From a virus (lineage: Duplodnaviria; Heunggongvirae; Uroviricota; Caudoviricetes), in the IMG/VR virus record IMGVR_UViG_3300038450_000150: a stretch of 64,000 nucleotides of DNA, one strand, 5' to 3'. Under the pieces are notes generated by a model, which saw only the letters and a list, made by a program, of their open reading frames with translations, was not told the DNA's origin and did no database searches. Each line of letters begins with the position of its first letter. Positions within the stretch are counted from its first letter, which is position 1. The position numbers and the translations under genes were made by a program. This document shows positions 1-64,000 of this stretch, in pieces.

Positions 1-98
1 TCACACATCCAGCAGAGATTGCTCTGGTGGAGTATGGCTTCCTTGTCCTGAATGTTTCTCCATTCCTTGTCAAACTTTGCCTTTTCATCAGCATTCAT

Positions 99-722
99 TT
101 AGACCACATCAACATATTCTAATGTGCTATCTCTGCTAATGAATACCGAGCTTGGAGTCTTTGGGTAGGTTTCAATAGAGTATATTTGTCTACGATCTCT
201 ATTCTCGTGAAGTTGTTCCCAAAGTTCTGTATAGTCTACACGTGTAATTCTGAAGATATCTGTATCCATATAGTTAAGATAGTTACCATCACTGTCCCTG
301 ACCTTTACAAATTGACCAACTTGGAATTGTGCCTTTGGTAATTCCTCTCTGTAGTGTGGGATCATTTCGTGCCAGAAGTAGTCAGGATCTGCATCACATT
401 TCTTTCTGAACTCAACATAACGATCTGCATATTCACCACAGTCGTATGCTGTTAGATGGAAGAATCCCATAAACATCTCCTTGCCATCTGGCATCTTGAT
501 TTTTGCCCAAGATCGATTTTCATACATTCCAGGCTTGATTCCTTTTGATTGTGAATGTTCGTCTACACCCTCTGCAATGAGTGGATAGTCAACTATCTCA
601 CAGATTGTTCCTTCTGGATAGCCTAGTTTGTAATCTCCCTCTGGAGAGGAAAGTCCAACGAGAATTACTTTCTCACCTTTGTTTGTAAGTTCACCTAACA
701 TTTCTTTACACCTGTTGACCAC
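99..722 (-). CDS. hypothetical protein (207 aa)
   Basis: Long ORF in the minus-strand gene series; no motif recognised. Confidence 0.4.
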   Translation of the reverse strand: MVNRCKEMLGELTNKGEKVILVGLSSPEGDYKLGYPEGTICEIVDYPLIAEGVDEHSQSKGIKPGMYENRSWAKIKMPDGKEMFMGFFHLTAYDCGEYADRYVEFRKKCDADPDYFWHEMIPHYREELPKAQFQVGQFVKVRDSDGNYLNYMDTDIFRITRVDYTELWEQLHENRDRRQIYSIETYPKTPSSVFISRDSTLEYVDVV

Positions 723-931
723 GACTCAATTAAGTTCCAGAGTTCTTCGAATTCTTTTTGTTTGGTCATATTGACCATCATATAGTTATATTCGCCTTTC
801 CGTTTTTCAAGAATCCAAGTAGGAACACCACCACTGCTTCTCTTCAGTGTTATTGTTCCAATCTCACAGTCTATCGGCATACGAATATCTCCTATCATCG
901 GTTCTTCTGGTTTTATTATTCTTCTTTGCAT
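695..931 (-). CDS. hypothetical protein (78 aa)
   Basis: ORF in the co-oriented series; overlaps neighbours by a few nt. Confidence 0.3.
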   Translation of the reverse strand: MQRRIIKPEEPMIGDIRMPIDCEIGTITLKRSSGGVPTWILEKRKGEYNYMMVNMTKQKEFEELWNLIESWSTGVKKC

Positions 932-1182
932 TAAAACTCATCCTCCTTTCTGGCCAGCATTGCCTTGTGCTTCACAAGGTTTCTGAAGGCTCTGTTTATT
1001 GTCTCTGTTGATGTGAGTCTGTGAATATTGAAACCCTTGACCATAAACGTGTCGGTCTTGATATCGTGAATCATAACCTTATCAATCTCAGTCCAGTAGA
1101 CAAGATCAAGGCGTTCATAGTTGCCCATACATTCTCCGTCTTTCTTGATGCACTTTAACACATTCTCTTCAACAGTGTTCAT
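931..1182 (-). CDS. hypothetical protein (83 aa)
   Basis: ORF in the co-oriented series; stop/start overlap with the next gene. Confidence 0.3.
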   Translation of the reverse strand: MNTVEENVLKCIKKDGECMGNYERLDLVYWTEIDKVMIHDIKTDTFMVKGFNIHRLTSTETINRAFRNLVKHKAMLARKEDEF

Positions 1183-1532
1183 ATTTCATCTATCCCCTTA
1201 TTCATTTTGAATAAATACCTAGTTGTGATTACCTTTTTTAACTCAACCATTTCCTCTTCCGTCAGACCGCCTTCCTTTGATATACTTGCCTCACTAGCAG
1301 ACATTGCGTGAACGCTTGTTGAAGAAAGAGGAACATTTAGTTCACCCTGGAAATCTCTGGTGGTTAGTGCTTTTGGACTCTGACCAGCCCTTATGAGATA
1401 ATTGGTCATTAGGACTACAACTTTTCTCATACTTGCACCTTCTATGAAAGTTCCGTGAAGGAAAGGATCTTTGAGATTCTGGGCAGCAGAATATGTTTGT
1501 CTGGTGTATGTGTATGGACCTTTGTCGTTCAT
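1179..1532 (-). CDS. hypothetical protein (117 aa)
   Basis: ORF. The alternative-frame ORF 1342-1557 overlaps and is judged spurious. Confidence 0.35.
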   Translation of the reverse strand: MNDKGPYTYTRQTYSAAQNLKDPFLHGTFIEGASMRKVVVLMTNYLIRAGQSPKALTTRDFQGELNVPLSSTSVHAMSASEASISKEGGLTEEEMVELKKVITTRYLFKMNKGIDEI

Positions 1533-1777
1533 TTCTCGTTCCTCCTTGGGTCAGCATGAATCATATTGAGAAGTGTTTCTACATCTTGTGGTTCTATGTA
1601 GGTGTCTATGCCTGAAGGTGGTGGCATTGTAATCCAAAGTAAGAAATTTCTATCTAAGTTCAAAGCGACTCCCATCTTCCAATCATTGAAGTATTGAGAA
1701 TCAAAGAACTTATCTACCATTTTCCTTGGAGTGAAGTTATATTCCTCATCTTTATGATTGCTTTTCCAGCCTCTCAT
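1529..1777 (-). CDS. hypothetical protein (82 aa)
   Basis: ORF in series. Confidence 0.3.
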   Translation of the reverse strand: MRGWKSNHKDEEYNFTPRKMVDKFFDSQYFNDWKMGVALNLDRNFLLWITMPPPSGIDTYIEPQDVETLLNMIHADPRRNEK

Positions 1778-1943
1778 TGTTTATCCATCCTCAATATCTT
1801 GAACCCTGTAACCATAGATGTTAGAGTATCATCCTTGATGAAATAGAGCAGAAGAATTTCCATAACCTGTAGTGGTGCGCCATTGAACCCAACTTTGTGC
1901 CACTCTGGGTTTTTCTTCGTCTTGATTAGCATTATGTACTTTT

Positions 1944-2144
1944 TCATTGTGAATTCACTCTATGCGCCCAAGGCTGATCTAGATAGAGCCATTTTATGAA
2001 TGGTGTCACCTTACCAGCACACTGGGGAAATATTTGATCGTACTCATCTTCTAGTCGGTGCTTCTCCTCTATTGTTAGACCTTGAGGAAGTTCCATCATA
2101 GCCATCAGGAGTTCTGAGGCTAAGATTTTCATATTGAGTTTCAT
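1944..2144 (-). CDS. hypothetical protein (66 aa)
   Basis: ORF. TAAATG stop-start coupling with the upstream mini-ORF. Confidence 0.3.
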   Translation of the reverse strand: MKLNMKILASELLMAMMELPQGLTIEEKHRLEDEYDQIFPQCAGKVTPFIKWLYLDQPWAHRVNSQ

Positions 2145-2147
2145 TTA

Positions 2148-2303
2148 CCATTCTCCCTTCTTTGGAATTACTCGCCATTGGCATTCACCATAGTCCTGTG
2201 GTCGAATGGCTAGGCATCGTGGTCGGTAATCTCCACTGTCGTGCTTTCTGCTCTTGTAGGAGCACCAGTCCTTGCAAGTGCATCGGGGCTTTCTCTCTGG
2301 CAT
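2148..2303 (-). CDS. small Cys-rich basic protein (about 51 aa), below the ORF-track threshold
   Basis: Own translation of the minus strand: MPERKPRCTCKDWCSYKSRKHDSGDYRPRC... Region is GC-richer than its surroundings. An ncRNA is an alternative. Confidence 0.2.
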
Positions 2304-2552
2304 TTAGTATGCCACCTCATTGTACTCATTGAGCTTGACGTTTCGGTCTGTGAGATAGCCTGTCACATAGTCTACCAGTTCGACTGGTTTTCTTGTGATG
2401 ATTGTTATGTGGACATCATCATATTCCATCACTCTCCCTATGGGGAAGAGTCTACTGGAAAGATGCCTAGAATCTGGATGAGGCATCCTGTCTATCTTGA
2501 AGGTTATCTTCACGATTCCCGACTTCTCTTCTTCAAAGGTCATATTGGTCAT
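2304..2552 (-). CDS. hypothetical protein (82 aa)
   Basis: ORF whose start lies 20 nt from the TTTATAAA motif at 2573-2580. Confidence 0.45.
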   Translation of the reverse strand: MTNMTFEEEKSGIVKITFKIDRMPHPDSRHLSSRLFPIGRVMEYDDVHITIITRKPVELVDYVTGYLTDRNVKLNEYNEVAY

Positions 2553-2572
2553 CCACAGATACGCAGTTGGTG

Positions 2573-2592
2573 TTTATAAATATTGTGGATTA
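2573..2592 (-). promoter_or_regulatory. BRE/TATA-like promoter motif tttataaatattgtggatta
   Basis: Conserved motif 20 nt upstream of the start codon at 2552. Confidence 0.6.
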
Positions 2593-2605
2593 TTGGTTAT
2601 GGAGT

Positions 2606-3046
2606 TTAAGTTCTAGATTCTCCGTTTTCGTGCCTCTTGATCCAATTGCAGTTGGCACAGAGAACTTGGTATATTTTTCTAGCTTCTTCTGGATTCTTTA
2701 TTATTTTCCAGTAGATTCCCCTAGTGGATATCTTGGTGATTTCCTTATGACCACCACCTTGTTTATGATCAACCTGAAGTGTCCGAATATCGGAACAGCC
2801 ACCTGGAACTAAACAGTTTGGATTTGAACATCTTGGCCCACCAAGAACTTCAAAGGCTCTCAGTTTAATTTTCTCACGATATTCCCTTTTCTGTGCGCTT
2901 ATTTCAGCCTTTTTTGCTATGTAATAGTTTTTCCTTTGTTCCTTGATCACTGCTTTGTTTTCCTTGAGGTATGTCTGTCTCTCCTCTTTATGATCTGCTA
3001 CATATACCTTATAGTATTCCTGAGTTTCTTCCTTTGTCCATGTCAT
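2606..3046 (-). CDS. HNH endonuclease
   Basis: Motif LQVDHKQGGGH...CANCN (the D-H...N...C-x2-C HNH signature). Lys-rich coiled N-terminus. Confidence 0.65.
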   Translation of the reverse strand: MTWTKEETQEYYKVYVADHKEERQTYLKENKAVIKEQRKNYYIAKKAEISAQKREYREKIKLRAFEVLGGPRCSNPNCLVPGGCSDIRTLQVDHKQGGGHKEITKISTRGIYWKIIKNPEEARKIYQVLCANCNWIKRHENGESRT

Positions 3047-3270
3047 ACATTATCAAAGATAGCGTGTTCATAGAAGTATATAAAGGTTGTGGATTAGTAA
3101 CCTCTCACCTTTCGTTCATATTCTATTGATTTGCGAACATATTCGGAGTTGTCACTTGCCCGAATAATTCTTCTGATTGTCTCTTCCTGCTCAGGAGAAC
3201 ATGGAACACCATCTGGACCCTTACATCCATCTGGACCTTGAGGACCCATCTGCATCTTTGACATTTACTA

Positions 3271-3534
3271 TCAGTCCTCATTGAGTTCTCGTGCAATCTT
3301 ATGGAGAGCCATATCGTAACCACAGTGGGAACAGTGAACATAAATCCACTGTCTCTCTTCCATAATATTTCCGTAACTGTCTAGAGTTCGAAAACCACCA
3401 TCATGGTCATACTCCCTTAAACCGCTTCCTCTTAATGCCTTTCCACAGAGGCAAGTTGGCTTCTTACTCTCTATCAGGTTGGCCAGATAGGTTAAGTCTA
3501 TCGGTTCTTCGAGTCTGTTCGTCATATTGGTCAA
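3271..3534 (-). CDS. Zn-binding small protein (87 aa)
   Basis: CLCGK...HCSHCGY cysteine pairs. TTTATAAA at 3555-3562 lies 20 nt upstream. Confidence 0.4.
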   Translation of the reverse strand: MTNMTNRLEEPIDLTYLANLIESKKPTCLCGKALRGSGLREYDHDGGFRTLDSYGNIMEERQWIYVHCSHCGYDMALHKIARELNED

Positions 3535-4313
3535 AGCTGATAGGTATGTGTGTGTTTATAAATGTTATGGACTACTGGTGTTTTAATTGAATAAAAAAGC
3601 ATATTTAGATATTCTACACCCTCTTCTGATATGAAGTTTGGGACGTTGTAATTAGCATTTGTGTATCTTCTCTCAGCCAATACTTTCTCATCTGTGATTG
3701 GATTGTAGCCTTTTTTTAAGTAATATTCAGATTTAAGGATTACACCGTTTTGTTGCCATAATGGTGCATAGTCAGTGTCAAAACCTCTCTCCTTACACAC
3801 TTCCTTCAATTGGTTTCCATTGAGTCCCTTGAGAGTACTGGCTGTTTTGGCTGGACTTAGATTATCTACTCTTAACACCATAGCTTCAGCCCAAGCATTT
3901 AGGAAGTTGCGTTTACACTCAGCTTGCCTCCAAATTAAGTATTTAGTAACATCTGCATCATCTACCATTGGGACTATTCTGCAATCAAAACTCGCCTTTG
4001 ACCCTAGCTCGGAGAAGGAAGAAGCAAAGTGACTAGGCATAAGAGAATCAAGTTTTTCTATTCTATCAAAGACAGTTGGCTCAAAAAAGATGAAACTAAT
4101 CTCATCTGAGAAGTAATATGCAAGTGACGGATTAAAAGCCTTGAAGAATTCTCTTGCTGCGTCTAGGAATCTTACAGAAAGCCTATCATCAAATGGCTTC
4201 CTCATTCCTTTTGTAAAGGTGTGAAATGCCCATCCGTCAAGCCTAGCTATAAATGGTGTGGTCACTCGAATATTGTTGAATATCTCCTTATCTTTGAAAT
4301 TCGTTTGCTCCAT
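3531..4313 (-). CDS. thg1: tRNA-His guanylyltransferase-like (Thg1-like 3'-5' nucleotidyltransferase)
   Basis: ARLDGWAFHTF, AYYFSDEISFIF, HFASSF and YLIWRQAECKRNFLN match the Thg1 signature blocks (RLDGRNFHRF / GQSDEYSFVF / SWRQADCHINNLYN). Confidence 0.8.
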   Translation of the reverse strand: MEQTNFKDKEIFNNIRVTTPFIARLDGWAFHTFTKGMRKPFDDRLSVRFLDAAREFFKAFNPSLAYYFSDEISFIFFEPTVFDRIEKLDSLMPSHFASSFSELGSKASFDCRIVPMVDDADVTKYLIWRQAECKRNFLNAWAEAMVLRVDNLSPAKTASTLKGLNGNQLKEVCKERGFDTDYAPLWQQNGVILKSEYYLKKGYNPITDEKVLAERRYTNANYNVPNFISEEGVEYLNMLFYSIKTPVVHNIYKHTHTYQL

Positions 4314-4543
4314 TATTTATCACCTTTGATTCTGATAGTCACTATACTTTCACCATCTATAAGAATAAAGTAACTGCCAATTTCCTTAGTGTTCCAAACA
4401 GCCTTGATTGTCTGACCATCAAATGCAACCATTATTTTTGTAGCCATTTCTGGTGTCATATCAATTGGATTGAGCTTGATGATATCTTTGGATTCAAAAA
4501 GATCCTTTAAATTGGCTGATCTCACATCTCTATGGCTGTGCAT
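4313..4543 (-). CDS. hypothetical protein (76 aa)
   Basis: ORF. Promoter motif at 4572-4591. Confidence 0.35.
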   Translation of the reverse strand: MHSHRDVRSANLKDLFESKDIIKLNPIDMTPEMATKIMVAFDGQTIKAVWNTKEIGSYFILIDGESIVTIRIKGDK

Positions 4544-4588
4544 ATCATTCGTCTAAAATGATGTGTGTGTGTTTATAAAGATTGTGGA

Positions 4589-5143
4589 TTAAAGTGCTGG
4601 ATGACGGCTGAGTATCCACCTGGAAAAACTATCACCATATTTCTCATCTATTGTCTTTTGATCGAGTGTCAGAAACCCAGTCTTTATGTCACCACAAGTG
4701 AATTCTATATTTTGACCAGCCAGTGTGTGTAATACACCAATTACAATACTTGAAGTCCTGTAGTCATATATTAAATTATTAACAGCATATGGGAAACTAC
4801 CAAAGATGTGTTGACAGATGTAGTGTACTCTGAATTCCGTGTCTGTGTAATAGTTCTCTTTTGGATGTACTATAACTTCTCTATGATCACTACCAAGTTT
4901 AGAGTACACCTTAAAACTGGGACTTTTGGCTTTTGAGGTTTTGACTGCCTTCATTCCCCAGTTCCATTGCATCTCATCTGCTCCAAGCCAACGTTTTATA
5001 GTTTCAAGATCCTTGAAAATGAATTTTGCTTCAACACCTGTTACTGATAGTCCTTTTGGAGCAATTTCATAGAGATAAATTTCAAATGTTGTGGTTTCTT
5101 TACGATCTTCGCTTATTGGTACAGTTATTCCATCGTAGACCAT
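4589..5143 (-). CDS. hypothetical protein (184 aa)
   Basis: ORF in series. Confidence 0.4.
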   Translation of the reverse strand: MVYDGITVPISEDRKETTTFEIYLYEIAPKGLSVTGVEAKFIFKDLETIKRWLGADEMQWNWGMKAVKTSKAKSPSFKVYSKLGSDHREVIVHPKENYYTDTEFRVHYICQHIFGSFPYAVNNLIYDYRTSSIVIGVLHTLAGQNIEFTCGDIKTGFLTLDQKTIDEKYGDSFSRWILSRHPAL

Positions 5144-5149
5144 TTATTT

Positions 5150-5449
5150 TTACTCCTGTTTTACATCCTTGCCCATTCTTGGAATATCTGTTAGAAAAAC
5201 AGTTTGATATATATCACCTTGGATAACAATTCCTGGTGTGCCAGCTTCTGGCTCATATTTACCATCCTTCTTGAACACCATAACCTCTCCAAGGGACTCT
5301 ATCATATCCAAATATTCTGTTGGAATGGGGATTTTGATTATCTGTTCAAATGTTTTTACCCTATCATTTTGAATCATAATCTTGTCGGTTCCAAAGTCCT
5401 TGTAAATGAAACTGACCCTGAACTTGACGTTCTGCCCTATTGCCTTCAT
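5150..5449 (-). CDS. hypothetical protein (99 aa)
   Basis: ORF. Promoter motif at 5479-5496. Confidence 0.35.
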   Translation of the reverse strand: MKAIGQNVKFRVSFIYKDFGTDKIMIQNDRVKTFEQIIKIPIPTEYLDMIESLGEVMVFKKDGKYEPEAGTPGIVIQGDIYQTVFLTDIPRMGKDVKQE

Positions 5450-5479
5450 GTCATCACGGATTAGAAACAGAGTGTGCGT

Positions 5480-5746
5480 TTATAAATATTGTGGAACTGG
5501 AGATACCTTATTTATATAATCTGGGTGATTTTTTAGCAATTCCATAGTCTCTTTGAAATAATGCGCCCAAGATCGTGAACCACACATCGGACAGGTGGAG
5601 AAAACCATAACCTTCTCGGAATCACCATAGTCCCTGATGTCCTTCATTGTTCGAAGCCAGTCGAAGTGTGTTGATGTTTTATATCCACATTCTGGGCATT
5701 CATCACTCATTCCCAGTCGGTGGCTTCTTTCCATTATTAGACTCAT
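5480..5746 (-). CDS. Zn-ribbon protein (88 aa)
   Basis: CPECGYK...CPMCGS. TATA variant tttataag at 5769. Confidence 0.4.
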   Translation of the reverse strand: MSLIMERSHRLGMSDECPECGYKTSTHFDWLRTMKDIRDYGDSEKVMVFSTCPMCGSRSWAHYFKETMELLKNHPDYINKVSPVPQYL

Positions 5747-5787
5747 AGGTACAAGTCAAACACTGAGCGTTTATAAGGAATATGGAT

Positions 5788-6000
5788 TCAGGATTCACGT
5801 TCTGCTAACTTCTTGATACACCAATCACGAAGTTCCTTTAGGTCAAAATCACCGACTTCATTTTTTGTCTCTCCTTGGTGTAACCATCCATTGCAGAAAC
5901 TGATTCCACGTCTAAGATCGTATTCGTCATAGGCTTCTTCTGGTGTGAATCCTTCAAGTATTCCCTTGAAATCATCAACCATTAGCCTACAAAGAGTCAT
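5788..6000 (-). CDS. hypothetical protein (70 aa)
   Basis: ORF. Confidence 0.3.
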   Translation of the reverse strand: MTLCRLMVDDFKGILEGFTPEEAYDEYDLRRGISFCNGWLHQGETKNEVGDFDLKELRDWCIKKLAERES

Positions 6001-6540
6001 TTAAGCACACAGCTTTCTGAGTATCCTATAGAACATCTCGGCTGCTTTATCTTCGTCTTTGAATGTTCCCTCTTCGCCTCTGAAGTTATCCAAGTCACCG
6101 AAATCGGAAAAAATCACTCTATATCCCTGTTTTCCATCCATAATTGGGAAATATGTTAGAAGTTCTCCATTCTCCCCATTAATTGAGAAGAAATTGTGCT
6201 CGTCCCTTGTGTATGTCACTTTTTTTGAACCAGAAGCGATTATCCTATCAACTCCAGTTATTGTGACAAAGTTTGGATTCAAATATAGTTTTGCATAATC
6301 TGAATCCTTGTGCATTAACCTTGAACTATGTATATCATAGCACGGATGTACTTTCCTGCAATCCTCACAAGGACCATATGAGGCTGGTAGTCCAACCCAG
6401 CTATCTTCAGTCCAAGGTTCAAGTCCTCTGGGTGTCTCGACTAGGTAGTTCTTTTCTAAACAATTTTTGCAAAGGAACATAGATTTCACTTTTTCATTGT
6501 CATAAACATTAAGCCAGAGTGGAAACGTGGACATTTCCAC
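6001..6540 (-). CDS. hypothetical Cys-containing protein (179 aa)
   Basis: ORF with CKNC and CEDC pairs. Confidence 0.4.
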   Translation of the reverse strand: MEMSTFPLWLNVYDNEKVKSMFLCKNCLEKNYLVETPRGLEPWTEDSWVGLPASYGPCEDCRKVHPCYDIHSSRLMHKDSDYAKLYLNPNFVTITGVDRIIASGSKKVTYTRDEHNFFSINGENGELLTYFPIMDGKQGYRVIFSDFGDLDNFRGEEGTFKDEDKAAEMFYRILRKLCA

Positions 6541-6653
6541 TTCTTGGCCATCTCGATATTTCCGTCACACTCTTCGTTTGATAAAATACAGGGAGAACAC
6601 TGATCACCGTAAAGTTCCTTCAGTTGCTTTACAGAGAAATGCTTTATGGACAT

Positions 6654-6884
6654 TTACTCAACCAGCTTTATGTGGAACTTTCTCTCGTATGGATACCAGT
6701 CGCTGAACCTGATCTTACCAGCCCTCTTGAGGACATTGAGATATCTCATAAAGGTTCTCTTGTCAACACCAAGTTCCTTGAAGAGTTCGGCTGATACCAT
6801 TTCACCGTTGTGCTCCTTCAACTTCTGGAGAACAATTTCTGCCTGACCGATTTCTACCGTGCTAACCCATCTTAGGCTCATCAT
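6654..6884 (-). CDS. small winged-helix-like DNA-binding protein (76 aa)
   Basis: Helix-turn-helix-like segment RTFMRYLNVLKRAGKI. Promoter motif at 6914-6934. Confidence 0.35.
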   Translation of the reverse strand: MMSLRWVSTVEIGQAEIVLQKLKEHNGEMVSAELFKELGVDKRTFMRYLNVLKRAGKIRFSDWYPYERKFHIKLVE

Positions 6885-6930
6885 TTTAGTTCGTGTAAGA
6901 GTATGTGTTGGTATTTATAAAGATTGTGGA

Positions 6931-7296
6931 TTATGGGTTATGAAGTTTGATTTCGAGATCTTCCATAATAACATCGTCTAAAAAGTGGGTGTCAACTATG
7001 GATTGAATATCAAACACTGGGCAATAATCAATGCCTGGTTTAAGTTTGCCTACTATGTGGTGTAATGGCTCGTGAACCATACAATAGAGCACAAAATCAT
7101 AGATTGTCATATATTTCTTGTATCGAGTCAGGAAAAGACCAATGTTCTCCGCATTGTCTTTAATCTGTGGATGATCTATTGGAAAATCAGAAAAATCAAA
7201 ATAAACAACACCTGTTTCTGTGTTGATACAGGCGTGTAAGTCTGTCATTTCAAAAAACACTTCAACATCTTCGGTTGGAGTGAGGGAGATATCCAT
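6931..7296 (-). CDS. hypothetical protein (121 aa)
   Basis: ORF. Confidence 0.35.
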   Translation of the reverse strand: MDISLTPTEDVEVFFEMTDLHACINTETGVVYFDFSDFPIDHPQIKDNAENIGLFLTRYKKYMTIYDFVLYCMVHEPLHHIVGKLKPGIDYCPVFDIQSIVDTHFLDDVIMEDLEIKLHNP

Positions 7297-7298
7297 TG

Positions 7299-7919
7299 TC
7301 AGCCAAGAATCCTGTGTGTTTCATTGCATATTGCTTTATACATCTTTATGGAACTTGCAACTCTCTTTCTTGCCTTTTCCATTTGTTCCTTGTGATATTT
7401 TAAGTCTGAACGCACAGATTGTTTTTGAGATTTAACGAAATCATCCTTTGATAGAATTCTAACTATGTATGGTCTTGTTTCACTTTCAACAAGATCAAGC
7501 TGGTCAAGTCCAAACTTTGCGACTGCCTTTGTGTGTTTACTTCTGGCAGCTTTGAATAATTTTGTCAAGTCTACTCGTACAGCATCGTGTCTGGCTTTCA
7601 TTACTGAACATCTTTTGACACAGGCTACATTTTCATTCGTTATCTTTTTTTCATAATCTTCGTAGTCTTTATCCCACTGCTCTGGAGTATATGTGGCATA
7701 TAATATGGACTTGTCTCTAGCCTCTCCATATTTATCAGAATGGTATTGAATATCACTGTAATCAGATATGGCATCTTCAATTTGTTTTTCACTCATACTG
7801 AATGAGTAATCACGAAGTTCAGCACATAAACCAAACATACGAACTAATTGTTCAGTGACCCATCTCTGGGTGGTTATTTTTGGATCCTTATCTAAAGCAT
7901 CTGTTAAGCCTGTAGGCAT
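7299..7919 (-). CDS. hypothetical protein (206 aa)
   Basis: ORF. Promoter motif at 7956-7970. Confidence 0.4.
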   Translation of the reverse strand: MPTGLTDALDKDPKITTQRWVTEQLVRMFGLCAELRDYSFSMSEKQIEDAISDYSDIQYHSDKYGEARDKSILYATYTPEQWDKDYEDYEKKITNENVACVKRCSVMKARHDAVRVDLTKLFKAARSKHTKAVAKFGLDQLDLVESETRPYIVRILSKDDFVKSQKQSVRSDLKYHKEQMEKARKRVASSIKMYKAICNETHRILG

Positions 7920-7949
7920 TCATTACACCTTGATAAAAGAAGAGGTGTG

Positions 7950-8171
7950 TTAGTCTTTATAAATATTTTGAAGTTTCTCGTATGGAACTGCTTGCTTTCT
8001 TTTTATAATTGAAGTCCATTTGATTATATCGTGGTTATAGCCCATTCTGCATTCGTTTGGACGTTCTAGGGGAACTTCGTCAAACTCTTCTTTGCAGTGA
8101 ATACAAACGTATTTTTTATGCAGTTTTAAGCACCTTCTCTTCGTGCCTGAAGAGCATTGCACCGAGATCAC
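7950..8171 (-). CDS. Zn-binding small protein (73 aa)
   Basis: C-x-HC...C pairs. Overlaps the next ORF by 56 nt, so the true start is uncertain. Confidence 0.3.
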   Translation of the reverse strand: MISVQCSSGTKRRCLKLHKKYVCIHCKEEFDEVPLERPNECRMGYNHDIIKWTSIIKRKQAVPYEKLQNIYKD

Positions 8172-8487
8172 TTATACAATCTTCAATCCCATCTGCTTTG
8201 CCTTCAGTGAAATCTACTCCCTCTTCGTCTAGATTTTCTATAGCCACTCTCCAGAGATTTGGAAGCTGTTCTATTTCTTGGAGTAGTTCGTATTGCTCTT
8301 CGGCTATCTCCTGCATTTTTTCATAGTACATTTGCTTATAGGTTAGACCACCGCCATTCTTTTCAAGTTCTCTCCAAGAACCGAAATCCAGCCACATCTG
8401 TTCAACCGATGGAACTTCCTTGTGATAGCCATAACGCCAACGCCACCAACGTTTGACAGCCTCATCTTGAGGCTTCAATTGCTTCAT
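8116..8487 (-). CDS. hypothetical acidic protein (123 aa)
   Basis: ORF. Confidence 0.35.
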   Translation of the reverse strand: MKQLKPQDEAVKRWWRWRYGYHKEVPSVEQMWLDFGSWRELEKNGGGLTYKQMYYEKMQEIAEEQYELLQEIEQLPNLWRVAIENLDEEGVDFTEGKADGIEDCISDLGAMLFRHEEKVLKTA

Positions 8488-8786
8488 TTCTTTTTCCTCT
8501 TTTCTAGAGATGCAACTTTGTTTTCTAGGATCTTTGCCTTCTGTATCATTTCCTGAACTTTGATGTTATCACTGAAACAGGAATTTGGCTTATCAGCGTG
8601 TAAGAACTTTGTTAGCTGATCACTAAGTTTCTCACTATTGACTTTTTCAAGACAATTCTTACAAGTTATCTCGGTGAGATAAAATGCTCTTTTTGTCGGT
8701 GTTACACCTACTGCCTTGTTACAGGCGTAGTGGCCATCATCTTCAACCCAGTGAAGAATATCGGGATTTTTTATGCTGTGTGCCAT
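8484..8786 (-). CDS. Zn-ribbon protein (100 aa)
   Basis: CNK...CKNC. Confidence 0.35.
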   Translation of the reverse strand: MAHSIKNPDILHWVEDDGHYACNKAVGVTPTKRAFYLTEITCKNCLEKVNSEKLSDQLTKFLHADKPNSCFSDNIKVQEMIQKAKILENKVASLEKRKKK

Positions 8787-8959
8787 TTCTCATTACTCCA
8801 TTGACTCTATTGTGACTCTGACTTTCTGATTTATCTTCCAGCCATCCTCTTCCTTGAGAGAAATTTCGTGAAGTTTTGGTGTGTGGGTAACATCTGTATC
8901 ACCATCACTATCTGTCCAGACTATTATCTCATCGGATAATGTTGTCTCTACGACTTTCT

Positions 8960-9193
8960 TCATTTTCCAACCTCTTCTATTTCGACTATGATTTTATAAT
9001 GAACTACTTTCTTGTGAAGTCTGCCCATATTCCCAACCTCATCTGGGAAAAATGCGCTCGGATAGATGCGTCTTTCATCCCATTTAATCCATCTCTCGAT
9101 TGGCTCTTGTGGTGGTTCTGGTTGCATAGGATTTATACATAGATAACCAGCAGCTTCAGAGATTACGCCATACCCCTCTGTTATCTTCTTCAT
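8960..9193 (-). CDS. hypothetical protein (77 aa)
   Basis: ORF. Confidence 0.25.
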   Translation of the reverse strand: MKKITEGYGVISEAAGYLCINPMQPEPPQEPIERWIKWDERRIYPSAFFPDEVGNMGRLHKKVVHYKIIVEIEEVGK

Positions 9194-9432
9194 TTCATCT
9201 TTCTCCTTGTTGACTCATTTCGAAGATACAAAGCGATTTCCACAAGTCGAGCTGGAGAAATGTTTGTGTTCTCAGGAAGCGGTTTGCCATCCTGAACAAG
9301 AACTATATCTTCATCATCTTCGTGTGGAATTAGGATTAGAGTTGACCCACGACTAGTGTCTCTCTCCCAGCTACACAGGGTATCCATCAATCTAGTTAGT
9401 GCCTGATCTACCTCTCTACACTTATGTTTCAT
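9190..9432 (-). CDS. hypothetical protein (80 aa)
   Basis: ORF. Confidence 0.3.
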   Translation of the reverse strand: MKHKCREVDQALTRLMDTLCSWERDTSRGSTLILIPHEDDEDIVLVQDGKPLPENTNISPARLVEIALYLRNESTRRKMK

Positions 9433-9820
9433 CTTTGTATTTCACCTCTAGAATTCCAGGCACACTTTTAATTCCTTCTAGAACCCTATCCTTGTGCATT
9501 TCCTTGCAAACAAGTTCAAGTGTGTACTTTTTCTTTGGTGTGTCACCAAGAATATGTTCCCAGAGCTCAGGTACATATCGTTCCATATGTGGGGAATCTG
9601 CTCGGAAATTGTATATGTCCTTACCAGACTCATCTATGGTAAAATCTGAATAGATTTGACCCCAAGAACGAAGTTCCTTCCAGGCTTCATCAAATTCACG
9701 ATTGGTTATCTCAAGTGGTTTAAAGATATCAAAACACTGTTCTTTTGTCATTGGTCCTTTATCATTAAGAACCATTGCTATTGCCATACCTAGAGAGAAT
9801 GGACCAATCTTTGGGGGCAT
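9422..9820 (-). CDS. hypothetical protein (132 aa)
   Basis: ORF. Promoter motif at 9860-9875. Confidence 0.4.
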   Translation of the reverse strand: MPPKIGPFSLGMAIAMVLNDKGPMTKEQCFDIFKPLEITNREFDEAWKELRSWGQIYSDFTIDESGKDIYNFRADSPHMERYVPELWEHILGDTPKKKYTLELVCKEMHKDRVLEGIKSVPGILEVKYKDET

Positions 9821-9923
9821 CTATTACACCATCTGTTCAGTAAATGGTGTTTGTTAGAATTTATAAATATTTGGAATTTTAGTAATCTAATTCAAAAAAA
9901 TGAAGTTTTGAAATTAATTAGTT

Positions 9924-10244
9924 TTACAGGCTAAGAATTGTCTTTCCTTTTGTAGAAAGAACATAACCGCCACGATCAATTCGTTCTGTATAACCACGTG
10001 CCTTGAGTTGATACATCATAGTACGTACACTGTCTACTGGAGCTTTGATCTTCTCAGATATCTTTGGTATGGTAGAAGGATTATCTGGTGTTTCTTCACT
10101 AATTGTTTTCATAGCGAGAAGTATATTACGCTGTTGTGTCGTAATCTTCTCATCTGTATCAATACCTAACGGCAGACCACACTCACCACAGAACTTGGCA
10201 ACTGATGTCTCTTTCCCACATTTGGGGCAAACTACTGTGTCCAT
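9924..10244 (-). CDS. Zn-ribbon plus winged-helix transcription regulator (106 aa)
   Basis: N-terminal CPKCGK...CGEC ribbon. C-terminal wHTH-like segment (SVRTMMYQLKARGYTER). Confidence 0.5.
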   Translation of the reverse strand: MDTVVCPKCGKETSVAKFCGECGLPLGIDTDEKITTQQRNILLAMKTISEETPDNPSTIPKISEKIKAPVDSVRTMMYQLKARGYTERIDRGGYVLSTKGKTILSL

Positions 10245-10335
10245 CTAATGAACCTCTTTAGTGTATGTAGAATATGTGTATGTGTTTATAAAGATTATCG
10301 TAAAAATTATAAATATTGATAAAAAAGGAATTGGA

Positions 10336-11088
10336 TTACTTCTTCCTAAAGATGTTTAGTACAAGATCAACAACACAGAACGCTATCGCTATTACCGAGA
10401 GCAATGTGCTCCATATAGGTGCAGAATCACCTTGTGCGCCTGTTGCTCCAGTAAGTCCTACTGGACCTTGAACTCCCTGAATGCCTTGGATGCCTTGTGC
10501 GCCTGTTAATCCAGTCGCTCCTGTTGCGCCTGTGTCACCCTTATCACCTTTGATACCTTGAATTCCCTGATCTCCTTTTTGTCCCTGTGAACCAACTGGA
10601 CCAACTGGGCCTTGTGGACCCCTTGCTCCAGTAGCACCAGTGGAACCAGTTGCACCAGTTTCACCAGTAGAACCTGTCGCACCCGTTGCTCCAGTGGAAC
10701 CAGTCGCTCCAGTATCTCCCTTGGGACCAGGCGTTAGTTGAATGTTTCCAATTTCAGTCTGGAGATTTGTAATCTGTGTTTGTAGGCTATCAAGCCTTGT
10801 TTGAATTACAGAATCACCATCTGTACACTTCTCGATATCCTCAACTTCAGATGTTAATGCAGCTAGTTGGGACTTCAACTGTAGGAGAAGTGTTTGGTCA
10901 CAGTTGTTTGTTAGTGCATTTATCTTAACATTCAGAGCGTTAATCTGATTCTGTAGATCAGTAATTTGCCCTGGAATGCCATTGTTGTTATTATTTCCAT
11001 CATCACACGCAAGAGCGTGTGGAACAACAAGAACCGACATTAAAAATAGGCATACTATGCCTATTAATCCTCTCTTTTTGATCATCAT
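10336..11088 (-). CDS. collagen-like repeat membrane protein (250 aa)
   Basis: Signal/TM N-terminus, heptad coiled coil, about 45 G-x-y triplets ([13 protein letters not shown]...[10 protein letters not shown]), C-terminal TM helix. Confidence 0.65.
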
Positions 11089-11116
11089 TTTACTCGTATC
11101 ATATGATATGTGTGAG

Positions 11117-11135
11117 TTTATAAATATTTGGATTA
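11117..11135 (-). promoter_or_regulatory. BRE/TATA-like promoter motif
   Basis: tttataaatatttggatta, 28 nt upstream of the start at 11088. Confidence 0.55.
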
Positions 11136-11423
11136 TGGTCCTGCAAAAACATAGTCACATTTGGTACATTTGTAGTACCATTTGTGTGTTGTCAAGCCTA
11201 TGTCAAGGAGTTTTATATCTTTTGAATTGGTATCACAGTTCGGACATTTCAGGTTGACATCAACTGGTCTTATATATGGATCAAGATTGAATTCAAGAAG
11301 TTTGTCGTTTATATCTGTGATTTTCTTGCCAAAAACCTTGGCCATTTCTATAGTACTTTTGTTCTCAGTGTACATATCAACTAATTTGACTTCATCCTCT
11401 TTCGTCCAAGACATTCTTATCAT
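11133..11423 (-). CDS. Zn-ribbon protein (96 aa)
   Basis: CPNCD...CTKCDY. Promoter motif at 11449. Confidence 0.4.
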
Positions 11424-11465
11424 TCCACATACAGTTTTGTATGTGAATTTATAAATATTTGGAAT

Positions 11466-11711
11466 TTAGGATTCTGCTGCTTTCTTAGATTCATTAATAA
11501 TTTCCATAGTTGTCTTGTCGAGTTTGTAATCTTTGAGATCTGGATCGTCTAGGATATAATGATCCATCCAGTCCTCATCATTCATCGACCTATTCCACCT
11601 TTCTTTTCTATATTTCTTATAGACATTCCCACAGGTGCAATAGATTATTACATATTCGTGTAGGCTAACTGACATTCTTGATTCAGATAAACCACATACT
11701 GGACAACCCAA
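11466..11711 (-). CDS. Zn-ribbon protein (81 aa)
   Basis: CPVCG...CTCGN. Confidence 0.35.
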   Translation of the reverse strand: MGCPVCGLSESRMSVSLHEYVIIYCTCGNVYKKYRKERWNRSMNDEDWMDHYILDDPDLKDYKLDKTTMEIINESKKAAES

Positions 11712-11921
11712 TTACTTCTGCTCTCCCCTTAATTTCCAACCAGCTTTGAATCCTTCCCAACGAGTAAGATGTTCAGAAAAGTCTGAGTTGCAAATTGTCC
11801 CATCCTGAATCTCCTTAAAAGTTTCTGGGAAAGCCTGGGCATAGGCATCTGCAATTTTCTTTTTATCTGGTGGTAATTCATCATATGTCATAAGACCATT
11901 TTCGTCTGGCATTGATATCAA
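11712..11921 (-). CDS. hypothetical protein (69 aa)
   Basis: ORF. Promoter motif at 11943-11962, 21 nt upstream. Confidence 0.3.
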   Translation of the reverse strand: MISMPDENGLMTYDELPPDKKKIADAYAQAFPETFKEIQDGTICNSDFSEHLTRWEGFKAGWKLRGEQK

Positions 11922-11958
11922 AGAGGATAAGTAAGTATGAATTTATAAATATTGTGGT

Positions 11959-12435
11959 TTAGTGGTTATGTTCTTTTCTTTGTTTATCCCATTTATCGTG
12001 TTCTTGGTAGTTAAATGTGCTTGTGCCTTTTTCTTTTAATTGTTTGATATGATCGTTCATAAGTGGAACAAGACGGTTGCCTTCTTTAATATCATATCTA
12101 AGTTCAGTGGTGATTCTTTTTAGACGTTCTTTATCTTGTTCTATTTTCTTCTGAAGCCACTTGAGATCCTCTTCTGATTTTTTAATTCTGCCTTGAACAA
12201 TTACTGGCTCAAGACTTTTACCTGTGCAATCTTGGCACACCAGTGCATCCTCATTACATTCTGGTGTTCTTATTGTGCGTTCCTCATATGGTTTGAGGAT
12301 AGTTCTCCCAACTGTATGATATCCTTTGTGGTAATCATCTTCCATAACTCTACGAAGGACAGGTGTACCACAAACATCACATAATTCTATAATCACATCT
12401 TCTGATTCCTTTATCATCTTTGTCATCTTACCCAC
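11959..12435 (-). CDS. Zn-finger / coiled-coil protein (158 aa)
   Basis: CDVCG...CQDC followed by a Lys/Glu-rich coiled coil. Confidence 0.4.
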   Translation of the reverse strand: MGKMTKMIKESEDVIIELCDVCGTPVLRRVMEDDYHKGYHTVGRTILKPYEERTIRTPECNEDALVCQDCTGKSLEPVIVQGRIKKSEEDLKWLQKKIEQDKERLKRITTELRYDIKEGNRLVPLMNDHIKQLKEKGTSTFNYQEHDKWDKQRKEHNH

Positions 12436-12737
12436 TCTCCTCTAACACCAATTTTCTTTTTAAATAATTCATAATCAATATTTAGGCATTGTGAATGAGC
12501 ATAATTTCCGTCAAATCTCATTCCAAACCCATTGACTGGTTTGTCACAGAATATACATTTGACTCCGTAAACCTTTGCCCTCTTGAACTCATCGTGTCTT
12601 GCTCTTAGCCATAAGAGCCTAGTTTCGTGATCATTATCGTGGTCACATTTAGGGCAATTGTCACCCAGCATTGGATAATATTGCGTACCACAGGCGTGAC
12701 AAATGTCTGGGTAACGCTCATCGTGAACGACTACCAT
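12423..12737 (-). CDS. Zn-finger protein (104 aa)
   Basis: CHACG...CPKCDH...CIFCD. TATA variant at 12761. Confidence 0.4.
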   Translation of the reverse strand: MVVVHDERYPDICHACGTQYYPMLGDNCPKCDHDNDHETRLLWLRARHDEFKRAKVYGVKCIFCDKPVNGFGMRFDGNYAHSQCLNIDYELFKKKIGVRGEWVR

Positions 12738-12770
12738 TTGATAAAAAATAGGTTTATGAAGTTATAAACA

Positions 12771-14681
12771 TTAGCCTAAATTAGTCCATTGCCTTGTATG
12801 GAACTCAACTTGTTTCATCTTATTCCAACTTGAGACAGGGACAAAGTATCCGACTATTCTGGTCATCCAGTCAAGTTCGTTTGAGCCACAAACTGGGCAA
12901 GTATTGTAGACACCCATCGAGTTGTGTCCTTTCTTACAGAGTGTGAATCCACGATTCAAGGCAAACTGCACGAGATCTGTGTTCTTGATTAGTCTGTCCT
13001 GGACTTTGAATCCATTGATCTCATCCATCGAGCCAAGGATATTGAGGTGCGCCATACTTCCACCAGTAGTTGTGTTCTGGAACTTGCCCTCAACCTCAAC
13101 TCTCTTACCCATAGGAATGTCATAACTTAGTGGGACAAACTGGCTGTTGTAGAACTGTTTTGTTGCTGTCTCAGGGAATTTGATTTTATCCTTTGCTGCT
13201 AGAAGTCCAGACGCACTTTCTGCTGGAACCTCTTCGATGTTGTACATTACGCCATCTTCGTGGGAGAACTGAACTGATAATTGCTTCATAAGGGATAGTA
13301 TTTTCAGACCTTGTGCCTGTCCTTCACCCTCTGTAATGGTTCCACCCATATACTCAATAGCATCTGCAAAGCCAACAAAGCCTATGGTGCTGAAGAAATT
13401 GGAATCAAGATTGAGTATTCCGTTCCTGAAGAATTCGTGGTACTTTACACGTCTTGCTCCTAGAATGTCTCTTCTGTGAACAAAGAGAAGCTGTCTAGCC
13501 TGACCAACACGATCAACTAGTAGTCTCTCGAACTCAGCCCAATTTCCCTTTGCCTCTAGTGCTATCCTTGGGAGATTGACCGTAACAACAGCGTGTGAAC
13601 CTAGAGTTAGGAAACTGCCAAAGGTGTTGTTGACCTTCATCTTCAACATATCCTCTATGTCGAGAGTTAGCTTGCAACACATAGATAATTTCTTCAAGTC
13701 TGTGTTCATATTTCTAAGAATGTTTAGGAAACAGAAGTCCTTGTTGAGTGTGAGGATCCTGTGATACTCTTCTGGATATTCCTTCTCCATTGAAGGATCA
13801 ATTACCAGAGTTGTTATCGGGAAACGATAAGGCAGATTCTGTAATTTCTTATCTGGACCAACCATACCCTTTGCAAGGAACTCTAGGAAGATCATCTGGT
13901 TCCTCATAATCTCGTCTATTAAATCTCCAATCTTGTAGTCTGAGTCTGGCCAGATATAATCTGCAAACATCGACCTCATAGTCTCTGGACTTAGGATACT
14001 GACGTTTGTGAATGGAGATTGACCTGAGAGGCGTTCCTTATCGGACACACCGTGAACTAGATTTTGCATATCGTTTAGTCTGGATTCATCTGGATAGTTG
14101 CCAACCATCTTTGTGAAGTAACTGTAGTTTACGAAGAAATCTGTGAGTGCTGTCGCTCCAGCAAAGCAATTTGCAGCAGCCTGGATTAGTCGAGCAGTTA
14201 GATTTGTGAAACTTGCTGGACGCTTTGGTGGTAGAGTTGGAACATCACTAAATTGAACTTGACCATAGAGTAAAGGAGTTGTTGAAAGCCCTATACAATA
14301 TGGGAGCTGGTAGAGAGTTGAGTTGTGGATGTAGAGTGCGCCATTGAATACATCACCGATTAACTCATCACCATTGTATTTCCTGCGGTTTGCATATCTC
14401 CTGTAGAGATAATAGCAACTAAGTTTTTCAATGGGATTGTTTACTTCGGTGATTTGATTCACAAAACTCTTCTTCTCTCCAGTATTGCCAAGATTGGCAT
14501 TGGGATTGATTGTAACAGCATCTACTGGTTGCGACCAGTAATCTCTCCTAAGTTTGAAAGGATTGATATTTCCCAAGCCATCCATTTTTATAAGGTCATA
14601 ATCAACATCTGCAAGATAGTCTGCAAATTCCTCATCAAAAGTTCCAAGTATATTTCTGAATTTCAGTTCATCACGATTCAT
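12771..14681 (-). CDS. nrdD: anaerobic ribonucleoside-triphosphate reductase (class III RNR)
   Basis: 636 aa. C-terminal Zn ribbon C...H...CPVCGS followed by the glycyl-radical motif RIVGYF. Confidence 0.85.
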   Translation of the reverse strand: MNRDELKFRNILGTFDEEFADYLADVDYDLIKMDGLGNINPFKLRRDYWSQPVDAVTINPNANLGNTGEKKSFVNQITEVNNPIEKLSCYYLYRRYANRRKYNGDELIGDVFNGALYIHNSTLYQLPYCIGLSTTPLLYGQVQFSDVPTLPPKRPASFTNLTARLIQAAANCFAGATALTDFFVNYSYFTKMVGNYPDESRLNDMQNLVHGVSDKERLSGQSPFTNVSILSPETMRSMFADYIWPDSDYKIGDLIDEIMRNQMIFLEFLAKGMVGPDKKLQNLPYRFPITTLVIDPSMEKEYPEEYHRILTLNKDFCFLNILRNMNTDLKKLSMCCKLTLDIEDMLKMKVNNTFGSFLTLGSHAVVTVNLPRIALEAKGNWAEFERLLVDRVGQARQLLFVHRRDILGARRVKYHEFFRNGILNLDSNFFSTIGFVGFADAIEYMGGTITEGEGQAQGLKILSLMKQLSVQFSHEDGVMYNIEEVPAESASGLLAAKDKIKFPETATKQFYNSQFVPLSYDIPMGKRVEVEGKFQNTTTGGSMAHLNILGSMDEINGFKVQDRLIKNTDLVQFALNRGFTLCKKGHNSMGVYNTCPVCGSNELDWMTRIVGYFVPVSSWNKMKQVEFHTRQWTNLG

Positions 14682-14804
14682 TTTTGGTCAACCAGTTTGT
14701 CTGCCGATAAGCATCGTAGCTATGGTACGAGAGCATATAAATATTATCAGGTCATTATCAAATGAAGAAAATTTATTATAAAAAAATTATGTGGGTGTTT
14801 ATAA

Positions 14805-14874
14805 TTCACCCACCTTTACTTTACTTCACTATACTAAACTCTACAAGACTTCACAACACACTACATTACTATAC
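14805..14874. repeat. G-free pentamer-periodic tract (NNNAC)x13 on the + strand, i.e. (GTNNN)n on the gene strand
   Basis: ttcac ccacc tttac tttac ttcac tatac taaac tctac aagac ttcac aacac actac attac tatac, with AC every 5 nt. Lies upstream of the nrdD leader. Confidence 0.6.
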
Positions 14875-14922
14875 TTCATTAAATTAATAACCATATATTA
14901 CATTTATAAATATTATCACCTA

Positions 14923-15390
14923 TTATATTCTTCCACCAAATTGCATACAAACAACACCGTTTGCACGTAATCCTTCTACGATTGTTGGAGAATCGTCAAA
15001 ATAAACATAAACACCTCTCTCACGAATAATCTTTAACTTTCTTTGGACAATATCATCCTGCCATTCTTTCCAAAGTCCTTTGTTTTTTAATTCTATATCT
15101 TGCCCAACTATCTCAAGTGAAAATTCTGGGAAATATTTGGCAACCCAACGTTTGGTGAGTTGAACCAATTTTTCATCCAAAAAATCCCTTGCGGTGATAA
15201 TAATTCCCTTATCTCCTTCGTGCATATATTCTTTCACGGAGAAAATTGGTTTTACTTGTCTATAAAAAAGTTCATATTCAAACTTTCTTTCATCTGGATT
15301 TGGATTCATATCAATTAAACGAAGTTTAACCGAATCTGTATCTCCAAGGCAACCGTCTAGGTCGAATCCGATAAGTTTTCCGCTATTCAA
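14923..15390 (-). CDS. HAD-superfamily phosphatase, 5'(3')-deoxyribonucleotidase-like
   Basis: N-terminal GFDLDGCLGD (HAD motif I, DxDG). 155 aa. Confidence 0.5.
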   Translation of the reverse strand: MNSGKLIGFDLDGCLGDTDSVKLRLIDMNPNPDERKFEYELFYRQVKPIFSVKEYMHEGDKGIIITARDFLDEKLVQLTKRWVAKYFPEFSLEIVGQDIELKNKGLWKEWQDDIVQRKLKIIRERGVYVYFDDSPTIVEGLRANGVVCMQFGGRI

Positions 15391-15395
15391 TTAAA

Positions 15396-15758
15396 TCACA
15401 TTCCTTTAATATTCTTCTCTATGTACTTGTCACAAGCACCTATTGAAAAATTCTTTCCACCTTCACCACCCTTACAAGTATTTGCACAGTCATCACACAT
15501 ACTGCCATAACAGGCAAGATCGGCTGTCGGACATCCATCTCTGATTGGGCAAGCACCCTTTGGATACTTACCTCTGTGACAATTCTCTCTTATTATTAAT
15601 TGTTCTGGATTGAGCTTTGCTAGGAATGCCTTCTCTGTGCATTCACAACGGTGTTCACTACCGTGCGGAAATGGCTTTCCATTGCCAAAATCCCAGCAAT
15701 ACTCTTCACATTGTCCACCACATTTGGGGCAAATCCAAGTGCATCTTTTAAGACTCAA
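15396..15758 (-). CDS. Cys-rich protein (120 aa, about 20 Cys)
   Basis: Multiple CxxC/CxC clusters. Sits between the HAD and nuclease genes. Confidence 0.4.
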   Translation of the reverse strand: MSLKRCTWICPKCGGQCEEYCWDFGNGKPFPHGSEHRCECTEKAFLAKLNPEQLIIRENCHRGKYPKGACPIRDGCPTADLACYGSMCDDCANTCKGGEGGKNFSIGACDKYIEKNIKGM

Positions 15759-16008
15759 CGTTGAACTCTCCTACTTCTGTTTCGCTCGAACATTTATCAC
15801 ACATACCTTGTTTCAGGTAGTAGTCGTAAAATGGCATAGGTATCTTGCATATATCACAGGGAATATCTGGTAACTCTATCTGTGATAGCATTTCTTCTAT
15901 TGGCTCAAACCAGAATTGAGCAATGTTTGGATCAACTTCGTTGAGAGCCAGCATTACTTGTTCACAGGCGTGAACATCATGTAGGCTTGGTCTAAATTTT
16001 GTTGGCAT
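15748..16008 (-). CDS. hypothetical protein (86 aa)
   Basis: ORF with C-x-C...CDKC. Confidence 0.3.
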   Translation of the reverse strand: MPTKFRPSLHDVHACEQVMLALNEVDPNIAQFWFEPIEEMLSQIELPDIPCDICKIPMPFYDYYLKQGMCDKCSSETEVGEFNVES

Positions 16009-16808
16009 TATTGTTCACTCTCTATGTACATACTATGAAGATGATTGTAAAGTGCTTTACCAAGAACTGGACCAACACCTTCACAAACTAAATCTTTTGC
16101 TTCCATTTCAGACATTAGGGAAATAGAACCAAACTTCTTGAGCAGAGCACGTGCCTTTGCCTCTCCTATTCCTTCACAACCCATCAGGGTCATAATTAAA
16201 CGCCTATTTGTGTTGTTTTTCTCTGCAACCTGGGGAAGGACAAGTGTGGGTTCTCTTATCAAACCGTTCTCATCGTCTAACTTTTTCTGGACGCATTGGA
16301 TAAGCAGACCTAAATCTTCTGTGCTTTCCAGCATTATGAGTGAGATTGATCCCTGTTCTCCGTCCTTGGCGTGTCTGAGGAATGCACCAGCAAGGGAAGA
16401 ATAAACAGAAGTTCTGTTGACTCCTGTTTTCTCGATTGCTCTGTTTATTGAGCCAACGTAGACTATGGCTGAATGCTTGGCAACCTGTGACATTCGAATT
16501 AACTGATCATTGAGGTGTTCGGTGATTAGGGATTGTATCCAGTCGAGCTCGGATTTGTGTTCGATAATGTATAGGATTACATCTCCATTCTGACCACTGA
16601 GTTGTATTGGAATTGGTTTTCCAAATATCCAGTAGTCACAGACATCAAGTTGTCTAAGCTGATATGGTAAGTTGAGTCTACCTAGGACACCAAGAATCTC
16701 TGTTGGAATCTCACGATTATCTACGAATATCATACTATAAATCTCCTCAACAACAAGAAAACTACAACAACAATGATAACTGCTGCTGTTGTATCTATGA
16801 CTATCCAC
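16008..16808 (-). CDS. XPF/Hef/Mus81-family (ERCC4) nuclease with C-terminal HhH2
   Basis: VDNREIP...DYWI...IEHKSELDWIQSL resembles the ERCC4 VDxRE / ERKS block. C-terminal GIGEAKARALLKKFGS...GVGPVLGKALY reads as helix-hairpin-helix pairs. Confidence 0.6.
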   Translation of the reverse strand: MDSHRYNSSSYHCCCSFLVVEEIYSMIFVDNREIPTEILGVLGRLNLPYQLRQLDVCDYWIFGKPIPIQLSGQNGDVILYIIEHKSELDWIQSLITEHLNDQLIRMSQVAKHSAIVYVGSINRAIEKTGVNRTSVYSSLAGAFLRHAKDGEQGSISLIMLESTEDLGLLIQCVQKKLDDENGLIREPTLVLPQVAEKNNTNRRLIMTLMGCEGIGEAKARALLKKFGSISLMSEMEAKDLVCEGVGPVLGKALYNHLHSMYIESEQ

Positions 16809-16820
16809 TTCCCTTTAAGT

Positions 16821-17057
16821 TCAGGCATAATATATTACCTTCCTTTTGCAGTGTGGGCAGATAAACTCTTCTCCAGGCTTTGCAATTTTTGTTACATCTT
16901 GAAAACAATAACCACAGTATCTTCTTTCTGAGAATGGAATATAATCATCTGGATATAACTTATCTGCCATATTTGCCCAAGCAACAATAATTAATACAAT
17001 GAATCCGATCAAACAAAGCAAGAGAAGAAGGATAATCAGAGATGGCAATAATCTCAC
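16821..17057 (-). CDS. small membrane protein with Zn ribbon (78 aa)
   Basis: Hydrophobic N-terminal helix plus CGYC...CPHC. Confidence 0.35.
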   Translation of the reverse strand: MRLLPSLIILLLLLCLIGFIVLIIVAWANMADKLYPDDYIPFSERRYCGYCFQDVTKIAKPGEEFICPHCKRKVIYYA

Positions 17058-17482
17058 CTATCAGAGTAACTTCCTTCTGAGAGTGGTGAGTGTACAATCG
17101 AGCAGTATCCTGGCATCGATGTGCTTTCGTTAAATACCTTGACGTAATTTACGTATCGATCTGAGTTCTGGTAGGCCATAAGCATCGAGTTCACATGGCT
17201 CTCAATGTCTGGGATATCCTCTAGACTACTTAGATGGATTTGTGGATATGGATCGGTAGAGTTTGGATTGTATTTGTGAAACTTGGTTGGATAGTACATC
17301 ACAACCACAGACTTTATCTCACCGTTCCAGACATTCATTGAGATGCCCTGAATTGAGAGGTTACGCAGGGTGTTCAGACGTTTGTTTACAGCATTGGATA
17401 TCTTGGCTAGATATTCATTAAATGCACTACCATCGTAATGAATGTCGAGATCTTCCAAGTTTATAACCATAAGTTGAATCAA
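17054..17482 (-). CDS. hypothetical protein (142 aa)
   Basis: ORF. Confidence 0.35.
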   Translation of the reverse strand: MIQLMVINLEDLDIHYDGSAFNEYLAKISNAVNKRLNTLRNLSIQGISMNVWNGEIKSVVVMYYPTKFHKYNPNSTDPYPQIHLSSLEDIPDIESHVNSMLMAYQNSDRYVNYVKVFNESTSMPGYCSIVHSPLSEGSYSDR

Positions 17483-17661
17483 TATAGAACAGGCTCCTGT
17501 GGATGTTCGAACATTCCCTCAAGCCAGTTGTACAATGGTGTGATTGATGATTCAACATCGTCTGGCTTTTTTATGTTTTCGGTCTTGACCAGTTGTTGAT
17601 AAAGTTTTAGAAGTTCCTGTTTTTCTACCTTAGTAAGCAGATCTTCTGGTTTTGTAGACAT
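17479..17661 (-). CDS. hypothetical protein (60 aa)
   Basis: ORF. TTTATAAA at 17691, 29 nt upstream. Confidence 0.25.
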   Translation of the reverse strand: MSTKPEDLLTKVEKQELLKLYQQLVKTENIKKPDDVESSITPLYNWLEGMFEHPQEPVLY

Positions 17662-17725
17662 ATATGATCGAAAGAGATACGATATGAAAGTTTATAAATA
17701 TTATCTGTTTCACGACTACTAGGTT

Positions 17726-18028
17726 TTACACCAACAGATTGCCCTGACCTTTCTTTGTTAGTTCGAATAGATGAACTACATATGGACCAGCAGGGGTTTC
17801 ATAGCTGTCTGAGCCTATGTAATAGAGATATGATGGATCGATCTGTATTGGTTGACCAGTTTCAACTAGCCAGAAGTTGCGCTCTTCCTCTGGTTTTTCT
17901 ATGTCAACAAATGCCCATAGACAGGGTATCTTGTTCTGGAATTTAAATGAAAGAATTTTTGTTCCTTTTGGCATTTTGATTCTTGGGTGATCTGTGTCTG
18001 GTAATTGATATTTCCAAATCCTCAACAT
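17726..18028 (-). CDS. hypothetical protein (100 aa)
   Basis: ORF. Confidence 0.35.
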   Translation of the reverse strand: MLRIWKYQLPDTDHPRIKMPKGTKILSFKFQNKIPCLWAFVDIEKPEEERNFWLVETGQPIQIDPSYLYYIGSDSYETPAGPYVVHLFELTKKGQGNLLV

Positions 18029-18324
18029 TAGTTTTTCACCTCCTTCAGTTTTTCTAATGTTATAGACTCATAATGTGTTTGAACCAGTGCTAATTTGAAT
18101 GAGGAATGGAAAGGCTCTAAATAGAAAAGCTGATCAAGACCAAGATTTAAAGTATAAGTTGTCGAGAGTCCACCCATAACATATGTTATTTGTAGACCTA
18201 TGCACTTTGATACAATCGATGGTCCAGTGTAAACAATTATCCAAAAATTCATTGGGCTAATCTCAAGAATCATTGGATGCCCTAGGTCGAGTGAAACTGT
18301 TCCATCATCAACTTTTTTGCTCAC
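18028..18324 (-). CDS. hypothetical protein (98 aa)
   Basis: ORF. Confidence 0.3.
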   Translation of the reverse strand: MSKKVDDGTVSLDLGHPMILEISPMNFWIIVYTGPSIVSKCIGLQITYVMGGLSTTYTLNLGLDQLFYLEPFHSSFKLALVQTHYESITLEKLKEVKN

Positions 18325-18839
18325 TTAAACCACTCCTGTAGATTTTCCTCTTTTGCTTTGCCAACCATTGCTATTCTGTAAACTACATCTGTTGGATTTT
18401 TGGGAATAAGTAAACCGTGAATTCTACACGTGGAGAAGATATTAACTCCATACATCTCTGGTCTAAGCATAAATATATTGTTATTTGGAGTGTGTACAAC
18501 AATGTATTCTGTATCATCTTTGAGTAGTTTATCTTGGTGTGATTGCCAGAGCCTTGAGTTTCGGCATTGCTTCTCTGTCCAAGTCGGGAACTTCTCCTTC
18601 ATTTTCTTGGCGTGTGCGCTCAAGTCGAAGGTTCGAATTACAAAATAGTAAGGTGGATCTATTATTGTTGACCATAAAGGAAATTTATCACAGCGTTCAC
18701 ATTGTGGGCATCCATTTGGATTTCCTTGATATGGTAAGTGACACCACTTTTTGACATATTCACCACCTATGACTCTCTTGAGCATAAGAAGTATGAGGTT
18801 GTCGTTCAGGATATTAAAGACTCCAGGCTCTATAGGCAT
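18321..18839 (-). CDS. hypothetical protein (172 aa)
   Basis: ORF with CPQCERC. Confidence 0.4.
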   Translation of the reverse strand: MPIEPGVFNILNDNLILLMLKRVIGGEYVKKWCHLPYQGNPNGCPQCERCDKFPLWSTIIDPPYYFVIRTFDLSAHAKKMKEKFPTWTEKQCRNSRLWQSHQDKLLKDDTEYIVVHTPNNNIFMLRPEMYGVNIFSTCRIHGLLIPKNPTDVVYRIAMVGKAKEENLQEWFK

Positions 18840-19181
18840 TTAGATTTCCTTCCAATCATTTGTGTATAATTTTGCACGATACTTACCAACTTTGAAACTT
18901 CCAGTGGAAATTGCTATTTGCAAAACAAACTGCAAGTCTCTATATATTTCCATCATTCTTGTTTCAACATCATCTGAGTAACCACCATTTTCATCTGGTT
19001 CTATTCCAAGTATTCTTCCTATATCACCAAACACATATGAGTTACCAAATGGCCGTTTTGGGTCGATTGATGGTGCTCCAAATTCTGTGTCTGTCCAGTC
19101 CACATATAGTTCCTTTAGAAGTTTGATATGATTTCTTTTGATTTCAAAATATTGATATTTATCGTCCTTAGTTCTTGGCAT
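18840..19181 (-). CDS. hypothetical protein (113 aa)
   Basis: ORF. Confidence 0.35.
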   Translation of the reverse strand: MPRTKDDKYQYFEIKRNHIKLLKELYVDWTDTEFGAPSIDPKRPFGNSYVFGDIGRILGIEPDENGGYSDDVETRMMEIYRDLQFVLQIAISTGSFKVGKYRAKLYTNDWKEI

Positions 19182-19747
19182 TATTTATCCCTCTTACCAT
19201 AATCCTTCTTACAGGGTGCTGGGACAACCTTTCCATCTGCTTGAAGCAGGACGTTTTCACATTTTCCACAGTTGTGATCACACTCTTCAAAGAAGTTGTG
19301 CGAAACCGAGATTGGGACATCTCTAATCATCATATCATCGTATCGTCCAGTTCTAATATATTTGAGTAAATGAACCTTGTCAACCTCATCTGGGATGCAA
19401 ATCTTTCTGCCTGGAAGAACTAGAACATTTGCCTCAACACGAATCTTTGGACAGGTTTGGCGGTTTCTTGAGAGAACTTCAGCATTGTAGATTATGTTTC
19501 TAATCATATTTGTATAGAGCCAGACGTTCTCTGTTATTGTGTAGCAGAGTTTGAGGATCCTGTAGATATCTGGGTGTGATAATGGCTCACCACCAGAGAT
19601 ATTGATTCTATCTATGTCCTTGTGAAGGAGAAGGAACTTCTCTATCTCTTCAAATGGAAGCGGTTTGCCCTCTGGTGTTGCAGAGGACGAGCAGACTTCA
19701 CAATCCTCTTCACAGAATTGTGTGATTTCTATTGTTACTTCAACCAA
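19181..19747 (-). CDS. radical-SAM enzyme (NrdG-like RNR activase or QueE-like)
   Basis: CEEDCEVC (C-x3-C-x2-C) plus ISGGEPL. 188 aa. nrdD lies 4.5 kb away on the same strand. Confidence 0.55.
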   Translation of the reverse strand: MVEVTIEITQFCEEDCEVCSSSATPEGKPLPFEEIEKFLLLHKDIDRINISGGEPLSHPDIYRILKLCYTITENVWLYTNMIRNIIYNAEVLSRNRQTCPKIRVEANVLVLPGRKICIPDEVDKVHLLKYIRTGRYDDMMIRDVPISVSHNFFEECDHNCGKCENVLLQADGKVVPAPCKKDYGKRDK

Positions 19748-19967
19748 CTAACTTTTCCTCCTTCTTTAATTCTCTTAATGAAACTTGACCAGCTATTCTC
19801 CATCTTTTTGCTGTTTTTGCATTGTTGAGAGCGTGTCCACAGATTGGACACCCACCTCTACCGTGTGGTACATAAGTCTGGGAAAGCATTACTGTAATAA
19901 TATCACCAGATTTTACAACTCTAATCCGTGGAGAAAATTGAGTACCCATATTAAGGCATCCTCTCAA
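19740..19967 (-). CDS. Zn-ribbon protein (75 aa)
   Basis: GGCPICGH. Confidence 0.3.
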   Translation of the reverse strand: MRGCLNMGTQFSPRIRVVKSGDIITVMLSQTYVPHGRGGCPICGHALNNAKTAKRWRIAGQVSLRELKKEEKLVG

Positions 19968-20400
19968 CTGTGACTGTCTCGTCCACCCAATTTACAGCCC
20001 ATAATTTGTATGTTACTCCAGCAGCATTGAATGTTTGGTGTAATACTGGATATATAGTTAATGTCTCTATGTCATTACCAAGAACAAAGTAAACAGTAAA
20101 AATTACCTGTTGTGAATATGTATGGTTTATTCCAGAAAGTACTAAAGTTGGATATCTTGTATAATAATTATTTAATATCATATCTCCAGTGTGCATCACT
20201 ATTGCATCAGATGGTATGGTTTCTGTATCTGCTGATACAACAGGTGTTGGTTTTTGTGGTGTATTACCCATAATACCAACAGCAAATATGCCAAAGACTA
20301 ATACACAGATTACTAAACCAAATATAAAATCTCTTACGGAGAGATTTCTTTCCTTTCTTGGTTTTTTATTTTTTGGCTTATCATCATCAATATGTATCAA
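19951..20400 (-). CDS. membrane protein (149 aa)
   Basis: Basic N-terminus followed by a TM helix. Confidence 0.35.
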   Translation of the reverse strand: MIHIDDDKPKNKKPRKERNLSVRDFIFGLVICVLVFGIFAVGIMGNTPQKPTPVVSADTETIPSDAIVMHTGDMILNNYYTRYPTLVLSGINHTYSQQVIFTVYFVLGNDIETLTIYPVLHQTFNAAGVTYKLWAVNWVDETVTVERMP

Positions 20401-20819
20401 GATACTCTCACCTTACCGTGCTTTGGTGGTCTTGTCCAGTTGAATTTCATTTTCTTAATCATTTCATATTCTAAATCAATATGAAGATCTTCTGCTGTTT
20501 GGAACAGACGGAGTGCAAGATCGGCTAAATCCTCACCAAGATGTTCGTTATCTCTCCATTTCTCAAAATCTTCTGAGACTTCAGAATGGAGATAACAAAG
20601 AGCTAGAGGAACCTGATCGTTTCCTTTGAGCCAGTGACCTAACTTAGCGTGTGTGTATTTCTGGGCTTCTCTTTGCCAACCACGAATTGAAAATCCAGTG
20701 TAATGTTTTTCAAACCACTGGTTGTACGCTTCTATATGACAGGATGGACAAGGACAAAGCTGCTCACCAGATTCTGGATTATATAGGTAGTTTCTATCAG
20801 CACAAAGTAGACAGGTCAA
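20397..20819 (-). CDS. Zn-finger protein (140 aa)
   Basis: CLLCAD...CPCPSCH. Confidence 0.35.
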   Translation of the reverse strand: MTCLLCADRNYLYNPESGEQLCPCPSCHIEAYNQWFEKHYTGFSIRGWQREAQKYTHAKLGHWLKGNDQVPLALCYLHSEVSEDFEKWRDNEHLGEDLADLALRLFQTAEDLHIDLEYEMIKKMKFNWTRPPKHGKVRVS

Positions 20820-21052
20820 TCAATACCACCTCTGAAACAGATTGCCTGTTCATTTAAATTAATAAGATCTCGAAGTGATAATGGAAGTAAATGGAATGGA
20901 AGTGTGGTTATAACTATAACTTTTTTGACCTTGAGTTTTTTCATCAGTTCTTGATAGTTCACTGGAACAGACATTCTTTCTGGAAGTAAATCTGCCGTAT
21001 CGAGCAGAAGCGCATACTCACCTTTGTATTTGATTTTATCCAAACAAAGCAC
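20816..21052 (-). CDS. hypothetical protein (78 aa)
   Basis: ORF. Confidence 0.25.
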   Translation of the reverse strand: MLCLDKIKYKGEYALLLDTADLLPERMSVPVNYQELMKKLKVKKVIVITTLPFHLLPLSLRDLINLNEQAICFRGGID

Positions 21053-21383
21053 CTCTCATTACGAGAATATTTACATATGCACAGTGGTATCTACCAAAGG
21101 CATAAATTAATGGACTAAGGAAAAAAAGATATTTATATTTGAGATCAAGTCGCATAAATACCCAGCACATAAAGATAATTGAGCCTGTGCAAGCAAACTC
21201 AAGGAGCATCCAAGTTCCATTCTGCATACCTATTAGCACCAATGGATTCATCTCATAAGTTCCTTGTATTTGCAAACCAAAATGGGTTGTTAGAATGTCA
21301 GCCAATGCACCAAGGATAACTACTGAATAGACAACTATCTCTGAAGTAGTAATTTGCTTTTCATTCTTGGCAAATCTTATCAA
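21036..21383 (-). CDS. membrane protein (115 aa)
   Basis: Three predicted TM segments. Confidence 0.3.
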   Translation of the reverse strand: MIRFAKNEKQITTSEIVVYSVVILGALADILTTHFGLQIQGTYEMNPLVLIGMQNGTWMLLEFACTGSIIFMCWVFMRLDLKYKYLFFLSPLIYAFGRYHCAYVNILVMRGALFG

Positions 21384-21565
21384 AGTTCATCTACCTTCAA
21401 TGGGATTTGTTTTCGCTCCATTGGATGTAGGAGATTGATATGATTTTCCCTGAGATAGTGGGATGGAAAAACTTTCGTACAAAAAGGACATTTGTATTCC
21501 GTTTTGAATTCAAACTTTTCGCCTGGAATTACGGACACAAAATGTTCCTCCTCTCGTTTACTCAT
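21380..21565 (-). CDS. C2H2 zinc-finger protein (61 aa)
   Basis: YKCPFCTKVFPSHYLRENHINLLH follows the C-x2-C-x12-H-x4-H pattern with a conserved Phe. Confidence 0.4.
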   Translation of the reverse strand: MSKREEEHFVSVIPGEKFEFKTEYKCPFCTKVFPSHYLRENHINLLHPMERKQIPLKVDEL

Positions 21566-22068
21566 TTAGACTTGTCCTCTTTTAACTTCTTGATTGATTC
21601 TGAAAAAATCTTGGCTTGCTCTTTATGCCTAGTCCAAGACGGTGAATATTTTACAGTTCCATCCTTATCTTGAAGGAATTGACATCCACACTTTTTACAC
21701 TCTCTCCAATATGGCATAACTGCACCAATTATTGGATCATATGGATGTTGCTTGTTGTACGCTCGATTCATCTGATTCATCGTTGGATCTTCCCAATCGA
21801 TATCGTCTGAGTCACAATTTGGACACTTCAACTTTTTTTCCAGCCTCTTGACCACTGGCTTATTAGCATTCGGAGTTAAATTCTTTCCGCACCGCTTACA
21901 CTCCAAGATGTCTGCTCCTTGATGACCTGGAGCCCAAAAAGTATGCACCCATTGGCTCTCCCTATGTGAGCAAGTATCTTGCATTTCTTTTATCTCTAGA
22001 TCACGCTGTGTTTCTATTGGCTTGATCATTTCTTGGTACTTGTTCCATATTCTAGTATATTCAGACAT
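21562..22068 (-). CDS. multi-Zn-ribbon protein (168 aa)
   Basis: Three CxxC pairs: CKRCGK, CPNCDSD, CKKCGC. Confidence 0.4.
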   Translation of the reverse strand: MSEYTRIWNKYQEMIKPIETQRDLEIKEMQDTCSHRESQWVHTFWAPGHQGADILECKRCGKNLTPNANKPVVKRLEKKLKCPNCDSDDIDWEDPTMNQMNRAYNKQHPYDPIIGAVMPYWRECKKCGCQFLQDKDGTVKYSPSWTRHKEQAKIFSESIKKLKEDKSK

Positions 22069-22264
22069 TTTTCATCGGTTCCCTTTCTATATGGTTGCAC
22101 TTTGGGCATACCCAAGCGTGTTCTCCAGAGGCTCTGAAATTTCCAAGTCCTTTTTGAATAGTGTCTAAGATGTAATTCATTTTATGACCACAATTCTTAC
22201 ACTCTCTTTCAGGGAAATGGAATGCTCCACAACGACCAACAGATGCCATTTTCAAATACACCAA
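22061..22264 (-). CDS. Zn-ribbon protein (67 aa)
   Basis: CKNCGH...CPKCNH. TTTATAAA at 22300. Confidence 0.3.
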   Translation of the reverse strand: MVYLKMASVGRCGAFHFPERECKNCGHKMNYILDTIQKGLGNFRASGEHAWVCPKCNHIEREPMKNV

Positions 22265-22309
22265 TTCGGGTTTTTCTAATTATTAAGGTACAGTTTATAT
22301 TTATAAATA

Positions 22310-22726
22310 TTATGAAATACTATTATTAATTATCTTCCTGAGTTCATCTGCCTCTTTGGTGTAACCTTCTTTTTCACATATCTTGGCCACAGCATCATAG
22401 AGGGGAATATCCCTTGGCATTAATTTGAAGGAATATGGGTTTGCACTTGTTTGTACTTCAAAATTGGCTCGGAAGTATGGACTTTTAACATAGATTAGAC
22501 CGACTATGATACAGGTTACTGGACCGATTGCAAATCCTATTGTTAGAAAAATTGGGAAATTGGGGAATATTATTTTTAATGCTGGTATGTTCACAATATC
22601 AAGATAAAATGCAACAGAGGCATAGTTGAAGAGTGTTAGAGGGAGAGCAACGAGAGCATATCCCTGGGTGAATAGAAAAAGCCAGTTGTGTCTAGTTTGT
22701 TTTAGCTGATCTATATTTTGCGTCAA
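22310..22726 (-). CDS. membrane protein (138 aa)
   Basis: Several hydrophobic helices. Confidence 0.35.
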   Translation of the reverse strand: MTQNIDQLKQTRHNWLFLFTQGYALVALPLTLFNYASVAFYLDIVNIPALKIIFPNFPIFLTIGFAIGPVTCIIVGLIYVKSPYFRANFEVQTSANPYSFKLMPRDIPLYDAVAKICEKEGYTKEADELRKIINNSIS

Positions 22727-22958
22727 ACTGTTTCATCCTTTCTTCTATTGCTTTTGTTTTCGCTATTTGTTTCTGTAATACATTATCTCTTAGGTTGTCA
22801 AGAATATCTATTAACTCAGTATCGGTTGGGCCATCATATGGTTGCCATACTTCACCATAGTTTAGATTAACATCAAGCACAAGAGGCTTTAGTTTTTCCT
22901 CTAGCCGTTCCCTCATCTCAGATGGATAATCAATCACAAGAACAAGTGTTTTGTTCAA
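22692..22958 (-). CDS. hypothetical protein (88 aa)
   Basis: ORF. Confidence 0.3.
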   Translation of the reverse strand: MNKTLVLVIDYPSEMRERLEEKLKPLVLDVNLNYGEVWQPYDGPTDTELIDILDNLRDNVLQKQIAKTKAIEERMKQFDAKYRSAKTN

Positions 22959-22961
22959 GTT

Positions 22962-23417
22962 TTACAGCTTCCAGAATGGCATATGCTTCGTTTCTTCCCT
23001 TTTAGGAGTTACCTTCTCAGGGGCATTGGAGTTGTCTTGAACTGGAAAAGTAGATTGTTCCTGTTTCTCAGGCTCTTTTTCCTCTTCTTTATCTTCCTCT
23101 TTATCCTCTTCTGTTTCTTCTTCCTCTTCTGGCTCTTCAAATTGTACCTCAACTATGAACCCTGAATCAAACACAAACATAATGTCCTCCTCATCATCAT
23201 CCATAGTTGTCAAAATTGCAGCATTAAAGAGTCCAGATAGTATGCCTAGGGAAGAATTAAATGAACCGCCTGAGTTTTCTAGTTGTTTTGCAACTTCTTC
23301 ATATTTTCCAATATATTTAATTGAGATATCTGTATCACTATAATCAAATCGGTTGATTTTTTCTGAATCAGTAAATCTTATGCCTTTCATATAAACAGTG
23401 AGTGTCATATTTACCAC
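22962..23417 (-). CDS. hypothetical protein with poly-acidic tract (151 aa)
   Basis: EEPEEEEETEEDKEEDKEEEKE low-complexity run. Confidence 0.35.
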   Translation of the reverse strand: MVNMTLTVYMKGIRFTDSEKINRFDYSDTDISIKYIGKYEEVAKQLENSGGSFNSSLGILSGLFNAAILTTMDDDEEDIMFVFDSGFIVEVQFEEPEEEEETEEDKEEDKEEEKEPEKQEQSTFPVQDNSNAPEKVTPKREETKHMPFWKL

Positions 23418-23746
23418 TCTGGTTTGGTTGTATAACTCTTAGAGGCATCGTGCCTGTGATTCTTGAACTTATTTTCAAGGTTGGTTAGAGTGCCATCCAA
23501 CTCATTTAGTTCGGTTGCAAACAATGGACCAAACCAATCTCGATGAACAAGCCCTAGCCTGTCAGCTATCACACCTCTCAGGACATCGTATCTTACCATA
23601 TCCTTTATTATTTCACCATCCATAGTCTTATCAAACTCTTCAAAAAGTTTGAGTGTTGGAAGGTTCCAAACTTGATTGTACACAGTTCGTTCATCTTCAT
23701 TCATATTTGAAGTGAAGAATGGGAACTCATAATCTGGTTTTGACAT
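23411..23746 (-). CDS. hypothetical protein (111 aa)
   Basis: ORF. TATA at 23806. Confidence 0.35.
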   Translation of the reverse strand: MSKPDYEFPFFTSNMNEDERTVYNQVWNLPTLKLFEEFDKTMDGEIIKDMVRYDVLRGVIADRLGLVHRDWFGPLFATELNELDGTLTNLENKFKNHRHDASKSYTTKPEW

Positions 23747-23817
23747 TTAGATTACCTTGGATTCCGCTTAGGCGGTGACTCCAGTGAATGTAATCAGTCA
23801 AATCTTTATAAATATTA

Positions 23818-24099
23818 TTATTTAATTTCAAGTTCCTTGATTTTTTGTATAGCATTATCCATCTGTTTGATAGTGAATTCTAAGCGCATTCTGTATCCTG
23901 CTGCTTCTAATGGTAGACCACCAGCCATAAGAGTAAGACCAAATAACCTGTTTTGGGATTTTAGTGGTTTTATGAACTTCTCGTCCAGTTCATTTAGAAC
24001 GATTTCTTGTTTCTTTACTTGATTTAGATAATGAACGTATAATGTCTTTGTATTTTCGAGTTGGGTCACGATTAGATCTCTATCTTCCTTAGTAACCAT
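23818..24099 (-). CDS. hypothetical coiled-coil protein (93 aa)
   Basis: ORF. TATA at 24129. Confidence 0.3.
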   Translation of the reverse strand: MVTKEDRDLIVTQLENTKTLYVHYLNQVKKQEIVLNELDEKFIKPLKSQNRLFGLTLMAGGLPLEAAGYRMRLEFTIKQMDNAIQKIKELEIK

Positions 24100-24171
24100 T
24101 GTAGTCTACCTGATAAAGGAACATAGAATTTATAAATATTTGGAAATTATATGACATTTCTCTGGAGTAGA

Positions 24172-24513
24172 TTACTTCCGTAAATTGGTGATTTCTTGTG
24201 CCTTGCATCTACAGAGTAGACAACGTGTCATTAGTTCTACTCCATTTTTCTCAACATCAACTTTGCCAGCAATGAGTTTTAGTTTATAGGAATTGGAAAT
24301 CGGTGTGTTGTGATTCATTCCACGTGCAAGCATTTCCTTGACTATCTCATCGTGACGTGTGCGGATATGGTGAACTTCAACCAAACCATTTTGGATATAT
24401 CCTTCAATGCTCTTTCCTTTCTCGATGCAACCAACAAACATATGGAGTTCGAGATGTTCACCAAGAAGGTGCTTGTCACACATCATCTGGGGTGGGATCA
24501 TCCACATTCTCAT
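24172..24513 (-). CDS. denV: pyrimidine-dimer DNA glycosylase (T4 endonuclease V / DenV-like)
   Basis: N-terminus MRMWMIPPQMMCDKHLLGEHLELHMFVG parallels T4 endoV [29 protein letters not shown]. 113 aa. Confidence 0.6.
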   Translation of the reverse strand: MRMWMIPPQMMCDKHLLGEHLELHMFVGCIEKGKSIEGYIQNGLVEVHHIRTRHDEIVKEMLARGMNHNTPISNSYKLKLIAGKVDVEKNGVELMTRCLLCRCKAQEITNLRK

Positions 24514-24553
24514 ATGATGAAAAAGAGGCTGAGTGAACTTATAAATAATTGGG

Positions 24554-24757
24554 TTACTCGATTACGTTTCCATATCTGTCTCTTTTCTTCAATCTCCAAA
24601 TATAGAGTTCGTGATGCTTGCCATATGGGGTTTCAGTGCTTATAATATGAGTTTGCCATTCTGGGTGCTTCTTTTTTATCTTTGTGGCCACTTGCTTGGC
24701 ACTGCTGAGAGTCTTGTACCAGGCATAGTACTTGTATTTATTGAAAAACCCAACCAT
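24554..24757 (-). CDS. hypothetical basic protein (67 aa)
   Basis: ORF. Confidence 0.3.
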   Translation of the reverse strand: MVGFFNKYKYYAWYKTLSSAKQVATKIKKKHPEWQTHIISTETPYGKHHELYIWRLKKRDRYGNVIE

Positions 24758-24961
24758 TTACTTCACCCATTTATGCTTGATTCTTCCGAGCTCACCTAGA
24801 TGGATGCGTTCTGCACTGATTATGCGACCAATGGTCATTGCTTCTTCAGAATAACCACCTTTTTCTAGGTTGGCTTGGAATTTCTTATAGTCTGCTATAA
24901 CTTGTTTCTCCGAAACACGTATAGCATGTTCGAGTTGTTTTCTTAGAGTTGCATTCACCAT
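24758..24961 (-). CDS. small protein, paralog A (67 aa)
   Basis: Similar to the adjacent ORF (…ELGRIKHKWVK versus …ELAEIKRKWMRMK). Confidence 0.35.
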   Translation of the reverse strand: MVNATLRKQLEHAIRVSEKQVIADYKKFQANLEKGGYSEEAMTIGRIISAERIHLGELGRIKHKWVK

Positions 24962-24962
24962 A

Positions 24963-25172
24963 TTACTTCATCCTCATCCATTTTCTCTTGATCTCTGCAA
25001 GTTCTCTACGATGAACTTCCTCTTCTCGTCTGATTTCAATGATTTTACGTGCTTCTTCCACTCTGCCATTTGCCAAAAGATGAGTATAGAATTTGTTATA
25101 GCCACGTATGGCCACAATCTCACCACGATCATTGCTGGCAAGTTCCCTAAACTCTGATTTACTAGGTTTCAT
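24963..25172 (-). CDS. small protein, paralog B (69 aa)
   Basis: Tandem duplicate of 24758-24961. Confidence 0.35.
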   Translation of the reverse strand: MKPSKSEFRELASNDRGEIVAIRGYNKFYTHLLANGRVEEARKIIEIRREEEVHRRELAEIKRKWMRMK

Positions 25173-25332
25173 TTCAATCTCTCCCCACAGAATGGACAGT
25201 GAAGTCCACCGTTTGGAACGTATTTGTAGACATAACTACCCTTTTTGAAGAGATGTTTGTTCTTACAAACTTTATCCTTTCTAATCTGAATACGTGTTCT
25301 TGGTGAACCTTCATCATACTTGAGTCTCTTCA
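25168..25332 (-). CDS. mini Zn-ribbon protein (about 54 aa), below the ORF-track threshold
   Basis: Own translation: MKRLKYDEGSPRTRIQ...HCPFCGERLK. Confidence 0.25.
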
Positions 25333-25356
25333 TTTTTACATCTCCTAATTTATCAT

Positions 25357-25629
25357 TTAATTGCCTCTAGTATTATGGAAGCCTTTTGCTCCTTTTTTCC
25401 TCATCCTTATCCTGTCAAGACGAAGCACTTCATTTGCATATTGAAGTGGGCCATCGTAGGTGAGATACCAGAAGTGTTTGCTTGGAGTCATTGACCACTC
25501 GATAGATGCCTGACCGTGTGGTGTCTTGTAGTATGAAGCATAATTTGTGTGCTTGTCCTGGTAGGGATCGTTGACGGTTTCCTTTTCTTGACGGACATAC
25601 TTTACTTTTGGATTTGTCATATTTATCAC
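25357..25629 (-). CDS. small basic protein (90 aa), array member
   Basis: ORF. Part of the tightly packed 25.2-30.2 kb operon. Confidence 0.35.
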   Translation of the reverse strand: MINMTNPKVKYVRQEKETVNDPYQDKHTNYASYYKTPHGQASIEWSMTPSKHFWYLTYDGPLQYANEVLRLDRIRMRKKGAKGFHNTRGN

Positions 25630-25832
25630 AGTTTTAGGAACGCTTCTATCATTGCTCTGCTAAATCCTTCCTTTTTAGCATTGATAGCAAAGACTTCTTT
25701 CTTGTCAAGACGCTTTGGAACAGTGCCACCATATATTGAGGTTGGATAACTGTTTTGCCAAACTCTCTGCATACGATCTGCTTTTGTCTTTCCATATTTC
25801 TTTACGAAACGCTGTTCATCATCAAAACCCAT
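25626..25832 (-). CDS. small basic protein (68 aa), array member
   Basis: ORF overlapping its neighbours by 4 nt. Confidence 0.35.
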   Translation of the reverse strand: MGFDDEQRFVKKYGKTKADRMQRVWQNSYPTSIYGGTVPKRLDKKEVFAINAKKEGFSRAMIEAFLKL

Positions 25833-25843
25833 TTCATTTCCAC

Positions 25844-26065
25844 CTACATAGTATATCTGCTTTGATTCCAGAATAGCTTTTTAATACTCTTCTGGGGTCT
25901 GAGTTTATCTTTTGGAACCCTGACAACGTACAGCCCATTTGGTAATTGGTAGATGGTGTGTTTCCACTCTTTGGAAACTCTCTTAGATACTTCAATTGAG
26001 AGTGTGGCTAACCACTTACTTTTATCACGAACAATCGCTTCTTGACTTATTTTTCGTATGGTCAT
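25844..26065 (-). CDS. small basic protein (73 aa), array member
   Basis: ORF. Segment YQLPNGLYVVRVPKD. Confidence 0.35.
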   Translation of the reverse strand: MTIRKISQEAIVRDKSKWLATLSIEVSKRVSKEWKHTIYQLPNGLYVVRVPKDKLRPQKSIKKLFWNQSRYTM

Positions 26066-26214
26066 TTGCTTTTCCTCCTAACTTTTCTAACTACTCCGAA
26101 CTTGATATCTAAATCAGAAATCCTGTATAGTGATGCAGGATATTCTTTATGTAAAAATTCCAATGCTTGTTTATAGTTTTTTGCCATAACTCTGACAGAT
26201 TGGTAAGTTGTCAT
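26062..26214 (-). CDS. mini basic protein (about 50 aa), array member, below the ORF-track threshold
   Basis: Own translation MTTYQSVRVMAKNYKQALEFLHKEYP... ATGA overlap with the next gene. Confidence 0.25.
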   Translation of the reverse strand: MTTYQSVRVMAKNYKQALEFLHKEYPASLYRISDLDIKFGVVRKVRRKSK

Positions 26215-26217
26215 TTT

Positions 26218-26415
26218 TTATTTTCTCCTATATTCTTTCTGGTATTCTTTACGTAGACGCTTGTCTATGTATGTGTAAGTCTTGCCACAGTATGGACAAC
26301 CAACTTTGCAGAAGCCACTTGCAGACATTTCACTCCAGCCCTCATCGGGTTTAAGGTGTCTATGGCAGTACGGACAAGTGCCTGTCTTGTTCTCTGAAAC
26401 CCTTTTCATTACCAT
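26218..26415 (-). CDS. Zn-ribbon basic protein (about 65 aa), array member
   Basis: CPYCHRH...CPYCGK. Start trimmed to the internal Met to avoid overlapping 26417-26686. Confidence 0.35.
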   Translation of the reverse strand: MVMKRVSENKTGTCPYCHRHLKPDEGWSEMSASGFCKVGCPYCGKTYTYIDKRLRKEYQKEYRRK

Positions 26416-26416
26416 T

Positions 26417-26686
26417 TTACTTCCAGTTCCCCTTTTTGTACCAGCTTGGATATGAGTGCTTATTCTTATACTGTACAAGGTAATGCTTTGGATCGTATTT
26501 TGGTCTTGAGTGAGATATACTTACTCTTAACATATCGCCCCTGTGTTTTGCATTGTCAGCAACTATCTTAGCTTCTTCATATGTTTCGGCTGTGAACACT
26601 AACTTGTTTGCCTTTCCCTGGGCTTTACCCCATCCAGACAAAAATTTGTCTGTCATTGTGACCCAATACTTGTAAGTTGTGACCAT
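26417..26686 (-). CDS. small basic betaalphabetabeta-like family protein (89 aa)
   Basis: KLVFTAETYEEAKIVADNAKHRGDMLRVSI...HYLVQY fits the family pattern shared with 26846, 27067, 27295, 27585, 27798 and 28592. Confidence 0.4.
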   Translation of the reverse strand: MVTTYKYWVTMTDKFLSGWGKAQGKANKLVFTAETYEEAKIVADNAKHRGDMLRVSISHSRPKYDPKHYLVQYKNKHSYPSWYKKGNWK

Positions 26687-26839
26687 TTACTTTTTCGCTC
26701 TCCTAAGATGAACTTGCGTAGGCTTGTATGTTGTCCCGTCTGTGAACTTCTTACGTGCCTCTCTTGCACTATCAGCAACTACTTTGTGCCATCTTCCACC
26801 CCTGTGGGGATATTTTAACTCATAAACGTGTTTGGTCAT
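26687..26839 (-). CDS. mini basic family protein (about 50 aa), below the ORF-track threshold
   Basis: Own translation MTKHVYELKYPHRGGRWHKVVADSAREARKKF... carries the same AxxxA / basic helix motif. Confidence 0.3.
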   Translation of the reverse strand: MTKHVYELKYPHRGGRWHKVVADSAREARKKFTDGTTYKPTQVHLRRAKK

Positions 26840-26845
26840 TTTATG

Positions 26846-27064
26846 TCATTTCTCCTTGACTACTGCATAGAGGACATATGTCCTTTTATCATATCTGTCT
26901 TTCGGTTTGGTGGATGGAAACATAACTATTCTGGTATAAAATCCACCTTTTTTCCAGTGTTTTGCAGCGTGTTCAATAGATGATTTTGTTGGGTGATCGG
27001 CAACTTTAAGATATGTTCTATGACCGAATTTTTTAGTTATTGGGATACGTGGAAGTCTTTTCAT
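26846..27064 (-). CDS. small basic betaalphabetabeta-like family protein (72 aa)
   Basis: TYLKVADHP...AAKHWKKGGFYTRIV...TYVLYAV. Confidence 0.4.
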   Translation of the reverse strand: MKRLPRIPITKKFGHRTYLKVADHPTKSSIEHAAKHWKKGGFYTRIVMFPSTKPKDRYDKRTYVLYAVVKEK

Positions 27065-27066
27065 TT

Positions 27067-27294
27067 TTAGCGTTTCTCCTTATTGGCTGTGTAGAGGATA
27101 TAATACATCTTGCCTCTCATATTTTTGAGTTTAGGATCATTACCACGATATGGACCTGCCTTGACCACACGTGCCATCATACCATCTTTGCGCCTTCTCT
27201 CGGCTGTCTTTTGCATCTCACGTTTGGAGAAGTCTGAGTCATCTAGATAGAAGTGCTTACCGCCTATCCATTTTGTGCTCTGTGGTTTTCTCAT
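27067..27294 (-). CDS. small basic betaalphabetabeta-like family protein (75 aa)
   Basis: FYLDDSDF...AERRRKDGMMARVV...YYILY. Confidence 0.4.
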   Translation of the reverse strand: MRKPQSTKWIGGKHFYLDDSDFSKREMQKTAERRRKDGMMARVVKAGPYRGNDPKLKNMRGKMYYILYTANKEKR

Positions 27295-27615
27295 TTAGAA
27301 TCCTCCGATATCATATGCACTCCAAGACTTCTTTCTCTTAGATCCTTCAACATATCTCTTATAAAGGACATAAAGTGTGGCTTTGCGTTTTCCATCCTTA
27401 GCCTTGAATGGTTTGACTATTTCATTTCTAAGTCCAGCTTCATTTGTGTGCTTTGCCCACCTTTTAGCAACGTCACTATAGAATGTGTAACTTGAGATCA
27501 CAACATCATATTTCTTTCCACGATGAATTACGTGCTCAGGAACTTTGAAGGTGAAACCACCATATTCAATTGTTTCCATATTTATCAGTACTCCTTCCAG
27601 ATGTAGACTGCCCAC
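27295..27615 (-). CDS. small basic family protein (106 aa)
   Basis: YDVVISSYTFYSDVAKRWAKHTNEAGLRNEIV...TLYVLY. Confidence 0.4.
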   Translation of the reverse strand: MGSLHLEGVLINMETIEYGGFTFKVPEHVIHRGKKYDVVISSYTFYSDVAKRWAKHTNEAGLRNEIVKPFKAKDGKRKATLYVLYKRYVEGSKRKKSWSAYDIGGF

Positions 27616-27797
27616 ATAGTGTGGGTCACTCCACCAACTTTTACCATTCTTGCGAGATAGCCTTTCTTCCTATATTTGGTTGCTCCTTCCTTTGCCTGAG
27701 TCTTTAATCTATAAAGACGTATGGGATGGAATAAGTGCTTACCAAATTTTCTAGAAGTGACAACCTTGTCAAACTCAGAACCGTGATATCTCACCAT
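27585..27797 (-). CDS. small basic betaalphabetabeta-like family protein (70 aa)
   Basis: LYRLKTQAKEGATKYRKKGYLARMV...WAVYIW. Confidence 0.4.
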   Translation of the reverse strand: MVRYHGSEFDKVVTSRKFGKHLFHPIRLYRLKTQAKEGATKYRKKGYLARMVKVGGVTHTMWAVYIWKEY

Positions 27798-27995
27798 TTA
27801 CTTTTTCCTCCTGAATACCATAACGTACTTCTGGCCACTCTTTTGAGTGTAAGTAGGAACAAGCCTGACGCTCCAGCCTTCAGCCTTCAGTTTTTCCTTG
27901 TGATATGGTGCTGTACCTTTTTGTGTAGTGACATAGAGATGGTAGATTTTACCATCAATCACTTTCTCCGAACCGATTAGCCTTCTTTTTCCCAT
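27798..27995 (-). CDS. small basic betaalphabetabeta-like family protein (65 aa)
   Basis: YHLYVTTQ...KEKLKAEGWSVRLV...YVMVF. Confidence 0.4.
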   Translation of the reverse strand: MGKRRLIGSEKVIDGKIYHLYVTTQKGTAPYHKEKLKAEGWSVRLVPTYTQKSGQKYVMVFRRKK

Positions 27996-28126
27996 TATTT
28001 TTTACCTTCCTTGGGATACCATATGTTCTTTAGTTTGGCATCTGAACCCCAGAGAGTGCCAACCTTTAGGGAGTTATCTCCCCAGAGGGAACCTTGTTTA
28101 AAAGAATATTTTTTCTTAGTGGGCAT
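27996..28126 (-). CDS. mini ORF (about 43 aa), array member
   Basis: Own translation MPTKKKYSFKQGSLWGDNSLKVGTLWGSDAKLK... Fills the gap in the operon. Confidence 0.2.
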
Positions 28127-28128
28127 AG

Positions 28129-28410
28129 CTACTTCTCCTTGTATGCCTTTAGGTCTGATTCGTGTCTGTACATTGCCTTTGGTTTGCCTGGGATTTTAAC
28201 ACGGTATTCGTATCCAGTGACATAGAGAGCAGAGCCAAGGACTTTTGCCTTTAACCCACTCTTTGTTTGTACCCACTGACCGACCCTGAACTTTCTCTTT
28301 GGATGTTTATGACCCATTACGTCTGTCCTGCCGTCTGTGTAATCCTTTGCCATTTTATCTCGCCTTCCCGTACACGACATATAGTGGTGGAAAACCACGT
28401 AATGTCTCAT
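28129..28410 (-). CDS. small basic protein (93 aa), array member
   Basis: ORF. Confidence 0.35.
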   Translation of the reverse strand: MRHYVVFHHYMSCTGRRDKMAKDYTDGRTDVMGHKHPKRKFRVGQWVQTKSGLKAKVLGSALYVTGYEYRVKIPGKPKAMYRHESDLKAYKEK

Positions 28411-28591
28411 TATTTGGAATCATTTTTATTCCAAAGATATTTCCTGTTTTTTTCTTTAGAGCAGCCATTTTCTTTTTAGTCACAGATAGATGCTGTGAAT
28501 AAACGTGAAGCATTTCGTACTCAGAACCTCTAACAGTCACTGAGTCTGGTAGTGTATATGAGTACTTTCCAACTACTACTTTTCTATCCAT
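28355..28591 (-). CDS. small basic protein (78 aa), array member
   Basis: ORF. Its 5' end overlaps the previous ORF, so the true start may be internal. Confidence 0.3.
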   Translation of the reverse strand: MDRKVVVGKYSYTLPDSVTVRGSEYEMLHVYSQHLSVTKKKMAALKKKTGNIFGIKMIPNNETLRGFPPLYVVYGKAR

Positions 28592-28891
28592 TTACTTTCT
28601 CCTCCCTAAATGAACTCCCTTATCGGTTATAACCGTCCACTCTGAATTTCCTCTGAATTTTGTCATACTGCCTCTACGCTTTTTCTTAGGAGCAATATAT
28701 ACAGCGTGTGTATCCTTACCCTTTCCACTAGGAACTATTGGTGAATATGACTTTGGAATTTTTACAATCCTTATCTTGTAACCAATTGAAGCAGATTCCT
28801 TTGCGTGTGCTTGGCAATGTGCTTTTGTTCCCTCACAGTCTAGGACATAGGTTTCTCCATTGAATTTCTTCGTGAATGCTGTCTGCTTCAT
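28592..28891 (-). CDS. small basic betaalphabetabeta-like family protein (99 aa)
   Basis: TYVLDCEGTKAHCQAHAKESASIGYKIRIV...HAVYIAPKKKRRG. Confidence 0.4.
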   Translation of the reverse strand: MKQTAFTKKFNGETYVLDCEGTKAHCQAHAKESASIGYKIRIVKIPKSYSPIVPSGKGKDTHAVYIAPKKKRRGSMTKFRGNSEWTVITDKGVHLGRRK

Positions 28892-29035
28892 TTACTTTTT
28901 CCTCCCATATTTCTGTTCAATTAGTTTCTGGTGCTTCTGTAGACGTTTAATCTCTTTATCTGTCTCTCTGAAAAACTTCTCCATTTTAAGTCTTTCATCT
29001 TTGAGCATTTTTCTGGCTACTGGATCGCTTACCAT
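28892..29035 (-). CDS. mini basic coiled protein (about 47 aa)
   Basis: Own translation MVSDPVARKMLKDERLKMEKFFRETDKEIKRLQKHQK... TAATG overlap with its neighbour. Confidence 0.25.
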   Translation of the reverse strand: MVSDPVARKMLKDERLKMEKFFRETDKEIKRLQKHQKLIEQKYGRKK

Positions 29036-29367
29036 TACTTCTTTCTCCTTACTGTTTGTTTGAACCCATAGAACCTTTCAAACTGTTCTGGGGTCATCGG
29101 TGTTCCACCACTTGGAAATTTCTTGTAGAGTTTACAAGCATTTGAGATTGTAATCTTTTTCTTTGTGTAGCCATATACCTGTGGGTTGCTAAGAACCATA
29201 CCAGCTCTCTGCAATGGGAATTGTTTTCCAACTATCAGGGACTTTCTCTTTTTCTTGTATTCTGAGTCAGATATCTTTTTTGCAAGCCAATCTTTATCAA
29301 GTTTTTCAAGCTGTCTATTAATGGCTTGTATTCTTGCTGATATCTGCTTGTGTGTTAGCATTACCAT
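29035..29367 (-). CDS. basic protein (110 aa), array member
   Basis: ORF. Confidence 0.35.
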   Translation of the reverse strand: MVMLTHKQISARIQAINRQLEKLDKDWLAKKISDSEYKKKRKSLIVGKQFPLQRAGMVLSNPQVYGYTKKKITISNACKLYKKFPSGGTPMTPEQFERFYGFKQTVRRKK

Positions 29368-29368
29368 T

Positions 29369-29614
29369 TTAATCTACCCATCCTGCTTCTCCAGACTTGA
29401 GCAATTTTCTAGCCCTATCTGGTGTGATTGCTCTCATTGATGCTACATCTTCCTTACGGAAAGCATAATAATGAGGTGTCTGTGATGATCTTGCTTTCTT
29501 TGCCTGAGTTGGAGTTCCAGCCCAAAGTCCATCCTGTATGTGTCTACCTCTCTTCATTTTGATATGATAGATCTTCCATCCAGACTTGATATTACGTCTA
29601 CCAACTACTGGCAT
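29369..29614 (-). CDS. basic protein (81 aa), array member
   Basis: ORF. Confidence 0.35.
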   Translation of the reverse strand: MPVVGRRNIKSGWKIYHIKMKRGRHIQDGLWAGTPTQAKKARSSQTPHYYAFRKEDVASMRAITPDRARKLLKSGEAGWVD

Positions 29615-29620
29615 CTAAGA

Positions 29621-29785
29621 TCACCTATAATCTCCAACATTTCCATATCCTGGTTTCTTTGGATGGAATTTTGATTTGTGTCTCTTGTCAGCAGCTATGG
29701 ATTTACCGATGCTAACCCACTTTTTGAATCTGCCGTCTGCATAGCGTTCTACATAGAACTTTCCAATTTTACTTCTTGCAACCAT
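29621..29785 (-). CDS. mini basic protein (about 54 aa)
   Basis: Own translation MVARSKIGKFYVERYADGRFKKWVSIGKSIAADKRHKSKF... Antisense to the spurious + ORF 29678-30058. Confidence 0.25.
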   Translation of the reverse strand: MVARSKIGKFYVERYADGRFKKWVSIGKSIAADKRHKSKFHPKKPGYGNVGDYR

Positions 29786-29968
29786 TTACTTTTTCAACCC
29801 CATTCTTTCTGCTCTTTTGGATGCTACAAGCAATTCCTTATTTGTGAACACCCAAGATCTGTCCTTTGCCATAATTCCAGAGTAGGTTTTATGGCGTTTT
29901 GGATCGTGAATTCTAACGGCAGTAACTTTAGTTTTTCTGCCTACTGTGTGTGCTTTATTTTCTGTCAT
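29786..29968 (-). CDS. basic protein (60 aa), array member
   Basis: ORF. Confidence 0.35.
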   Translation of the reverse strand: MTENKAHTVGRKTKVTAVRIHDPKRHKTYSGIMAKDRSWVFTNKELLVASKRAERMGLKK

Positions 29969-30175
29969 TTACTTTCTTCTCCTCATTCTGTCACGGTGTT
30001 TCTTTGTAGAACGGACACGAGCGTGATATACTTCCATAGCGTGTTCCTTACCAGCTAACCTGATTGCTTTTAGAGGTTTACCATTGCCATCTGTACCACC
30101 AGAAACCCAGTAGTACCCAAGGATAATACCGTATGTATCCCTGTCCTTACAAATAGAAACTTTTCTCCTTGCCAA
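29969..30175 (-). CDS. very basic protein (68 aa), first gene of the array
   Basis: ORF ending ...KKHRDRMRRRK. The distinct promoter region lies immediately upstream. Confidence 0.35.
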   Translation of the reverse strand: MARRKVSICKDRDTYGIILGYYWVSGGTDGNGKPLKAIRLAGKEHAMEVYHARVRSTKKHRDRMRRRK

Positions 30176-30324
30176 GGTTTGTCTAAGTGGATATCACTAG
30201 CTGAGAATATAAAGTTTATGATAAATCGTTATGATATTGATAGATGTATCGGTATGGTACATCTAGCTCATCTTTTTATGATAATTCTTTTATCTTAGCG
30301 TTCAAGATAGATTAACTGATAACA
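30176..30324. promoter_or_regulatory. divergent control region of the basic-protein operon and the + gene 30325
   Basis: Lacks the canonical TTTATAAATATT motif. Contains aatataaag TATA-like element and three copies of TTATGATA(A/T). Confidence 0.4.
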
Positions 30325-30573
30325 ATGGTTCCACCACCAAGAAAAAGAATCTTCTTAACAAAGAAGAGAGGCTGGTCGAAAGACCTTCCTGCATCAGAGC
30401 GCAGAAAGAGAGTGTATTCCACCACAGATCATAAAAAGACTAGACACAACCGCTACCTTGAAGCATTCAGGGCAACACAGGGTCTAGCTAATCTCAGTAA
30501 GGATCCTGACACAAAGGCAAAGGCAAAGTCTGATGCAAATTACTTCTCCAAGAAAATGGAGAAGTACCAATAA
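30325..30573 (+). CDS. very basic protein (82 aa)
   Basis: The only + strand ORF in this stretch. Lys/Arg-rich. Convergent with 30581-30961. Confidence 0.4.
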   Translation: MVPPPRKRIFLTKKRGWSKDLPASERRKRVYSTTDHKKTRHNRYLEAFRATQGLANLSKDPDTKAKAKSDANYFSKKMEKYQ

Positions 30574-30595
30574 ACTTTTTTTATTCTTGTAATAA
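30574..30595. terminator. T-tract terminator at a convergent junction
   Basis: taaactttttttattcttg between converging gene ends. Confidence 0.35.
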
Positions 30596-30961
30596 AGCGT
30601 TAGAACTTCCTAAGATTTTATCGAGTGAGTAGAGGAAGGCTAATGATGTCAGCCTAGACACACCATCTTCATCCATCGTCAAAACAGATATTATTGAAGT
30701 ATTCGAGAACTTTTTTGAACGAACATATACATTAAGATCGTCACTGCTGTCTCTTAAAAATCCATTTTCCTTTCCTATAATAAAATGACCATCTTCATAT
30801 TTAATAGTCATAAAGCCTGGAAAGGCATCTTTGATGGCTCTATCAATGTAGTCTTTTGGTTCTTCACCCTGTTTTAGGAAATAAACAACAGAACTTGGGA
30901 TACTCAAACCGTGACTACTTGAGGATGAACCGTGTGCTATTGGAACAAAAATTACAGGCAT
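30581..30961 (-). CDS. hypothetical protein (126 aa)
   Basis: ORF with poly-Ser near the N-terminus. Immediately preceded by the pentamer tract. Confidence 0.4.
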   Translation of the reverse strand: MPVIFVPIAHGSSSSSHGLSIPSSVVYFLKQGEEPKDYIDRAIKDAFPGFMTIKYEDGHFIIGKENGFLRDSSDDLNVYVRSKKFSNTSIISVLTMDEDGVSRLTSLAFLYSLDKILGSSNALLQE

Positions 30962-31045
30962 TTTACATCACTCTTTACTTTACATTACTTGACTTAACTG
31001 CACTAAACTCCAGTTCACTGCACTTTACTGCTCTACTTTACTTTA
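30961..31045. repeat. second G-poor pentamer-periodic (NNNAC)n tract
   Basis: tttac atcac ..tttac attac ttgac ttaac tgcac taaac ... ttcac tgcac tttac ... tttac. Fills the whole intergenic space from the start codon at 30961 to 10 nt before the stop of the next gene. Confidence 0.55.
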
Positions 31046-31055
31046 AAAAATGGGA

Positions 31056-32900
31056 TTAGACTGCTTTGGTAGCTGCCTCTTTCTTTCGAAGCATCTGAGC
31101 CAGCCAGACATTGAGTAGGTTGCCTTGGGCTTCTCCACCATTGCCACCTGAAACTAGGATATCAGGTGTGATAGTGATCTTGCCAGAGGCAATCTGCTCG
31201 AACACCTTTAGCATTGCAACGTTGTCCTGACCTAGGACACCCATCTGTGCAGCATATGCTTTAGCTGTACCTACACCTTCCTGTTCATTCTTGTAAGCTG
31301 TACCGTCTGCCTGAGCCTTAGTTGCATCACGAACACCAGCAGCTTCCATCCTTGCTGCATCTGCACGGTCTGCTGCAATATCGATTGACAGTTTAGCTGA
31401 GATAACGTCAGTCTGCTTGTCAGCCCTTGCCGTTTTCTCTGCTACAGCAATCCTCTGCTCCTGTGCAAGTGCTTCCTGCTGGTACTGTGCCTGTTGCTGG
31501 GCAGCTATTTCCTTCTTTGTCTGAGTTTCTAGTAGTGCCTTGTCAACATCAATGTAAGCAATTAGCAGCCCCTGAACCTCTGTGTGGTACTTCGAGAACT
31601 CTTCACGAGCCTTCTCAAGTGCCTGTTCCTGTAGTTCAGTTCGGCTGTGGACGAACTGCATTGCCTGTTTCTTGCCAGCTTCGTTACGGAAGGAGGAGTC
31701 GATCAGTGGGTGAGCAACCTGTTCAATCAGGTTCTGTACAGTACCGAACCTTGCAATCACGAAAGGTGCATTGGCTGGAGGTACACGGATGATGAGCCTG
31801 ACATCTACATCAAGCTGGAACCCATCCATTGAAGTTACACGAAGTTGGCTGAACTTGAAGAACTCTGTGATCTTCTGGCTCTGGGAAACGTCCTTTCCCT
31901 GAGCTCCAAGTACACGTGTCTCTGCTGGACCCTCAGTTGATGCCCAATCTATAGTGATAGCGGAAGTAGGTACTAACTCAGGCTTGTAGGCGATTTGGTT
32001 AAGGTTGTACTTTCCAGGTGTAACTGGCTCGGCCAGAATACCACGCTGGTTCTTGTCAGTGATTAGAAGAGACTCAACTGTCTCTGGAATTGGGGAATTG
32101 AGATCAGGTGTCTTGCTGATTTTTGGTGCTTCACCACTAGGCTGGACTTCCTTTCCAACACTGGAAATGATTACAGCAACGTAGCCTGGTGGGACAACAG
32201 CAACATCATAGAGAGTGACTTGGAATAGGTTAGTATTTATGTAGTAATCACCTGGCTGAAGTGTCTCAAGTTGTGGACCCCTGTAGCCACCAGCCTCAAT
32301 GAAGGCTTGGCTGTCTTGGAAGTGCTTGTGATCTGATGTGGGTGCTGGAGCAATTATGAAACCAGATGGCAGTGAATTGCCATCCATAGCAACAACTACA
32401 CCGACCCTCTCCTGTGGAACTTGTACTGCACCAACTGCTGTGACTTTGAATACAGCTAGGTTGATACGATAAACACCTGGGCGAAGTACACCAATCTGAG
32501 GACCCTTCTTTCCACCATTCTTGAGGAATGCCCCTGCATCTTGGTACGAATTACATTCAACCTCATCTGCAAGGATACGACCAGATGGAATGGATTGTCC
32601 GTCAATGGACTCAACTAGACCAATATTTCCCTGTGGAATCTCGGTCACTTCGACCTTCTTAATCTTCCAGATTATGGGGAAACGCCAGTAAAGTCCAGGC
32701 ATAAGGGTTTCAGCTTGAATACCGACCTCACCCTCAGTAGCAATGATTTTTCCCTGTGGTAATTTCTTGCCAAACATTTTCTTAACTAGGATACCGACCT
32801 CACCAGCTTTGATGAGAGCGAATCCTGGTAGCACGAAGAAAACTAAGCATATTAGTACGACAATGCCTAGAATCCCTAGTCCGATTAGATCTTCAAACAT
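31056..32900 (-). CDS. SPFH/flotillin-like (YqiK-type) membrane protein with internal repeats
   Basis: N-terminal TM. Duplicated about 90-aa segment (FQDSQAFIEAGGYRGPQLETLQPGDYYIN versus YQDAGAFLKNGGKKGPQIGVLRPGVYRIN). C-terminal Ala/Glu/Gln-rich coiled coil and ITITPDILVSGGNGG...LLNVWLAQML tail typical of the flotillin C-terminus. Confidence 0.65.
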   Translation of the reverse strand: MFEDLIGLGILGIVVLICLVFFVLPGFALIKAGEVGILVKKMFGKKLPQGKIIATEGEVGIQAETLMPGLYWRFPIIWKIKKVEVTEIPQGNIGLVESIDGQSIPSGRILADEVECNSYQDAGAFLKNGGKKGPQIGVLRPGVYRINLAVFKVTAVGAVQVPQERVGVVVAMDGNSLPSGFIIAPAPTSDHKHFQDSQAFIEAGGYRGPQLETLQPGDYYINTNLFQVTLYDVAVVPPGYVAVIISSVGKEVQPSGEAPKISKTPDLNSPIPETVESLLITDKNQRGILAEPVTPGKYNLNQIAYKPELVPTSAITIDWASTEGPAETRVLGAQGKDVSQSQKITEFFKFSQLRVTSMDGFQLDVDVRLIIRVPPANAPFVIARFGTVQNLIEQVAHPLIDSSFRNEAGKKQAMQFVHSRTELQEQALEKAREEFSKYHTEVQGLLIAYIDVDKALLETQTKKEIAAQQQAQYQQEALAQEQRIAVAEKTARADKQTDVISAKLSIDIAADRADAARMEAAGVRDATKAQADGTAYKNEQEGVGTAKAYAAQMGVLGQDNVAMLKVFEQIASGKITITPDILVSGGNGGEAQGNLLNVWLAQMLRKKEAATKAV

Positions 32901-32941
32901 TTGAATACATCTCTGTTTGCAAATGTAGGACTGTGCTAAAG

Positions 32942-32963
32942 TTTATAAATATTTGGAATTTGG
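32942..32963 (-). promoter_or_regulatory. BRE/TATA-like promoter motif upstream of the SPFH gene
   Basis: tttataaatatttggaatttgg. Confidence 0.5.
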
Positions 32964-33045
32964 TGGGGTTACAAGGAGTCGAACCCTGACCCTTGGTTTT
33001 CCCCTATTTCTGGGGACCAAGATGCTACCGCTACACCATAACCCC
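32961..33045 (-). tRNA. tRNA with an apparent 13-20 nt insertion in the anticodon region (intron-like), isotype undetermined
   Basis: Minus-strand sequence GGGGTTA...GGTTCGACTCC...TAACCCCACCA has acceptor and T-arm. The segment CTTGG-TCCCCAGAAATAGGGGAAAA-CCAAG is too long for a 7-nt anticodon loop. Confidence 0.5.
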
Positions 33046-33093
33046 AATGATATGCTCTAAGAAATGTGTGAATTTATAAATCTTGTGATTGGG

Positions 33094-33522
33094 TTAATCC
33101 CCACCGCCACCGCCATCTCCCCCACCACCGCCATCTCCTCCTCCTGCATCTCCACCACCACCAGCATCAGAACCACCACCACTGCCACCAGAGTCGATTC
33201 CACCACCTGAACCACCATTTGATGCACTGCCTGAGTCACCTGGACTTGGACCCTCTTCGTCATCTCCATTTGAGGATGTTGATGGATTTGAACTACTTGA
33301 ACTGCCACCACCGTCATAGAAGAAATATGGCATCCAAGGAACCCATCCAGTGTCAGTCGAGTTGTCTTTGCCTGATGTCGGTTTTGGATATGACCTTGAT
33401 TGCTGGTTAATCATAGCTGTTTTTATATTGGAAAGTAAAATAACTGTCAATAACAGTATGACAAACACCATAATTGCTGAAAGGGCTAAAGTTAGCTTTG
33501 TTCCCGTTCTCATATCGATCAA
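33094..33522 (-). CDS. membrane-anchored Gly/Asp/Ser-rich low-complexity protein (142 aa)
   Basis: N-terminal TM helix. C-terminal GSGGGIDSGGSGGGSDAGGGGDAGGGDGGGGGD. Promoter at 33543, 20 nt upstream. Confidence 0.45.
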   Translation of the reverse strand: MIDMRTGTKLTLALSAIMVFVILLLTVILLSNIKTAMINQQSRSYPKPTSGKDNSTDTGWVPWMPYFFYDGGGSSSSSNPSTSSNGDDEEGPSPGDSGSASNGGSGGGIDSGGSGGGSDAGGGGDAGGGDGGGGGDGGGGGD

Positions 33523-33625
33523 TAAATTGTAAGTTTGAGTGTTTATAAATATTTAGTATATTTTTTATATAGATAATTAATAAAATTTTGTTTGAAACTA
33601 ATTATCTCGGAAATAAATAATTATT

Positions 33626-34396
33626 TTATGGTATCAGTTCTATCTTAGTAACCGTATCATCATATGATGGTGCTTCATAGATAGTTCTGTCCCAATATGG
33701 TTGACCAACTTTAACGTGCATTATTATATCAGTCTGTGGCTCGATGTAGACAATTCCCCTGTCTGTGGTGTTGAAAGCTACCAAAGCGTGTCCTACACTT
33801 GTTGGCATAAAATCACCCATCTCGATAGACACAAAGAAACACCGATAACCAGCATTAAACGCATTTCTCTTCACATCTGATGTGAAATCGTGGCAAACAT
33901 AGCTACCTTCTACATATTCTTTCTCATCTGTCTTGTCATTCTGTATGAATGTAAGCATCTGTTGATATGTTGGGTCTTTGATATTAAATCCTGTAGCTTT
34001 CCATCCTTTTTGATATCCTACTGTATAGCCTGTTTTTTCACCCAAGCCATAGCCAGTTGTATTTCCGACTTTGTAACCGTTGGTGTATCCAGTGGCAATA
34101 CCAGCCGTGTTACCAGTATTGTATCCAGCTAGATCACCCACATTGTAGCCTCTACCATACCCAACGGAATCACCAGCCGTATATCCTGTATTATACCCAT
34201 CCTTTGTTCCATTTGAATAACCAGAGGTATATCCAACTGGATAACCTGATTTGTATCCAGCAATCTGTCCCTCAGTATATCCAGCAATATGTCCTTGAGT
34301 GTTTCCAAAGTAAAAACCAAAAAAGGTTCCACCAAGGATCATTGCTGTCATTCCCACAATTACTATTGTACTTGTCTTTTGGTTCATTTCATTCAC
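33626..34396 (-). CDS. membrane-anchored protein with GY-x-x tetrapeptide repeats and a C-terminal transglutaminase-like (Cys-His-Asp) domain
   Basis: N-terminal TM. About 25 repeats of the (T/S)GY(x)xG type. C-terminal YVCHDF...VGHALVAF...IEPQTD resembles the transglutaminase-like cysteine-peptidase core. Confidence 0.45.
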   Translation of the reverse strand: MNEMNQKTSTIVIVGMTAMILGGTFFGFYFGNTQGHIAGYTEGQIAGYKSGYPVGYTSGYSNGTKDGYNTGYTAGDSVGYGRGYNVGDLAGYNTGNTAGIATGYTNGYKVGNTTGYGLGEKTGYTVGYQKGWKATGFNIKDPTYQQMLTFIQNDKTDEKEYVEGSYVCHDFTSDVKRNAFNAGYRCFFVSIEMGDFMPTSVGHALVAFNTTDRGIVYIEPQTDIIMHVKVGQPYWDRTIYEAPSYDDTVTKIELIP

Positions 34397-34440
34397 TATT
34401 ACGTATTGATAATTAACTTACTTAAAAATGTTATGGATTA

Positions 34441-34520
34441 TGGCGGGTTCGGAGGGATTTGAACCCCCGACAAGTGGATTAAAAGTCCACTGCGCTAAGA
34501 CCTGACTGCGCCACGAACCC
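34441..34520 (-). tRNA. tRNA-Lys (anticodon TTT), CCA encoded
   Basis: GGGTTCG...GTGGA-CTTTTAA-TCCAC...GGGGGTTCAAATCCCTC-CGAACCC-G-CCA. Own TATA at 34543. Confidence 0.75.
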
Positions 34521-34559
34521 AGCACTGAATAGTATGACTGAATTTATAAATATTGTGAA

Positions 34560-34637
34560 TGGTGGACTCGAAGGGATTTGAACCCCTGACCCTTGGCTTA
34601 GAAGGCCAATGCTCTATCCAAGCTGTGCTACGAGTCC
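34560..34637 (-). tRNA. tRNA-Arg (anticodon TCT), CCA encoded
   Basis: GGACTCG...GGCCTTCTAAGCC...GGGGTTCAAATCCC...CGAGTCC-A-CCA. Confidence 0.75.
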
Positions 34638-34639
34638 AA

Positions 34640-34719
34640 TGGTGAGTCTGAGGGGATTTGAACCCCTGAATGGAGGATTAAGGGTCCTCTGCGCTAGACC
34701 TTGCTACGCCACAGACTCA
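34640..34719 (-). tRNA. tRNA-Lys (anticodon CTT), CCA encoded
   Basis: GAGTCTG...GAGGACCCTTAATCCTC...GGGGTTCAAATCCCC...CAGACTC-A-CCA. TATA at 34739, about 20 nt upstream. Confidence 0.75.
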
Positions 34720-34757
34720 GCATAAAAGACAAAATCTGATTTATAAATATTTAGAAT

Positions 34758-35018
34758 CTACTCTTCTGGCTTCTCAGCGACTTCCTTTACACTATCAAGG
34801 AAATCTACATTGTTTGGAACTTCTACAATATTCTTTGATGTCACTCCAATAGATTGAACAAGTACACCAAAAAATGCACCTAAACCAAGTATTCCAAAAA
34901 GATATATAATTTCATTAGGGTGAATTAGGGTGAATATAAGTGAAACAACTATTGAAATTGATAATAGCAACCAACCCTTGGCATTAATGCCACCCTCTAC
35001 CACAACTTTACGACTCAT
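34758..35018 (-). CDS. small membrane protein (86 aa)
   Basis: Two TM helices. Confidence 0.3.
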   Translation of the reverse strand: MSRKVVVEGGINAKGWLLLSISIVVSLIFTLIHPNEIIYLFGILGLGAFFGVLVQSIGVTSKNIVEVPNNVDFLDSVKEVAEKPEE

Positions 35019-35290
35019 TTCTTTTTCACCTTTTTTATTTTCTCTGGAATTACAGCTTTTTGATTTTCAAGATAAGGATCATCTGGCTTACCAAGTTCGT
35101 CCCTAAGTTTTTTATTAATCCAGGCTTCAAATTTACATTTTTGACATTGTACTACCATTGGCTCTGGTAGCTGGTTTGGTCTTTTGCCCCATATTGGTAT
35201 GAGAATAAATTTCCAATCTGCCTGATAGGAATTATGTTCAGTGCAACCATTAGGACAATATATCCCTATGAATTCTTTAGGATCTGCCAT
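35015..35290 (-). CDS. Zn-ribbon protein (91 aa)
   Basis: CPNGC...CQKCK. Confidence 0.35.
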   Translation of the reverse strand: MADPKEFIGIYCPNGCTEHNSYQADWKFILIPIWGKRPNQLPEPMVVQCQKCKFEAWINKKLRDELGKPDDPYLENQKAVIPEKIKKVKKK

Positions 35291-35459
35291 ATTATATCAA
35301 GTTCCCGTAACTGCTTTACCCATAAATTCTGCAAGCCATAGCAGGACTTTGAAGATGAAATACACACCAACTCCTAGGGCAAAGACGAGCAGAAGATAGA
35401 TTAATATCTTCTTTTCATTTGCGTGTTCATCATCTTCGTCTATGTCAAACAATTTAGGT

Positions 35460-35711
35460 TCACCTAACTTTCCTTATCTTGCTTGTAATTACAATTTCAC
35501 CATCTTTAATATCCATTTTTACTGTTTGAATTTTAACTAGTTTGAAGATGTATTGATTGACACCTTGTTCATTAGCCCAACCTTGCTTAACATCCATTCC
35601 AAACTGTTTCTCTGCCTCTTTGAGGGTTTTGCACCAAGAAACTTGCTCGAAGGCACAACCATTACCGTGTGCTTCACGATTATCAAAACACTTAATATAT
35701 TTTGTGCTCAT
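35460..35711 (-). CDS. hypothetical protein (83 aa)
   Basis: ORF. Confidence 0.35.
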   Translation of the reverse strand: MSTKYIKCFDNREAHGNGCAFEQVSWCKTLKEAEKQFGMDVKQGWANEQGVNQYIFKLVKIQTVKMDIKDGEIVITSKIRKVR

Positions 35712-35911
35712 TTCTTTGCAGACTCCTTCTCCTGTTTCATAACTGTAATACTATCCCAATAATTTTTCTCGTATATGCTCCTTCCTTTTTCATAGTTGAA
35801 AAAATGAATTAAGCACTCGATTACGTCTAATTCGTCTGTTGCCTCTCTTGAGAATTCGGTTTTTTGTTTACCTTCCTTTCCTTTCCATTTTATCGTGTAT
35901 TTAGTGTTCAT
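35708..35911 (-). CDS. hypothetical protein (67 aa)
   Basis: ORF. Confidence 0.3.
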   Translation of the reverse strand: MNTKYTIKWKGKEGKQKTEFSREATDELDVIECLIHFFNYEKGRSIYEKNYWDSITVMKQEKESAKK

Positions 35912-36144
35912 TCCTTTGCAACCTCTGCATCCACGGTCTTTAGGAATTCAATGAACTTGGCTATGTGGTTTTGACCAAGGTCATTCATAATCTCATCGTA
36001 TCGCTCGACCCCTTCTGGATAGCCCATCTCCTTGAGAACCTTGTCGATAATCTTCATTCGCTTGACAAGTCTTTCCTGTTCCTTGGGATCTGAGGATACA
36101 ACCTTTCCATTTTTCACATACACATTGATCGGCATTTGTTTCAC
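35908..36144 (-). CDS. hypothetical protein (78 aa)
   Basis: ORF. Confidence 0.3.
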   Translation of the reverse strand: MKQMPINVYVKNGKVVSSDPKEQERLVKRMKIIDKVLKEMGYPEGVERYDEIMNDLGQNHIAKFIEFLKTVDAEVAKE

Positions 36145-36354
36145 CTACACATTGAGAATCTTTGCCATTTTAATGAGATTCTTCTGTGTTTCAATTAGAC
36201 TTTCCCTAATTGCTACAATCTCCAGAAGTTCTGGTGTGGTTATCTTATCAGTATTAAAAAATGCGTATTGATCAATCGCTTCTGCATATGGCTTCAAATC
36301 CATTGCAAAACGAACTCCTTCGAACCACTGGCAATCACGCTTTCTAGCAGACAT
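36145..36354 (-). CDS. hypothetical protein (69 aa)
   Basis: ORF. Promoter motif at 36384-36402. Confidence 0.3.
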   Translation of the reverse strand: MSARKRDCQWFEGVRFAMDLKPYAEAIDQYAFFNTDKITTPELLEIVAIRESLIETQKNLIKMAKILNV

Positions 36355-36407
36355 TTTGAACGTAGGAGAGATAGATGTGTGAATTTATAAATATTGTGAT
36401 TAGTTAT

Positions 36408-36596
36408 TTATGGACAGATAATACTTCCTCTAATAAAATTATCATACTTCCTATTTTCCTTGAATTTCTCAATCTTTCTTTCACGTTCTGTAGGTGGAAG
36501 AACCTCACAAAAATTCGGGTATTGATCCAAATGCCAGTGCCAGACCCATTCCTTATCCGACATTTGTTGACCACAATGCAAACACCTTACCATCAT
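36408..36596 (-). CDS. Zn-binding mini protein (62 aa)
   Basis: CLHCGQQ...HWH. Confidence 0.3.
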   Translation of the reverse strand: MMVRCLHCGQQMSDKEWVWHWHLDQYPNFCEVLPPTERERKIEKFKENRKYDNFIRGSIICP

Positions 36597-37015
36597 TTAG
36601 AATTGTTCACCTCACTGAGTTCTTCCATCAATGTTACTTTTTTGAGCTGGGTTGGTGGTGTTTGGACATCAATCGTTCCAAGTGTTGAGTCTACATTCCA
36701 AACCATAAACTTGAAACCACCAACTGTGAAATTTTGGGGTAAGTTGTTGTTATAAAATGTTATAATATATCCACCAAGGTGCATTGAATGTGTGAGAGGT
36801 GTAGCGGAAAATAAACCACCACCATTGTCTGTAAAGCCATTATATGTGTATGGACCAAGTTGATCGCCTGGAATGAGGGTCACTATGTTCTTTGGTTTCA
36901 ATGGAACTGGTGTTGTGAATACAGATGAAATAATACTAATTATTGCTATAGACATAAATAATCCAAAAAATAGTTTTGGTATCATATCGAACATATCTAA
37001 GTCAGACACTTTCAT
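36593..37015 (-). CDS. secreted/membrane beta-rich protein (140 aa)
   Basis: N-terminal hydrophobic signal/TM. Downstream of the collagen-like gene in the same operon. Confidence 0.4.
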   Translation of the reverse strand: MKVSDLDMFDMIPKLFFGLFMSIAIISIISSVFTTPVPLKPKNIVTLIPGDQLGPYTYNGFTDNGGGLFSATPLTHSMHLGGYIITFYNNNLPQNFTVGGFKFMVWNVDSTLGTIDVQTPPTQLKKVTLMEELSEVNNSK

Positions 37016-37021
37016 TTCACC

Positions 37022-37867
37022 TTATTCATCATCGTCTTGAGGATTAGAACGTGGTCTACCTCTCGGTCTTGTTGGTGGTAATGGTTGTGGCTTACTACGA
37101 ACAAATGCACCTATTGAAAATGCCATTGACATAACACAAAACCCAATAATTGTATAGAATTCCCATTCTGGTGCTATTTCTCCTTGGGGACCCTGAATGC
37201 CTTGAGGACCTGTTGCGCCTGTGTCACCCTTATCACCCTTTGCACCAGTTGCACCAGTTAATCCCCTATCACCCTGTATTCCTTGTATTCCTTGTAATCC
37301 CTGTATGCCTTGTGTTCCGTTAAATCCTCTTAATCCTTGAGGACCAACTGGACCAATAAGTTTTGCTTTTATAGTTGAGTTCAATTTATCAAACCAGTCT
37401 GGTGGTGGAATGAAATTTGTGATTGTAAATGATTTTGCAATTGTTACTTTACTTCCATCCATTCCTTCAACAATAATTTTTATTGTGTGCAGACCAAGAT
37501 TAGAGTAGGGTGTTTGATTAGGTACTAAAATAAATGTGTCCCAAGTTACTAAAATATTTGCTCCAGCAGTACTGTATAATGGTTCAGATTTAATAATCTC
37601 AGAAAAATCATCATAATATACATATAAATATGAAGAAACTGGACAAGTTGTGTGATCAGCTTCTGGATTAACTTCAATATGTATATTTATTTTTGTATTA
37701 ACATCACCAGATTCTGGTGATATTATTACAGATAAATTATTTATTGGGACATCTGCTTTTATTAATTTAGGTGTAGAGATTACAAAACATATTAAAAAAA
37801 TCATTAAGATAAATTTGTGTTTGAACATTTTATAATTTCTCACCACAGTGTTTGCAAAACTGAGCAT
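37022..37867 (-). CDS. collagen-like membrane protein with C-terminal AT-hook-like tail
   Basis: Signal peptide, globular domain, G-x-y repeats (GPVGPQGLRGFNGTQGIQGLQG...GDTGATGPQGIQGPQG), TM helix, then tail RSKPQPLPPTRPRGRPRSNPQDDDE. Confidence 0.6.
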   Translation of the reverse strand: MLSFANTVVRNYKMFKHKFILMIFLICFVISTPKLIKADVPINNLSVIISPESGDVNTKINIHIEVNPEADHTTCPVSSYLYVYYDDFSEIIKSEPLYSTAGANILVTWDTFILVPNQTPYSNLGLHTIKIIVEGMDGSKVTIAKSFTITNFIPPPDWFDKLNSTIKAKLIGPVGPQGLRGFNGTQGIQGLQGIQGIQGDRGLTGATGAKGDKGDTGATGPQGIQGPQGEIAPEWEFYTIIGFCVMSMAFSIGAFVRSKPQPLPPTRPRGRPRSNPQDDDE

Positions 37868-38120
37868 CTTCAGAATTAAGTGTTTTGCATTTTTGGCATT
37901 TGATTTTTATACGTATTTTTTGGTCAGAATTAACTTCTTGTTTCATAATAATTTGCTGGTGTTGACTGGATGTGATTAAACCAGCAAAAAGTATTATTCC
38001 ACCCAAAAACATTGCTGGAACACCTATAAGTGCTCCTATAATTGTAAGTGAAATTAGCCATCCTAAAAAACCAATTATAAGCCCAATGATTATTAATCCA
38101 AGACGCAAGTTGATTACCAT
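37830..38120 (-). CDS. polytopic membrane protein with C-terminal Zn ribbon (about 96 aa)
   Basis: Start moved to the internal Met (MVINL...) because the longer ORF runs into tRNA-Ile. TATA at 38140-38147 lies 20 nt upstream. C-terminal CQKCK...CKHCG. Confidence 0.4.
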   Translation of the reverse strand: MVINLRLGLIIIGLIIGFLGWLISLTIIGALIGVPAMFLGGIILFAGLITSSQHQQIIMKQEVNSDQKIRIKIKCQKCKTLNSEDAQFCKHCGEKL

Positions 38121-38158
38121 AAAATAACAAATATGAAAGTTTATAAATATTATGAAAA

Positions 38159-38235
38159 TGGTGGCGAAGAGCAGACTTGAACTGCTGATGCCCTGATTAT
38201 CAGTCAGGTGGACTACCAAGCTGTCCTACTTCGCC
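38159..38235 (-). tRNA. tRNA-Ile (anticodon GAT), CCA encoded
   Basis: GGCGAAG...CCTGA-CTGATAA-TCAGG...CAGCAGTTCAAGTCTGCTG? T-arm...CTTCGCC-A-CCA. Confidence 0.7.
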
Positions 38236-38240
38236 AAGAA

Positions 38241-38321
38241 TGGTAGAGAGGATGGGATTCGAACCCACATAAAGGCAAGGATTATGAGTCCTCCGAGATA
38301 ACCAGGTTCCTCTACCTCTCT
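38241..38321 (-). tRNA. tRNA with anticodon CAT (Met, or Ile2 if lysidine/agmatidine-modified); 81 nt, 8-nt variable loop
   Basis: AGAGAGG...GAGGA-CTCATAA-TCCTT...GTGGGTTCGAATCCCAT-CCTCTCT-A-CCA. Only 5 nt from tRNA-Ile. TATA at 38343-38350, 21 nt upstream. Confidence 0.6.
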
Positions 38322-38342
38322 GGGTATTATAAATAAAGTGTG

Positions 38343-38350
38343 TTTATAAA
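38343..38350 (-). promoter_or_regulatory. TATA box of the tRNA(CAT)-tRNA-Ile transcription unit
   Basis: gtgtgtttataaagattt. TATA is 21 nt upstream of the mature 5' end. Confidence 0.5.
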
Positions 38351-38353
38351 GAT

Positions 38354-39811
38354 TTATTCTCTGACGATGTAAAGGTTGTTTAATGACCTTGTTAGAGCTA
38401 CAAACTTGCAGTTATCTTCCTCTTTCAACTGCTGGGGATTGCCCTGCTTTACAGCATATGGGTGTGGCATAAGATCATAGCGGAGTATGTAGACGTTCTC
38501 AGACTCAAGTCCCTTAGCCCTATGAACACTGCTGAAAACTATGCCCTCAATATTGTCACGGAAAATGAATTTCACTTTTGATGTAAGATCGGTTATGGTT
38601 TTGCTCTCATCGGCTATAGCAAAGATTGTGTCAACCCTGTCACTGAGGGTGAGTATTGATGCTTCCTTTTTCTGGATCTTCAACTTCTCGGTCTGCTTCT
38701 GCTGGTACTCTTTCAGACCGATTAGGAAAGTGCTGAGATCGGTAGCACCACACATCTTTACGACACGGTTGATTAGGTTCTCAAGCTGATCGCCTATGCT
38801 CTTGCCAACAATTATGACCTTCTTGCCGTTTCGAATAAGTTCGAAGGCTGGTTCTACGAGAGGGGCATTTGTTCGGCAGAGAACCATATCCTTCGGCTGG
38901 ACTTTTTTCATAAATGTGGGATAGTCTATTTCCTCAACTTTTCCCTGCTTGGCATTTGGACCACATTCGTGTGTGATGTTTGGGAAGGTCTTGTTTACAA
39001 AGGCAACGACAGACTTTGGGTTTCTGTAACTGATGCTGAGTGGAAATTCGACAGCATCAAGCATATTTCCCAAGTAATCCATAGCATTGATTCCAGCTCC
39101 ACGGAAACCGTATATGGCTTGGTTTCTGTCACCGATTACTATTGTGCATCCGTTGGGTTTCCTGATTTTGAGGATCATTTGAACCTGAGTCTCGTTCAAG
39201 TCCTGTGCCTCATCAACAAGGACATAATCGTATTTTCTCATTGGGATATCGAGAACGACAGGAAGCCAGATCATATCATCATAATCGATTGTTTGTGTGT
39301 CTTTTTTAGATCGTTGTATAACATAATTAACGGCCTTGAACACTGTTTTTTCATTACCATTTAATTTAATGTTATAGAAATCACACATTTCAATCATAGA
39401 ATCTTCATCTTCTGAATCTGTTAATGTGTTTTTCACATATTGAACAACTTTAGCAATTGTCTGCCAGAGCATTTTATTGACAACAGTGTCCTCTAGGATT
39501 GAGTATGTTTTTTGATTGTCCATAATGAAATTACCATATACATTACGAAGTTCACGATTGCCAAGAGAATGAAGTGTTTTTGCTTCTCCACCAGGCATAT
39601 TTGCTAGTTTTTCTTTTGCCTCAAGTTGATTCTTTTTATTAAAAACAAGATATATCCAGCTTTTATTTTTTGGTATATAATTTTTAATAAACTCTTGAAT
39701 TGTTCGAGTTTTACCAGAGCCAGCAGTTGCACTCACTATGATGTTCTTATCTCCCTTTCTGCCAGCCTCAAAGATTGCCTTCTGGTATGAGGACGGGACG
39801 AATGTTGACAT
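38354..39811 (-). CDS. UvrD/PcrA/Rep-family SF1 DNA helicase
   Basis: Walker A ATAGSGKTR, motif II VLVDEAQDLNETQ, motif III VIGDRNQAIYGFRGA. Confidence 0.75.
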   Translation of the reverse strand: MSTFVPSSYQKAIFEAGRKGDKNIIVSATAGSGKTRTIQEFIKNYIPKNKSWIYLVFNKKNQLEAKEKLANMPGGEAKTLHSLGNRELRNVYGNFIMDNQKTYSILEDTVVNKMLWQTIAKVVQYVKNTLTDSEDEDSMIEMCDFYNIKLNGNEKTVFKAVNYVIQRSKKDTQTIDYDDMIWLPVVLDIPMRKYDYVLVDEAQDLNETQVQMILKIRKPNGCTIVIGDRNQAIYGFRGAGINAMDYLGNMLDAVEFPLSISYRNPKSVVAFVNKTFPNITHECGPNAKQGKVEEIDYPTFMKKVQPKDMVLCRTNAPLVEPAFELIRNGKKVIIVGKSIGDQLENLINRVVKMCGATDLSTFLIGLKEYQQKQTEKLKIQKKEASILTLSDRVDTIFAIADESKTITDLTSKVKFIFRDNIEGIVFSSVHRAKGLESENVYILRYDLMPHPYAVKQGNPQQLKEEDNCKFVALTRSLNNLYIVRE

Positions 39812-39813
39812 TT

Positions 39814-40038
39814 TTATACTTCCAATGCTAATTCTCTACAAAGTTGTATAAACTCATTTTCTTGGCGTAGTGGATTAATATCCTCAATTTTTGAATTAAA
39901 AATATAACCACATTTTGGGCAGAGGCAATAATTCATCCAATAGCGATCTTCAATCAGCTTACGATAATAAAGTGGTTTTATATCACATTGTGGGCATACC
40001 CTATTTAGGATAATGTCCAAGTCCCTGTTGGTCAACAT
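39814..40038 (-). CDS. Zn-ribbon protein (74 aa)
   Basis: CPQCD...CLCPKCGY. Promoter motif at 40068-40087. Confidence 0.35.
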   Translation of the reverse strand: MLTNRDLDIILNRVCPQCDIKPLYYRKLIEDRYWMNYCLCPKCGYIFNSKIEDINPLRQENEFIQLCRELALEV

Positions 40039-40084
40039 TTTATACGGTGTAGATGTGTTTAGTACTCTTATAAATATTGTGGAT

Positions 40085-40285
40085 TATAGTTACAGGGGAG
40101 TGATTGGCTCCCCTGCCTGAGCTTCCTTGGTTATCAACCAGTGGACATTGAGACATACACGGTGATCAGTCGTGCTGTTACTCATTCTCAGGACGTATTT
40201 ACCTGTCGCTTTCCCGATTACTAGTCGGGAGCAACATAGGGAACCACACCATTGGTAAGGTGTTACGCACAGGTTCCTTCGTAGA
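40085..40285 (-). ncRNA. candidate structured non-coding RNA (about 200 nt), class unknown
   Basis: GC about 50% versus about 35% nearby. Many stable hairpins (GGGGAG/CUCCCC, GGAACC...GGUUCC enclosing ACACC/GGUGU, CCCGA/UCGGG, CACG/CGUG). Flanked by TATA motifs at 40302 (correct spacing for a minus-strand TSS near 40280) and 40069. The embedded 67-aa ORF has only a 9-nt TATA-to-ATG gap. Confidence 0.4.
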
Positions 40286-40313
40286 AGAAACACGTTAAGA
40301 CTTTATAAATATT

Positions 40314-40389
40314 TGGAGCCCCAGGCAGGACTCGGACCTGCGACCATCAACTTACAAGGTTGACGCACTACCAACTATGCTACAGGGGC
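40314..40389 (-). tRNA. tRNA-Thr (anticodon TGT), CCA encoded
   Basis: GCCCCTG...TCAAC-CTTGTAA-GTTGA...GGTCCGAGTCC...CTGGGGC-T-CCA. One T-T mismatch in the acceptor stem. TATA variant at 40416. Confidence 0.65.
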
Positions 40390-40425
40390 AACAGTGGTAA
40401 AAGGTATGTGTATGGTTATAAATAT

Positions 40426-40929
40426 TTAGATAAAAACAGGAATTTTGTTTATTTTCATTAAGTCTTTAATTGTTATTATTTTTACTTCATTTTCTATATA
40501 ATTTCTAATATTTTCCCATCCCCAGATACATTGTTCATTTTTAACATCTATAAATGGTTCATTATGTTCTTGTGCATTATCCATTGAAGATATTGGATAT
40601 TGTAATAATTTTAAGAGTGGTATCATCACTGCGTTTGTACCACCTTTATTTATTTGAATATAATATGAATATGGTTTTGCATATTTTAATTTACGTTCTA
40701 AAAAATGAACAGAATTGAATGAAAAATAATCGTTCCAATATTTCTCGTGATTTTCTACTTCTATACCACCGACTAATGTTAGAGACTTCATAATTTGTAT
40801 ATCAATATCATATTTCTTTTCATTTCTTTTAATCCAAAACACATTTGATTTAATATTTTTAAAAACACAATTTATTGCAGGATCATTAAATTTTTTATTT
40901 GCTTTCTCGTCATATTCCTTATGACCCAA
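40426..40929 (-). CDS. hypothetical protein (167 aa) with very low-GC codon usage, possible nuclease
   Basis: Lys/Asn/Ile-rich; composition distinct from neighbours. Weak D...E-x-K-like spacing (DIDIQIMK...IEVENHEK). Confidence 0.35.
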   Translation of the reverse strand: MGHKEYDEKANKKFNDPAINCVFKNIKSNVFWIKRNEKKYDIDIQIMKSLTLVGGIEVENHEKYWNDYFSFNSVHFLERKLKYAKPYSYYIQINKGGTNAVMIPLLKLLQYPISSMDNAQEHNEPFIDVKNEQCIWGWENIRNYIENEVKIITIKDLMKINKIPVFI

Positions 40930-40933
40930 GAGA

Positions 40934-42730
40934 TCACCTAATAGCTTCCTTAAACCACTTCGGGAAGAATCCTATATTCTGGTTGAATAAGTCTGAGAAC
41001 TTCCCATCAATTATGAAAGTCTCACCCCAATCGTCAACACTTCTACAGACTCTACCATAAGTCTGGATTAGGAGCATTGCGGTTGTCCAGTTGTACCAGG
41101 ATTGATCCTTTTCGACCCTCTTCTTAATCTGAGGATCACCGAGAGATGGATAGGGTACTTTAACTAGGACTTGCCATCTAGCCAAATCATCTTTTAGGTC
41201 GATGCCCATTTTCATACTCGGTGTTGTCATAATGCAAGGTGCTTTTGCTTGGAAGAATCTCTCGAAAGTATCTTCACGCCTCTCATCTGTGTCAATAAAG
41301 TTTCCTCTCTCATCTCTAAGAGAAACATTGGTCATCATATACTGCTTGTATTTTGAATTAGCCATAATATATCTTGCAATTTCGTTATTGTGAGTGTGTA
41401 TTACACCTTTGTGCTGCAAACGAGTTGGAATGATATCGTTGTCAATTATTCTAAGCATATTCGGTAGGAACTGATCCATTTCTTTGAAAATCGCTCTTCC
41501 AGCAAATTTTTGGTAGAGTGGACGATGTTCGACTGGGAATGTTGAGTTGCCTATTCTGAAAAACTTAACCTCTTCTTCTATGCCTAAGTATTTCTGTAAT
41601 TTTTCTTTGTCAAGTATTGTGGCCGATATAAGAATGTGTTTGTCAGTGTGCTTGAAAAGCTGGTCAGAATATTTATTAATTGTAACTGGTTTGAAAGTGG
41701 CAGATGTTTTGTCTTTTAAGACAACCCAGTTATCAATATCATCTTCTAGACTATCTAGCAACTCTGTGATTCTATTTGTTATATTTTCAACTGTTTTACG
41801 ACTCTTCAGTTCTTGTACACGATTTGAACTATCACCTATATCCCTTTGGATTGAGGCGAAAGTTCCATACTTTTCTGAGATCCCTTTAAGTTCACCCTGG
41901 ATATTCTGCAACCATTTTTCCCAATCTTCCATTTTTGTGTATTCTGGTATTATTGGAAATGGCATATCTTTAAAATACATCCAAATACCATTAAATGTTC
42001 TCGAAGAAATTAAAACTTCAATATAGGTCATTAAAGTATTTTCGATTGTGTGTGCCTCATCAAAGATTCCTAAAAATCTTTTATTGAAGCTGTGTGCGTG
42101 ATTTTGTTCGTGAAGGTAATAGGAATAGTTGTGGATGGTAAGAGGTGAATGGATTGCCTTGTCCTTGGCTTGCCAGTAGGCACAGAGTGGATAAGAACAA
42201 TTGCTCCAATCGAACTTAACTCCAAACTTGTCACGATCTGCTCTCGGTGACGCATTATCATCTTCAAAATTTTCTGGGTCAATTTCAGCACCCATCTCCA
42301 TATCGGTTAGTGCAGACTCACGTTTTACTTGGTTTGCCTTGTGGGGGCATTTGTAACCATTAATCAGGGTACACGGTGCTCTGTCTGCATAGAGTGTGTT
42401 CCCTATTCTCTCAGCCCAAAACTCTGGTTCCATATCTCCTGCTGTGAGAGAGCAGGGATAATTGCCCCTACCTTTGATTAGTGCTATGTCTGGAAAATCA
42501 CGTAGATACTGTCCCTGTAGGTAGATGTCGTTTACAACAAAGTGTGTAAGGTTGCCATATTCCTGATAGACATACTTAGCGATTGCATAGGCTACAGGTG
42601 ACTTACCAAAGCCTGTAGGTGCTTCTAGGAAGATGTAATTGTAGGGATCAAGGTTGGCTTCTATAAGACTTAGGATTTCCTTCTGGTATGGACGGAATTC
42701 CTTGAATGGGAAACAGGCTTCAATTGCCAA
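40934..42730 (-). CDS. XPD/Rad3-like SF2 (DEAH) helicase with Fe-S cluster cysteines
   Basis: Walker A EAPTGFGKS, DEAH box FDEAHTIEN, Cys cluster between them (CSLTAG...CTLINGYKCPH...CSYPLC), C-terminal VKVPYPSLGDP. Confidence 0.65.
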   Translation of the reverse strand: MAIEACFPFKEFRPYQKEILSLIEANLDPYNYIFLEAPTGFGKSPVAYAIAKYVYQEYGNLTHFVVNDIYLQGQYLRDFPDIALIKGRGNYPCSLTAGDMEPEFWAERIGNTLYADRAPCTLINGYKCPHKANQVKRESALTDMEMGAEIDPENFEDDNASPRADRDKFGVKFDWSNCSYPLCAYWQAKDKAIHSPLTIHNYSYYLHEQNHAHSFNKRFLGIFDEAHTIENTLMTYIEVLISSRTFNGIWMYFKDMPFPIIPEYTKMEDWEKWLQNIQGELKGISEKYGTFASIQRDIGDSSNRVQELKSRKTVENITNRITELLDSLEDDIDNWVVLKDKTSATFKPVTINKYSDQLFKHTDKHILISATILDKEKLQKYLGIEEEVKFFRIGNSTFPVEHRPLYQKFAGRAIFKEMDQFLPNMLRIIDNDIIPTRLQHKGVIHTHNNEIARYIMANSKYKQYMMTNVSLRDERGNFIDTDERREDTFERFFQAKAPCIMTTPSMKMGIDLKDDLARWQVLVKVPYPSLGDPQIKKRVEKDQSWYNWTTAMLLIQTYGRVCRSVDDWGETFIIDGKFSDLFNQNIGFFPKWFKEAIR

Positions 42731-43730
42731 CGTCTATACCACCGAGTTGATATTTTCTTACGTGATTACGAATTGAAACCTCTGTCACGCCACAGGTTGT
42801 TGCTATAACCTTCTGGGAGATGTTAAGTTCCATCTTCTTGGATGCCAGATAAATTGCACAAGCTGCTACACAGAGTGGACTTGAGCCACTTGTGATTTTT
42901 AAGTCCTCTGCCTCTCTGCAAATCTTTAGGGCTAACATTTCAAATTCACCAGATAGGTTTAACTTAGAGGTGAACTGGGAAATAAAGATTGCAGGATCCC
43001 TGCGAGTTGGCTTGATCTTCATTGATTCTACCATAAGGCGATAGCAACGAGCAATATCCTTCTTGTCGATGCCTGTGACCTCTTCAATATTCTCCATTGT
43101 TGTTGGAATGCCATTCTCTCTGAGGCTGTAGTACATACAGGCAACTAGGATTTGCTGGATTGAACGTCCTCTAATGAGGTTTATGGCCACCGATTTTGTA
43201 AATATATCAAAGATATCGTCATCTATTGCATCTGGTATGCTGAGTCTGTATTTGTAGGTTGTATAAAGTGACCTTGCAGAGGATAGTGTTCTGGTTAGAG
43301 ATGCCTTATCACCTGTTGCCCTATTGTTCATTCTTGAAAGACGAAGATATTCTATCTTCTTTTCTCCTGTAAGTTTCTTGTTTTGACCATCTAAATTTGA
43401 CCAAGGAGCAATCCTTGTATGGCTTGAAGAGCCATTAACGACACCTGGATTTGTGATTGGCGTAGCCCTGTCAAGTTGCTGTGGCTCACCATCAAAGTTT
43501 CGCCATTCCTTGTCTCTGGAAATTACTTGTTCCTCAAGAACAACCAACCCACAGTTTTTGCAAACAACCTCACCAGTAACATTATCGTGATAGAAGTCAC
43601 GACTGCCACAAATTGGGCAGTTTAATGGAGCATCTTGTGGGGCTTCGTGGGACGGGTCATTAGACATAAACATCACTCCTATTGTACCTACATTTATAAA
43701 TATTATGAGATTTTTATCCAAACCACTCAT
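42720..43730 (-). CDS. tfb: transcription factor B (TFB/TFIIB homolog)
   Basis: N-terminal Zn ribbon CPICGS...CKNCG followed by two cyclin-like repeats. 336 aa. Confidence 0.8.
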   Translation of the reverse strand: MSGLDKNLIIFINVGTIGVMFMSNDPSHEAPQDAPLNCPICGSRDFYHDNVTGEVVCKNCGLVVLEEQVISRDKEWRNFDGEPQQLDRATPITNPGVVNGSSSHTRIAPWSNLDGQNKKLTGEKKIEYLRLSRMNNRATGDKASLTRTLSSARSLYTTYKYRLSIPDAIDDDIFDIFTKSVAINLIRGRSIQQILVACMYYSLRENGIPTTMENIEEVTGIDKKDIARCYRLMVESMKIKPTRRDPAIFISQFTSKLNLSGEFEMLALKICREAEDLKITSGSSPLCVAACAIYLASKKMELNISQKVIATTCGVTEVSIRNHVRKYQLGGIDVGN

Positions 43731-46050
43731 TTAGGTTTGCGAAACCTTCAACATTTTCCCAACCTATTCCAACTGCCTCTAGGATCCTCTCTAATGGGGA
43801 ACGCACGGTTCTTTCAATTACCCAATCATAATCTATTTCTATACCCTTTCCGACTAGGCTTTGCTTGTCTAGATATGAACACCAATTTGTTTGTTCCCAA
43901 GAACCGTTGTTAATCCTTTTTACTCTAAAGTACTTTACAAGATCACCTGGAACGATTTCTTCTTTAAGGAATTTATTTGACCAAATTGCACCGTCATAAT
44001 ATTCACCACCAGCATCCTGTTTAAGGAAGTTCTTTGAGAGGTTGACGGGGATAACTATCTGGTCGATATCGTATGTTCCACCTCTGATATCAGCCATCAA
44101 CTTACCCAACTTTGCAACAAACTCCTGTGCTTGTCCGTGCAGAACCATCTCGATACACTCTTTTTGCAGTTTGCGTGTTACCTCAGATGTGTTTCCACGG
44201 ATGTAGTCGAAACCCTTGATGAGGATGTAGTCGCAGGATCGACCATCTTCTCTAATAATACGCTGTGCATATCTCTTCTTAGCACCTGTCTCTTTGCCCT
44301 TTTTCTTAATGAAAAGGCTTTCAGAGGCATACCTATCCTCTTTGATTTTGAATTTGGCTGTCTCGGCTATGCCATTTTCCTCTGCCCACTTCAGTAACTC
44401 ATCGTTCATTGCAGCTTCGAGTTCTGGTACACGTTCCATTGGGGCATCGATGAATATGGAATCTGTATCACCGTAGATGACCTTGAAACCCATAGATTCT
44501 GCTCTCTTCTGGAGTCTGTGTAAACCATCTCCAGCAGTTTTGAGAACGAAGTCTGCCTTTGCCTTTGAGAAGATACGACTGCCCTTGAATGCAAAGTATC
44601 CCCAAGCACCTGAGAGGAAAGCCTTAACCTTATCTCGTGTGTCCTTTACAACCTTGTACTGTGCAGAACCAGGCTCATATTTCAGAAGTTCCTTGTCCCA
44701 CACTTCACGTTCACTTAATAAATCATTGATAACTGCTGGACCCAACTTGCCCCAGATATCTGGAGAAGTTTCCATAGGATAACTTCTGAGGATACTTGGG
44801 TAGTATCTGCTCATATCCAGCACGACTAAGTTTGGATAAATCTTTGGCGGTGGAGTGAACACTACACCACCATACTCTAAGTCCTCTTCACTCTGCTCCT
44901 CTGGAGAGGATGGTAGAACCATTCCAAGTCCGTGTGCTTTTCTAAGCCAGAAGCAGTCGTGACGCTTAATGTGTTCGAGTGTGTAGTTTATGTCGTGAAG
45001 CCCTACAAAGTTCTTCTCTCCCCAGAAGGACTGTATGAAGCGGTATTCCTTCCACTCACCAGTGTTGACATCCTTGAAGCCTCTGTCGAGCTTGACACAG
45101 TAGTCAACGTCCATCTTATTGTATAGAATGAACTCATCTCTCTTTGTAGGGTCAAGGTATGTATCGATTCTGAAGAATTCGGACACCATATCCTCTTGTT
45201 TGATTATCCCTTCCCTGATAACAACTTCCTTTAGTCTGTTACCTAGGTTTGGTCTAGTCTTTGTGTAGGCATTATGTAGGTCGAAGATTTCTGTTCCAGC
45301 CCAATCAACCTTGAGATTGAACTGTTTCTTAGCCCAAGCATCAAAGTACTCGGTATCAAATCTGATATTCCAGCCTGTAACTATATCTGGCTTGAGGTAG
45401 TCAAAATACTTCTGGATATAATCAATTAGAGCAACGTAAGAAGCAACGTGAACAACTTTCCAGTTCTCCTCTCTTTGCTCAACCTGTGTGGCCAAGAACC
45501 GATCATCAACAACAAACGTGATATATTGCTCACTTTTGTTGTCCCAGAAGGTGACACAGATAATTGGCTGAGTTGGGTTGTTCTTGTTTGGGAATCTGAT
45601 GCCCTGAGCCTTTGTCTCAATGTCCATATAGACAACTAGAGGCTGGAGAACAACATTGGCTGGTTTTATGGTGTCAAATGGAATGATTGAAGAGTTCCCA
45701 TCATAGTAGAATGAGGATTTGACACCTGTGTCAATCAGCATACGTTCTACAAATTCAATATCTGCTTCCCAATGCTTTGAGAAATTGTCTCTGTGGTTAC
45801 TTACTTCAAGTGGATTTTGAACAACTATTTTTACTAACTTTTCACCGTCTTTTGAAATGAACCCAGGCTCAATGCGTTTAATCCAAGGTGCATTCTCTGG
45901 AATTGATTCACCATCGTGGACGTACATATAAGGGTCGAACTTGGAGATTCTGAACATTCTCTTCTCTCCAGTGTTCGAGCGACAGTAAATATTAATGAAG
46001 CCTGTCTCTCCATCGTAATGACCTTTAACGTACTGCCAGACAGTGGACAT
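43714..46050 (-). CDS. polB: family B DNA polymerase
   Basis: Exo I YMDIETK, motif A LDMSRYYPS, motif C VIYGDTDSIFI. 778 aa. Confidence 0.9.
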   Translation of the reverse strand: MSTVWQYVKGHYDGETGFINIYCRSNTGEKRMFRISKFDPYMYVHDGESIPENAPWIKRIEPGFISKDGEKLVKIVVQNPLEVSNHRDNFSKHWEADIEFVERMLIDTGVKSSFYYDGNSSIIPFDTIKPANVVLQPLVVYMDIETKAQGIRFPNKNNPTQPIICVTFWDNKSEQYITFVVDDRFLATQVEQREENWKVVHVASYVALIDYIQKYFDYLKPDIVTGWNIRFDTEYFDAWAKKQFNLKVDWAGTEIFDLHNAYTKTRPNLGNRLKEVVIREGIIKQEDMVSEFFRIDTYLDPTKRDEFILYNKMDVDYCVKLDRGFKDVNTGEWKEYRFIQSFWGEKNFVGLHDINYTLEHIKRHDCFWLRKAHGLGMVLPSSPEEQSEEDLEYGGVVFTPPPKIYPNLVVLDMSRYYPSILRSYPMETSPDIWGKLGPAVINDLLSEREVWDKELLKYEPGSAQYKVVKDTRDKVKAFLSGAWGYFAFKGSRIFSKAKADFVLKTAGDGLHRLQKRAESMGFKVIYGDTDSIFIDAPMERVPELEAAMNDELLKWAEENGIAETAKFKIKEDRYASESLFIKKKGKETGAKKRYAQRIIREDGRSCDYILIKGFDYIRGNTSEVTRKLQKECIEMVLHGQAQEFVAKLGKLMADIRGGTYDIDQIVIPVNLSKNFLKQDAGGEYYDGAIWSNKFLKEEIVPGDLVKYFRVKRINNGSWEQTNWCSYLDKQSLVGKGIEIDYDWVIERTVRSPLERILEAVGIGWENVEGFANLNEWFG

Positions 46051-46160
46051 AGAATCAGCCTGTCTTGTTTTTATTTACTGATTCTCCAAATTGAATTGCT
46101 TGGTAGGTCATACCCACATTTTTCTGTCCGTGGATGGAGATTGTTATATATTTATCTTTT

Positions 46161-47189
46161 TTAGAGTTGACCATTATTCATTAATTCCTCCTCTTCCTGT
46201 CTAGCATCTGGGTTGCGAATTGGACAGTCTGAGAATCTATCGTATAGGCAAGCACCCCTTGTTTTAAGCCTTGTGCAGGAGTACTCCTTGAGATCCATAC
46301 AGGAATGGATTTGGCTGATTGTTGTGTCGTAATCCCAGTCTACCCATTTGAGTTGGGCATACATATCGGCTATCTGGTGTGGTTTCCAGAATCTGAGTAA
46401 ATCAACTGTGGCTGCTACACGAATGAAATGGAGTGGGTTAGGAGCACAAAGTGCCTTGAAGATGCAGGGACGAAGTTGTCCTTCTAGATAGATTGGTGCA
46501 GAGTTCTCGGATGAACTTGTATTGAATAGAGGTGCTTCTTCGTCTGTCTCTATCCGTTTTATCTTTGAGAGATCGACTGTCTTGAAGTCATAGAGTGTCT
46601 TGTTTGGCACTGAAACTGTGTTAAACTCGTGTGGCATCTTAGTCCAATTTACAACGTCCTTCCAGGACATATCAAGGAACCAAGGCGGTAGAGCAACACA
46701 GTAACTTGCATTGTTTGGCGGTCTGCGTGTGTTTGGTAGACGGCTGTATCTGCTGATGTCACCTATGCAGTGTGGGTCAACGGTTGTTTTAACATAATCA
46801 TCTTCACCAAAGGTATCTATCAGGATACGATAGGTAGAAGATGTTAGCAACTTCTTTGAGTCTGGATATTGACGTGGGGTAAGGAGAACATAGAGATGTA
46901 TGCCCTTCTTACCAGATGCCACAGGAACGACTGTATGCTTCTGCTTTACGAGATATTGAAAAATGGCTTTAGAATCTTCCAGAGCTCGCCCATATCCATC
47001 AAAGTCAAAATATACCTTGTCTATCATTCCACTTAGAGGATATATTTTAACGAAGCAGTCATTCACGCCTTCGTTATAAGATAAAAAACTTTTGAGTTGC
47101 TTGATATCAAAAACTATGGTATCAATTGGATTTCCCACTATCCTTGGGAACTGACCAAAAAGCTGGAGAGTGAGAAGATCAGGGATCAA
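46161..47189 (-). CDS. archaeo-eukaryotic primase (PrimPol-like) with Cys-rich C-terminal domain
   Basis: AEP motif I YFDFDGYG (DxD), motif II ASGKKGIHLYV (sG-x-G-x-H), motif III GDISRYSRLPNTRRP. C-terminal Cys cluster. Confidence 0.7.
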   Translation of the reverse strand: MIPDLLTLQLFGQFPRIVGNPIDTIVFDIKQLKSFLSYNEGVNDCFVKIYPLSGMIDKVYFDFDGYGRALEDSKAIFQYLVKQKHTVVPVASGKKGIHLYVLLTPRQYPDSKKLLTSSTYRILIDTFGEDDYVKTTVDPHCIGDISRYSRLPNTRRPPNNASYCVALPPWFLDMSWKDVVNWTKMPHEFNTVSVPNKTLYDFKTVDLSKIKRIETDEEAPLFNTSSSENSAPIYLEGQLRPCIFKALCAPNPLHFIRVAATVDLLRFWKPHQIADMYAQLKWVDWDYDTTISQIHSCMDLKEYSCTRLKTRGACLYDRFSDCPIRNPDARQEEEELMNNGQL

Positions 47190-47194
47190 TTTTT

Positions 47195-47752
47195 TTATCC
47201 TCCAATAGTAAACAACCCAATATCATTGAAATTTATCTTTGCATATTTACCAAACAATTCAATGGCTTTACTATCATAGGCTCTAGCTGCATCTTCTTCT
47301 GTATTAAATGTGCCTAAATATATTATTGTTCCATCTTTCACTATACGACTATACCATTTATTATTGTTTTTACTCACACCTTTATATTTGCTTAAACACA
47401 TTTTTCTATTTCGTGTTTTCTGCTTTCTACTATTAAATTTATTTTGCTGGTTTGAAACTATTCTTAAATTACACTTACGATTATCAAGACCATCACCATT
47501 AATATGATCGATTTGCTCATTTGAATTTACATTTAAAATTAATCTATGTATTGAATTTCCTTTGTTGCCAACTCTTCCAGATTCTGCATACCAGATACCA
47601 TCTCTTTTATTGGCATACCAAGTATGATTTTTTACATTATCATAATCTTCTGAATCTATAATAGCAGATTTATTTTGAGTTAATGAAATTATACAAATTT
47701 TACTTAATTTATCTTCAATTATTTTATTATGTTTTCTGCTACCAAATTTCAT
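47195..47752 (-). CDS. HNH homing endonuclease with AP2 DNA-binding domain
   Basis: HNH HINGDGLDNRKCNLRIVSNQQN. AP2 SKYKGVSKNNNKWYSRIVKDGTIIYLGTFNTEEDAARAYDSKAIELFGKYAKINF. Extremely AT-rich codons. Confidence 0.8.
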   Translation of the reverse strand: MKFGSRKHNKIIEDKLSKICIISLTQNKSAIIDSEDYDNVKNHTWYANKRDGIWYAESGRVGNKGNSIHRLILNVNSNEQIDHINGDGLDNRKCNLRIVSNQQNKFNSRKQKTRNRKMCLSKYKGVSKNNNKWYSRIVKDGTIIYLGTFNTEEDAARAYDSKAIELFGKYAKINFNDIGLFTIGG

Positions 47753-47765
47753 TTTTAGACACCAT

Positions 47766-47987
47766 TTATTTCATATCTTTTCTGACATCCACCTTTGGAG
47801 GGATTGTAATGACACTGTTGGCTTGTGTTACACCAAAAATTGGATGTCCTTTTGGATCAAATTTGTTGTCGAACACAAGAGACACAACACTTGTACGTAT
47901 CAATATAGTGTAACCTTTGAACTTACCCTCTGTCACTGTAACCTGTAATTCTCCAGACTTATCAGATTTAAAATCAATGAATTCCAT
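47766..47987 (-). CDS. hypothetical protein (73 aa)
   Basis: ORF. Confidence 0.3.
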   Translation of the reverse strand: MEFIDFKSDKSGELQVTVTEGKFKGYTILIRTSVVSLVFDNKFDPKGHPIFGVTQANSVITIPPKVDVRKDMK

Positions 47988-47997
47988 AAAAAATCGC

Positions 47998-48789
47998 CTA
48001 AGTAACTGCTGTCATATACATAAGCGAGAAGGTATCGTTGAGTTGGGTGATAAAGATTCCTCTCTCGTAGATAGTCACCACAACATTATCTGAGAAGTTT
48101 GCTAGGATATCTGCTAGGTGGTCGATGAAGAATGTATAGTCTATCTTCTCACCCTGACCAGCAGTTCTAGGCTTCATAACTTCTAGGGGTGTAATCTTCT
48201 CACTATATTCACCACCTAGAGTGAAGTAGAGTGTAAGGCTTGGGCCATTTGTTCTATATGTGACCTTATCGATGCCCTTTGGTGTTGAGAGTGCAGATGC
48301 AGGAACCCTGATTTGGTAGTGTATAGGACGATCTTCCTTGGCTGGTAGCCAACCGATTGTAGGCTTCTCAGCAATAGTCATTTTGAGAGGCTGAACCTCT
48401 GGGTTAGATAAGACAGGGTGATAGTCAGATCGTGTGCCTGAAATGTTGAGTCTGCTATTAGGTATGTCTGTTTCGACAGTAATTTCTGCTTCACTGCCAA
48501 ATTTGAGACTCTGCATATTTGCAAACAATTCCTTTGTAAGTTTGATTGTCTCTGGTGCTGGGCATTCATACTTTGTGAAATATCCAGGCTTGAATGTGTT
48601 GTGAACACCAAATGTTCCAGCTCTGCTGGTTGATGTTGTCACCAACTCTGGTGTGAATGAAACTTCCATTGCTTCGAAGTGATTATTGATTAATCCCTTG
48701 CGAATGATATCAAGGAACTTCTGTGGACTACAACTGAATTTTGTCAATCTTCCTTCACCTTTACTATCTCGTGCTGTCTCTTCCTGCAC
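47998..48789 (-). CDS. pcna: PCNA-like sliding clamp
   Basis: 263 aa. FTKYECPAPETIKLTKELFANMQSL parallels archaeal PCNA FSKYEVVEPETIGVNMDHLKKIL. Two-domain beta pattern. Near the RFC genes. Confidence 0.5.
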   Translation of the reverse strand: MQEETARDSKGEGRLTKFSCSPQKFLDIIRKGLINNHFEAMEVSFTPELVTTSTSRAGTFGVHNTFKPGYFTKYECPAPETIKLTKELFANMQSLKFGSEAEITVETDIPNSRLNISGTRSDYHPVLSNPEVQPLKMTIAEKPTIGWLPAKEDRPIHYQIRVPASALSTPKGIDKVTYRTNGPSLTLYFTLGGEYSEKITPLEVMKPRTAGQGEKIDYTFFIDHLADILANFSDNVVVTIYERGIFITQLNDTFSLMYMTAVT

Positions 48790-49007
48790 GTTTTATGGAT
48801 GTGCCATTTCTGTCCATTTCTAGTGACAGAAACCCTATCTGCACGTATTATATGCTTGCCACATATTGGACAAGTTTCTAGATTGGGCTGGATGTGACCG
48901 TTCTCGAAGGTCATCTCTGGATGCACAATCTTTACTTTGTTATGGTAAAAAATTGGATTGTTTGGATTTCCCATTACTTTTTCTCCTCCACTACTAACCT
49001 CTTCCAA
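48744..49007 (-). CDS. Zn-ribbon protein (87 aa)
   Basis: CPICGKH...HKTCRKRQH. Confidence 0.3.
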   Translation of the reverse strand: MEEVSSGGEKVMGNPNNPIFYHNKVKIVHPEMTFENGHIQPNLETCPICGKHIIRADRVSVTRNGQKWHIHKTCRKRQHEIVKVKED

Positions 49008-50071
49008 ATATCTACTTTTCCTGGTTCACAGGTGATATCTGCCTTGTGTCCTGTTGGCATATCTGTATGCTTGGATGATATGATGTGGGCATAGAATCTT
49101 GGGATTCCTGTTTCCTTATTGATGTCAACCGTGTTCTCTATCACGATGTCTGTCTGTTCCTCAACGATGTCAACCCAGATTGGAACTTTCTTCTTCTCGA
49201 CTACCATTCCAGCGATCTTGGTTTCTTCCCACTCGTACTTGGTGCAGAAGATGACACCCTGCTTGACGATGCTTCCTATCTTGATGAACAGTTGCTTGAT
49301 GTAGAGCCTACGATCCTTCCAGTACTGCCATTCCACACCCTGTGTGAGCTTGAGGTTGTTCCTGAACCTCATAACGTTCTCGGCTATAGACTTGTACTCT
49401 TCGAACCCGTCTATGATTATCCAGTCTGGATATTCTGACTGAGCACCTGACTTAATCTTGTCTAGGATAGCATTGATGAATTGGAATGTAATCTCTGAGG
49501 ACATTAGTGTTGCATCTGGAGAACTGTAGTCCATATACTTGATGGCGTTCATAATGGTAATTCTTGTATCAGACTTGAACATTGTGAACCAAGCCTCAAC
49601 TGTCTTGTTATCAAAAGACAGTGCAAGGACTTTTCCAGGTGCTGAAAGTGCCAGAGTTGACTTAGATGTACCTTTACCACCAAAAATGGTGATGTATTTG
49701 AGGCTACTCGGTGCTTGTGGTGTGAAATCAAATTCCTTTGGCATCTCAGGTAGAGGTGCATCGGGAAGAGCATTCTTTCTTGTATCTAATGAAGAAAGTC
49801 CTGCCAATAATGGATTAGGTATTGGTTGTGCCATCTTTGGTGTTTCCTTCATATCAAGAAGTCCACCACCTGGATTTCCTTTTGGATTAAGTGATTCCTG
49901 TGGTGCTATAGTTTGTGCTGGTGCTTGCTCTATTGGTTTGAGAGGTTCTTTTGGAGGAACTTGTTCCTTTGGCTTTTCCTCAACTACTGGTGCTTGGGGT
50001 ACAGGAGCAGGAGTTTCCTTCTTCTCCTCTACCTTTGGTGGGCCTTTCTTAAACAGTTCCTCTATAGACAT
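48974..50071 (-). CDS. P-loop NTPase (RecA-like or packaging-ATPase-like) with Pro-rich N-terminal low-complexity region
   Basis: Deviant Walker A ITIFGGKGTSKSTLAL. Walker B WIIIDGFEEY. N-terminal PAPVPQAPVVEEKPKEQVPPKEPLKP. Confidence 0.5.
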   Translation of the reverse strand: MSIEELFKKGPPKVEEKKETPAPVPQAPVVEEKPKEQVPPKEPLKPIEQAPAQTIAPQESLNPKGNPGGGLLDMKETPKMAQPIPNPLLAGLSSLDTRKNALPDAPLPEMPKEFDFTPQAPSSLKYITIFGGKGTSKSTLALSAPGKVLALSFDNKTVEAWFTMFKSDTRITIMNAIKYMDYSSPDATLMSSEITFQFINAILDKIKSGAQSEYPDWIIIDGFEEYKSIAENVMRFRNNLKLTQGVEWQYWKDRRLYIKQLFIKIGSIVKQGVIFCTKYEWEETKIAGMVVEKKKVPIWVDIVEEQTDIVIENTVDINKETGIPRFYAHIISSKHTDMPTGHKADITCEPGKVDIWKRLVVEEKK

Positions 50072-50076
50072 TTAGT

Positions 50077-51063
50077 TTAACGCTCCTCAATTCCTTGGCT
50101 CATACTGAAGATTGGCATTATCAAGCCAGCCTTCATACTAGTTTTGACCTGACCTGTCTTTTCATCCTTCTTATTGGATACAGCACCTAGGAATGCAGCG
50201 TAGTCGTTCTCAGACTGTGCCTGTAGGAACTCTGGTGCAGCATAGCAATCAATACCTGGATAGACTGTAAAGTTCTTAGCGTCTTGGTAGGCGGTTTCCT
50301 TCACTGTAAGGTCAGTGATTGTGCATCGACCATACTTGACAGGTTGACCATCAAGTTCGATTACATTTCCTGCATCATCCTTGGAGTTGTTGATTCTCGG
50401 TGGACCTGAGAAGTTGCCAAGTATGCAACGCCAGTCACAAGGATCAACAAAGCCATCAGACTTAGTTTTTGATGGATTTGCCTTTGCTTGCTCAATTGTC
50501 ACTATTGGAGTATTGAGGATTTGACATAGAGCGTAGACATCTAGACTCTGAGGTCTGGGTGAACCGAATGAACACCTACCATCGTAGGTGAAATCACCCT
50601 CTACACCACCAGCACTCCTGCGTCTTGCAAGAACTGCTGTGTAGATATTTAGAGGATTGAGGACTTTATAGATACCAGCATATTTCCCATCAGATGAGAG
50701 TCTGTAAATCTTGAGTCCAGTTCCTTCTCTAAGACCTAAGAATAGAGTTGCACTAGCACGTTTGGAACCCTTTGCGACTGTCATACCAGATGTACCTAGA
50801 TAAACGATATCATAGTTATTCACTGGTGGCATATTCACTATTTGGTTCCAGACAGTTGAGATTGCTATTGTTTGTGCCTTCGCAATCTTCTCATCTGCGG
50901 AGAGATTCGGGTGTACAATGTTGACTTGTTGAATACTCATCTTAAAAACTCGTAAGTATTCCTGAAGGATAACTTCCTTCGAATTTCCTGTCCTTGAAAC
51001 CAGTTGAGCAATCTGTGCTTCAATGGCTTCAGGGAGTGTTTGAGGATGTTCAATGACGGACAT
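50077..51063 (-). CDS. hypothetical beta-rich protein (328 aa)
   Basis: ORF. No catalytic motif found. Adjacent to the P-loop NTPase. Confidence 0.4.
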   Translation of the reverse strand: MSVIEHPQTLPEAIEAQIAQLVSRTGNSKEVILQEYLRVFKMSIQQVNIVHPNLSADEKIAKAQTIAISTVWNQIVNMPPVNNYDIVYLGTSGMTVAKGSKRASATLFLGLREGTGLKIYRLSSDGKYAGIYKVLNPLNIYTAVLARRRSAGGVEGDFTYDGRCSFGSPRPQSLDVYALCQILNTPIVTIEQAKANPSKTKSDGFVDPCDWRCILGNFSGPPRINNSKDDAGNVIELDGQPVKYGRCTITDLTVKETAYQDAKNFTVYPGIDCYAAPEFLQAQSENDYAAFLGAVSNKKDEKTGQVKTSMKAGLIMPIFSMSQGIEER

Positions 51064-51145
51064 AACAGCGTCAATACGTAACCCCCACTATAAACTTTAT
51101 AAATATTATCGGCTAGACGGATTTCTTGTTTTTCATAATTTAAAA

Positions 51146-51160
51146 AATATTTATAAAGTG
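51146..51160 (+). promoter_or_regulatory. promoter motif in + orientation (aatatttataaagtg) for the + strand block
   Basis: Reverse-oriented copy of the window-wide motif. About 80 nt upstream of the TTG start of the RFC gene, with the SD-like GAGGGA in between. Confidence 0.45.
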
Positions 51161-51238
51161 TCTGCCTTGTATTTGTATGGTTTCAAATGCTTCCAACTAG
51201 CTTAGTGATTTCACAAGTTTTCAATGTGAGGGATCGGT

Positions 51239-52222
51239 TTGAGTAATCAAAGACTTACTGAGAAATATAGACCCCAAAAATGGGATGATGTAGTCGGTCA
51301 GGACAAGATAATCAAGTCCATTAAGAACACCGTTGACAGGGCTAAAATGATGAAAGGTGAGGGTATTACTCCACATTTCTTATTTGTTGGTCCTCCAGGT
51401 TGTGGTAAAACAACAGTTGCAGAGATTGTAGGTAGGGAACTTGGGTTTGAGACTATAGAGTTTAATGCCTCTGATGATAGAACACTTGTTTTTGTTAGAG
51501 AGGAAATCAAGAAACTAGCTGCATTTGCTGGTGTTCACGTAATCATTCTGGACGAGTTTGACGAAATGATCAAGCCAGCTCAGATGGCTATGAAGAGGAT
51601 TATGGAAACAACTGATTCAATTTTCATACTCTTGGCAAACCACGATTGGAAGATTGAAGATGCTATCAAGAGTCGATGTGCAAAGTTTACCTTTGAGAGA
51701 ATCAAAGATGATATTATTGAGAAGAAGATTGTATCCATAATTATGGCAGAGGGAATCAAGTTCTCACCTACAGAAGAAGTCAAACAGGGTCTGAAGGACT
51801 TGGTAAAGAATGCCGATGGTGATCTTAGGAAGGCTATAAACGACTTGGAAAGTATCACAGACGCAAGCAAATACATTACAAATGATTCCGTTGCTTTACT
51901 CCAGAGGCCAATCGGACTTGGTTTGGTTGCTCTAACTTATGCTTTACAGGGTGACTTTGATAGTGCAAAGGAGAACATTGAGAAAACATATGTTGAGGGA
52001 AAATATGATCCAAGAAAGACTATTCACGAACTTTACGAAGCTATTCCAAAACTACAGCTAGATCAGGAAATTAAAATCAGAATGTATGAGAAGTTAGCCA
52101 GAACAGATGCTGATATGAAATATGGTGGGGATCCTGTAATCCACCTGATTGGCTTCGTAGCTTTTGTTTGGCTACTACCACACCTTAGTAAGTGTCCAGT
52201 TCTAAGTACAAGTGGGGTTTAA
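51239..52222 (+). CDS. rfcS: replication factor C small subunit (clamp loader)
   Basis: RFC box II EKYRPQKWDDVVGQ, Walker A GPPGCGKTT, DEFDEM, SRC motif KSRCAKF. TTG start. Confidence 0.85.
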   Translation: MSNQRLTEKYRPQKWDDVVGQDKIIKSIKNTVDRAKMMKGEGITPHFLFVGPPGCGKTTVAEIVGRELGFETIEFNASDDRTLVFVREEIKKLAAFAGVHVIILDEFDEMIKPAQMAMKRIMETTDSIFILLANHDWKIEDAIKSRCAKFTFERIKDDIIEKKIVSIIMAEGIKFSPTEEVKQGLKDLVKNADGDLRKAINDLESITDASKYITNDSVALLQRPIGLGLVALTYALQGDFDSAKENIEKTYVEGKYDPRKTIHELYEAIPKLQLDQEIKIRMYEKLARTDADMKYGGDPVIHLIGFVAFVWLLPHLSKCPVLSTSGV

Positions 52223-52706
52223 GATGCCAACACAATCAAAGGTCATAGGTAACAATGTTGTCACTAACCCAATTGGAGAAAAGATAGAGGATAATTACAT
52301 ACATATCTATCCAGGCACTGAAGTAACAATAAGGTTGGCAAAAAGTTTTGCAGACGAACTTAGTGACCTTGGATATGTTGGTGTAGAAAGGACAGACGAT
52401 AGAACAAAGTCTGTGGATTTGCCTGTAAACATAATCCATATGCAGGATGAATTAATGATATCATTCTACAGGCACGATCTTGGTGAACCTATGCCCTGTA
52501 AGTTACATAACTTTGTAATTGACGGTATCTCAGATACAATACAGGACATACTCCGATCTAGGGCAGATGTTGTGTCAAGAATTAAATATGAGGGTGTGTC
52601 GGTAGTAGTGGGCGAACTTCCCCAAGTTATTCATATGTACTTCGATATGTTGAAGTTAGAGAAACTTGGAAGGAAGGAAGAGAAGTTAGATTCGTGGTTT
52701 GGGTGA
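52212..52706 (+). CDS. hypothetical protein (164 aa)
   Basis: ORF between the rfcS and Cas4-like genes. Confidence 0.4.
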   Translation: MGFKMPTQSKVIGNNVVTNPIGEKIEDNYIHIYPGTEVTIRLAKSFADELSDLGYVGVERTDDRTKSVDLPVNIIHMQDELMISFYRHDLGEPMPCKLHNFVIDGISDTIQDILRSRADVVSRIKYEGVSVVVGELPQVIHMYFDMLKLEKLGRKEEKLDSWFG

Positions 52707-52712
52707 TAATCC

Positions 52713-53450
52713 TTGCAAATGGGTCCAATTAGTCAGTCACAGATGTATTATGCAGAACATTGCCCACATAGTTGGTATTTCTATAGAATCAAGGCACAAC
52801 AAATCCAAGGTGATATGTCCTATGCCACAATTGGAACCGTGATTCACGAATCAATTGAGGAGTATTTCAAATCAATCAGTGAAAATCCACATAGTGGACA
52901 AATCACAGGTACATTTAAAACGATTGTTGACAAGAACTGGAGTGTTTACGAATCTTTACTCAAGGAGTACTCTGGTAGAAAAGACAAGTGTGTTAATAAC
53001 TTTGTCAACTTCGAAGTAAATAGAGCAGCTACAGCAAAGAAATACAAGCCAACTCTTATCGAACAAGATTTGAAGGCAATTATCAAGAGGATAGAGTACA
53101 GGGCAATAATAGACGCTTACTGGGAAGATGAGGGACTGATAGCAGACTGGAAAACAGGGAATAAGAATATGCTAAGTCCACAGGATTATCTTCAGGGACA
53201 AATTGAGACAATGCTCCTGAGAGAGCACGGATACAACGTTAAGAGAGTTGTCTTTGTAAGTCTCTTTTCTGGACTTGTACTTGAACTTCCAAAGGTAACA
53301 GATGAATACGTTCACGAGAAAGCAATGAAAATGATAAATTATTGGAATACAGGTATATTCCCAAAAATTAGAGGACAAGGTTGCAATATGTGTAACTGGA
53401 ATCTGAGATGTAAATTAGAAGATAGAGGGATATGTTTATGGCAACTATAG
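52713..53450 (+). CDS. Cas4/RecB-like PD-(D/E)XK exonuclease with 4-Cys cluster
   Basis: N-terminal Cys (HCPHSWYF), D...E-x-K block (IDAYWEDEGLIADWKTG), C-terminal C-x2-C-x5-C (CNMCNWNLRC). Confidence 0.6.
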   Translation: MQMGPISQSQMYYAEHCPHSWYFYRIKAQQIQGDMSYATIGTVIHESIEEYFKSISENPHSGQITGTFKTIVDKNWSVYESLLKEYSGRKDKCVNNFVNFEVNRAATAKKYKPTLIEQDLKAIIKRIEYRAIIDAYWEDEGLIADWKTGNKNMLSPQDYLQGQIETMLLREHGYNVKRVVFVSLFSGLVLELPKVTDEYVHEKAMKMINYWNTGIFPKIRGQGCNMCNWNLRCKLEDRGICLWQL

Positions 53451-53713
53451 ACGAGCCAGTTTCTCTACCAAAATCTGGTAGATGCAAACGTTGTGGCAGA
53501 CAACTATCAGATCACACTAGCATTCTTTTTGAAATGGGACCAGTCTGCCGTGCTAAAGAAGGAATGAAAATAACAAAACCTAGGGTGCATAAAGTAGATT
53601 TAACTATCAAGAAACCGAAGGTACATACATTTAAATTTAAGAAGGTAGAAGGTACTGCACCCACCTTCGATTTCGAAGATTGGTTCAGCAATAAAGAGGA
53701 GAAAGAGCAATGA
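53432..53713 (+). CDS. Zn-ribbon protein (93 aa)
   Basis: CKRCGRQ...GPVCRAK. Confidence 0.35.
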   Translation: MFMATIDEPVSLPKSGRCKRCGRQLSDHTSILFEMGPVCRAKEGMKITKPRVHKVDLTIKKPKVHTFKFKKVEGTAPTFDFEDWFSNKEEKEQ

Positions 53714-54606
53714 GATGGGATAAAATAGCACCAAAGACAACTTCCGAGTTGCTAGGAAATCCCAAGGCTCACGAGTCATTGATGAGATACGTTAAGGAAC
53801 GTACTGCTGTATGTTTAGTCGGTGATCCAGGCTCAGGAAAGACTACCGCAGCATATGTGGTGGCTCGTGAGTTAGGTTTGAATGTGATGGAGCTCAATGC
53901 TTCTGACGAGAGAACAAAGGAATCTTCCCTTCCAGAGTTTGTTGAACTCTGCCAACAAGTACCAATGACAGGAGAAGGACTTCTTTTCCTGTTAGATGAG
54001 GTAGATGGTATGGGTTCGGTTGATGGTAAGGGAGCCTGGGAGTATGTCAAAGATATTTTGAAGTACTCCAAACACGCTGTTGTGTTGACTTGTAATGATG
54101 ATTATAAAATTCCTGCTACAGTGAAAGGTTTACTTGTAACTGTTAAGTTGATAAAACCCAATGTAAAAACTGTTGAAAAATATGCTGCTAAAATTGCAAA
54201 GGAAAATTTGCGTACAACTGCACCTACAACTGATGAATTGACATCTGACTTTAGAAATGCTATTAATGTTGCACTATTTGGTGGAGAACCCTACAAAGAA
54301 CAGAATACATACACATTGACACACAAGTTCTTCGTTGAAGGGGATGTGGAGAGGATTGATGATGTTCCTCTACCTTTCCTCTTTGACAATGCCCCAAACT
54401 ATCTAAAGGGGTGGGACTTGTTCCAGTTTTACAGAGTACTCAGAATATCAGCTATTAGCAATCAAACTGGAGCACTGTCCTTATCCCCCAGAGGTTCTGG
54501 GACATATGCCAGATTCCCTGGCTATATGAGAATGCGATCTAGTCGCAAGAAGGGTGAGGATGATGTCGAATCAACAACAACAGACGAAAACGGGCAGAAG
54601 AGTTGA
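53710..54606 (+). CDS. rfcL: RFC large-subunit-like AAA+ clamp-loader protein
   Basis: Walker A GDPGSGKTT. LNASDERT box. Walker B LLDEVDGM. 298 aa. Confidence 0.6.
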   Translation: MRWDKIAPKTTSELLGNPKAHESLMRYVKERTAVCLVGDPGSGKTTAAYVVARELGLNVMELNASDERTKESSLPEFVELCQQVPMTGEGLLFLLDEVDGMGSVDGKGAWEYVKDILKYSKHAVVLTCNDDYKIPATVKGLLVTVKLIKPNVKTVEKYAAKIAKENLRTTAPTTDELTSDFRNAINVALFGGEPYKEQNTYTLTHKFFVEGDVERIDDVPLPFLFDNAPNYLKGWDLFQFYRVLRISAISNQTGALSLSPRGSGTYARFPGYMRMRSSRKKGEDDVESTTTDENGQKS

Positions 54607-56047
54607 ACTAACTTCTTCTGGTTTGGTTAGAGAACTAACCGAGTTTATGCTAGATGGGGTAAACACCCATCCAGATTGGGTAGAAAGTTTGGCAGTAGCT
54701 TTAGTTGGTATGTTGGCTGGAAAGAACAGGTATATGGTCAACAACCTTGGAAAGGTCAGGGCTAATCTATTCTTCATTATAGTTGGGGCTAGTGGACTCA
54801 GTATGAAGTCTGTGCCACTTATGAAGGTGGCTAGACCTATTCTGAAGAAACTTACTAAGGCTGTAAATGATGACGTACTGAAAGATGCTGGAATCAAGGA
54901 AGAGGAATTCCTAGCACGTAAGATGGCCAACAACAAGGCAGATGCTAAGGAGAGAGGAAAGGACGAGTGGAAAAAGGAGAAGGCTTGGCTTGATGAGTTG
55001 GAGAAAAGTATGGTTGATTTTGTCACACCTACCAGCTTCACGTCAGAACTTCTCACAACATTCCTGAGCAAGCACCCACAGGGTTTAATCTGTGGTGACG
55101 AGTACACCAAGATGTTCAAGGGAACTTTGAAGAAAGATTACCTTACAGACAATATGGAAGATCTCAGTCGAATGTATGACTGTGATATGGAGAAGAAGGG
55201 TACTCAGACTAGGGGAATCGAGAACCCAGAGGATGCCTATGTTAGCTTTACTTCCGCTACTACATATTATCTTCTGACAATAATGACCGATGACTTTTTC
55301 CTACAGGGAACAGGTAATCGGATACTCTGGATTCTTGATGAGGAACTTTATCCTATGGATATCGAGAAGGAAGAGGGTAAGTTCTTCTGGGACTTGAACA
55401 GGGAAACAGAGTTCAACAACAAGATGGATGAACTGGTAATCAAGCTAATGAATGTTAGGTATCTCCCAGAAGGAATCATAATGCCTAACTATGCTGCTGG
55501 AATCATGCTGGATAGATATAGGATAGAGATGTATAATGAGGCTGTAAAGAAGTTCAATGAGGATATTCTGAATAAGGATGCTAACCTAATTTCCAGACTT
55601 GCACAGAACTCTATGAAGTTGGCTTTGGCACATGCTATTGGTAGATATGCTGTAGATGACCGTGGAACATATCACGATGTTACACAACTTGAGATTGTAG
55701 AAGAGGATGCTAAATGGGCAATTGAAAAGACCAGAAAACACTATGAATACTATAAGAGAATGTGGGAAGTTGCTTCAACAATTAAGATTGGTACTATGAA
55801 GAATTACAAGGCTGACCAAGAACGTGTACTATTCATAATGGATAAGATAGAGAGTCAGGGAAAGCATATGACAACAGCCAATCTCAGAAAACACACTGGT
55901 TGGGATAAGGCAGAATGTCAGAAGTTGCTGGATACTATGGTTTCGAATGGTCAGTTAAAGTACCTTGAAGGACTGTCTGGTATTCATAAATATGGATATT
56001 ATACACACAGTACTGAAGAGGATCCTCAAGATCAAAAGACTGTGTGA
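54554..56047 (+). CDS. hypothetical protein (497 aa) with degenerate P-loop-like and DE motifs
   Basis: IVGASGLSMKS and LICGDEY. No firm family assignment. Confidence 0.45.
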   Translation: MRMMSNQQQQTKTGRRVELTSSGLVRELTEFMLDGVNTHPDWVESLAVALVGMLAGKNRYMVNNLGKVRANLFFIIVGASGLSMKSVPLMKVARPILKKLTKAVNDDVLKDAGIKEEEFLARKMANNKADAKERGKDEWKKEKAWLDELEKSMVDFVTPTSFTSELLTTFLSKHPQGLICGDEYTKMFKGTLKKDYLTDNMEDLSRMYDCDMEKKGTQTRGIENPEDAYVSFTSATTYYLLTIMTDDFFLQGTGNRILWILDEELYPMDIEKEEGKFFWDLNRETEFNNKMDELVIKLMNVRYLPEGIIMPNYAAGIMLDRYRIEMYNEAVKKFNEDILNKDANLISRLAQNSMKLALAHAIGRYAVDDRGTYHDVTQLEIVEEDAKWAIEKTRKHYEYYKRMWEVASTIKIGTMKNYKADQERVLFIMDKIESQGKHMTTANLRKHTGWDKAECQKLLDTMVSNGQLKYLEGLSGIHKYGYYTHSTEEDPQDQKTV

Positions 56048-56082
56048 TATGAGCTTTGATTATAATATATATTGGATTATAA

Positions 56083-56125
56083 AGAGCGAAAGATCGCTCT
56101 TCGCTTTTATCGCTTTTCGCTTTTC
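56083..56125. terminator. hairpin plus T-rich TCGCTTTT direct repeats at a convergent junction
   Basis: agagcgaaagatcgctct perfect inverted repeat followed by tcgctttta tcgctttt cgctttt catttt. Confidence 0.45.
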
Positions 56126-56660
56126 ATTTTCTAAGAAGGCTATATCCTTCATATAACTTTGGATATAATTTATAATCATAGATTAGAACTGCTGGATGTA
56201 ATAATGGTAAAATAACTCGTCCTTCCCAGAAGAAGGCATTACCGTGTTCCATTGAGATTGATGCTCCTGGCTTGAAGAATTGAAGGGCAGAATTTCCAAG
56301 AGGTGCGATCTTCTGAGGGTTGACCATATTTATTTCCATCCGAAGATAAGGAGAACAAGTTTGAATTTCTATTGGAACAGGTGCTCGATTCTTGTTACCA
56401 TCTGTCGGTCTGCATTTAACAATGTTTGTTATAAAAAGATCAGACCTTTTTATGCCTATATCCTTTAGAAGTCTATCAAGCATCTGTCCAGCTTTACCAA
56501 CAAATGGCAGTCCCTGAAGATCCTCATCTTTTCCAGGTGCTTCACCAACAAGCATTGTTTTTGCTTGAGGGTTCCCAACTCCTATACAAACGTGATGTCT
56601 GTGAATTTTGATATCAGTTGGACATCTTTTGCAGTCTATCTCGATACCGTTGATAGACAT
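56124..56660 (-). CDS. udg: uracil-DNA glycosylase family 4 (Fe-S type)
   Basis: GEAPGKDEDLQGLPFVGKAGQMLDRLL matches the family-4 UDG motif. Cys residues for a 4Fe-4S cluster. Confidence 0.8.
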   Translation of the reverse strand: MSINGIEIDCKRCPTDIKIHRHHVCIGVGNPQAKTMLVGEAPGKDEDLQGLPFVGKAGQMLDRLLKDIGIKRSDLFITNIVKCRPTDGNKNRAPVPIEIQTCSPYLRMEINMVNPQKIAPLGNSALQFFKPGASISMEHGNAFFWEGRVILPLLHPAVLIYDYKLYPKLYEGYSLLRK

Positions 56661-56905
56661 TTTCTAGTCCTCTTCTCGGTATCTATCTCCTTTCTTGTCT
56701 TTATGGCTAATTCGACTGCACACTCTTCACAATATAGTTTTCTCAAACCGTGGCTAACTTTGCTTATTGCATAGTCACCCTGTTTGAATGTGACCATATT
56801 TGTGCAATTTGGGTTGGCGCATTTTAACACTTCTTCACCACCCTTCAGACCTATTCTCTTTGCCGTGATATAAATTACTACAGTGTTCTTACCCATCAGT
56901 ATCAT
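56636..56905 (-). CDS. Zn-ribbon protein (89 aa)
   Basis: CANPNC...CEEC. Confidence 0.3.
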   Translation of the reverse strand: MILMGKNTVVIYITAKRIGLKGGEEVLKCANPNCTNMVTFKQGDYAISKVSHGLRKLYCEECAVELAIKTRKEIDTEKRTRKCLSTVSR

Positions 56906-57158
56906 CTCCGATTTGGACTTGGTTTGTTTCCAGTGGAGTCCAATTGAACACTGGTGCTGTTTGCATATTAAAGCCTATGCCTTTTTCGTAAATATACCAT
57001 AGCGGAATGTCAGCCCACACCGCCTTCTCCGAAACCTTGGCCACCCACTCATCTACATCTTCCTTGCTTAAAAGGAAGTAGGTATAGGGATGATGCTTGA
57101 TTCTGACTTCAACAATCATACAGAGATTTGCTATCCTACCACGAGCAAATTCTTTCAA
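56889..57158 (-). CDS. hypothetical protein (89 aa)
   Basis: ORF. Confidence 0.3.
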   Translation of the reverse strand: MKEFARGRIANLCMIVEVRIKHHPYTYFLLSKEDVDEWVAKVSEKAVWADIPLWYIYEKGIGFNMQTAPVFNWTPLETNQVQIGDDTDG

Positions 57159-57200
57159 TCCAAACCATCCAGCCTTGTTGAGATGTGTATTTCCTACTTT

Positions 57201-57473
57201 TCAAATCTTCATACCTTTTACATTTTTATCTACACTGAAAGGTAGCATTGTTTTAACTTCTATAACCATCCTTCCAAGAGAAGTTACCAGATATATATCT
57301 GGGTGTCCACCCTGACCAGTTGTGGTTTGAATGGAATCTTCACCAAAGTAATGAGCCAGAATCATTTTGACATTCTCCTCACCTTGGTTTCCAATTTCCT
57401 CTCGCTCATCCCTTCCGTACATACCATTCATCTCTTGTAAACATTGTAAAACTGTAACCGAAGTCACAATCAT
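57201..57473 (-). CDS. small PD-(D/E)XK nuclease-like protein (90 aa)
   Basis: GGHPDIYLV...MVIEVKT fits the PD...E-x-K arrangement of Hjc/VRR-NUC-like nucleases. Confidence 0.35.
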   Translation of the reverse strand: MIVTSVTVLQCLQEMNGMYGRDEREEIGNQGEENVKMILAHYFGEDSIQTTTGQGGHPDIYLVTSLGRMVIEVKTMLPFSVDKNVKGMKI

Positions 57474-57747
57474 AGTATTGAATCATATAGTCGTGTTCTT
57501 TGGCGTATTGATTGATCCAGCTCCTAAGAGGAACAAAATGTACAGGTTTGACTCCTTGGTAGTATTCAAACCATTTCTTGAATCCTTCGCTACATTTCTT
57601 CTTAGTGTTTAGGTAGTTCTTACCAATAAGAAAAGTAAAATATTCACCTATATGATGTGTTGATAATCTCCTATCTGACCTATTAATTAAATCCAGCCAT
57701 TTGTTGAGATTATTATGATCTGGAACATAGAGTTGCAACATTATCAC
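57406..57747 (-). CDS. hypothetical protein (113 aa)
   Basis: ORF overlapping the 57201-57473 frame at its 3' end. Confidence 0.3.
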   Translation of the reverse strand: MIMLQLYVPDHNNLNKWLDLINRSDRRLSTHHIGEYFTFLIGKNYLNTKKKCSEGFKKWFEYYQGVKPVHFVPLRSWINQYAKEHDYMIQYYDCDFGYSFTMFTRDEWYVRKG

Positions 57748-57923
57748 CTATGATATACACGGATTTCTGCAAGGCTGTAGACATCGGCTTGAAAGCCTCT
57801 GAGCAAGAGCCTGTTGGGGAAACTGATGTAAAGCCAACAGGGAGACCAGGGGAAGAACTAACCCTACTCTACAGAAGAGTATGCCCATTTCGGATGTCCC
57901 TTGCCTCTTACAGTCCGTAATTA

Positions 57924-58475
57924 TCACACCTGTTGTTGTGTCTCTTTTGGCTTGTTTTTACTACCTTTTGGTCTGCCACCGCCTCTCTTTTTCTGAACTG
58001 GAGATACTACTTGTTCTTGTTCCTGTGGCTGTTCTTGTTCCTGTTCCTCTGGTTGTGTCTGTTTCTCTGGTGGTGTTTGATGAGTACTCACGAATATTGG
58101 CTTTTTTCCTTTTCTCTTCAAGGCACTTGGAATCTTGAGCTTTTCTTGTGGTTTTTGCATTGATTGAAACTGTGGTTTCTTGTGTCTGTCTGGCTTACTT
58201 AACCTAACATATGCGTCCCAATATGTCCAAGTTGAGACAATTGTAATTAGCACAAATAAGATGAATGTTCCAATAACTGTAGCATCTCTATTTTGATAAA
58301 TGAAATCAAGACCAGATATTGGTTCCATCTTATCTAAGGCAAAGTAAACCATAACAAAGAATGTCCAACTAAAGAACACTGCAAATAGGTTTATCAGGAA
58401 TAGTATCCCTTGGCTACCAACTAGGCTTCTAAGTGCCTTAGAAAACCAAGTTGTGAACTTTTCTCTTTGCATCAT
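57924..58475 (-). CDS. polytopic membrane protein with basic C-terminal tail containing an AT-hook-like GRPKG motif
   Basis: Three N-terminal TM helices. Tail ...PEEQEQEQPQEQEQVVSPVQKKRGGGRPKGSKNKPK. Confidence 0.45.
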   Translation of the reverse strand: MMQREKFTTWFSKALRSLVGSQGILFLINLFAVFFSWTFFVMVYFALDKMEPISGLDFIYQNRDATVIGTFILFVLITIVSTWTYWDAYVRLSKPDRHKKPQFQSMQKPQEKLKIPSALKRKGKKPIFVSTHQTPPEKQTQPEEQEQEQPQEQEQVVSPVQKKRGGGRPKGSKNKPKETQQQV

Positions 58476-58518
58476 TAATACACTCTCTTCATTTGGTCGC
58501 TTATACTATGTCTATGCG

Positions 58519-58538
58519 TTTATAAATATTGTGGTTGG
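58519..58538 (-). promoter_or_regulatory. BRE/TATA-like promoter motif
   Basis: tttataaatattgtggttgg upstream of 57924-58475. Confidence 0.5.
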
Positions 58539-58595
58539 GTATCTATACAATAAACGAACACTATATGATAATTCTATTTATATTATACCACATAT

Positions 58596-60872
58596 ATGTG
58601 TGTAACGAGCGCATTGTCTAGTAAATATCTCCACTTACTAGTTATACTTATAATTTTAATACCGATGATACCAAAGGCAAACGCAAGTTTATCCAAACCA
58701 TATATTGATGGTATGACAATTGAAAATATTAATGGAGAACCATTGAATCTATATGGGGTGAATATACGTGACAACTACCAAGAAAAGGACATTAAATGGC
58801 TATCAGATAATGGGTATAATGCAATAAGAGTCACAATTCTATGGCAAACAATCGAGCCAACAGAAGGTGTACTGGATTGGAGTGGGTTAGACAACACAGT
58901 ACAATGGGCTGAAAAATATCACATTTATGTACAGTTAGATTTTCACCAGTGGCAATATAGTAATTATTTTCATTGGGACAGTATGGGAACAGGTTGTGGA
59001 TTTCCAGCTTGGATTGTTAGTGCTGGAGGATACACAAACGATGAGGCTGGACAGCAAGCCTTCTCAGATGATTTTTTCCTCAAACGTGGTTATGGTGCAG
59101 TAGTCTGGGATAAATATGAAAACTTCATATTGCAAATTGTCACCAGATATAAAGATTATCAAAATGTGTGGGCATATGAACCAATTAATGAACCAATGGT
59201 TGGTTCACCACATATTGATGATGCAAGAGTTGCCTGTAATGCTAGATATACAGAATTGATACAGGCAATCAGAGCAATCGACCCTGAAACGATAATTGTG
59301 TTACATTATATTGATTCTGGTTTCAATCAAAAACAGGATTTTCCAAACATTGCCTGGACAAAGAGTGCATATAGTGAATATGGTGTTGGAACAACAAAAT
59401 CTCAGATTGATAAATATCTAACAAACCGTGAAGCAGAGTTCAATATTGTAATGGATGTTCCTTGGATAATTAGTGAAACTGGGTCGATGCCAGCTATGAA
59501 AGATTCGGCTGAGTATTTCCTAACAACATTATTGACTGACTACAAATCAATGTTAAACAATGGTCAATCTGTTTGGTATATCTGGGATTATGGATATGGT
59601 ATAACTGGTGGTTATGTAAGCCCAAGAAATGCAGACGGCAGTGATAGTTGGATACAGCCAATACTAGCTAATATTATTAATTCAATTACTCCACCAAAAA
59701 CAATAACACAAGTAGACACATCATCTTGGACAGGATTTGCAATGTCTGTCGAGAATCGTGAAAACTTGGATATGTGGACTTCTGCTTTAGACAAAGGCTC
59801 AAAATGGGGATTTACTGTAATTCGTGTACCATTTCTATTTCCAATAGACTATGCTAATATGGATCAGATACTTGCCCTTATTGACCAGCACGGTGCAAAG
59901 GCAATTTTAGATTTCCATTGTTTGGTTCAATATCCAGCAGCAAATAAGATTGGCACTGTTGGATTCATATCAGATTGGGTGGAAGTAGTCAACCATTATA
60001 AGAATGACACTAGAGTTCTTGGCTGGGAAATTGCCAATGAACCTGATCCAACACAATGGGATACATCAATAGTTACTTCTTATGATCATATCAAAGCATT
60101 AACAGATGTTGTTGATGCTATCAGAGCAATCGATCCAAGTAGAGTGATCATTTGGCCACCATCTTCTTTTTGGGGAGATACTAACATCCCACAAGGACTT
60201 ATACGGGATAATATTGTTCTTTCAACACATCCATATAGTTACGGTGATAAGAGTACTTGGGCAGAATTAAAAGTAATAGCAGACTACAGAATATCACAAA
60301 TTGCAAAATATGAAAACCAATTTAGTGGTGTTTGGGTTGGTGAAATTGAATGCCATCCAGGTGGAGCAACTAATCCAGAATTGGAAAAACAATATGTTGT
60401 CTATATGTTGAGTTGGTCACTCAGTAATGGACACGGATTTAATTATTGGAAATATGGAAATACATATGATGATGGTGGACAAAATCCAGATGAAATCATT
60501 AGTTTAGCATATGCAGATTCTGGAATATCATTACCCGTCACAACAACTGCCATATCAACAGTTTCTATGATAACAACGACTGTAGAAGAAACATATACAA
60601 AAGAGCCAATTGTTACTTCCAAAATATCACAAAGAAATAATTTGAATCAGAATAATCAAAATAATGCCCCTGTAGATTCTCCACCTGTAGATCCACCATT
60701 AGATACTAGTATTGGTGCTATGGGACAGATTATAGAATTTGTGATTATTGCATTTGGAATATCATTTTTGATAGCAATAGTCAATGGTGGAACAATAGAA
60801 GGAAGAAGTTTGATTGGAATGGTAATTGGACTTACAATAGTTATGTTTATCTTAGTTTTGATAAATAAATAA
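58596..60872 (+). CDS. secreted, C-terminally membrane-anchored protein with two tandem GH5-like (cellulase-family) domains
   Basis: Signal peptide. YEPINEP and WEIANEP (GH5 NEP acid/base motif, twice). Pro/Thr-rich linker PVDSPPVDPPLD. C-terminal TM helices. Confidence 0.65.
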   Translation: MCVTSALSSKYLHLLVILIILIPMIPKANASLSKPYIDGMTIENINGEPLNLYGVNIRDNYQEKDIKWLSDNGYNAIRVTILWQTIEPTEGVLDWSGLDNTVQWAEKYHIYVQLDFHQWQYSNYFHWDSMGTGCGFPAWIVSAGGYTNDEAGQQAFSDDFFLKRGYGAVVWDKYENFILQIVTRYKDYQNVWAYEPINEPMVGSPHIDDARVACNARYTELIQAIRAIDPETIIVLHYIDSGFNQKQDFPNIAWTKSAYSEYGVGTTKSQIDKYLTNREAEFNIVMDVPWIISETGSMPAMKDSAEYFLTTLLTDYKSMLNNGQSVWYIWDYGYGITGGYVSPRNADGSDSWIQPILANIINSITPPKTITQVDTSSWTGFAMSVENRENLDMWTSALDKGSKWGFTVIRVPFLFPIDYANMDQILALIDQHGAKAILDFHCLVQYPAANKIGTVGFISDWVEVVNHYKNDTRVLGWEIANEPDPTQWDTSIVTSYDHIKALTDVVDAIRAIDPSRVIIWPPSSFWGDTNIPQGLIRDNIVLSTHPYSYGDKSTWAELKVIADYRISQIAKYENQFSGVWVGEIECHPGGATNPELEKQYVVYMLSWSLSNGHGFNYWKYGNTYDDGGQNPDEIISLAYADSGISLPVTTTAISTVSMITTTVEETYTKEPIVTSKISQRNNLNQNNQNNAPVDSPPVDPPLDTSIGAMGQIIEFVIIAFGISFLIAIVNGGTIEGRSLIGMVIGLTIVMFILVLINK

Positions 60873-60877
60873 AAAAA

Positions 60878-61135
60878 TTAGATTTTTCCTTCTATTTCAA
60901 GTCTAATCTGCTTCGCAATTCGGACAGCTTTAGTCTTTGTTATTCCTTTTCTTTTGCGAATAAGCACCGACTGTACTTTCCAGACACCCTTAGTTGTTTT
61001 CCCAACAACAACTTCTGAACCTCTTACCTTACTGTTTGCAACTAACTTTGCCCACTCTGGTGTCCTGAACATAGTAAACTGTCCAGGTGGTCGCTGTCGA
61101 ACTCTAAAGTAGTTTGTCGTTTCTTCTACTGGCAT
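60878..61135 (-). CDS. hypothetical basic protein (85 aa)
   Basis: ORF convergent with the GH5 gene. Confidence 0.35.
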   Translation of the reverse strand: MPVEETTNYFRVRQRPPGQFTMFRTPEWAKLVANSKVRGSEVVVGKTTKGVWKVQSVLIRKRKGITKTKAVRIAKQIRLEIEGKI

Positions 61136-61267
61136 TTTTTTTCACCTCCTACATAACTGGTGGATATTTCTTAATATTCTGTCTTTGTTTCTTCTTCCAT
61201 TCTGGAAGTTTTGAGAGTTTATTTTTTGTACCGCTTGACCGTTTATCTTTTTTAACTTTCTTTCCCA

Positions 61268-61960
61268 TTAATCCTCAACCTTCTTCAATAGTTCGTAATA
61301 ATCTGGTTTTTCTTTCAAGTGCGCCCAAGCTATCTTAGCTGTAAGCACAGGATCATTGTGTGTAACATCTGTCTGTGGATCTTGGATTCCGTGTTCGTTC
61401 TCGACATTCATTCCCTGAGCGAATGTCTCTGCTGTGAACGGTGATTTAGTCCACTCAATACCAACCATTCTGCCTATCTCTCTGGCCATTTTGGAATTGT
61501 AATGTCTCTTTGTTGTGAATCTTGATTTAAACTTGTTACGCCACTTTAACTCCTCTTCATTGGCGTGAAAGTGAGCGACTTCGTATGGTTCCTTGAGATC
61601 TCTCATCCTCTTGGCTTCAACAGTTTCGTGAATTTTGAGTGCTTCGAAGTCAAAAGGTGCAAGATCATCATCTATCCAAACTTCACCCTTTGGAATGTAG
61701 CCATCTCCAGCATAGCAGTGATTACCCATAGTGAATGATATGTCAATTTTATCTCTAACGTAAGAGCCATTTACACCATAGATTTTAAATCCGTTCAGAG
61801 AACCACGATAAATCTTTCTAAGTCCAGGTGCTTCGAGATGACTTGTGGTTAGTGGTTTCTGGTGCTGTGGTTTGAATACACCACGTGCATATGAATGAAC
61901 TGTATGTCCTTCTCTATTGTATCCTCTTACAACGTGACGTTTTGGGGGTTGTCTTGCCAA
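61268..61960 (-). CDS. hypothetical protein (230 aa)
   Basis: ORF. No motif recognised. Confidence 0.4.
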   Translation of the reverse strand: MARQPPKRHVVRGYNREGHTVHSYARGVFKPQHQKPLTTSHLEAPGLRKIYRGSLNGFKIYGVNGSYVRDKIDISFTMGNHCYAGDGYIPKGEVWIDDDLAPFDFEALKIHETVEAKRMRDLKEPYEVAHFHANEEELKWRNKFKSRFTTKRHYNSKMAREIGRMVGIEWTKSPFTAETFAQGMNVENEHGIQDPQTDVTHNDPVLTAKIAWAHLKEKPDYYELLKKVED

Positions 61961-62186
61961 GCTGAAACACCTTAGTGTATGATAATTCCCTCCTTAGAAT
62001 AAAAAAGTTATGATAAATATTTAATACTCGATTATATATGATTATAATGACTTGGGCAAGAAAAGAAAGGCTGAGAACAATTATACAACTGTGCGTGTCA
62101 GTAAAGATTTTGTTGATAAGGTTGCCAAGCTCAGAATCACAGAATCTTTTGAGGATACGCTTAGAAGGATTCTTAACTGGGAACCT

Positions 62187-63122
62187 CTAAAAAAACAGTC
62201 CTCTGAGGTATCCGATAGCAAGTGATAATTGCATTATTGTAAATGCAACGGTTTCTTCTGGTAGCAACTCTAGAATAAGAATGTATGATGAAATTCCTAT
62301 TATTCCTAGTGCTGGGAACATATAGAAGATAATTGGAGCAAGAATTAACAGTAAAATTAAAGCAATCGAAGGTATTGCCCTAGATAACTTGAAGATATGC
62401 TTGACTCTGAGTAGTCTACCCCAGCTCCAACCATACCCATTCATTTGTTTTTGGAATGCCTTGTATGTCACTCTTTCCTTGTGAACAACTGGAACGGCTG
62501 GTACACCAAGCAAACAATATCCTGCATTTCTGAGTCTATTGTTGAGCTCCCAATCCTCACATCCACCAATTTCCTCTGAGAATCCACCAACTTTTCGGAT
62601 TGCATCTGCTTTGTAGACAGCATTGTAGCCAGGAACACTGTTGACATAGACGGTGTTTGTGTACTTCCTAGAATGGTTTGATGCTATTTTCATAACATTG
62701 CTTTTTGCTCTGGAAAGACTTGTTGATGTGTCTGGTTCACAGCCAGATGTTATGGCTGCAACTGGAATGAATTGTGTGGTTTTTGGGTCAACAACTGGAG
62801 ATCTATAAATTTCCATTAAGTTCTCCATTTCTTCAGCCCAAGTCTCTGGGATTACTGTATCACTATCTAGGAACCCAACGAACTCAGATGTTACGTGTCT
62901 CAAACCTTCATTACAGGCCACTGCTCTTTTGCTACCTTTGAAATTTGTTTTTGGCTCTTCTAGGATAGTACAACCAAAGGCTTTTGCTATATCTTTTGTC
63001 TCATCTGATGAGTTGGCATCTACGATAATGACATGCACTGGATTGGTTTGTTTTGAGAGGGATAATAGACAGGGTTCTAACACAGGAGCACTGTTTCGAG
63101 TGGGAATTATAACATCCATCAA
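62187..63122 (-). CDS. family 2 glycosyltransferase with C-terminal TM segments
   Basis: IIPTRNSAPVLEPCLLSL...VIIVDANSSDET and DSD (GT-A fold, DxD). Hydrophobic C-terminus. Confidence 0.75.
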   Translation of the reverse strand: MMDVIIPTRNSAPVLEPCLLSLSKQTNPVHVIIVDANSSDETKDIAKAFGCTILEEPKTNFKGSKRAVACNEGLRHVTSEFVGFLDSDTVIPETWAEEMENLMEIYRSPVVDPKTTQFIPVAAITSGCEPDTSTSLSRAKSNVMKIASNHSRKYTNTVYVNSVPGYNAVYKADAIRKVGGFSEEIGGCEDWELNNRLRNAGYCLLGVPAVPVVHKERVTYKAFQKQMNGYGWSWGRLLRVKHIFKLSRAIPSIALILLLILAPIIFYMFPALGIIGISSYILILELLPEETVAFTIMQLSLAIGYLRGLFF

Positions 63123-63592
63123 AATTCATTTCTCCAGTTCTTGATTCTGTAAATTAGGCTGAAACTTGCAGCACCTGGATACCCATTTGATATTGCGTCA
63201 AAGAGCATATGTACGATAAGCCCATTCACAAACGCACCGATAAGCATTGGTGAAATTGGCATTAGTAATATAGAAAAAATTATGGCTTCATAGCTATGAA
63301 ATGGTAAGATAAAATGGTGGTAAGGAGCTAAAGTCTCTGAGAGTTCTGTGACACTTAGAGTAAATCGTTTCTTTCTCAGGAAGAAATCGACTTGATGATC
63401 AAAGTCCACAAGAACAGCACCTAATAGAAATGGGATGATTAATGTTGGTGTCCAAATGAAACCGAACATAATCAGAAAGATGACCGATACAAAGAAATGA
63501 TATTTTGCCATCAAAACTTTTTCCACATCCCAAGGAACCAAGGAACCTTTGTTCCATCTATATCCAGTACAGTTGAATATTGTGTTAGACAT
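63119..63592 (-). CDS. polytopic membrane protein (157 aa)
   Basis: Four or five hydrophobic helices. Overlaps the GT2 start by 4 nt. Confidence 0.35.
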   Translation of the reverse strand: MSNTIFNCTGYRWNKGSLVPWDVEKVLMAKYHFFVSVIFLIMFGFIWTPTLIIPFLLGAVLVDFDHQVDFFLRKKRFTLSVTELSETLAPYHHFILPFHSYEAIIFSILLMPISPMLIGAFVNGLIVHMLFDAISNGYPGAASFSLIYRIKNWRNEF

Positions 63593-64000
63593 AAATACTC
63601 TTCGTGATTTACGACAATTTTTGACTCATTTTTATTCCTCATTTGTTTGTTTTGCCATAATAAATTACTATTTTCCATCCAGAGATTGTGTTGATGTAGA
63701 CCGAGCCATTTGTTGCAATCTGCTACTTTTATGTCACCACAAACTATTAGGATTCCGTTTGGTTTTAAGACTGTATTAATCCCTTTAAATGTTTGTTCTG
63801 GATTATCTCCGTGATCTATTGAATTGCTTGCATAGATCATATGAATTGAATTTGGTTTAAAAAGTTCAGCAATTTCCTCTCCTCTGCCTCTCAGAAGAAA
63901 GTCTCTCCCACCAAATTCTCTCTTAAAATCATCTGCAAGAGGATCAATTGCCCTCAAATCAAAAAGACCATCATCATATCCTTTGGTGAGTCTAGAACGT
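63511..64000 (-). CDS. SAM-dependent methyltransferase (class I), 5' end beyond the window
   Basis: The reading frame stays open to position 64000; the track start at 63957 is a TTG. C-terminal part ...HMIYASNSIDH...VLKPNGILIV is typical of type-11 methyltransferases. Confidence 0.5.
   Translation of the reverse strand, partial: RSRLTKGYDDGLFDLRAIDPLADDFKREFGGRDFLLRGRGEEIAELFKPNSIHMIYASNSIDHGDNPEQTFKGINTVLKPNGILIVCGDIKVADCNKWLGLHQHNLWMENSNLLWQNKQMRNKNESKIVVNHEEYLCLTQYSTVLDIDGTKVPWFLGMWKKF

Follow-up and report, generated by a model that had tools for sequence, protein, structure and literature searches.

Most of the documented cases in which replicating viral genomes are attached to membranes come from a few bacteriophages and from eukaryotic viruses, and it is a bacteriophage that offers the closest parallel to the small membrane protein described here. 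The p16.7 protein of phi29 is an integral membrane protein that binds both DNA and terminal protein and organises replication at the membrane (PMC4974454). Like p16.7 (and p1), the protein that we call ORF B is small, virus-encoded, membrane-anchored and encoded together with replication genes, and we infer that its cytoplasmic part shares with that of p16.7 the capacity to bind nucleic acid non-specifically. The resemblance is functional and architectural only, for ORF B matched no Pfam or PHROG family and has no sequence or family relationship to its phage counterpart. Whereas p16.7 joins one N-terminal transmembrane helix to a folded, dimeric DNA-binding domain, ORF B joins a predicted membrane hairpin to a disordered tail carrying an AT-hook, and the bacterial host and protein-primed replication of phi29 are equally unlike the setting of ORF B.

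AT-hooks, for their part, are familiar as tethers in another domain of life. Nuclear-pore precursors are held on chromatin through the AT-hooks of ELYS (PMC3069009), and EBNA1, according to work cited in PMC1950889, uses AT-hooks to tether EBV episomes on chromosomes. ELYS/Mel28 and the EBNA1/LANA-type tethers have in common with the role proposed for ORF B that AT-hooks fasten large assemblies to DNA in bulk rather than regulate specific sequences, but they are eukaryotic, are not themselves transmembrane and possess multiple or accessory DNA-binding regions. At the level of the motif, the hooks of HMGA1, of plant AHL proteins and of the Pfam AT_hook family resemble both proteins considered below: the G-R-P core with basic flanks recurs in ORF A and in ORF B, the type-I extension in ORF B, and the core RPRGRPR(K) of HMGA hooks 2 and 3 is reproduced by ORF A and then followed by an acidic end. 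HMGA1 and AHL proteins are, however, soluble nuclear proteins with several hooks, whereas ORF A and ORF B each carry a single hook and are integral membrane proteins encoded by an archaeal virus-like element. The literature searched describes no AT-hook protein with transmembrane segments from archaea or their viruses, and we rate the motif itself as a known AT-hook and its architectural and phylogenetic setting as new.

Both proteins are encoded within the stretch of DNA analysed here (64 kb, hereafter the window), which is part of a ~197-kb genome (JAFMOA010002524.1) that we take to belong to a large archaeal virus, or else to another mobile element, as yet uncultured. Genes in the window are dense, short and mainly on the minus strand, and are accompanied by seven tRNA genes. 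The genes identified include those for a family B DNA polymerase, TFB/TFIIB, and XPD-like and UvrD-like helicases; further genes encode two RFC-like AAA+ proteins, a class III ribonucleotide reductase, a Thg1-like enzyme, a type-4 uracil-DNA glycosylase (UDG), an SPFH protein, a membrane-anchored GH5 glycosidase and a GT2 glycosyltransferase. Archaeal NCBIfam models match TFB, the RFC small subunit, UDG and a Hef/XPF nuclease, and the polymerase is only 24% identical to its nearest entries in the phage collection searched, which come from tailed haloarchaeal viruses. No structural gene, capsid included, was recognised when ~40 ORFs of the window were scanned against Pfam and PHROG, and the 10 kb past its left end hold small unknown ORFs only, again with no structural genes recognised; a look-up with a protein from the right end gave no match. 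The suggestion of the first-pass annotation that ORF A and ORF B are parts of a virion envelope or internal membrane draws no support from this gene context.

ORF B (57924-58475, minus strand) is a membrane protein of 183 aa, built as a hairpin followed by a long disordered tail, predicted to be cytoplasmic, that ends in an AT-hook; its C-terminus reads ...KKRGGGRPKGSKNKPKETQQQV. It had been credited with three transmembrane helices; Kyte-Doolittle hydropathy and an AlphaFold model instead give two, preceded by an amphipathic helix at residues ~4-18 (AF2 helix 3-17 in 182-aa numbering). The first transmembrane helix occupies residues ~22-47 (58335-58412, minus strand; hydropathy maximum 2.28; AF2 helix 20-48 in 182-aa numbering) and the second residues ~64-86 (58218-58286, minus strand, by hydropathy; AF2 helix 62-92 in the same numbering), the latter adjoined in alignments by a conserved juxtamembrane block, WTYWDAYVRLSKPDR. 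Beyond it, residues ~99-183 (57927-58181, minus strand) form the disordered tail, with AF2 pLDDT below 50 for residues 102-182. Its linker is variable and rich in E, Q, P and K, with one conserved island, KKPxxVS(T/M), ahead of the AT-hook block KKRGGGRPKGSKNKPK at residues 162-177 (57945-57992, minus strand), which is of type I, an RGRP core followed by GSKNK. Topology, here as for ORF A, was derived from hydropathy and charge rules. Net charge is +3 in the N-terminal flank, -2 in the loop and +4, with six K/R, in the flank after the second helix; because the flanks are net positive and the loop net negative, the tail is predicted to lie on the cytoplasmic, DNA-containing side, and the positive-inside rule predicts an N-in/C-in hairpin with the hook held in the cytoplasm on a tether of ~80 residues.

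Relatives of ORF B (P0002, P0003, P0144, P0145, P0149 and L012) were recovered by a word-indexed search, which gave two, an exhaustive profile search, which gave three more, and a metagenome scan, which gave one more and added three short contigs; none was found in IMG/VR or among GTDB species representatives. The resulting family is small and previously undescribed. Its seven lineages, all metagenomic and reaching down to 28% identity, encode proteins of 170-185 aa, each predicted to comprise an amphipathic N-terminal helix, a two-helix hairpin and a disordered tail of ~95 residues, with both ends cytoplasmic. The name ‘TonB’ that JGI gives to P0002 has no support from Pfam and was set aside as an artefact of low complexity. 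The canonical hook GRPKGSKN ends the tails of five of the seven lineages, namely that of the window (the block given above), P0003 (KKRGRPKGSKNTVK), P0144 (TNRGRPKGSKNKPK), L012 (SGHGRPKGSKNKMK) and P0149 (KNKGGRPKGSKNKEK), and is replaced in the other two by GRKPGSKNK or GPKPGSHRTKK, in a variant tail (P0002/L005, KRKRGGRKPGSKNKPK) and a degenerate one (P0145, KKRGPKPGSHRTKK). As the exact G-R-P core is lost in these two, strict minor-groove geometry may not be essential.

Conservation is spread unevenly along the proteins of the family. Mean pairwise identity is 0.49 in the first transmembrane helix and 0.47 in the second with its juxtamembrane segment, falls to 0.26 in the first linker, recovers to 0.43 in the KKPxxVSTH island, drops to 0.14 in the second linker, and rises again to 0.48 in the AT-hook block before collapsing to 0.11 over the last residues. 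The hook is therefore a conserved island, as well preserved as the membrane helices, at the end of a tail that otherwise drifts freely, and on the strength of this alignment we regard it as being under selection. All further matches of the ORF B profile were to soluble proteins with 2-9 copies of KRGRGRPKGSKNKPK, and were made through the hook block only; since the block by itself draws in multi-AT-hook proteins, it is indistinguishable from genuine AT-hooks. We conclude that the tail of ORF B is a genuine, selected one that probably faces the cytoplasm and binds nucleic acid.

Whether the motif deserves its name in the two proteins of the window may also be judged by its statistics and by membership of the family. 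The AT-hook-like motifs reported by the first-pass annotation are both borne out by the sequence: a six-frame search of the 64 kb finds six G-R-P tripeptides, only two of them within real genes, at residues 270-272 of ORF A and 167-169 of ORF B. In a proteome of ~92 genes and 17.2k aa, two plain GRP compare with ~2.2 expected, a count that is unremarkable by itself, and shuffling reproduces a plain GRP in 6% of ORF A tails and 3% of ORF B tails. For the stricter [RK]GRP[RK], 0.035 occurrences are expected in the same proteome, and it appears in 0.24% of ORF A-tail shuffles. Against the Pfam AT_hook model (PF02178, gathering cut-off 17.4 bits), the ORF A tail alone scores 18.5 bits, and a full-length ORF A scan at E<=0.01 does not list it. 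The ORF B tail gives no match, that of its ortholog P0003 scores 13.7 bits, below the cut-off, and no tail of the ORF B family attains it; the model misses ORF B because of a GGG insertion, which places two extra glycines before the core. An AT-hook has basic residues within ~1-5 positions on both sides of its core (PMC4615771), as do ORF A (R-P-R-GRP-R) and ORF B (K-K-R-G-G-GRP-K-G-S-K-N-K-P-K). The type-I hook, as defined for plant AHL proteins, has an RGRP core followed by G-S-K-N-K (PMC12430185). Four other lineages share with ORF B the corresponding extension, GRPKGSKN(K), which is not found in ORF A, where RSNPQ follows the core instead. Among related loci totalling ~170 kb, the only long ORFs to combine a hydrophobic segment with basic-flanked GRP-type motifs are orthologs of ORF B. 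The RGRP-x-GSKNK form of ORF B is also that of hook 2 of HMGA1.

ORF A (37022-37867, minus strand) is a protein of 281 aa, predicted to be exposed at the surface, with the layout of a type-I membrane glycoprotein: signal peptide, Ig-like beta-sandwich, collagen stalk, transmembrane anchor and 25-aa tail. Its true start is probably M14 at 37828, where public gene calls begin (268 aa). The collagen-like character and membrane anchor ascribed to it at first pass are both upheld. The repeats at residues 172-230 (37178-37354, minus strand) match PF01391 with 39.1 bits against a cut-off of 27.2 (E=6e-10), and the anchor, at residues ~234-256 (37100-37168, minus strand), is evident from Kyte-Doolittle hydropathy and an AF2 helix at 221-244 (268-aa numbering). 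The ectodomain carries four N-x-S/T sequons, and its N-terminal fold is Ig-like in an AF2 model and by Foldseek matches to Ig-like domains. As in viral and bacterial collagen-like surface and fibre proteins, the stalk, of ~20 G-X-Y triplets, stands between head and anchor; the likeness to phage tail fibres covers the collagen repeats only, and ORF A and ~19 relatives differ from collagen-like proteins at large in being C-terminally anchored, type-I proteins with an N-terminal Ig-like domain. After the hydrophobic segment the C-terminus reads ...FVRSKPQPLPPTRPRGRPRSNPQDDDE, and the tail RSKPQPLPPTRPRGRPRSNPQDDDE (37025-37099, minus strand), with its AT-hook-like core RPRGRPR at 37049-37069, is predicted to be cytoplasmic because the protein has a type-I layout with one transmembrane helix and a basic tail. 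Hydropathy and charge thus place the tails of both proteins on the cytoplasmic side, where the DNA is, as the first-pass annotation needed them to be. A second collagen-like, transmembrane-anchored protein, without a hook, is encoded at 10336-11088.

Conservation tells a different story for ORF A than for ORF B. A full-length search was swamped by collagen repeats (5607 matches), so an alignment of the N-terminal domain was used as query, and gave a family of ~20 clusters at 25-36% identity; beyond identical or near-identical copies, the protein search found no relatives above 36%. A signal peptide, Ig-like beta-sandwich, WFDD-type connector, collagen stalk and one transmembrane helix are common to the family, whose loci are virus- or MGE-like, with integrases, methyltransferases and glycosyltransferases. 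The 18 members aligned are alike in all but the tail. In place of the Pro/Arg-rich 25 residues, which occur only in identical or one-substitution copies of ORF A, the family has short basic stubs such as YRKVRE, FSRRK, WRRTD, IPKKKIVLEKKPNKS and LRSNRNMKKIILSLDESNP, and G-R-P is found in none of the tails of the ~19 other clusters. The hook-like tail is not a family property, and is either a recent, lineage-specific feature, perhaps one newly acquired for a function, or the chance product of a tail rich in R and P. The first-pass annotation had named tails that fail to persist in homologs as grounds for giving up its proposal, and for ORF A that is what is found. Its observation that two independent proteins share such a tail holds as a statement about sequence, but signs of selection are confined to ORF B; only that hook being conserved, the notion of two independent tethers rests on one case. 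The first-pass interpretation is accordingly supported in part, strongly as regards the conserved, predicted cytoplasmic hook of ORF B and weakly as regards the one-off tail of ORF A, and tethering of membrane to genome is a plausible mechanism.

A 12-nt all-A/T motif, TTTATAAATATT (AATATTTATAAA on the coding strand), occurs in 37 copies in the window with at most one mismatch, against 1.4 expected. Copies precede ORF starts by 20-45 nt and the 5' ends of tRNAs by 22-28 nt, as an archaeal TATA box is expected to do. One copy of this archaeal TATA-type motif lies 44 nt upstream of the ORF B ATG (58519-58530, minus strand), and on this sequence evidence ORF B has a predicted TATA-type promoter of its own. 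ORF A has no promoter box of its own, and is probably co-transcribed with an upstream ORF encoding a transmembrane segment plus zinc ribbon and with a downstream small membrane protein. ORF B adjoins the replication module: from it, in order, come a structured RNA, a gene for 111-115 aa, a PD-(D/E)xK-like gene, UDG, a DUF3987 primase-helicase-like gene and RFC-like genes, an arrangement kept in a related element of 105 kb, ERZ4200889 NODE_244, and, as far as contigs reach, in other lineages. In the window the PD-(D/E)xK-like gene is broken by a single in-frame TGA (57201-57203); stop-codon recoding was rejected as an explanation, this being the sole such case and the element having no suppressor tRNA.

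The RNA that opens this series is a candidate of ~185 nt at 57740-57925 (minus strand), directly 3' of the ORF B stop. DNA alignment shows the region to be conserved above the level of the flanking genes, with non-triplet indels, and RNAalifold folds it into seven helices of 46 pairs. In this fold 94.8% of cells are paired, and compensatory changes affect 10 pairs, where slid controls give 0-3. The non-triplet indels in homologs, together with the covariation of base pairs, led us to reject the idea that the region encodes protein. Its G+C is 0.45-0.50 against a background of ~0.37. A covariance model finds one match per related element, always directly 3' of ORF B, and no Rfam family matched. 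The region is a good candidate for a novel structured RNA.

Taken together, we put at about one half the probability that the ORF B family, as its sequences suggest, pairs a membrane hairpin with a conserved hook that tethers AT-rich DNA for replication or partition, the tail of ORF A being lineage-specific or due to chance. A single AT-hook on its own, as known from HMGA peptides, is a weak binder. To function, ORF B would accordingly need to populate the membrane in many copies, each with a flexible, low-affinity hook, and such an array fits a tether better than it fits a sequence-specific regulator. Together the hooks would keep double-stranded, AT-rich DNA against the membrane on its cytoplasmic side, with targets offered by an element of 36-43% G+C that is rich in all-A/T promoter boxes, and replication or partition of the genome so held would thereby be organised, in functional terms much as by p16.7 in phi29. 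Given the neighbourhood of replication genes, the phage precedent and the fit of a many-copy array, we infer that a DNA-to-membrane tether for replication or partition is the most likely role of ORF B.

Other readings of the same tails would need to account for this pattern of conservation. The most sceptical of them, that neither tail binds nucleic acid and that both are basic, low-complexity stop-transfer, positive-inside or linker segments in which G-R-P arose by chance, draws on the unremarkable number of GRP tripeptides in the proteome, on their reappearance in shuffled tails, on the sufficiency of short K/R stubs in relatives of ORF A and on the failure of ORF B to reach the Pfam cut-off. 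Applied to both proteins it is unlikely, for the 16-residue block of ORF B is kept down to 28% overall identity when the surrounding linker is not, matches the extended RGRP-x-GSKNK consensus and lies ~80 residues away from the membrane, too far for a stop-transfer signal. Absence of a nucleic-acid role is accordingly unlikely for the ORF B tail; for ORF A, a chance motif with no such role is quite plausible, at roughly even odds. If both tails are instead functional, they might face the interior of a membrane-containing virion, bind the packaged genome and so link the membrane to a nucleoid or core. Their predicted position opposite the ectodomain side would suit this, as would the glycosyltransferases in the virus- or MGE-like contexts of the ORF A family and the several membrane proteins, together with an SPFH protein, that the element encodes. 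We nevertheless consider it decidedly improbable, because the ORF A tail is conserved in no homolog, ORF B sits in a replication rather than a structural module, the scans recognised neither capsid nor other structural genes in the window or the adjacent 10 kb on its left, and the closest relatives of the polymerase in the phage collection, at 24% identity, belong to tailed viruses without membranes.

The ligand of ORF B could also be RNA, possibly the structured RNA downstream, so that an RNA or RNP would be localised at the membrane. Some AT-hooks and extended AT-hooks do bind RNA, the extended type more tightly than DNA, and the motif would suit an RNA ligand equally well (PMC4615771); moreover, the ~185-nt RNA with its covarying pairs lies directly 3' of ORF B in all lineages. 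That adjacency is the sole link between the two, however, and the RNA may just as well act as a 3' UTR, as an element for termination or processing, or as a gene in its own right. The hook of ORF B is of the canonical, close-flanked kind and not the extended, RNA-preferring one. We consider this reading very unlikely. A hook that is merely accessory to some other membrane effector seems to us just as remote a prospect. ORF B might in that event mediate superinfection exclusion by capturing incoming DNA, or act as a regulator at the all-A/T promoter boxes, whose 37 copies would be ideal AT-hook sites, and the conserved WTYWDAYVRL juxtamembrane block and KKPxxVSTH island do suggest further interactions; but the protein resembles no known exclusion or regulatory family, and the argument is purely inferential.

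The replication or partition tether can also be extended into a bolder proposal, in which the proteins of the ORF B family tether the genomes of archaeal viruses to the membrane through DNA (possibly at the 37 or more promoter boxes) or through the adjacent RNA, forming a membrane-bound compartment for replication or assembly in an archaeal cell, with the ORF A tail as a second, recently recruited copy on a surface or envelope protein. In this full form it is rather unlikely; if true, archaea and their viruses would gain their first described membrane tether built on an AT-hook. Should the ORF B tail have no nucleic-acid binding, on the other hand, the finding would shrink to an ordinary low-complexity tail. 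The organisation of genome replication and packaging inside the hosts of archaeal viruses is largely unknown, and the ORF B family, with its membrane hairpin and eukaryote-style type-I AT-hook, is a simple candidate for a means of membrane attachment. The covarying RNA and the very regular promoter motif provide further handles on an uncultured element, and ORF B itself extends the AT-hook, usually seen as a motif of nuclear chromatin, to the mobile elements of archaea.

Directly 3' of ORF B (57924-58475, minus strand), which encodes a hairpin membrane protein with an AT-hook at the end of its disordered tail, lies a conserved GC-rich element of ~185 nt (57740-57925, minus strand) that occupies the same position in every related lineage, being present in the window and in the related loci L001, L005-L008 and L012-L014. 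Its predicted fold comprises seven helices and 46 pairs, with paired cells at 94.8%, and compensatory changes were found at 10 pairs, compared to 0-3 in slid controls. A protein-coding reading of the interval was ruled out because its indels are non-triplet. Rfam gave no match, and the element is a candidate for a new kind of structured RNA.

On the other side of ORF B, a divergently transcribed gene (58596-60872, plus strand) encodes a 758-aa protein that carries two domains of the GH5 (cellulase) family together with a signal peptide and, at its C-terminus, TM segments: an element-encoded, membrane-anchored glycosidase, whose gene likewise adjoins ORF B in L001. Nearby, a PD-(D/E)xK nuclease-like gene (56889-57473, minus strand) is a single ORF of 176-177 aa in relatives (L005 11074-11607; L014 1242-1772); in the window copy, one in-frame TGA (57201-57203) splits the ORF. 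This is the sole such case within the window, no suppressor tRNA was found there, and the TGA is probably a nonsense mutation or the mark of a pseudogene.

ORF A (37022-37867, minus strand), the gene of the collagen-stalked surface protein, is flanked on the same strand by two small membrane protein genes, with which it probably shares one transcription unit. In the upstream product (37830-38219), a zinc ribbon (PF13248) at the C-terminus comes after a TM region, and the N-terminus as annotated runs into tRNA-Ile; the downstream product (36593-37015; 140 aa) has an N-terminal TM segment. In a second collagen-like protein (10336-11088, minus strand), a signal peptide and a coiled-coil region accompany the collagen repeats (PF01391, E=4e-17), and the C-terminal TM anchor is followed by a short ...NIFRKK tail that carries no AT-hook.

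A very uniform archaeal TATA-type promoter, the 12-nt motif TTTATAAATATT (coding strand: AATATTTATAAA), occurs at 37 sites in the window against 1.4 expected (for example 58519-58530, 40415-40426, 38343-38354 and 51096-51107). Its distance upstream is 20-45 nt for ORF starts and 22-28 nt for tRNA 5' ends. The element also encodes its own TFB and seven tRNA genes on the minus strand (Trp, Lys x2, Arg, Ile, Met and Thr; 32961-33045, 34441-34718, 38159-38321 and 40314-40389), several of which have their own promoter box ~22-28 nt upstream. Further minus-strand auxiliary genes encode a Thg1-like tRNA-His guanylyltransferase (3531-4313), a class III anaerobic ribonucleotide reductase (12771-14681) with a radical-SAM activase-like ORF (19181-19747), and a 614-aa SPFH/Band-7 membrane protein (31056-32900). 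For a virus-like element of archaea, this auxiliary set is unusual.

Follow-up and report, generated by a model that had tools for sequence, protein, structure and literature searches.

A GC-rich segment of about 200 nucleotides (positions 40085-40285) lies between two promoters on the minus strand of the 64,000-nucleotide stretch of viral DNA analysed here (the window), and it raises the question of whether it specifies a structured RNA or encodes a 67-amino-acid protein. The initial annotation called it a probable novel non-coding RNA, and that proposal is supported by the geometry of its promoter, a diverged homolog, substitutions that preserve base pairs, the outcome of a coding test and the lack of a match in Rfam.

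The archaeal virus-like element to which the window belongs is large, with a length of at least 198 kb, and contigs of up to 197,619 nt carry a protein identical to its XPD-like helicase. The element encodes its own TFIIB/TFB homolog (42720-43730), and other replication and transcription genes in the window specify a family-B DNA polymerase (PolB, with matches to PF00136 and PF03104), an XPD/Rad3-like helicase and a UvrD-like helicase; an RFC-like clamp-loader subunit, PD-(D/E)XK and ERCC4 nucleases, a UDG, a Thg1-like enzyme and NrdD are also encoded, the last together with a radical-SAM protein (19181-19747) that may be the NrdD activase. The nearest cellular TFBs (MSBL1, Methanobrevibacter) are only 33-36% identical to that of the element, and the host would be an archaeon. 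Searches of INPHARED with blastn returned no sequence similar to either the element or the candidate RNA. Seven tRNA genes lie on the minus strand of the window (32961-33045, 34441-34718, 38159-38321 and 40314-40389). The Thg1-like protein (tRNA-His guanylyltransferase/3'-5' polymerase family; 3531-4313, minus strand; also present in relatives, e.g. L127:858-1643) is found alongside this set of viral tRNAs, which hints at virus-run tRNA maturation or repair. A 497-amino-acid DUF3987 (primase/helicase-associated) protein is encoded at 54554-56047 on the plus strand, and its C-terminal match to EAP30/Vps36 (ESCRT-II) is weak (E=1e-4).

The sequence ATATTTATAA, with at most one mismatch, occurs 60 times in the window against 11.6 expected, and about 30 exact copies on the minus strand precede genes and tRNAs; it is the BRE/TATA promoter of the element. 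An exact copy of this recurrent motif stands ahead of the RNA unit (40303-40312, minus strand), and the next motif match (40068-40077, minus) precedes a 74-amino-acid Zn-ribbon ORF (39814-40038, minus) and the UvrD-like (SF1) helicase gene (38354-39811, minus); the TATA near 40302 and the following promoter near 40069 of the initial annotation are thus both confirmed. The 5' ends of tRNAs fall 23-29 nt past the last base of their own promoter motif, and this spacing places the start of the RNA at 40279/40280 (GAAGGAACC..., beginning GAAG), close to the minus-strand start near 40280 that had been suggested. The distance from motif to predicted start or first hairpin is about 24 nt, and the predicted start is 3 nt ahead of the first helix, H1. 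Exact minus-strand motifs with no ORF start within -8 to +70 of the predicted transcription start are limited to those of the tRNAs, that of the RNA unit and one site at 14913. At this last site about 170 nt of AT-rich sequence (14745-14913, GC 0.26), with no ORF of at least 35 amino acids starting nearby, separate the exact motif (14904-14913, minus) from the NrdD promoter (14735-14744). Of the seven tRNAs, five are preceded by a BRE/TATA motif of their own whose end lies 23-29 nt ahead of the mature 5' end, which makes their transcripts leaderless or leaves them a leader no longer than about 5 nt. The remaining two (Arg after Lys, Ile after Met) trail the preceding tRNA by about 3-6 nt. The upstream neighbour of the RNA unit is a tRNA-Thr(UGU) gene (40314-40389, minus; tRNA model match) with its own promoter at 40416-40425; its 3' end, which lacks an encoded CCA, directly abuts the promoter motif that follows.

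On the downstream side, the ATG of the 74-amino-acid ORF is about 30 nt past the motif at 40068-40077, so the Zn-ribbon/helicase transcript starts separately, with a 5' untranslated region of about 6-7 nt from this proximal promoter. The 3' tail of the RNA (40071-40092, minus) ends in ACAAUAUUU. This short U-tract overlaps the same promoter and may be where transcription terminates; it also follows the terminal hairpin H6 in the homolog described below, there outside any promoter. A search past H6 found no bacterial-type terminator and no clear or strong one, so transcripts from the tRNA-Thr promoter could run into the RNA unit, or those of the RNA unit into the helicase operon. At several genes the promoter motif is lengthened upstream to about TAATCCACAATATTTATAA (minus-strand sites 2574-2593, 4573-4591, 5480-5495, 6915-6934 and 40068-40086), and this extended motif, longer than BRE/TATA alone, is perhaps matched to the element's own TFB. 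The 74-amino-acid ORF has a possible counterpart in the N-terminal extension of helicase relatives of 562-598 amino acids that are 50-54% identical (P0011-P0015), and Zn-ribbon domains (PF01396) are recorded in more distant helicase relatives (42-44% identical); it could be a domain split off from the helicase.

A single diverged homolog of the RNA was found, at L077:2765-2962 (nhmmer E=1.2e-17), on a contig of 53.6% GC that also carries the one relative of the UvrD-like helicase at 87% identity (P0002); no other relative exceeds 61%. This homolog has its own TATA motif (ATGTTTATAA) 24 nt ahead, likewise begins GAAG, and lies directly upstream of the helicase gene's own promoter. It has no tRNA upstream, no 74-amino-acid ORF and different upstream genes, and the rest of L077 is rearranged, with only two other small proteins having window counterparts (62-63% identity). 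Similarity between the two copies begins at the predicted transcription start and is absent from the spacer between TATA and start. The flanking helicases, 87% identical as proteins, agree at 27.5% of four-fold sites, with GC3 values of 0.42 against 0.87, so neutral sites are saturated. The RNA is identical at 85 of 111 positions (77%) in its 3' domain and at 38 of 70 in its 5' domain, and by this sequence comparison it is conserved far above the neutral level. The copies on L010-L016 (JGI and Logan, with identical flanking proteins) are 100% identical across the RNA region and, with zero variation, give no comparative information. The element is present in samples JGI 3300038425, SRR5824233, SRR7027862, SRR13021855, SRR12951270 and SRR7028477, and the L077 type in ERR10755942. 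Two of these contigs, L012 and L016 from the same Logan run (SRR7028477), both break inside the RNA at about 40119/40120, just before H6; an assembly artefact caused by the hairpin, or a step in coverage, may explain this.

The 67-amino-acid ORF (40090-40293, minus) is spurious by every comparison made here. Its GTG start at 40293, only 9 nt after the motif, lies upstream of the predicted transcription start, and the earlier remark that this spacing is unlike that of the protein genes was correct, since genes behind the motif start between -5 and about +40 relative to the predicted start. The recommended check of codon periodicity and protein conservation gave 22, 20 and 22 substitutions at the three codon positions of the frame (9, 12 and 7 in the 3' domain alone), with no third-position excess. 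The in-frame translations of the window copy and L077 diverge radically; L077 has no equivalent start, and its only long ORF in this frame runs into the helicase gene. A protein-coding 67-amino-acid ORF was therefore rejected. It is also absent from the JGI and Logan gene calls (L010, L011, L013).

The GC content of 40085-40285 is 0.488, at the 98th percentile of 200-nt windows. The initial annotation's figure of about 50% is thus borne out, whereas its background of about 35% is too low for the window as a whole (mean 0.39; the flanks of the RNA unit are at 0.23-0.35), and its statement that such GC is comparable only to that of the tRNAs was too strong, as 25 of 1276 windows reach this value, several of them within coding genes, namely a collagen-like gene (10336-11088) and an SPFH gene (31056-32900). 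The minus strand folds with z = -3.5 (231 nt) and the plus strand with z = -2.4; the minimum free energy (MFE) ranks third among 1596 windows and is the lowest among 78 GC-matched windows. When folding begins at the predicted transcription start, the MFE and centroid structures coincide in a modular fold. An MFE helix ACGUGUUU/AAAUACGU was rejected, because it draws on nucleotides ahead of the predicted start and has no conserved counterpart in L077.

All helices are on the minus strand. H1 (40240-40277) has a GGAACC/GGUUCC outer stem, an 8-nt internal loop on its 5' side, an ACACC/GGUGU inner stem and a loop containing UACCA, and H2 (40204-40236) is a GCU-CCCGA/UCGGG-AGC hairpin with the A-rich loop CUAGUAA. 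This 5' domain folds with z=-3.41, and for both hairpins the MFE and centroid agree. It is followed by a single-stranded linker (40193-40203) with AAUACG, identical in both homologs, and by a three-way-junction domain (40116-40192) whose closing stem H3 (CCUGAG/CUCAGG) encloses H4, with the loop ACUGAUCAC (40162-40170), and H5, with the loop UUGAUAA (40131-40137). The RNA ends in a terminal hairpin, H6 (40093-40115; CAGGGGAG-CCAAUCA-CUCCCCUG), 19 nt of which (GGGGAGCCAAUCACUCCCC) are identical in L077, where the closing A:U pair is G:C; the junction domain and H6 together give z=-2.69. Of the six hairpins proposed initially, GGAACC[ACACC-N8-GGUGU]GGUUCC, CCCGA-N7-UCGGG, CACG-N9-CGUG and GGGGAG-N7-CUCCCC are present in the MFE structure. 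CAGG-N9-CCUG is not used, because its CCUG sits in the closing stem CCUGAG/CUCAGG, and GGUU-GAUA-AACC is only partly supported, L077 favouring UGG/CCA with a 7-nt loop in this region. In L077 the position of H1 is taken by a long hairpin whose loop likewise contains UACCA, and that of H2 by UUCC-CAUAAA-GGAA. The two 5' domains, folded independently, each form two consecutive hairpins, the first with UACCA in its loop and the second with an A-rich loop, and the L077 domain has an extra closing stem; helix by helix, H1 and H2 would have their equivalents in L077. The conserved unpaired elements are AAUACG in the linker, GAGAAUG and AAGCUC in the junction, ACYGAUCAC in H4, GAU in H5 and CCAAUCA in H6.

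Comparison with relatives, another check that had been called for, shows that the L077 homolog keeps the structure by means of compensatory changes. RNAalifold predicts 43 pairs from the two homologs, 10 of them with both sides changed. For the pair test we fixed 29 pairs in the well-aligned 3' domain (H3-H6), and all 29 are standard pairs in both homologs, with five compensatory and two wobble changes; the 21 pairs of the three-way junction include none broken, four compensatory and two wobble-compatible. When partners were slid by 1-3 columns as a control, 33-47% were paired and none was compensatory, and in a simulation that placed 26 substitutions at random positions with the observed substitution spectrum, a mean of 6.6 pairs was broken (P(0 broken)=2.6e-4; P(>=5 compensatory)=7e-5). 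Two stems of L077 contain G:U pairs, which would be A:C mismatches on the opposite strand, so only the promoter strand fits as the RNA strand. The 3' domain of L077 folded alone has the same topology as the window copy, and L077 is no better folded than its own shuffles (z=-0.25 at full length, -1.22 for the 3' domain). Each of the five compensatory changes replaces A:U by G:C, as the GC shift of L077 would favour, and with only two diverged lineages the covariation amounts to one pairwise comparison. For the same reason, since two lineages alone carry the RNA, the structure of its 5' domain and its mechanism are matters that we infer.

We then asked how the candidate relates to described RNA families. 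The 4227 covariance models of Rfam 15 were applied at the gathering threshold, or at E<=10 in a 600-nt space (39900-40500). Across the whole window they detect only the seven tRNAs; at E<=10 in 39900-40500 they find the neighbouring tRNA-Thr and two noise matches outside the candidate, and in L077:2700-3030 only a 17-bit noise match. The Rfam/Infernal check suggested by the initial annotation thus leaves the candidate unmatched, in line with its failure to recognise RNase P, SRP or H/ACA signatures by eye. A tRNA or tRNA-like RNA was rejected, as ARAGORN and RF00005 find no cloverleaf in the candidate, RF00005 even at E<=10; these two tools, or RF00005 alone, do detect the neighbouring tRNAs and an intron-containing tRNA in the relative L135. 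In size the candidate resembles archaeal SRP RNA and the minimal, type T form of archaeal RNase P RNA (about 200 nt), and its surroundings (viral tRNA genes, including co-transcribed pairs, and the Thg1-like enzyme) are compatible with RNase P. Archaeal RNase P RNA (A, M and T), which should have a P4 pseudoknot, was nevertheless rejected, since no model matches either homolog at E<=10; by reading, the CR-I (GAGGAAAGUCC-like) and CR-V motifs are absent from the candidate, and a P4-like helix of 5-6 bp (5' GAAGCC/GGCUUU) occurs in L077 only and is not conserved in the window copy. SRP (7S) RNA, judged by the helix 8 motifs, the UGUNR and loop pairing of the Alu domain and a match to the archaeal SRP model, was rejected with no match at E<=10 in either homolog. 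Archaeal C/D box sRNAs are 50-70 nt long, against about 200 nt for the candidate, and have boxes C (RUGAUGA) and D (CUGA) forming a K-turn together with 10-12-nt guides; this class was rejected because L077 has AAUGGGC where the window copy has AAUGAGU, and covariation assigns these nucleotides to a Watson-Crick helix. An archaeal H/ACA sRNA should have a hairpin whose pseudouridylation pocket is two-sided, an ACA box some 14 nt 3' of that pocket, and a K-turn or K-loop; the internal loop of H1 is one-sided, H6 has no pocket and no conserved ACA stands at the required distance, so this class was rejected as well. What is found is what a new non-coding RNA family should display, namely its own promoter, a homolog conserved above the neutral rate and compensatory pairs, in two lineages only.

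The RNA family is rare. Neither nhmmer nor covariance model searches matched any of about 76 loci of helicase relatives that are 25-64% identical (IMG/VR and JGI metagenomes). A covariance model built from the two 3' domains (CM R1; window and L077), run over the window and about 1.5 Mb of relatives' loci, recovered only its two training sequences, and loci reached through UvrD (55-61%), XPD (78%) and TFB searches (L079-L083, L127-L137) are without the RNA even with the model's filters off. Pattern scans, four on IMG/VR and one on GTDB genomes, gave two bacteriophage terminator hairpins in IMG/VR for GGGGAGCCAATCACTCCCC, no IMG/VR match for GAGAATGNGNNACNGCNNGACNGATCACCG, five IMG/VR and 36 bacterial GTDB matches for GAGAATG..GATCACC..CCAATCA, and 45 IMG/VR matches for GAGAATG..GATCAC..AAGCTC; no pattern match scores with CM R1, so all are chance matches. 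No further homolog was thus found in IMG/VR, GTDB genomes, INPHARED or the 1.5 Mb of relatives' loci. The RNA is missing from the vicinity of the flanking helicase genes in relatives whose helicases are 55-78% identical, so it is dispensable for the virus group.

We consider it rather probable that 40071-40280 (minus) specifies a stable and structured RNA of some 200-210 nt that is non-coding, belongs to an undescribed family, binds protein and acts in trans. Such an RNA would be transcribed from its own consensus BRE/TATA promoter, arranged as in tRNA genes, and the transcript would begin right at the first helix. It would then fold into H1, H2, the AAUACG linker, the three-way junction of H3 around H4 and H5, and the invariant H6, and would act in trans as a protein-binding (RNP) RNA, for which the strictly conserved loops ACYGAUCAC, GAU and CCAAUCA, together with H6, may serve as recognition surfaces. 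The tRNA-like layout, the promoter before the next gene in both genomes and the conservation of the loops and H6 all point to a stable trans-acting RNA that is most likely protein-bound. The adjacent SF1 helicase/Zn-ribbon pair is the only partner candidate that the context offers, and the SF1 helicase, as the only conserved neighbour of the RNA, is a weak hint of a functional link. That the RNA and the SF1 helicase with its Zn-ribbon form a conserved two-part module of large archaeal viruses, in which the RNA, as a dedicated cofactor, guides, loads or regulates the helicase, seems to us very unlikely; such an RNA might form multimers by means of its self-complementary GAUC loop, in the way that the loops of phi29 pRNA do, and the module, if real, would be an RNP of a type so far undescribed for the replication of archaeal viruses or the takeover of their hosts.

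The position of the RNA directly upstream of the UvrD-like helicase in both genomes, despite their rearranged surroundings, and the lack of a strong terminator after H6 would also suit a cis-acting leader or processed 5' element of the Zn-ribbon/helicase operon, controlling expression or stability of the helicase mRNA. A riboswitch or 5' leader was rejected as a class because in both genomes the RNA is cut off from the following ORF by a consensus promoter and no riboswitch or leader family matches; the 5' untranslated region of about 6-7 nt left to that ORF resembles those of other first genes of the element, and relatives have the same helicase without the RNA element, so we regard control in cis as unlikely. 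Regulation in trans by antisense pairing, in which H4 would pair with GGUGAUC-type Shine-Dalgarno sequences and shift the balance between Shine-Dalgarno-led and leaderless translation, or in which the loops would pair with viral mRNAs, is quite unlikely. GAUCACC in H4 is identical to part of the 16S rRNA 3' tail (GAUCACCUCC) and is conserved within the 9-nt loop of both homologs, and operon-internal genes have GGAGG, GGAGGTGA or AGGTGATC as Shine-Dalgarno sequences while promoter-proximal genes look leaderless. However, the window has 11 GGTGATC sites where 8 are expected, which is no enrichment (18 of 100 shuffles have at least that many), and the core anti-Shine-Dalgarno CCUCC is missing from the H4 loop. 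A search of the window for antisense targets returned only promoter self-matches, one 12-nt match in a coding region and a perfect 14-nt complement between RNA nt 126-139 (40142-40155) and the PolB mRNA (45613-45626, minus); the last is within chance, with an expectation of about 0.1, and the nucleotides that it involves on the RNA side are mostly base-paired and are not kept in L077, while other matches of k>=11 are dominated by the shared promoter motif.

The surrounding genes, which include PolB, TFB, two helicases, RFC-like and nuclease genes, might instead suggest an element that works at the level of DNA or replication, such as an origin-associated transcript, a primer RNA or protein-binding inverted repeats, and the stems of the window copy are all Watson-Crick, with the plus strand folding well too. 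We hold this to be highly improbable, since the G:U pairs of L077 would be mismatched on the other strand, conservation starts exactly at the predicted transcription start, the cumulative GC skew has no turning point at the RNA, and neither iterons nor an AT-rich unwinding element are present. Finally, the existence of a 67-codon ORF and of adjacent tRNA genes might be taken to mean that the segment encodes a small protein or is a GC-rich relic without function, for example of decayed tRNAs. This is hardly credible, given the coding results above, the failure of the tRNA model to find anything in the candidate at E<=10, and conservation far beyond the saturated neutral level with all tested pairs preserved.

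We regard the segment as a real structured RNA gene. It is new as a family, but as a kind (a virus-encoded small stable RNA near tRNA genes) it is preceded by phage T4 species 1 and 2 (rnaC and rnaD), stable RNAs of about 140 nt with no known function whose genes lie in a cluster of viral tRNA genes and which are processed out of a precursor shared with the tRNAs. Like these, the candidate lies in a tRNA-rich region and is organised as a tRNA unit; unlike them, it has its own archaeal promoter and a host of a different domain, it resembles no INPHARED record, and its L077 homolog has no upstream tRNA. The phi29-type pRNA (RF00044) has about 120-174 nt, its own promoter, a three-way junction and two mutually pairing loops. 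The candidate shares with it a self-complementary GAUC in H4 and a GAU in the H5 loop that is complementary to AUC in the H4 and H6 loops; it differs in giving no Rfam match at E<=10 and in a loop complementarity of only 3-4 bp that does not covary, and the matches of PolB to PF00136 and PF03104 suggest that the element is not of the protein-primed phi29 type; no packaging genes were seen. The Hgc and SscA RNAs of AT-rich archaeal genomes, which Klein et al. 2002 reportedly found through GC-content screens, are similar in being strongly structured GC islands in an AT-rich genome with an archaeal promoter. The candidate differs from them in being on a viral or mobile element rather than a chromosome, and the Rfam library that we scanned, which we take to include these families, holds none that matches it.

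Reports of non-coding RNA genes in archaeal viruses are, to our knowledge, very few. The candidate is cleanly delimited, has predicted tRNA-like expression, is under strong purifying selection and belongs to no described family; it puts a concrete RNA into large uncultivated archaeal viruses (at least 198 kb) that have their own TFB, tRNAs and Thg1-like enzyme, and elements of this group may run their cycle with RNAs as well as proteins.

Relatives with a 55%-identical helicase contain a different GC-rich (0.56-0.60) unit of about 120 nt (L127:14500-14660, L128:14486-14646 and L131:6350-6500, all plus strand), behind the TATA AAAGTTTAAATATC and inside a 192-nt gene-free gap. It forms the hairpins GGAUGCCC/GGGCAUCC and GGGAGUGGGGGA/UCCCCCACUCCC, has no Rfam match and is unrelated in sequence to the candidate, and its position differs between L127 and L131; this unit may be a further small RNA of the virus group that has escaped annotation. 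A second GC-rich, promoter-driven unit of this sort (L127, L131) suggests that small RNAs are a wider habit of the group. In a relative with a 78%-identical XPD, a tRNA gene (L135:2898-2985, plus strand) has a consensus promoter, an encoded CCA and a 13-nt intron in its anticodon loop; it was missed by ARAGORN and is recovered by RF00005 at 46.6 bits.
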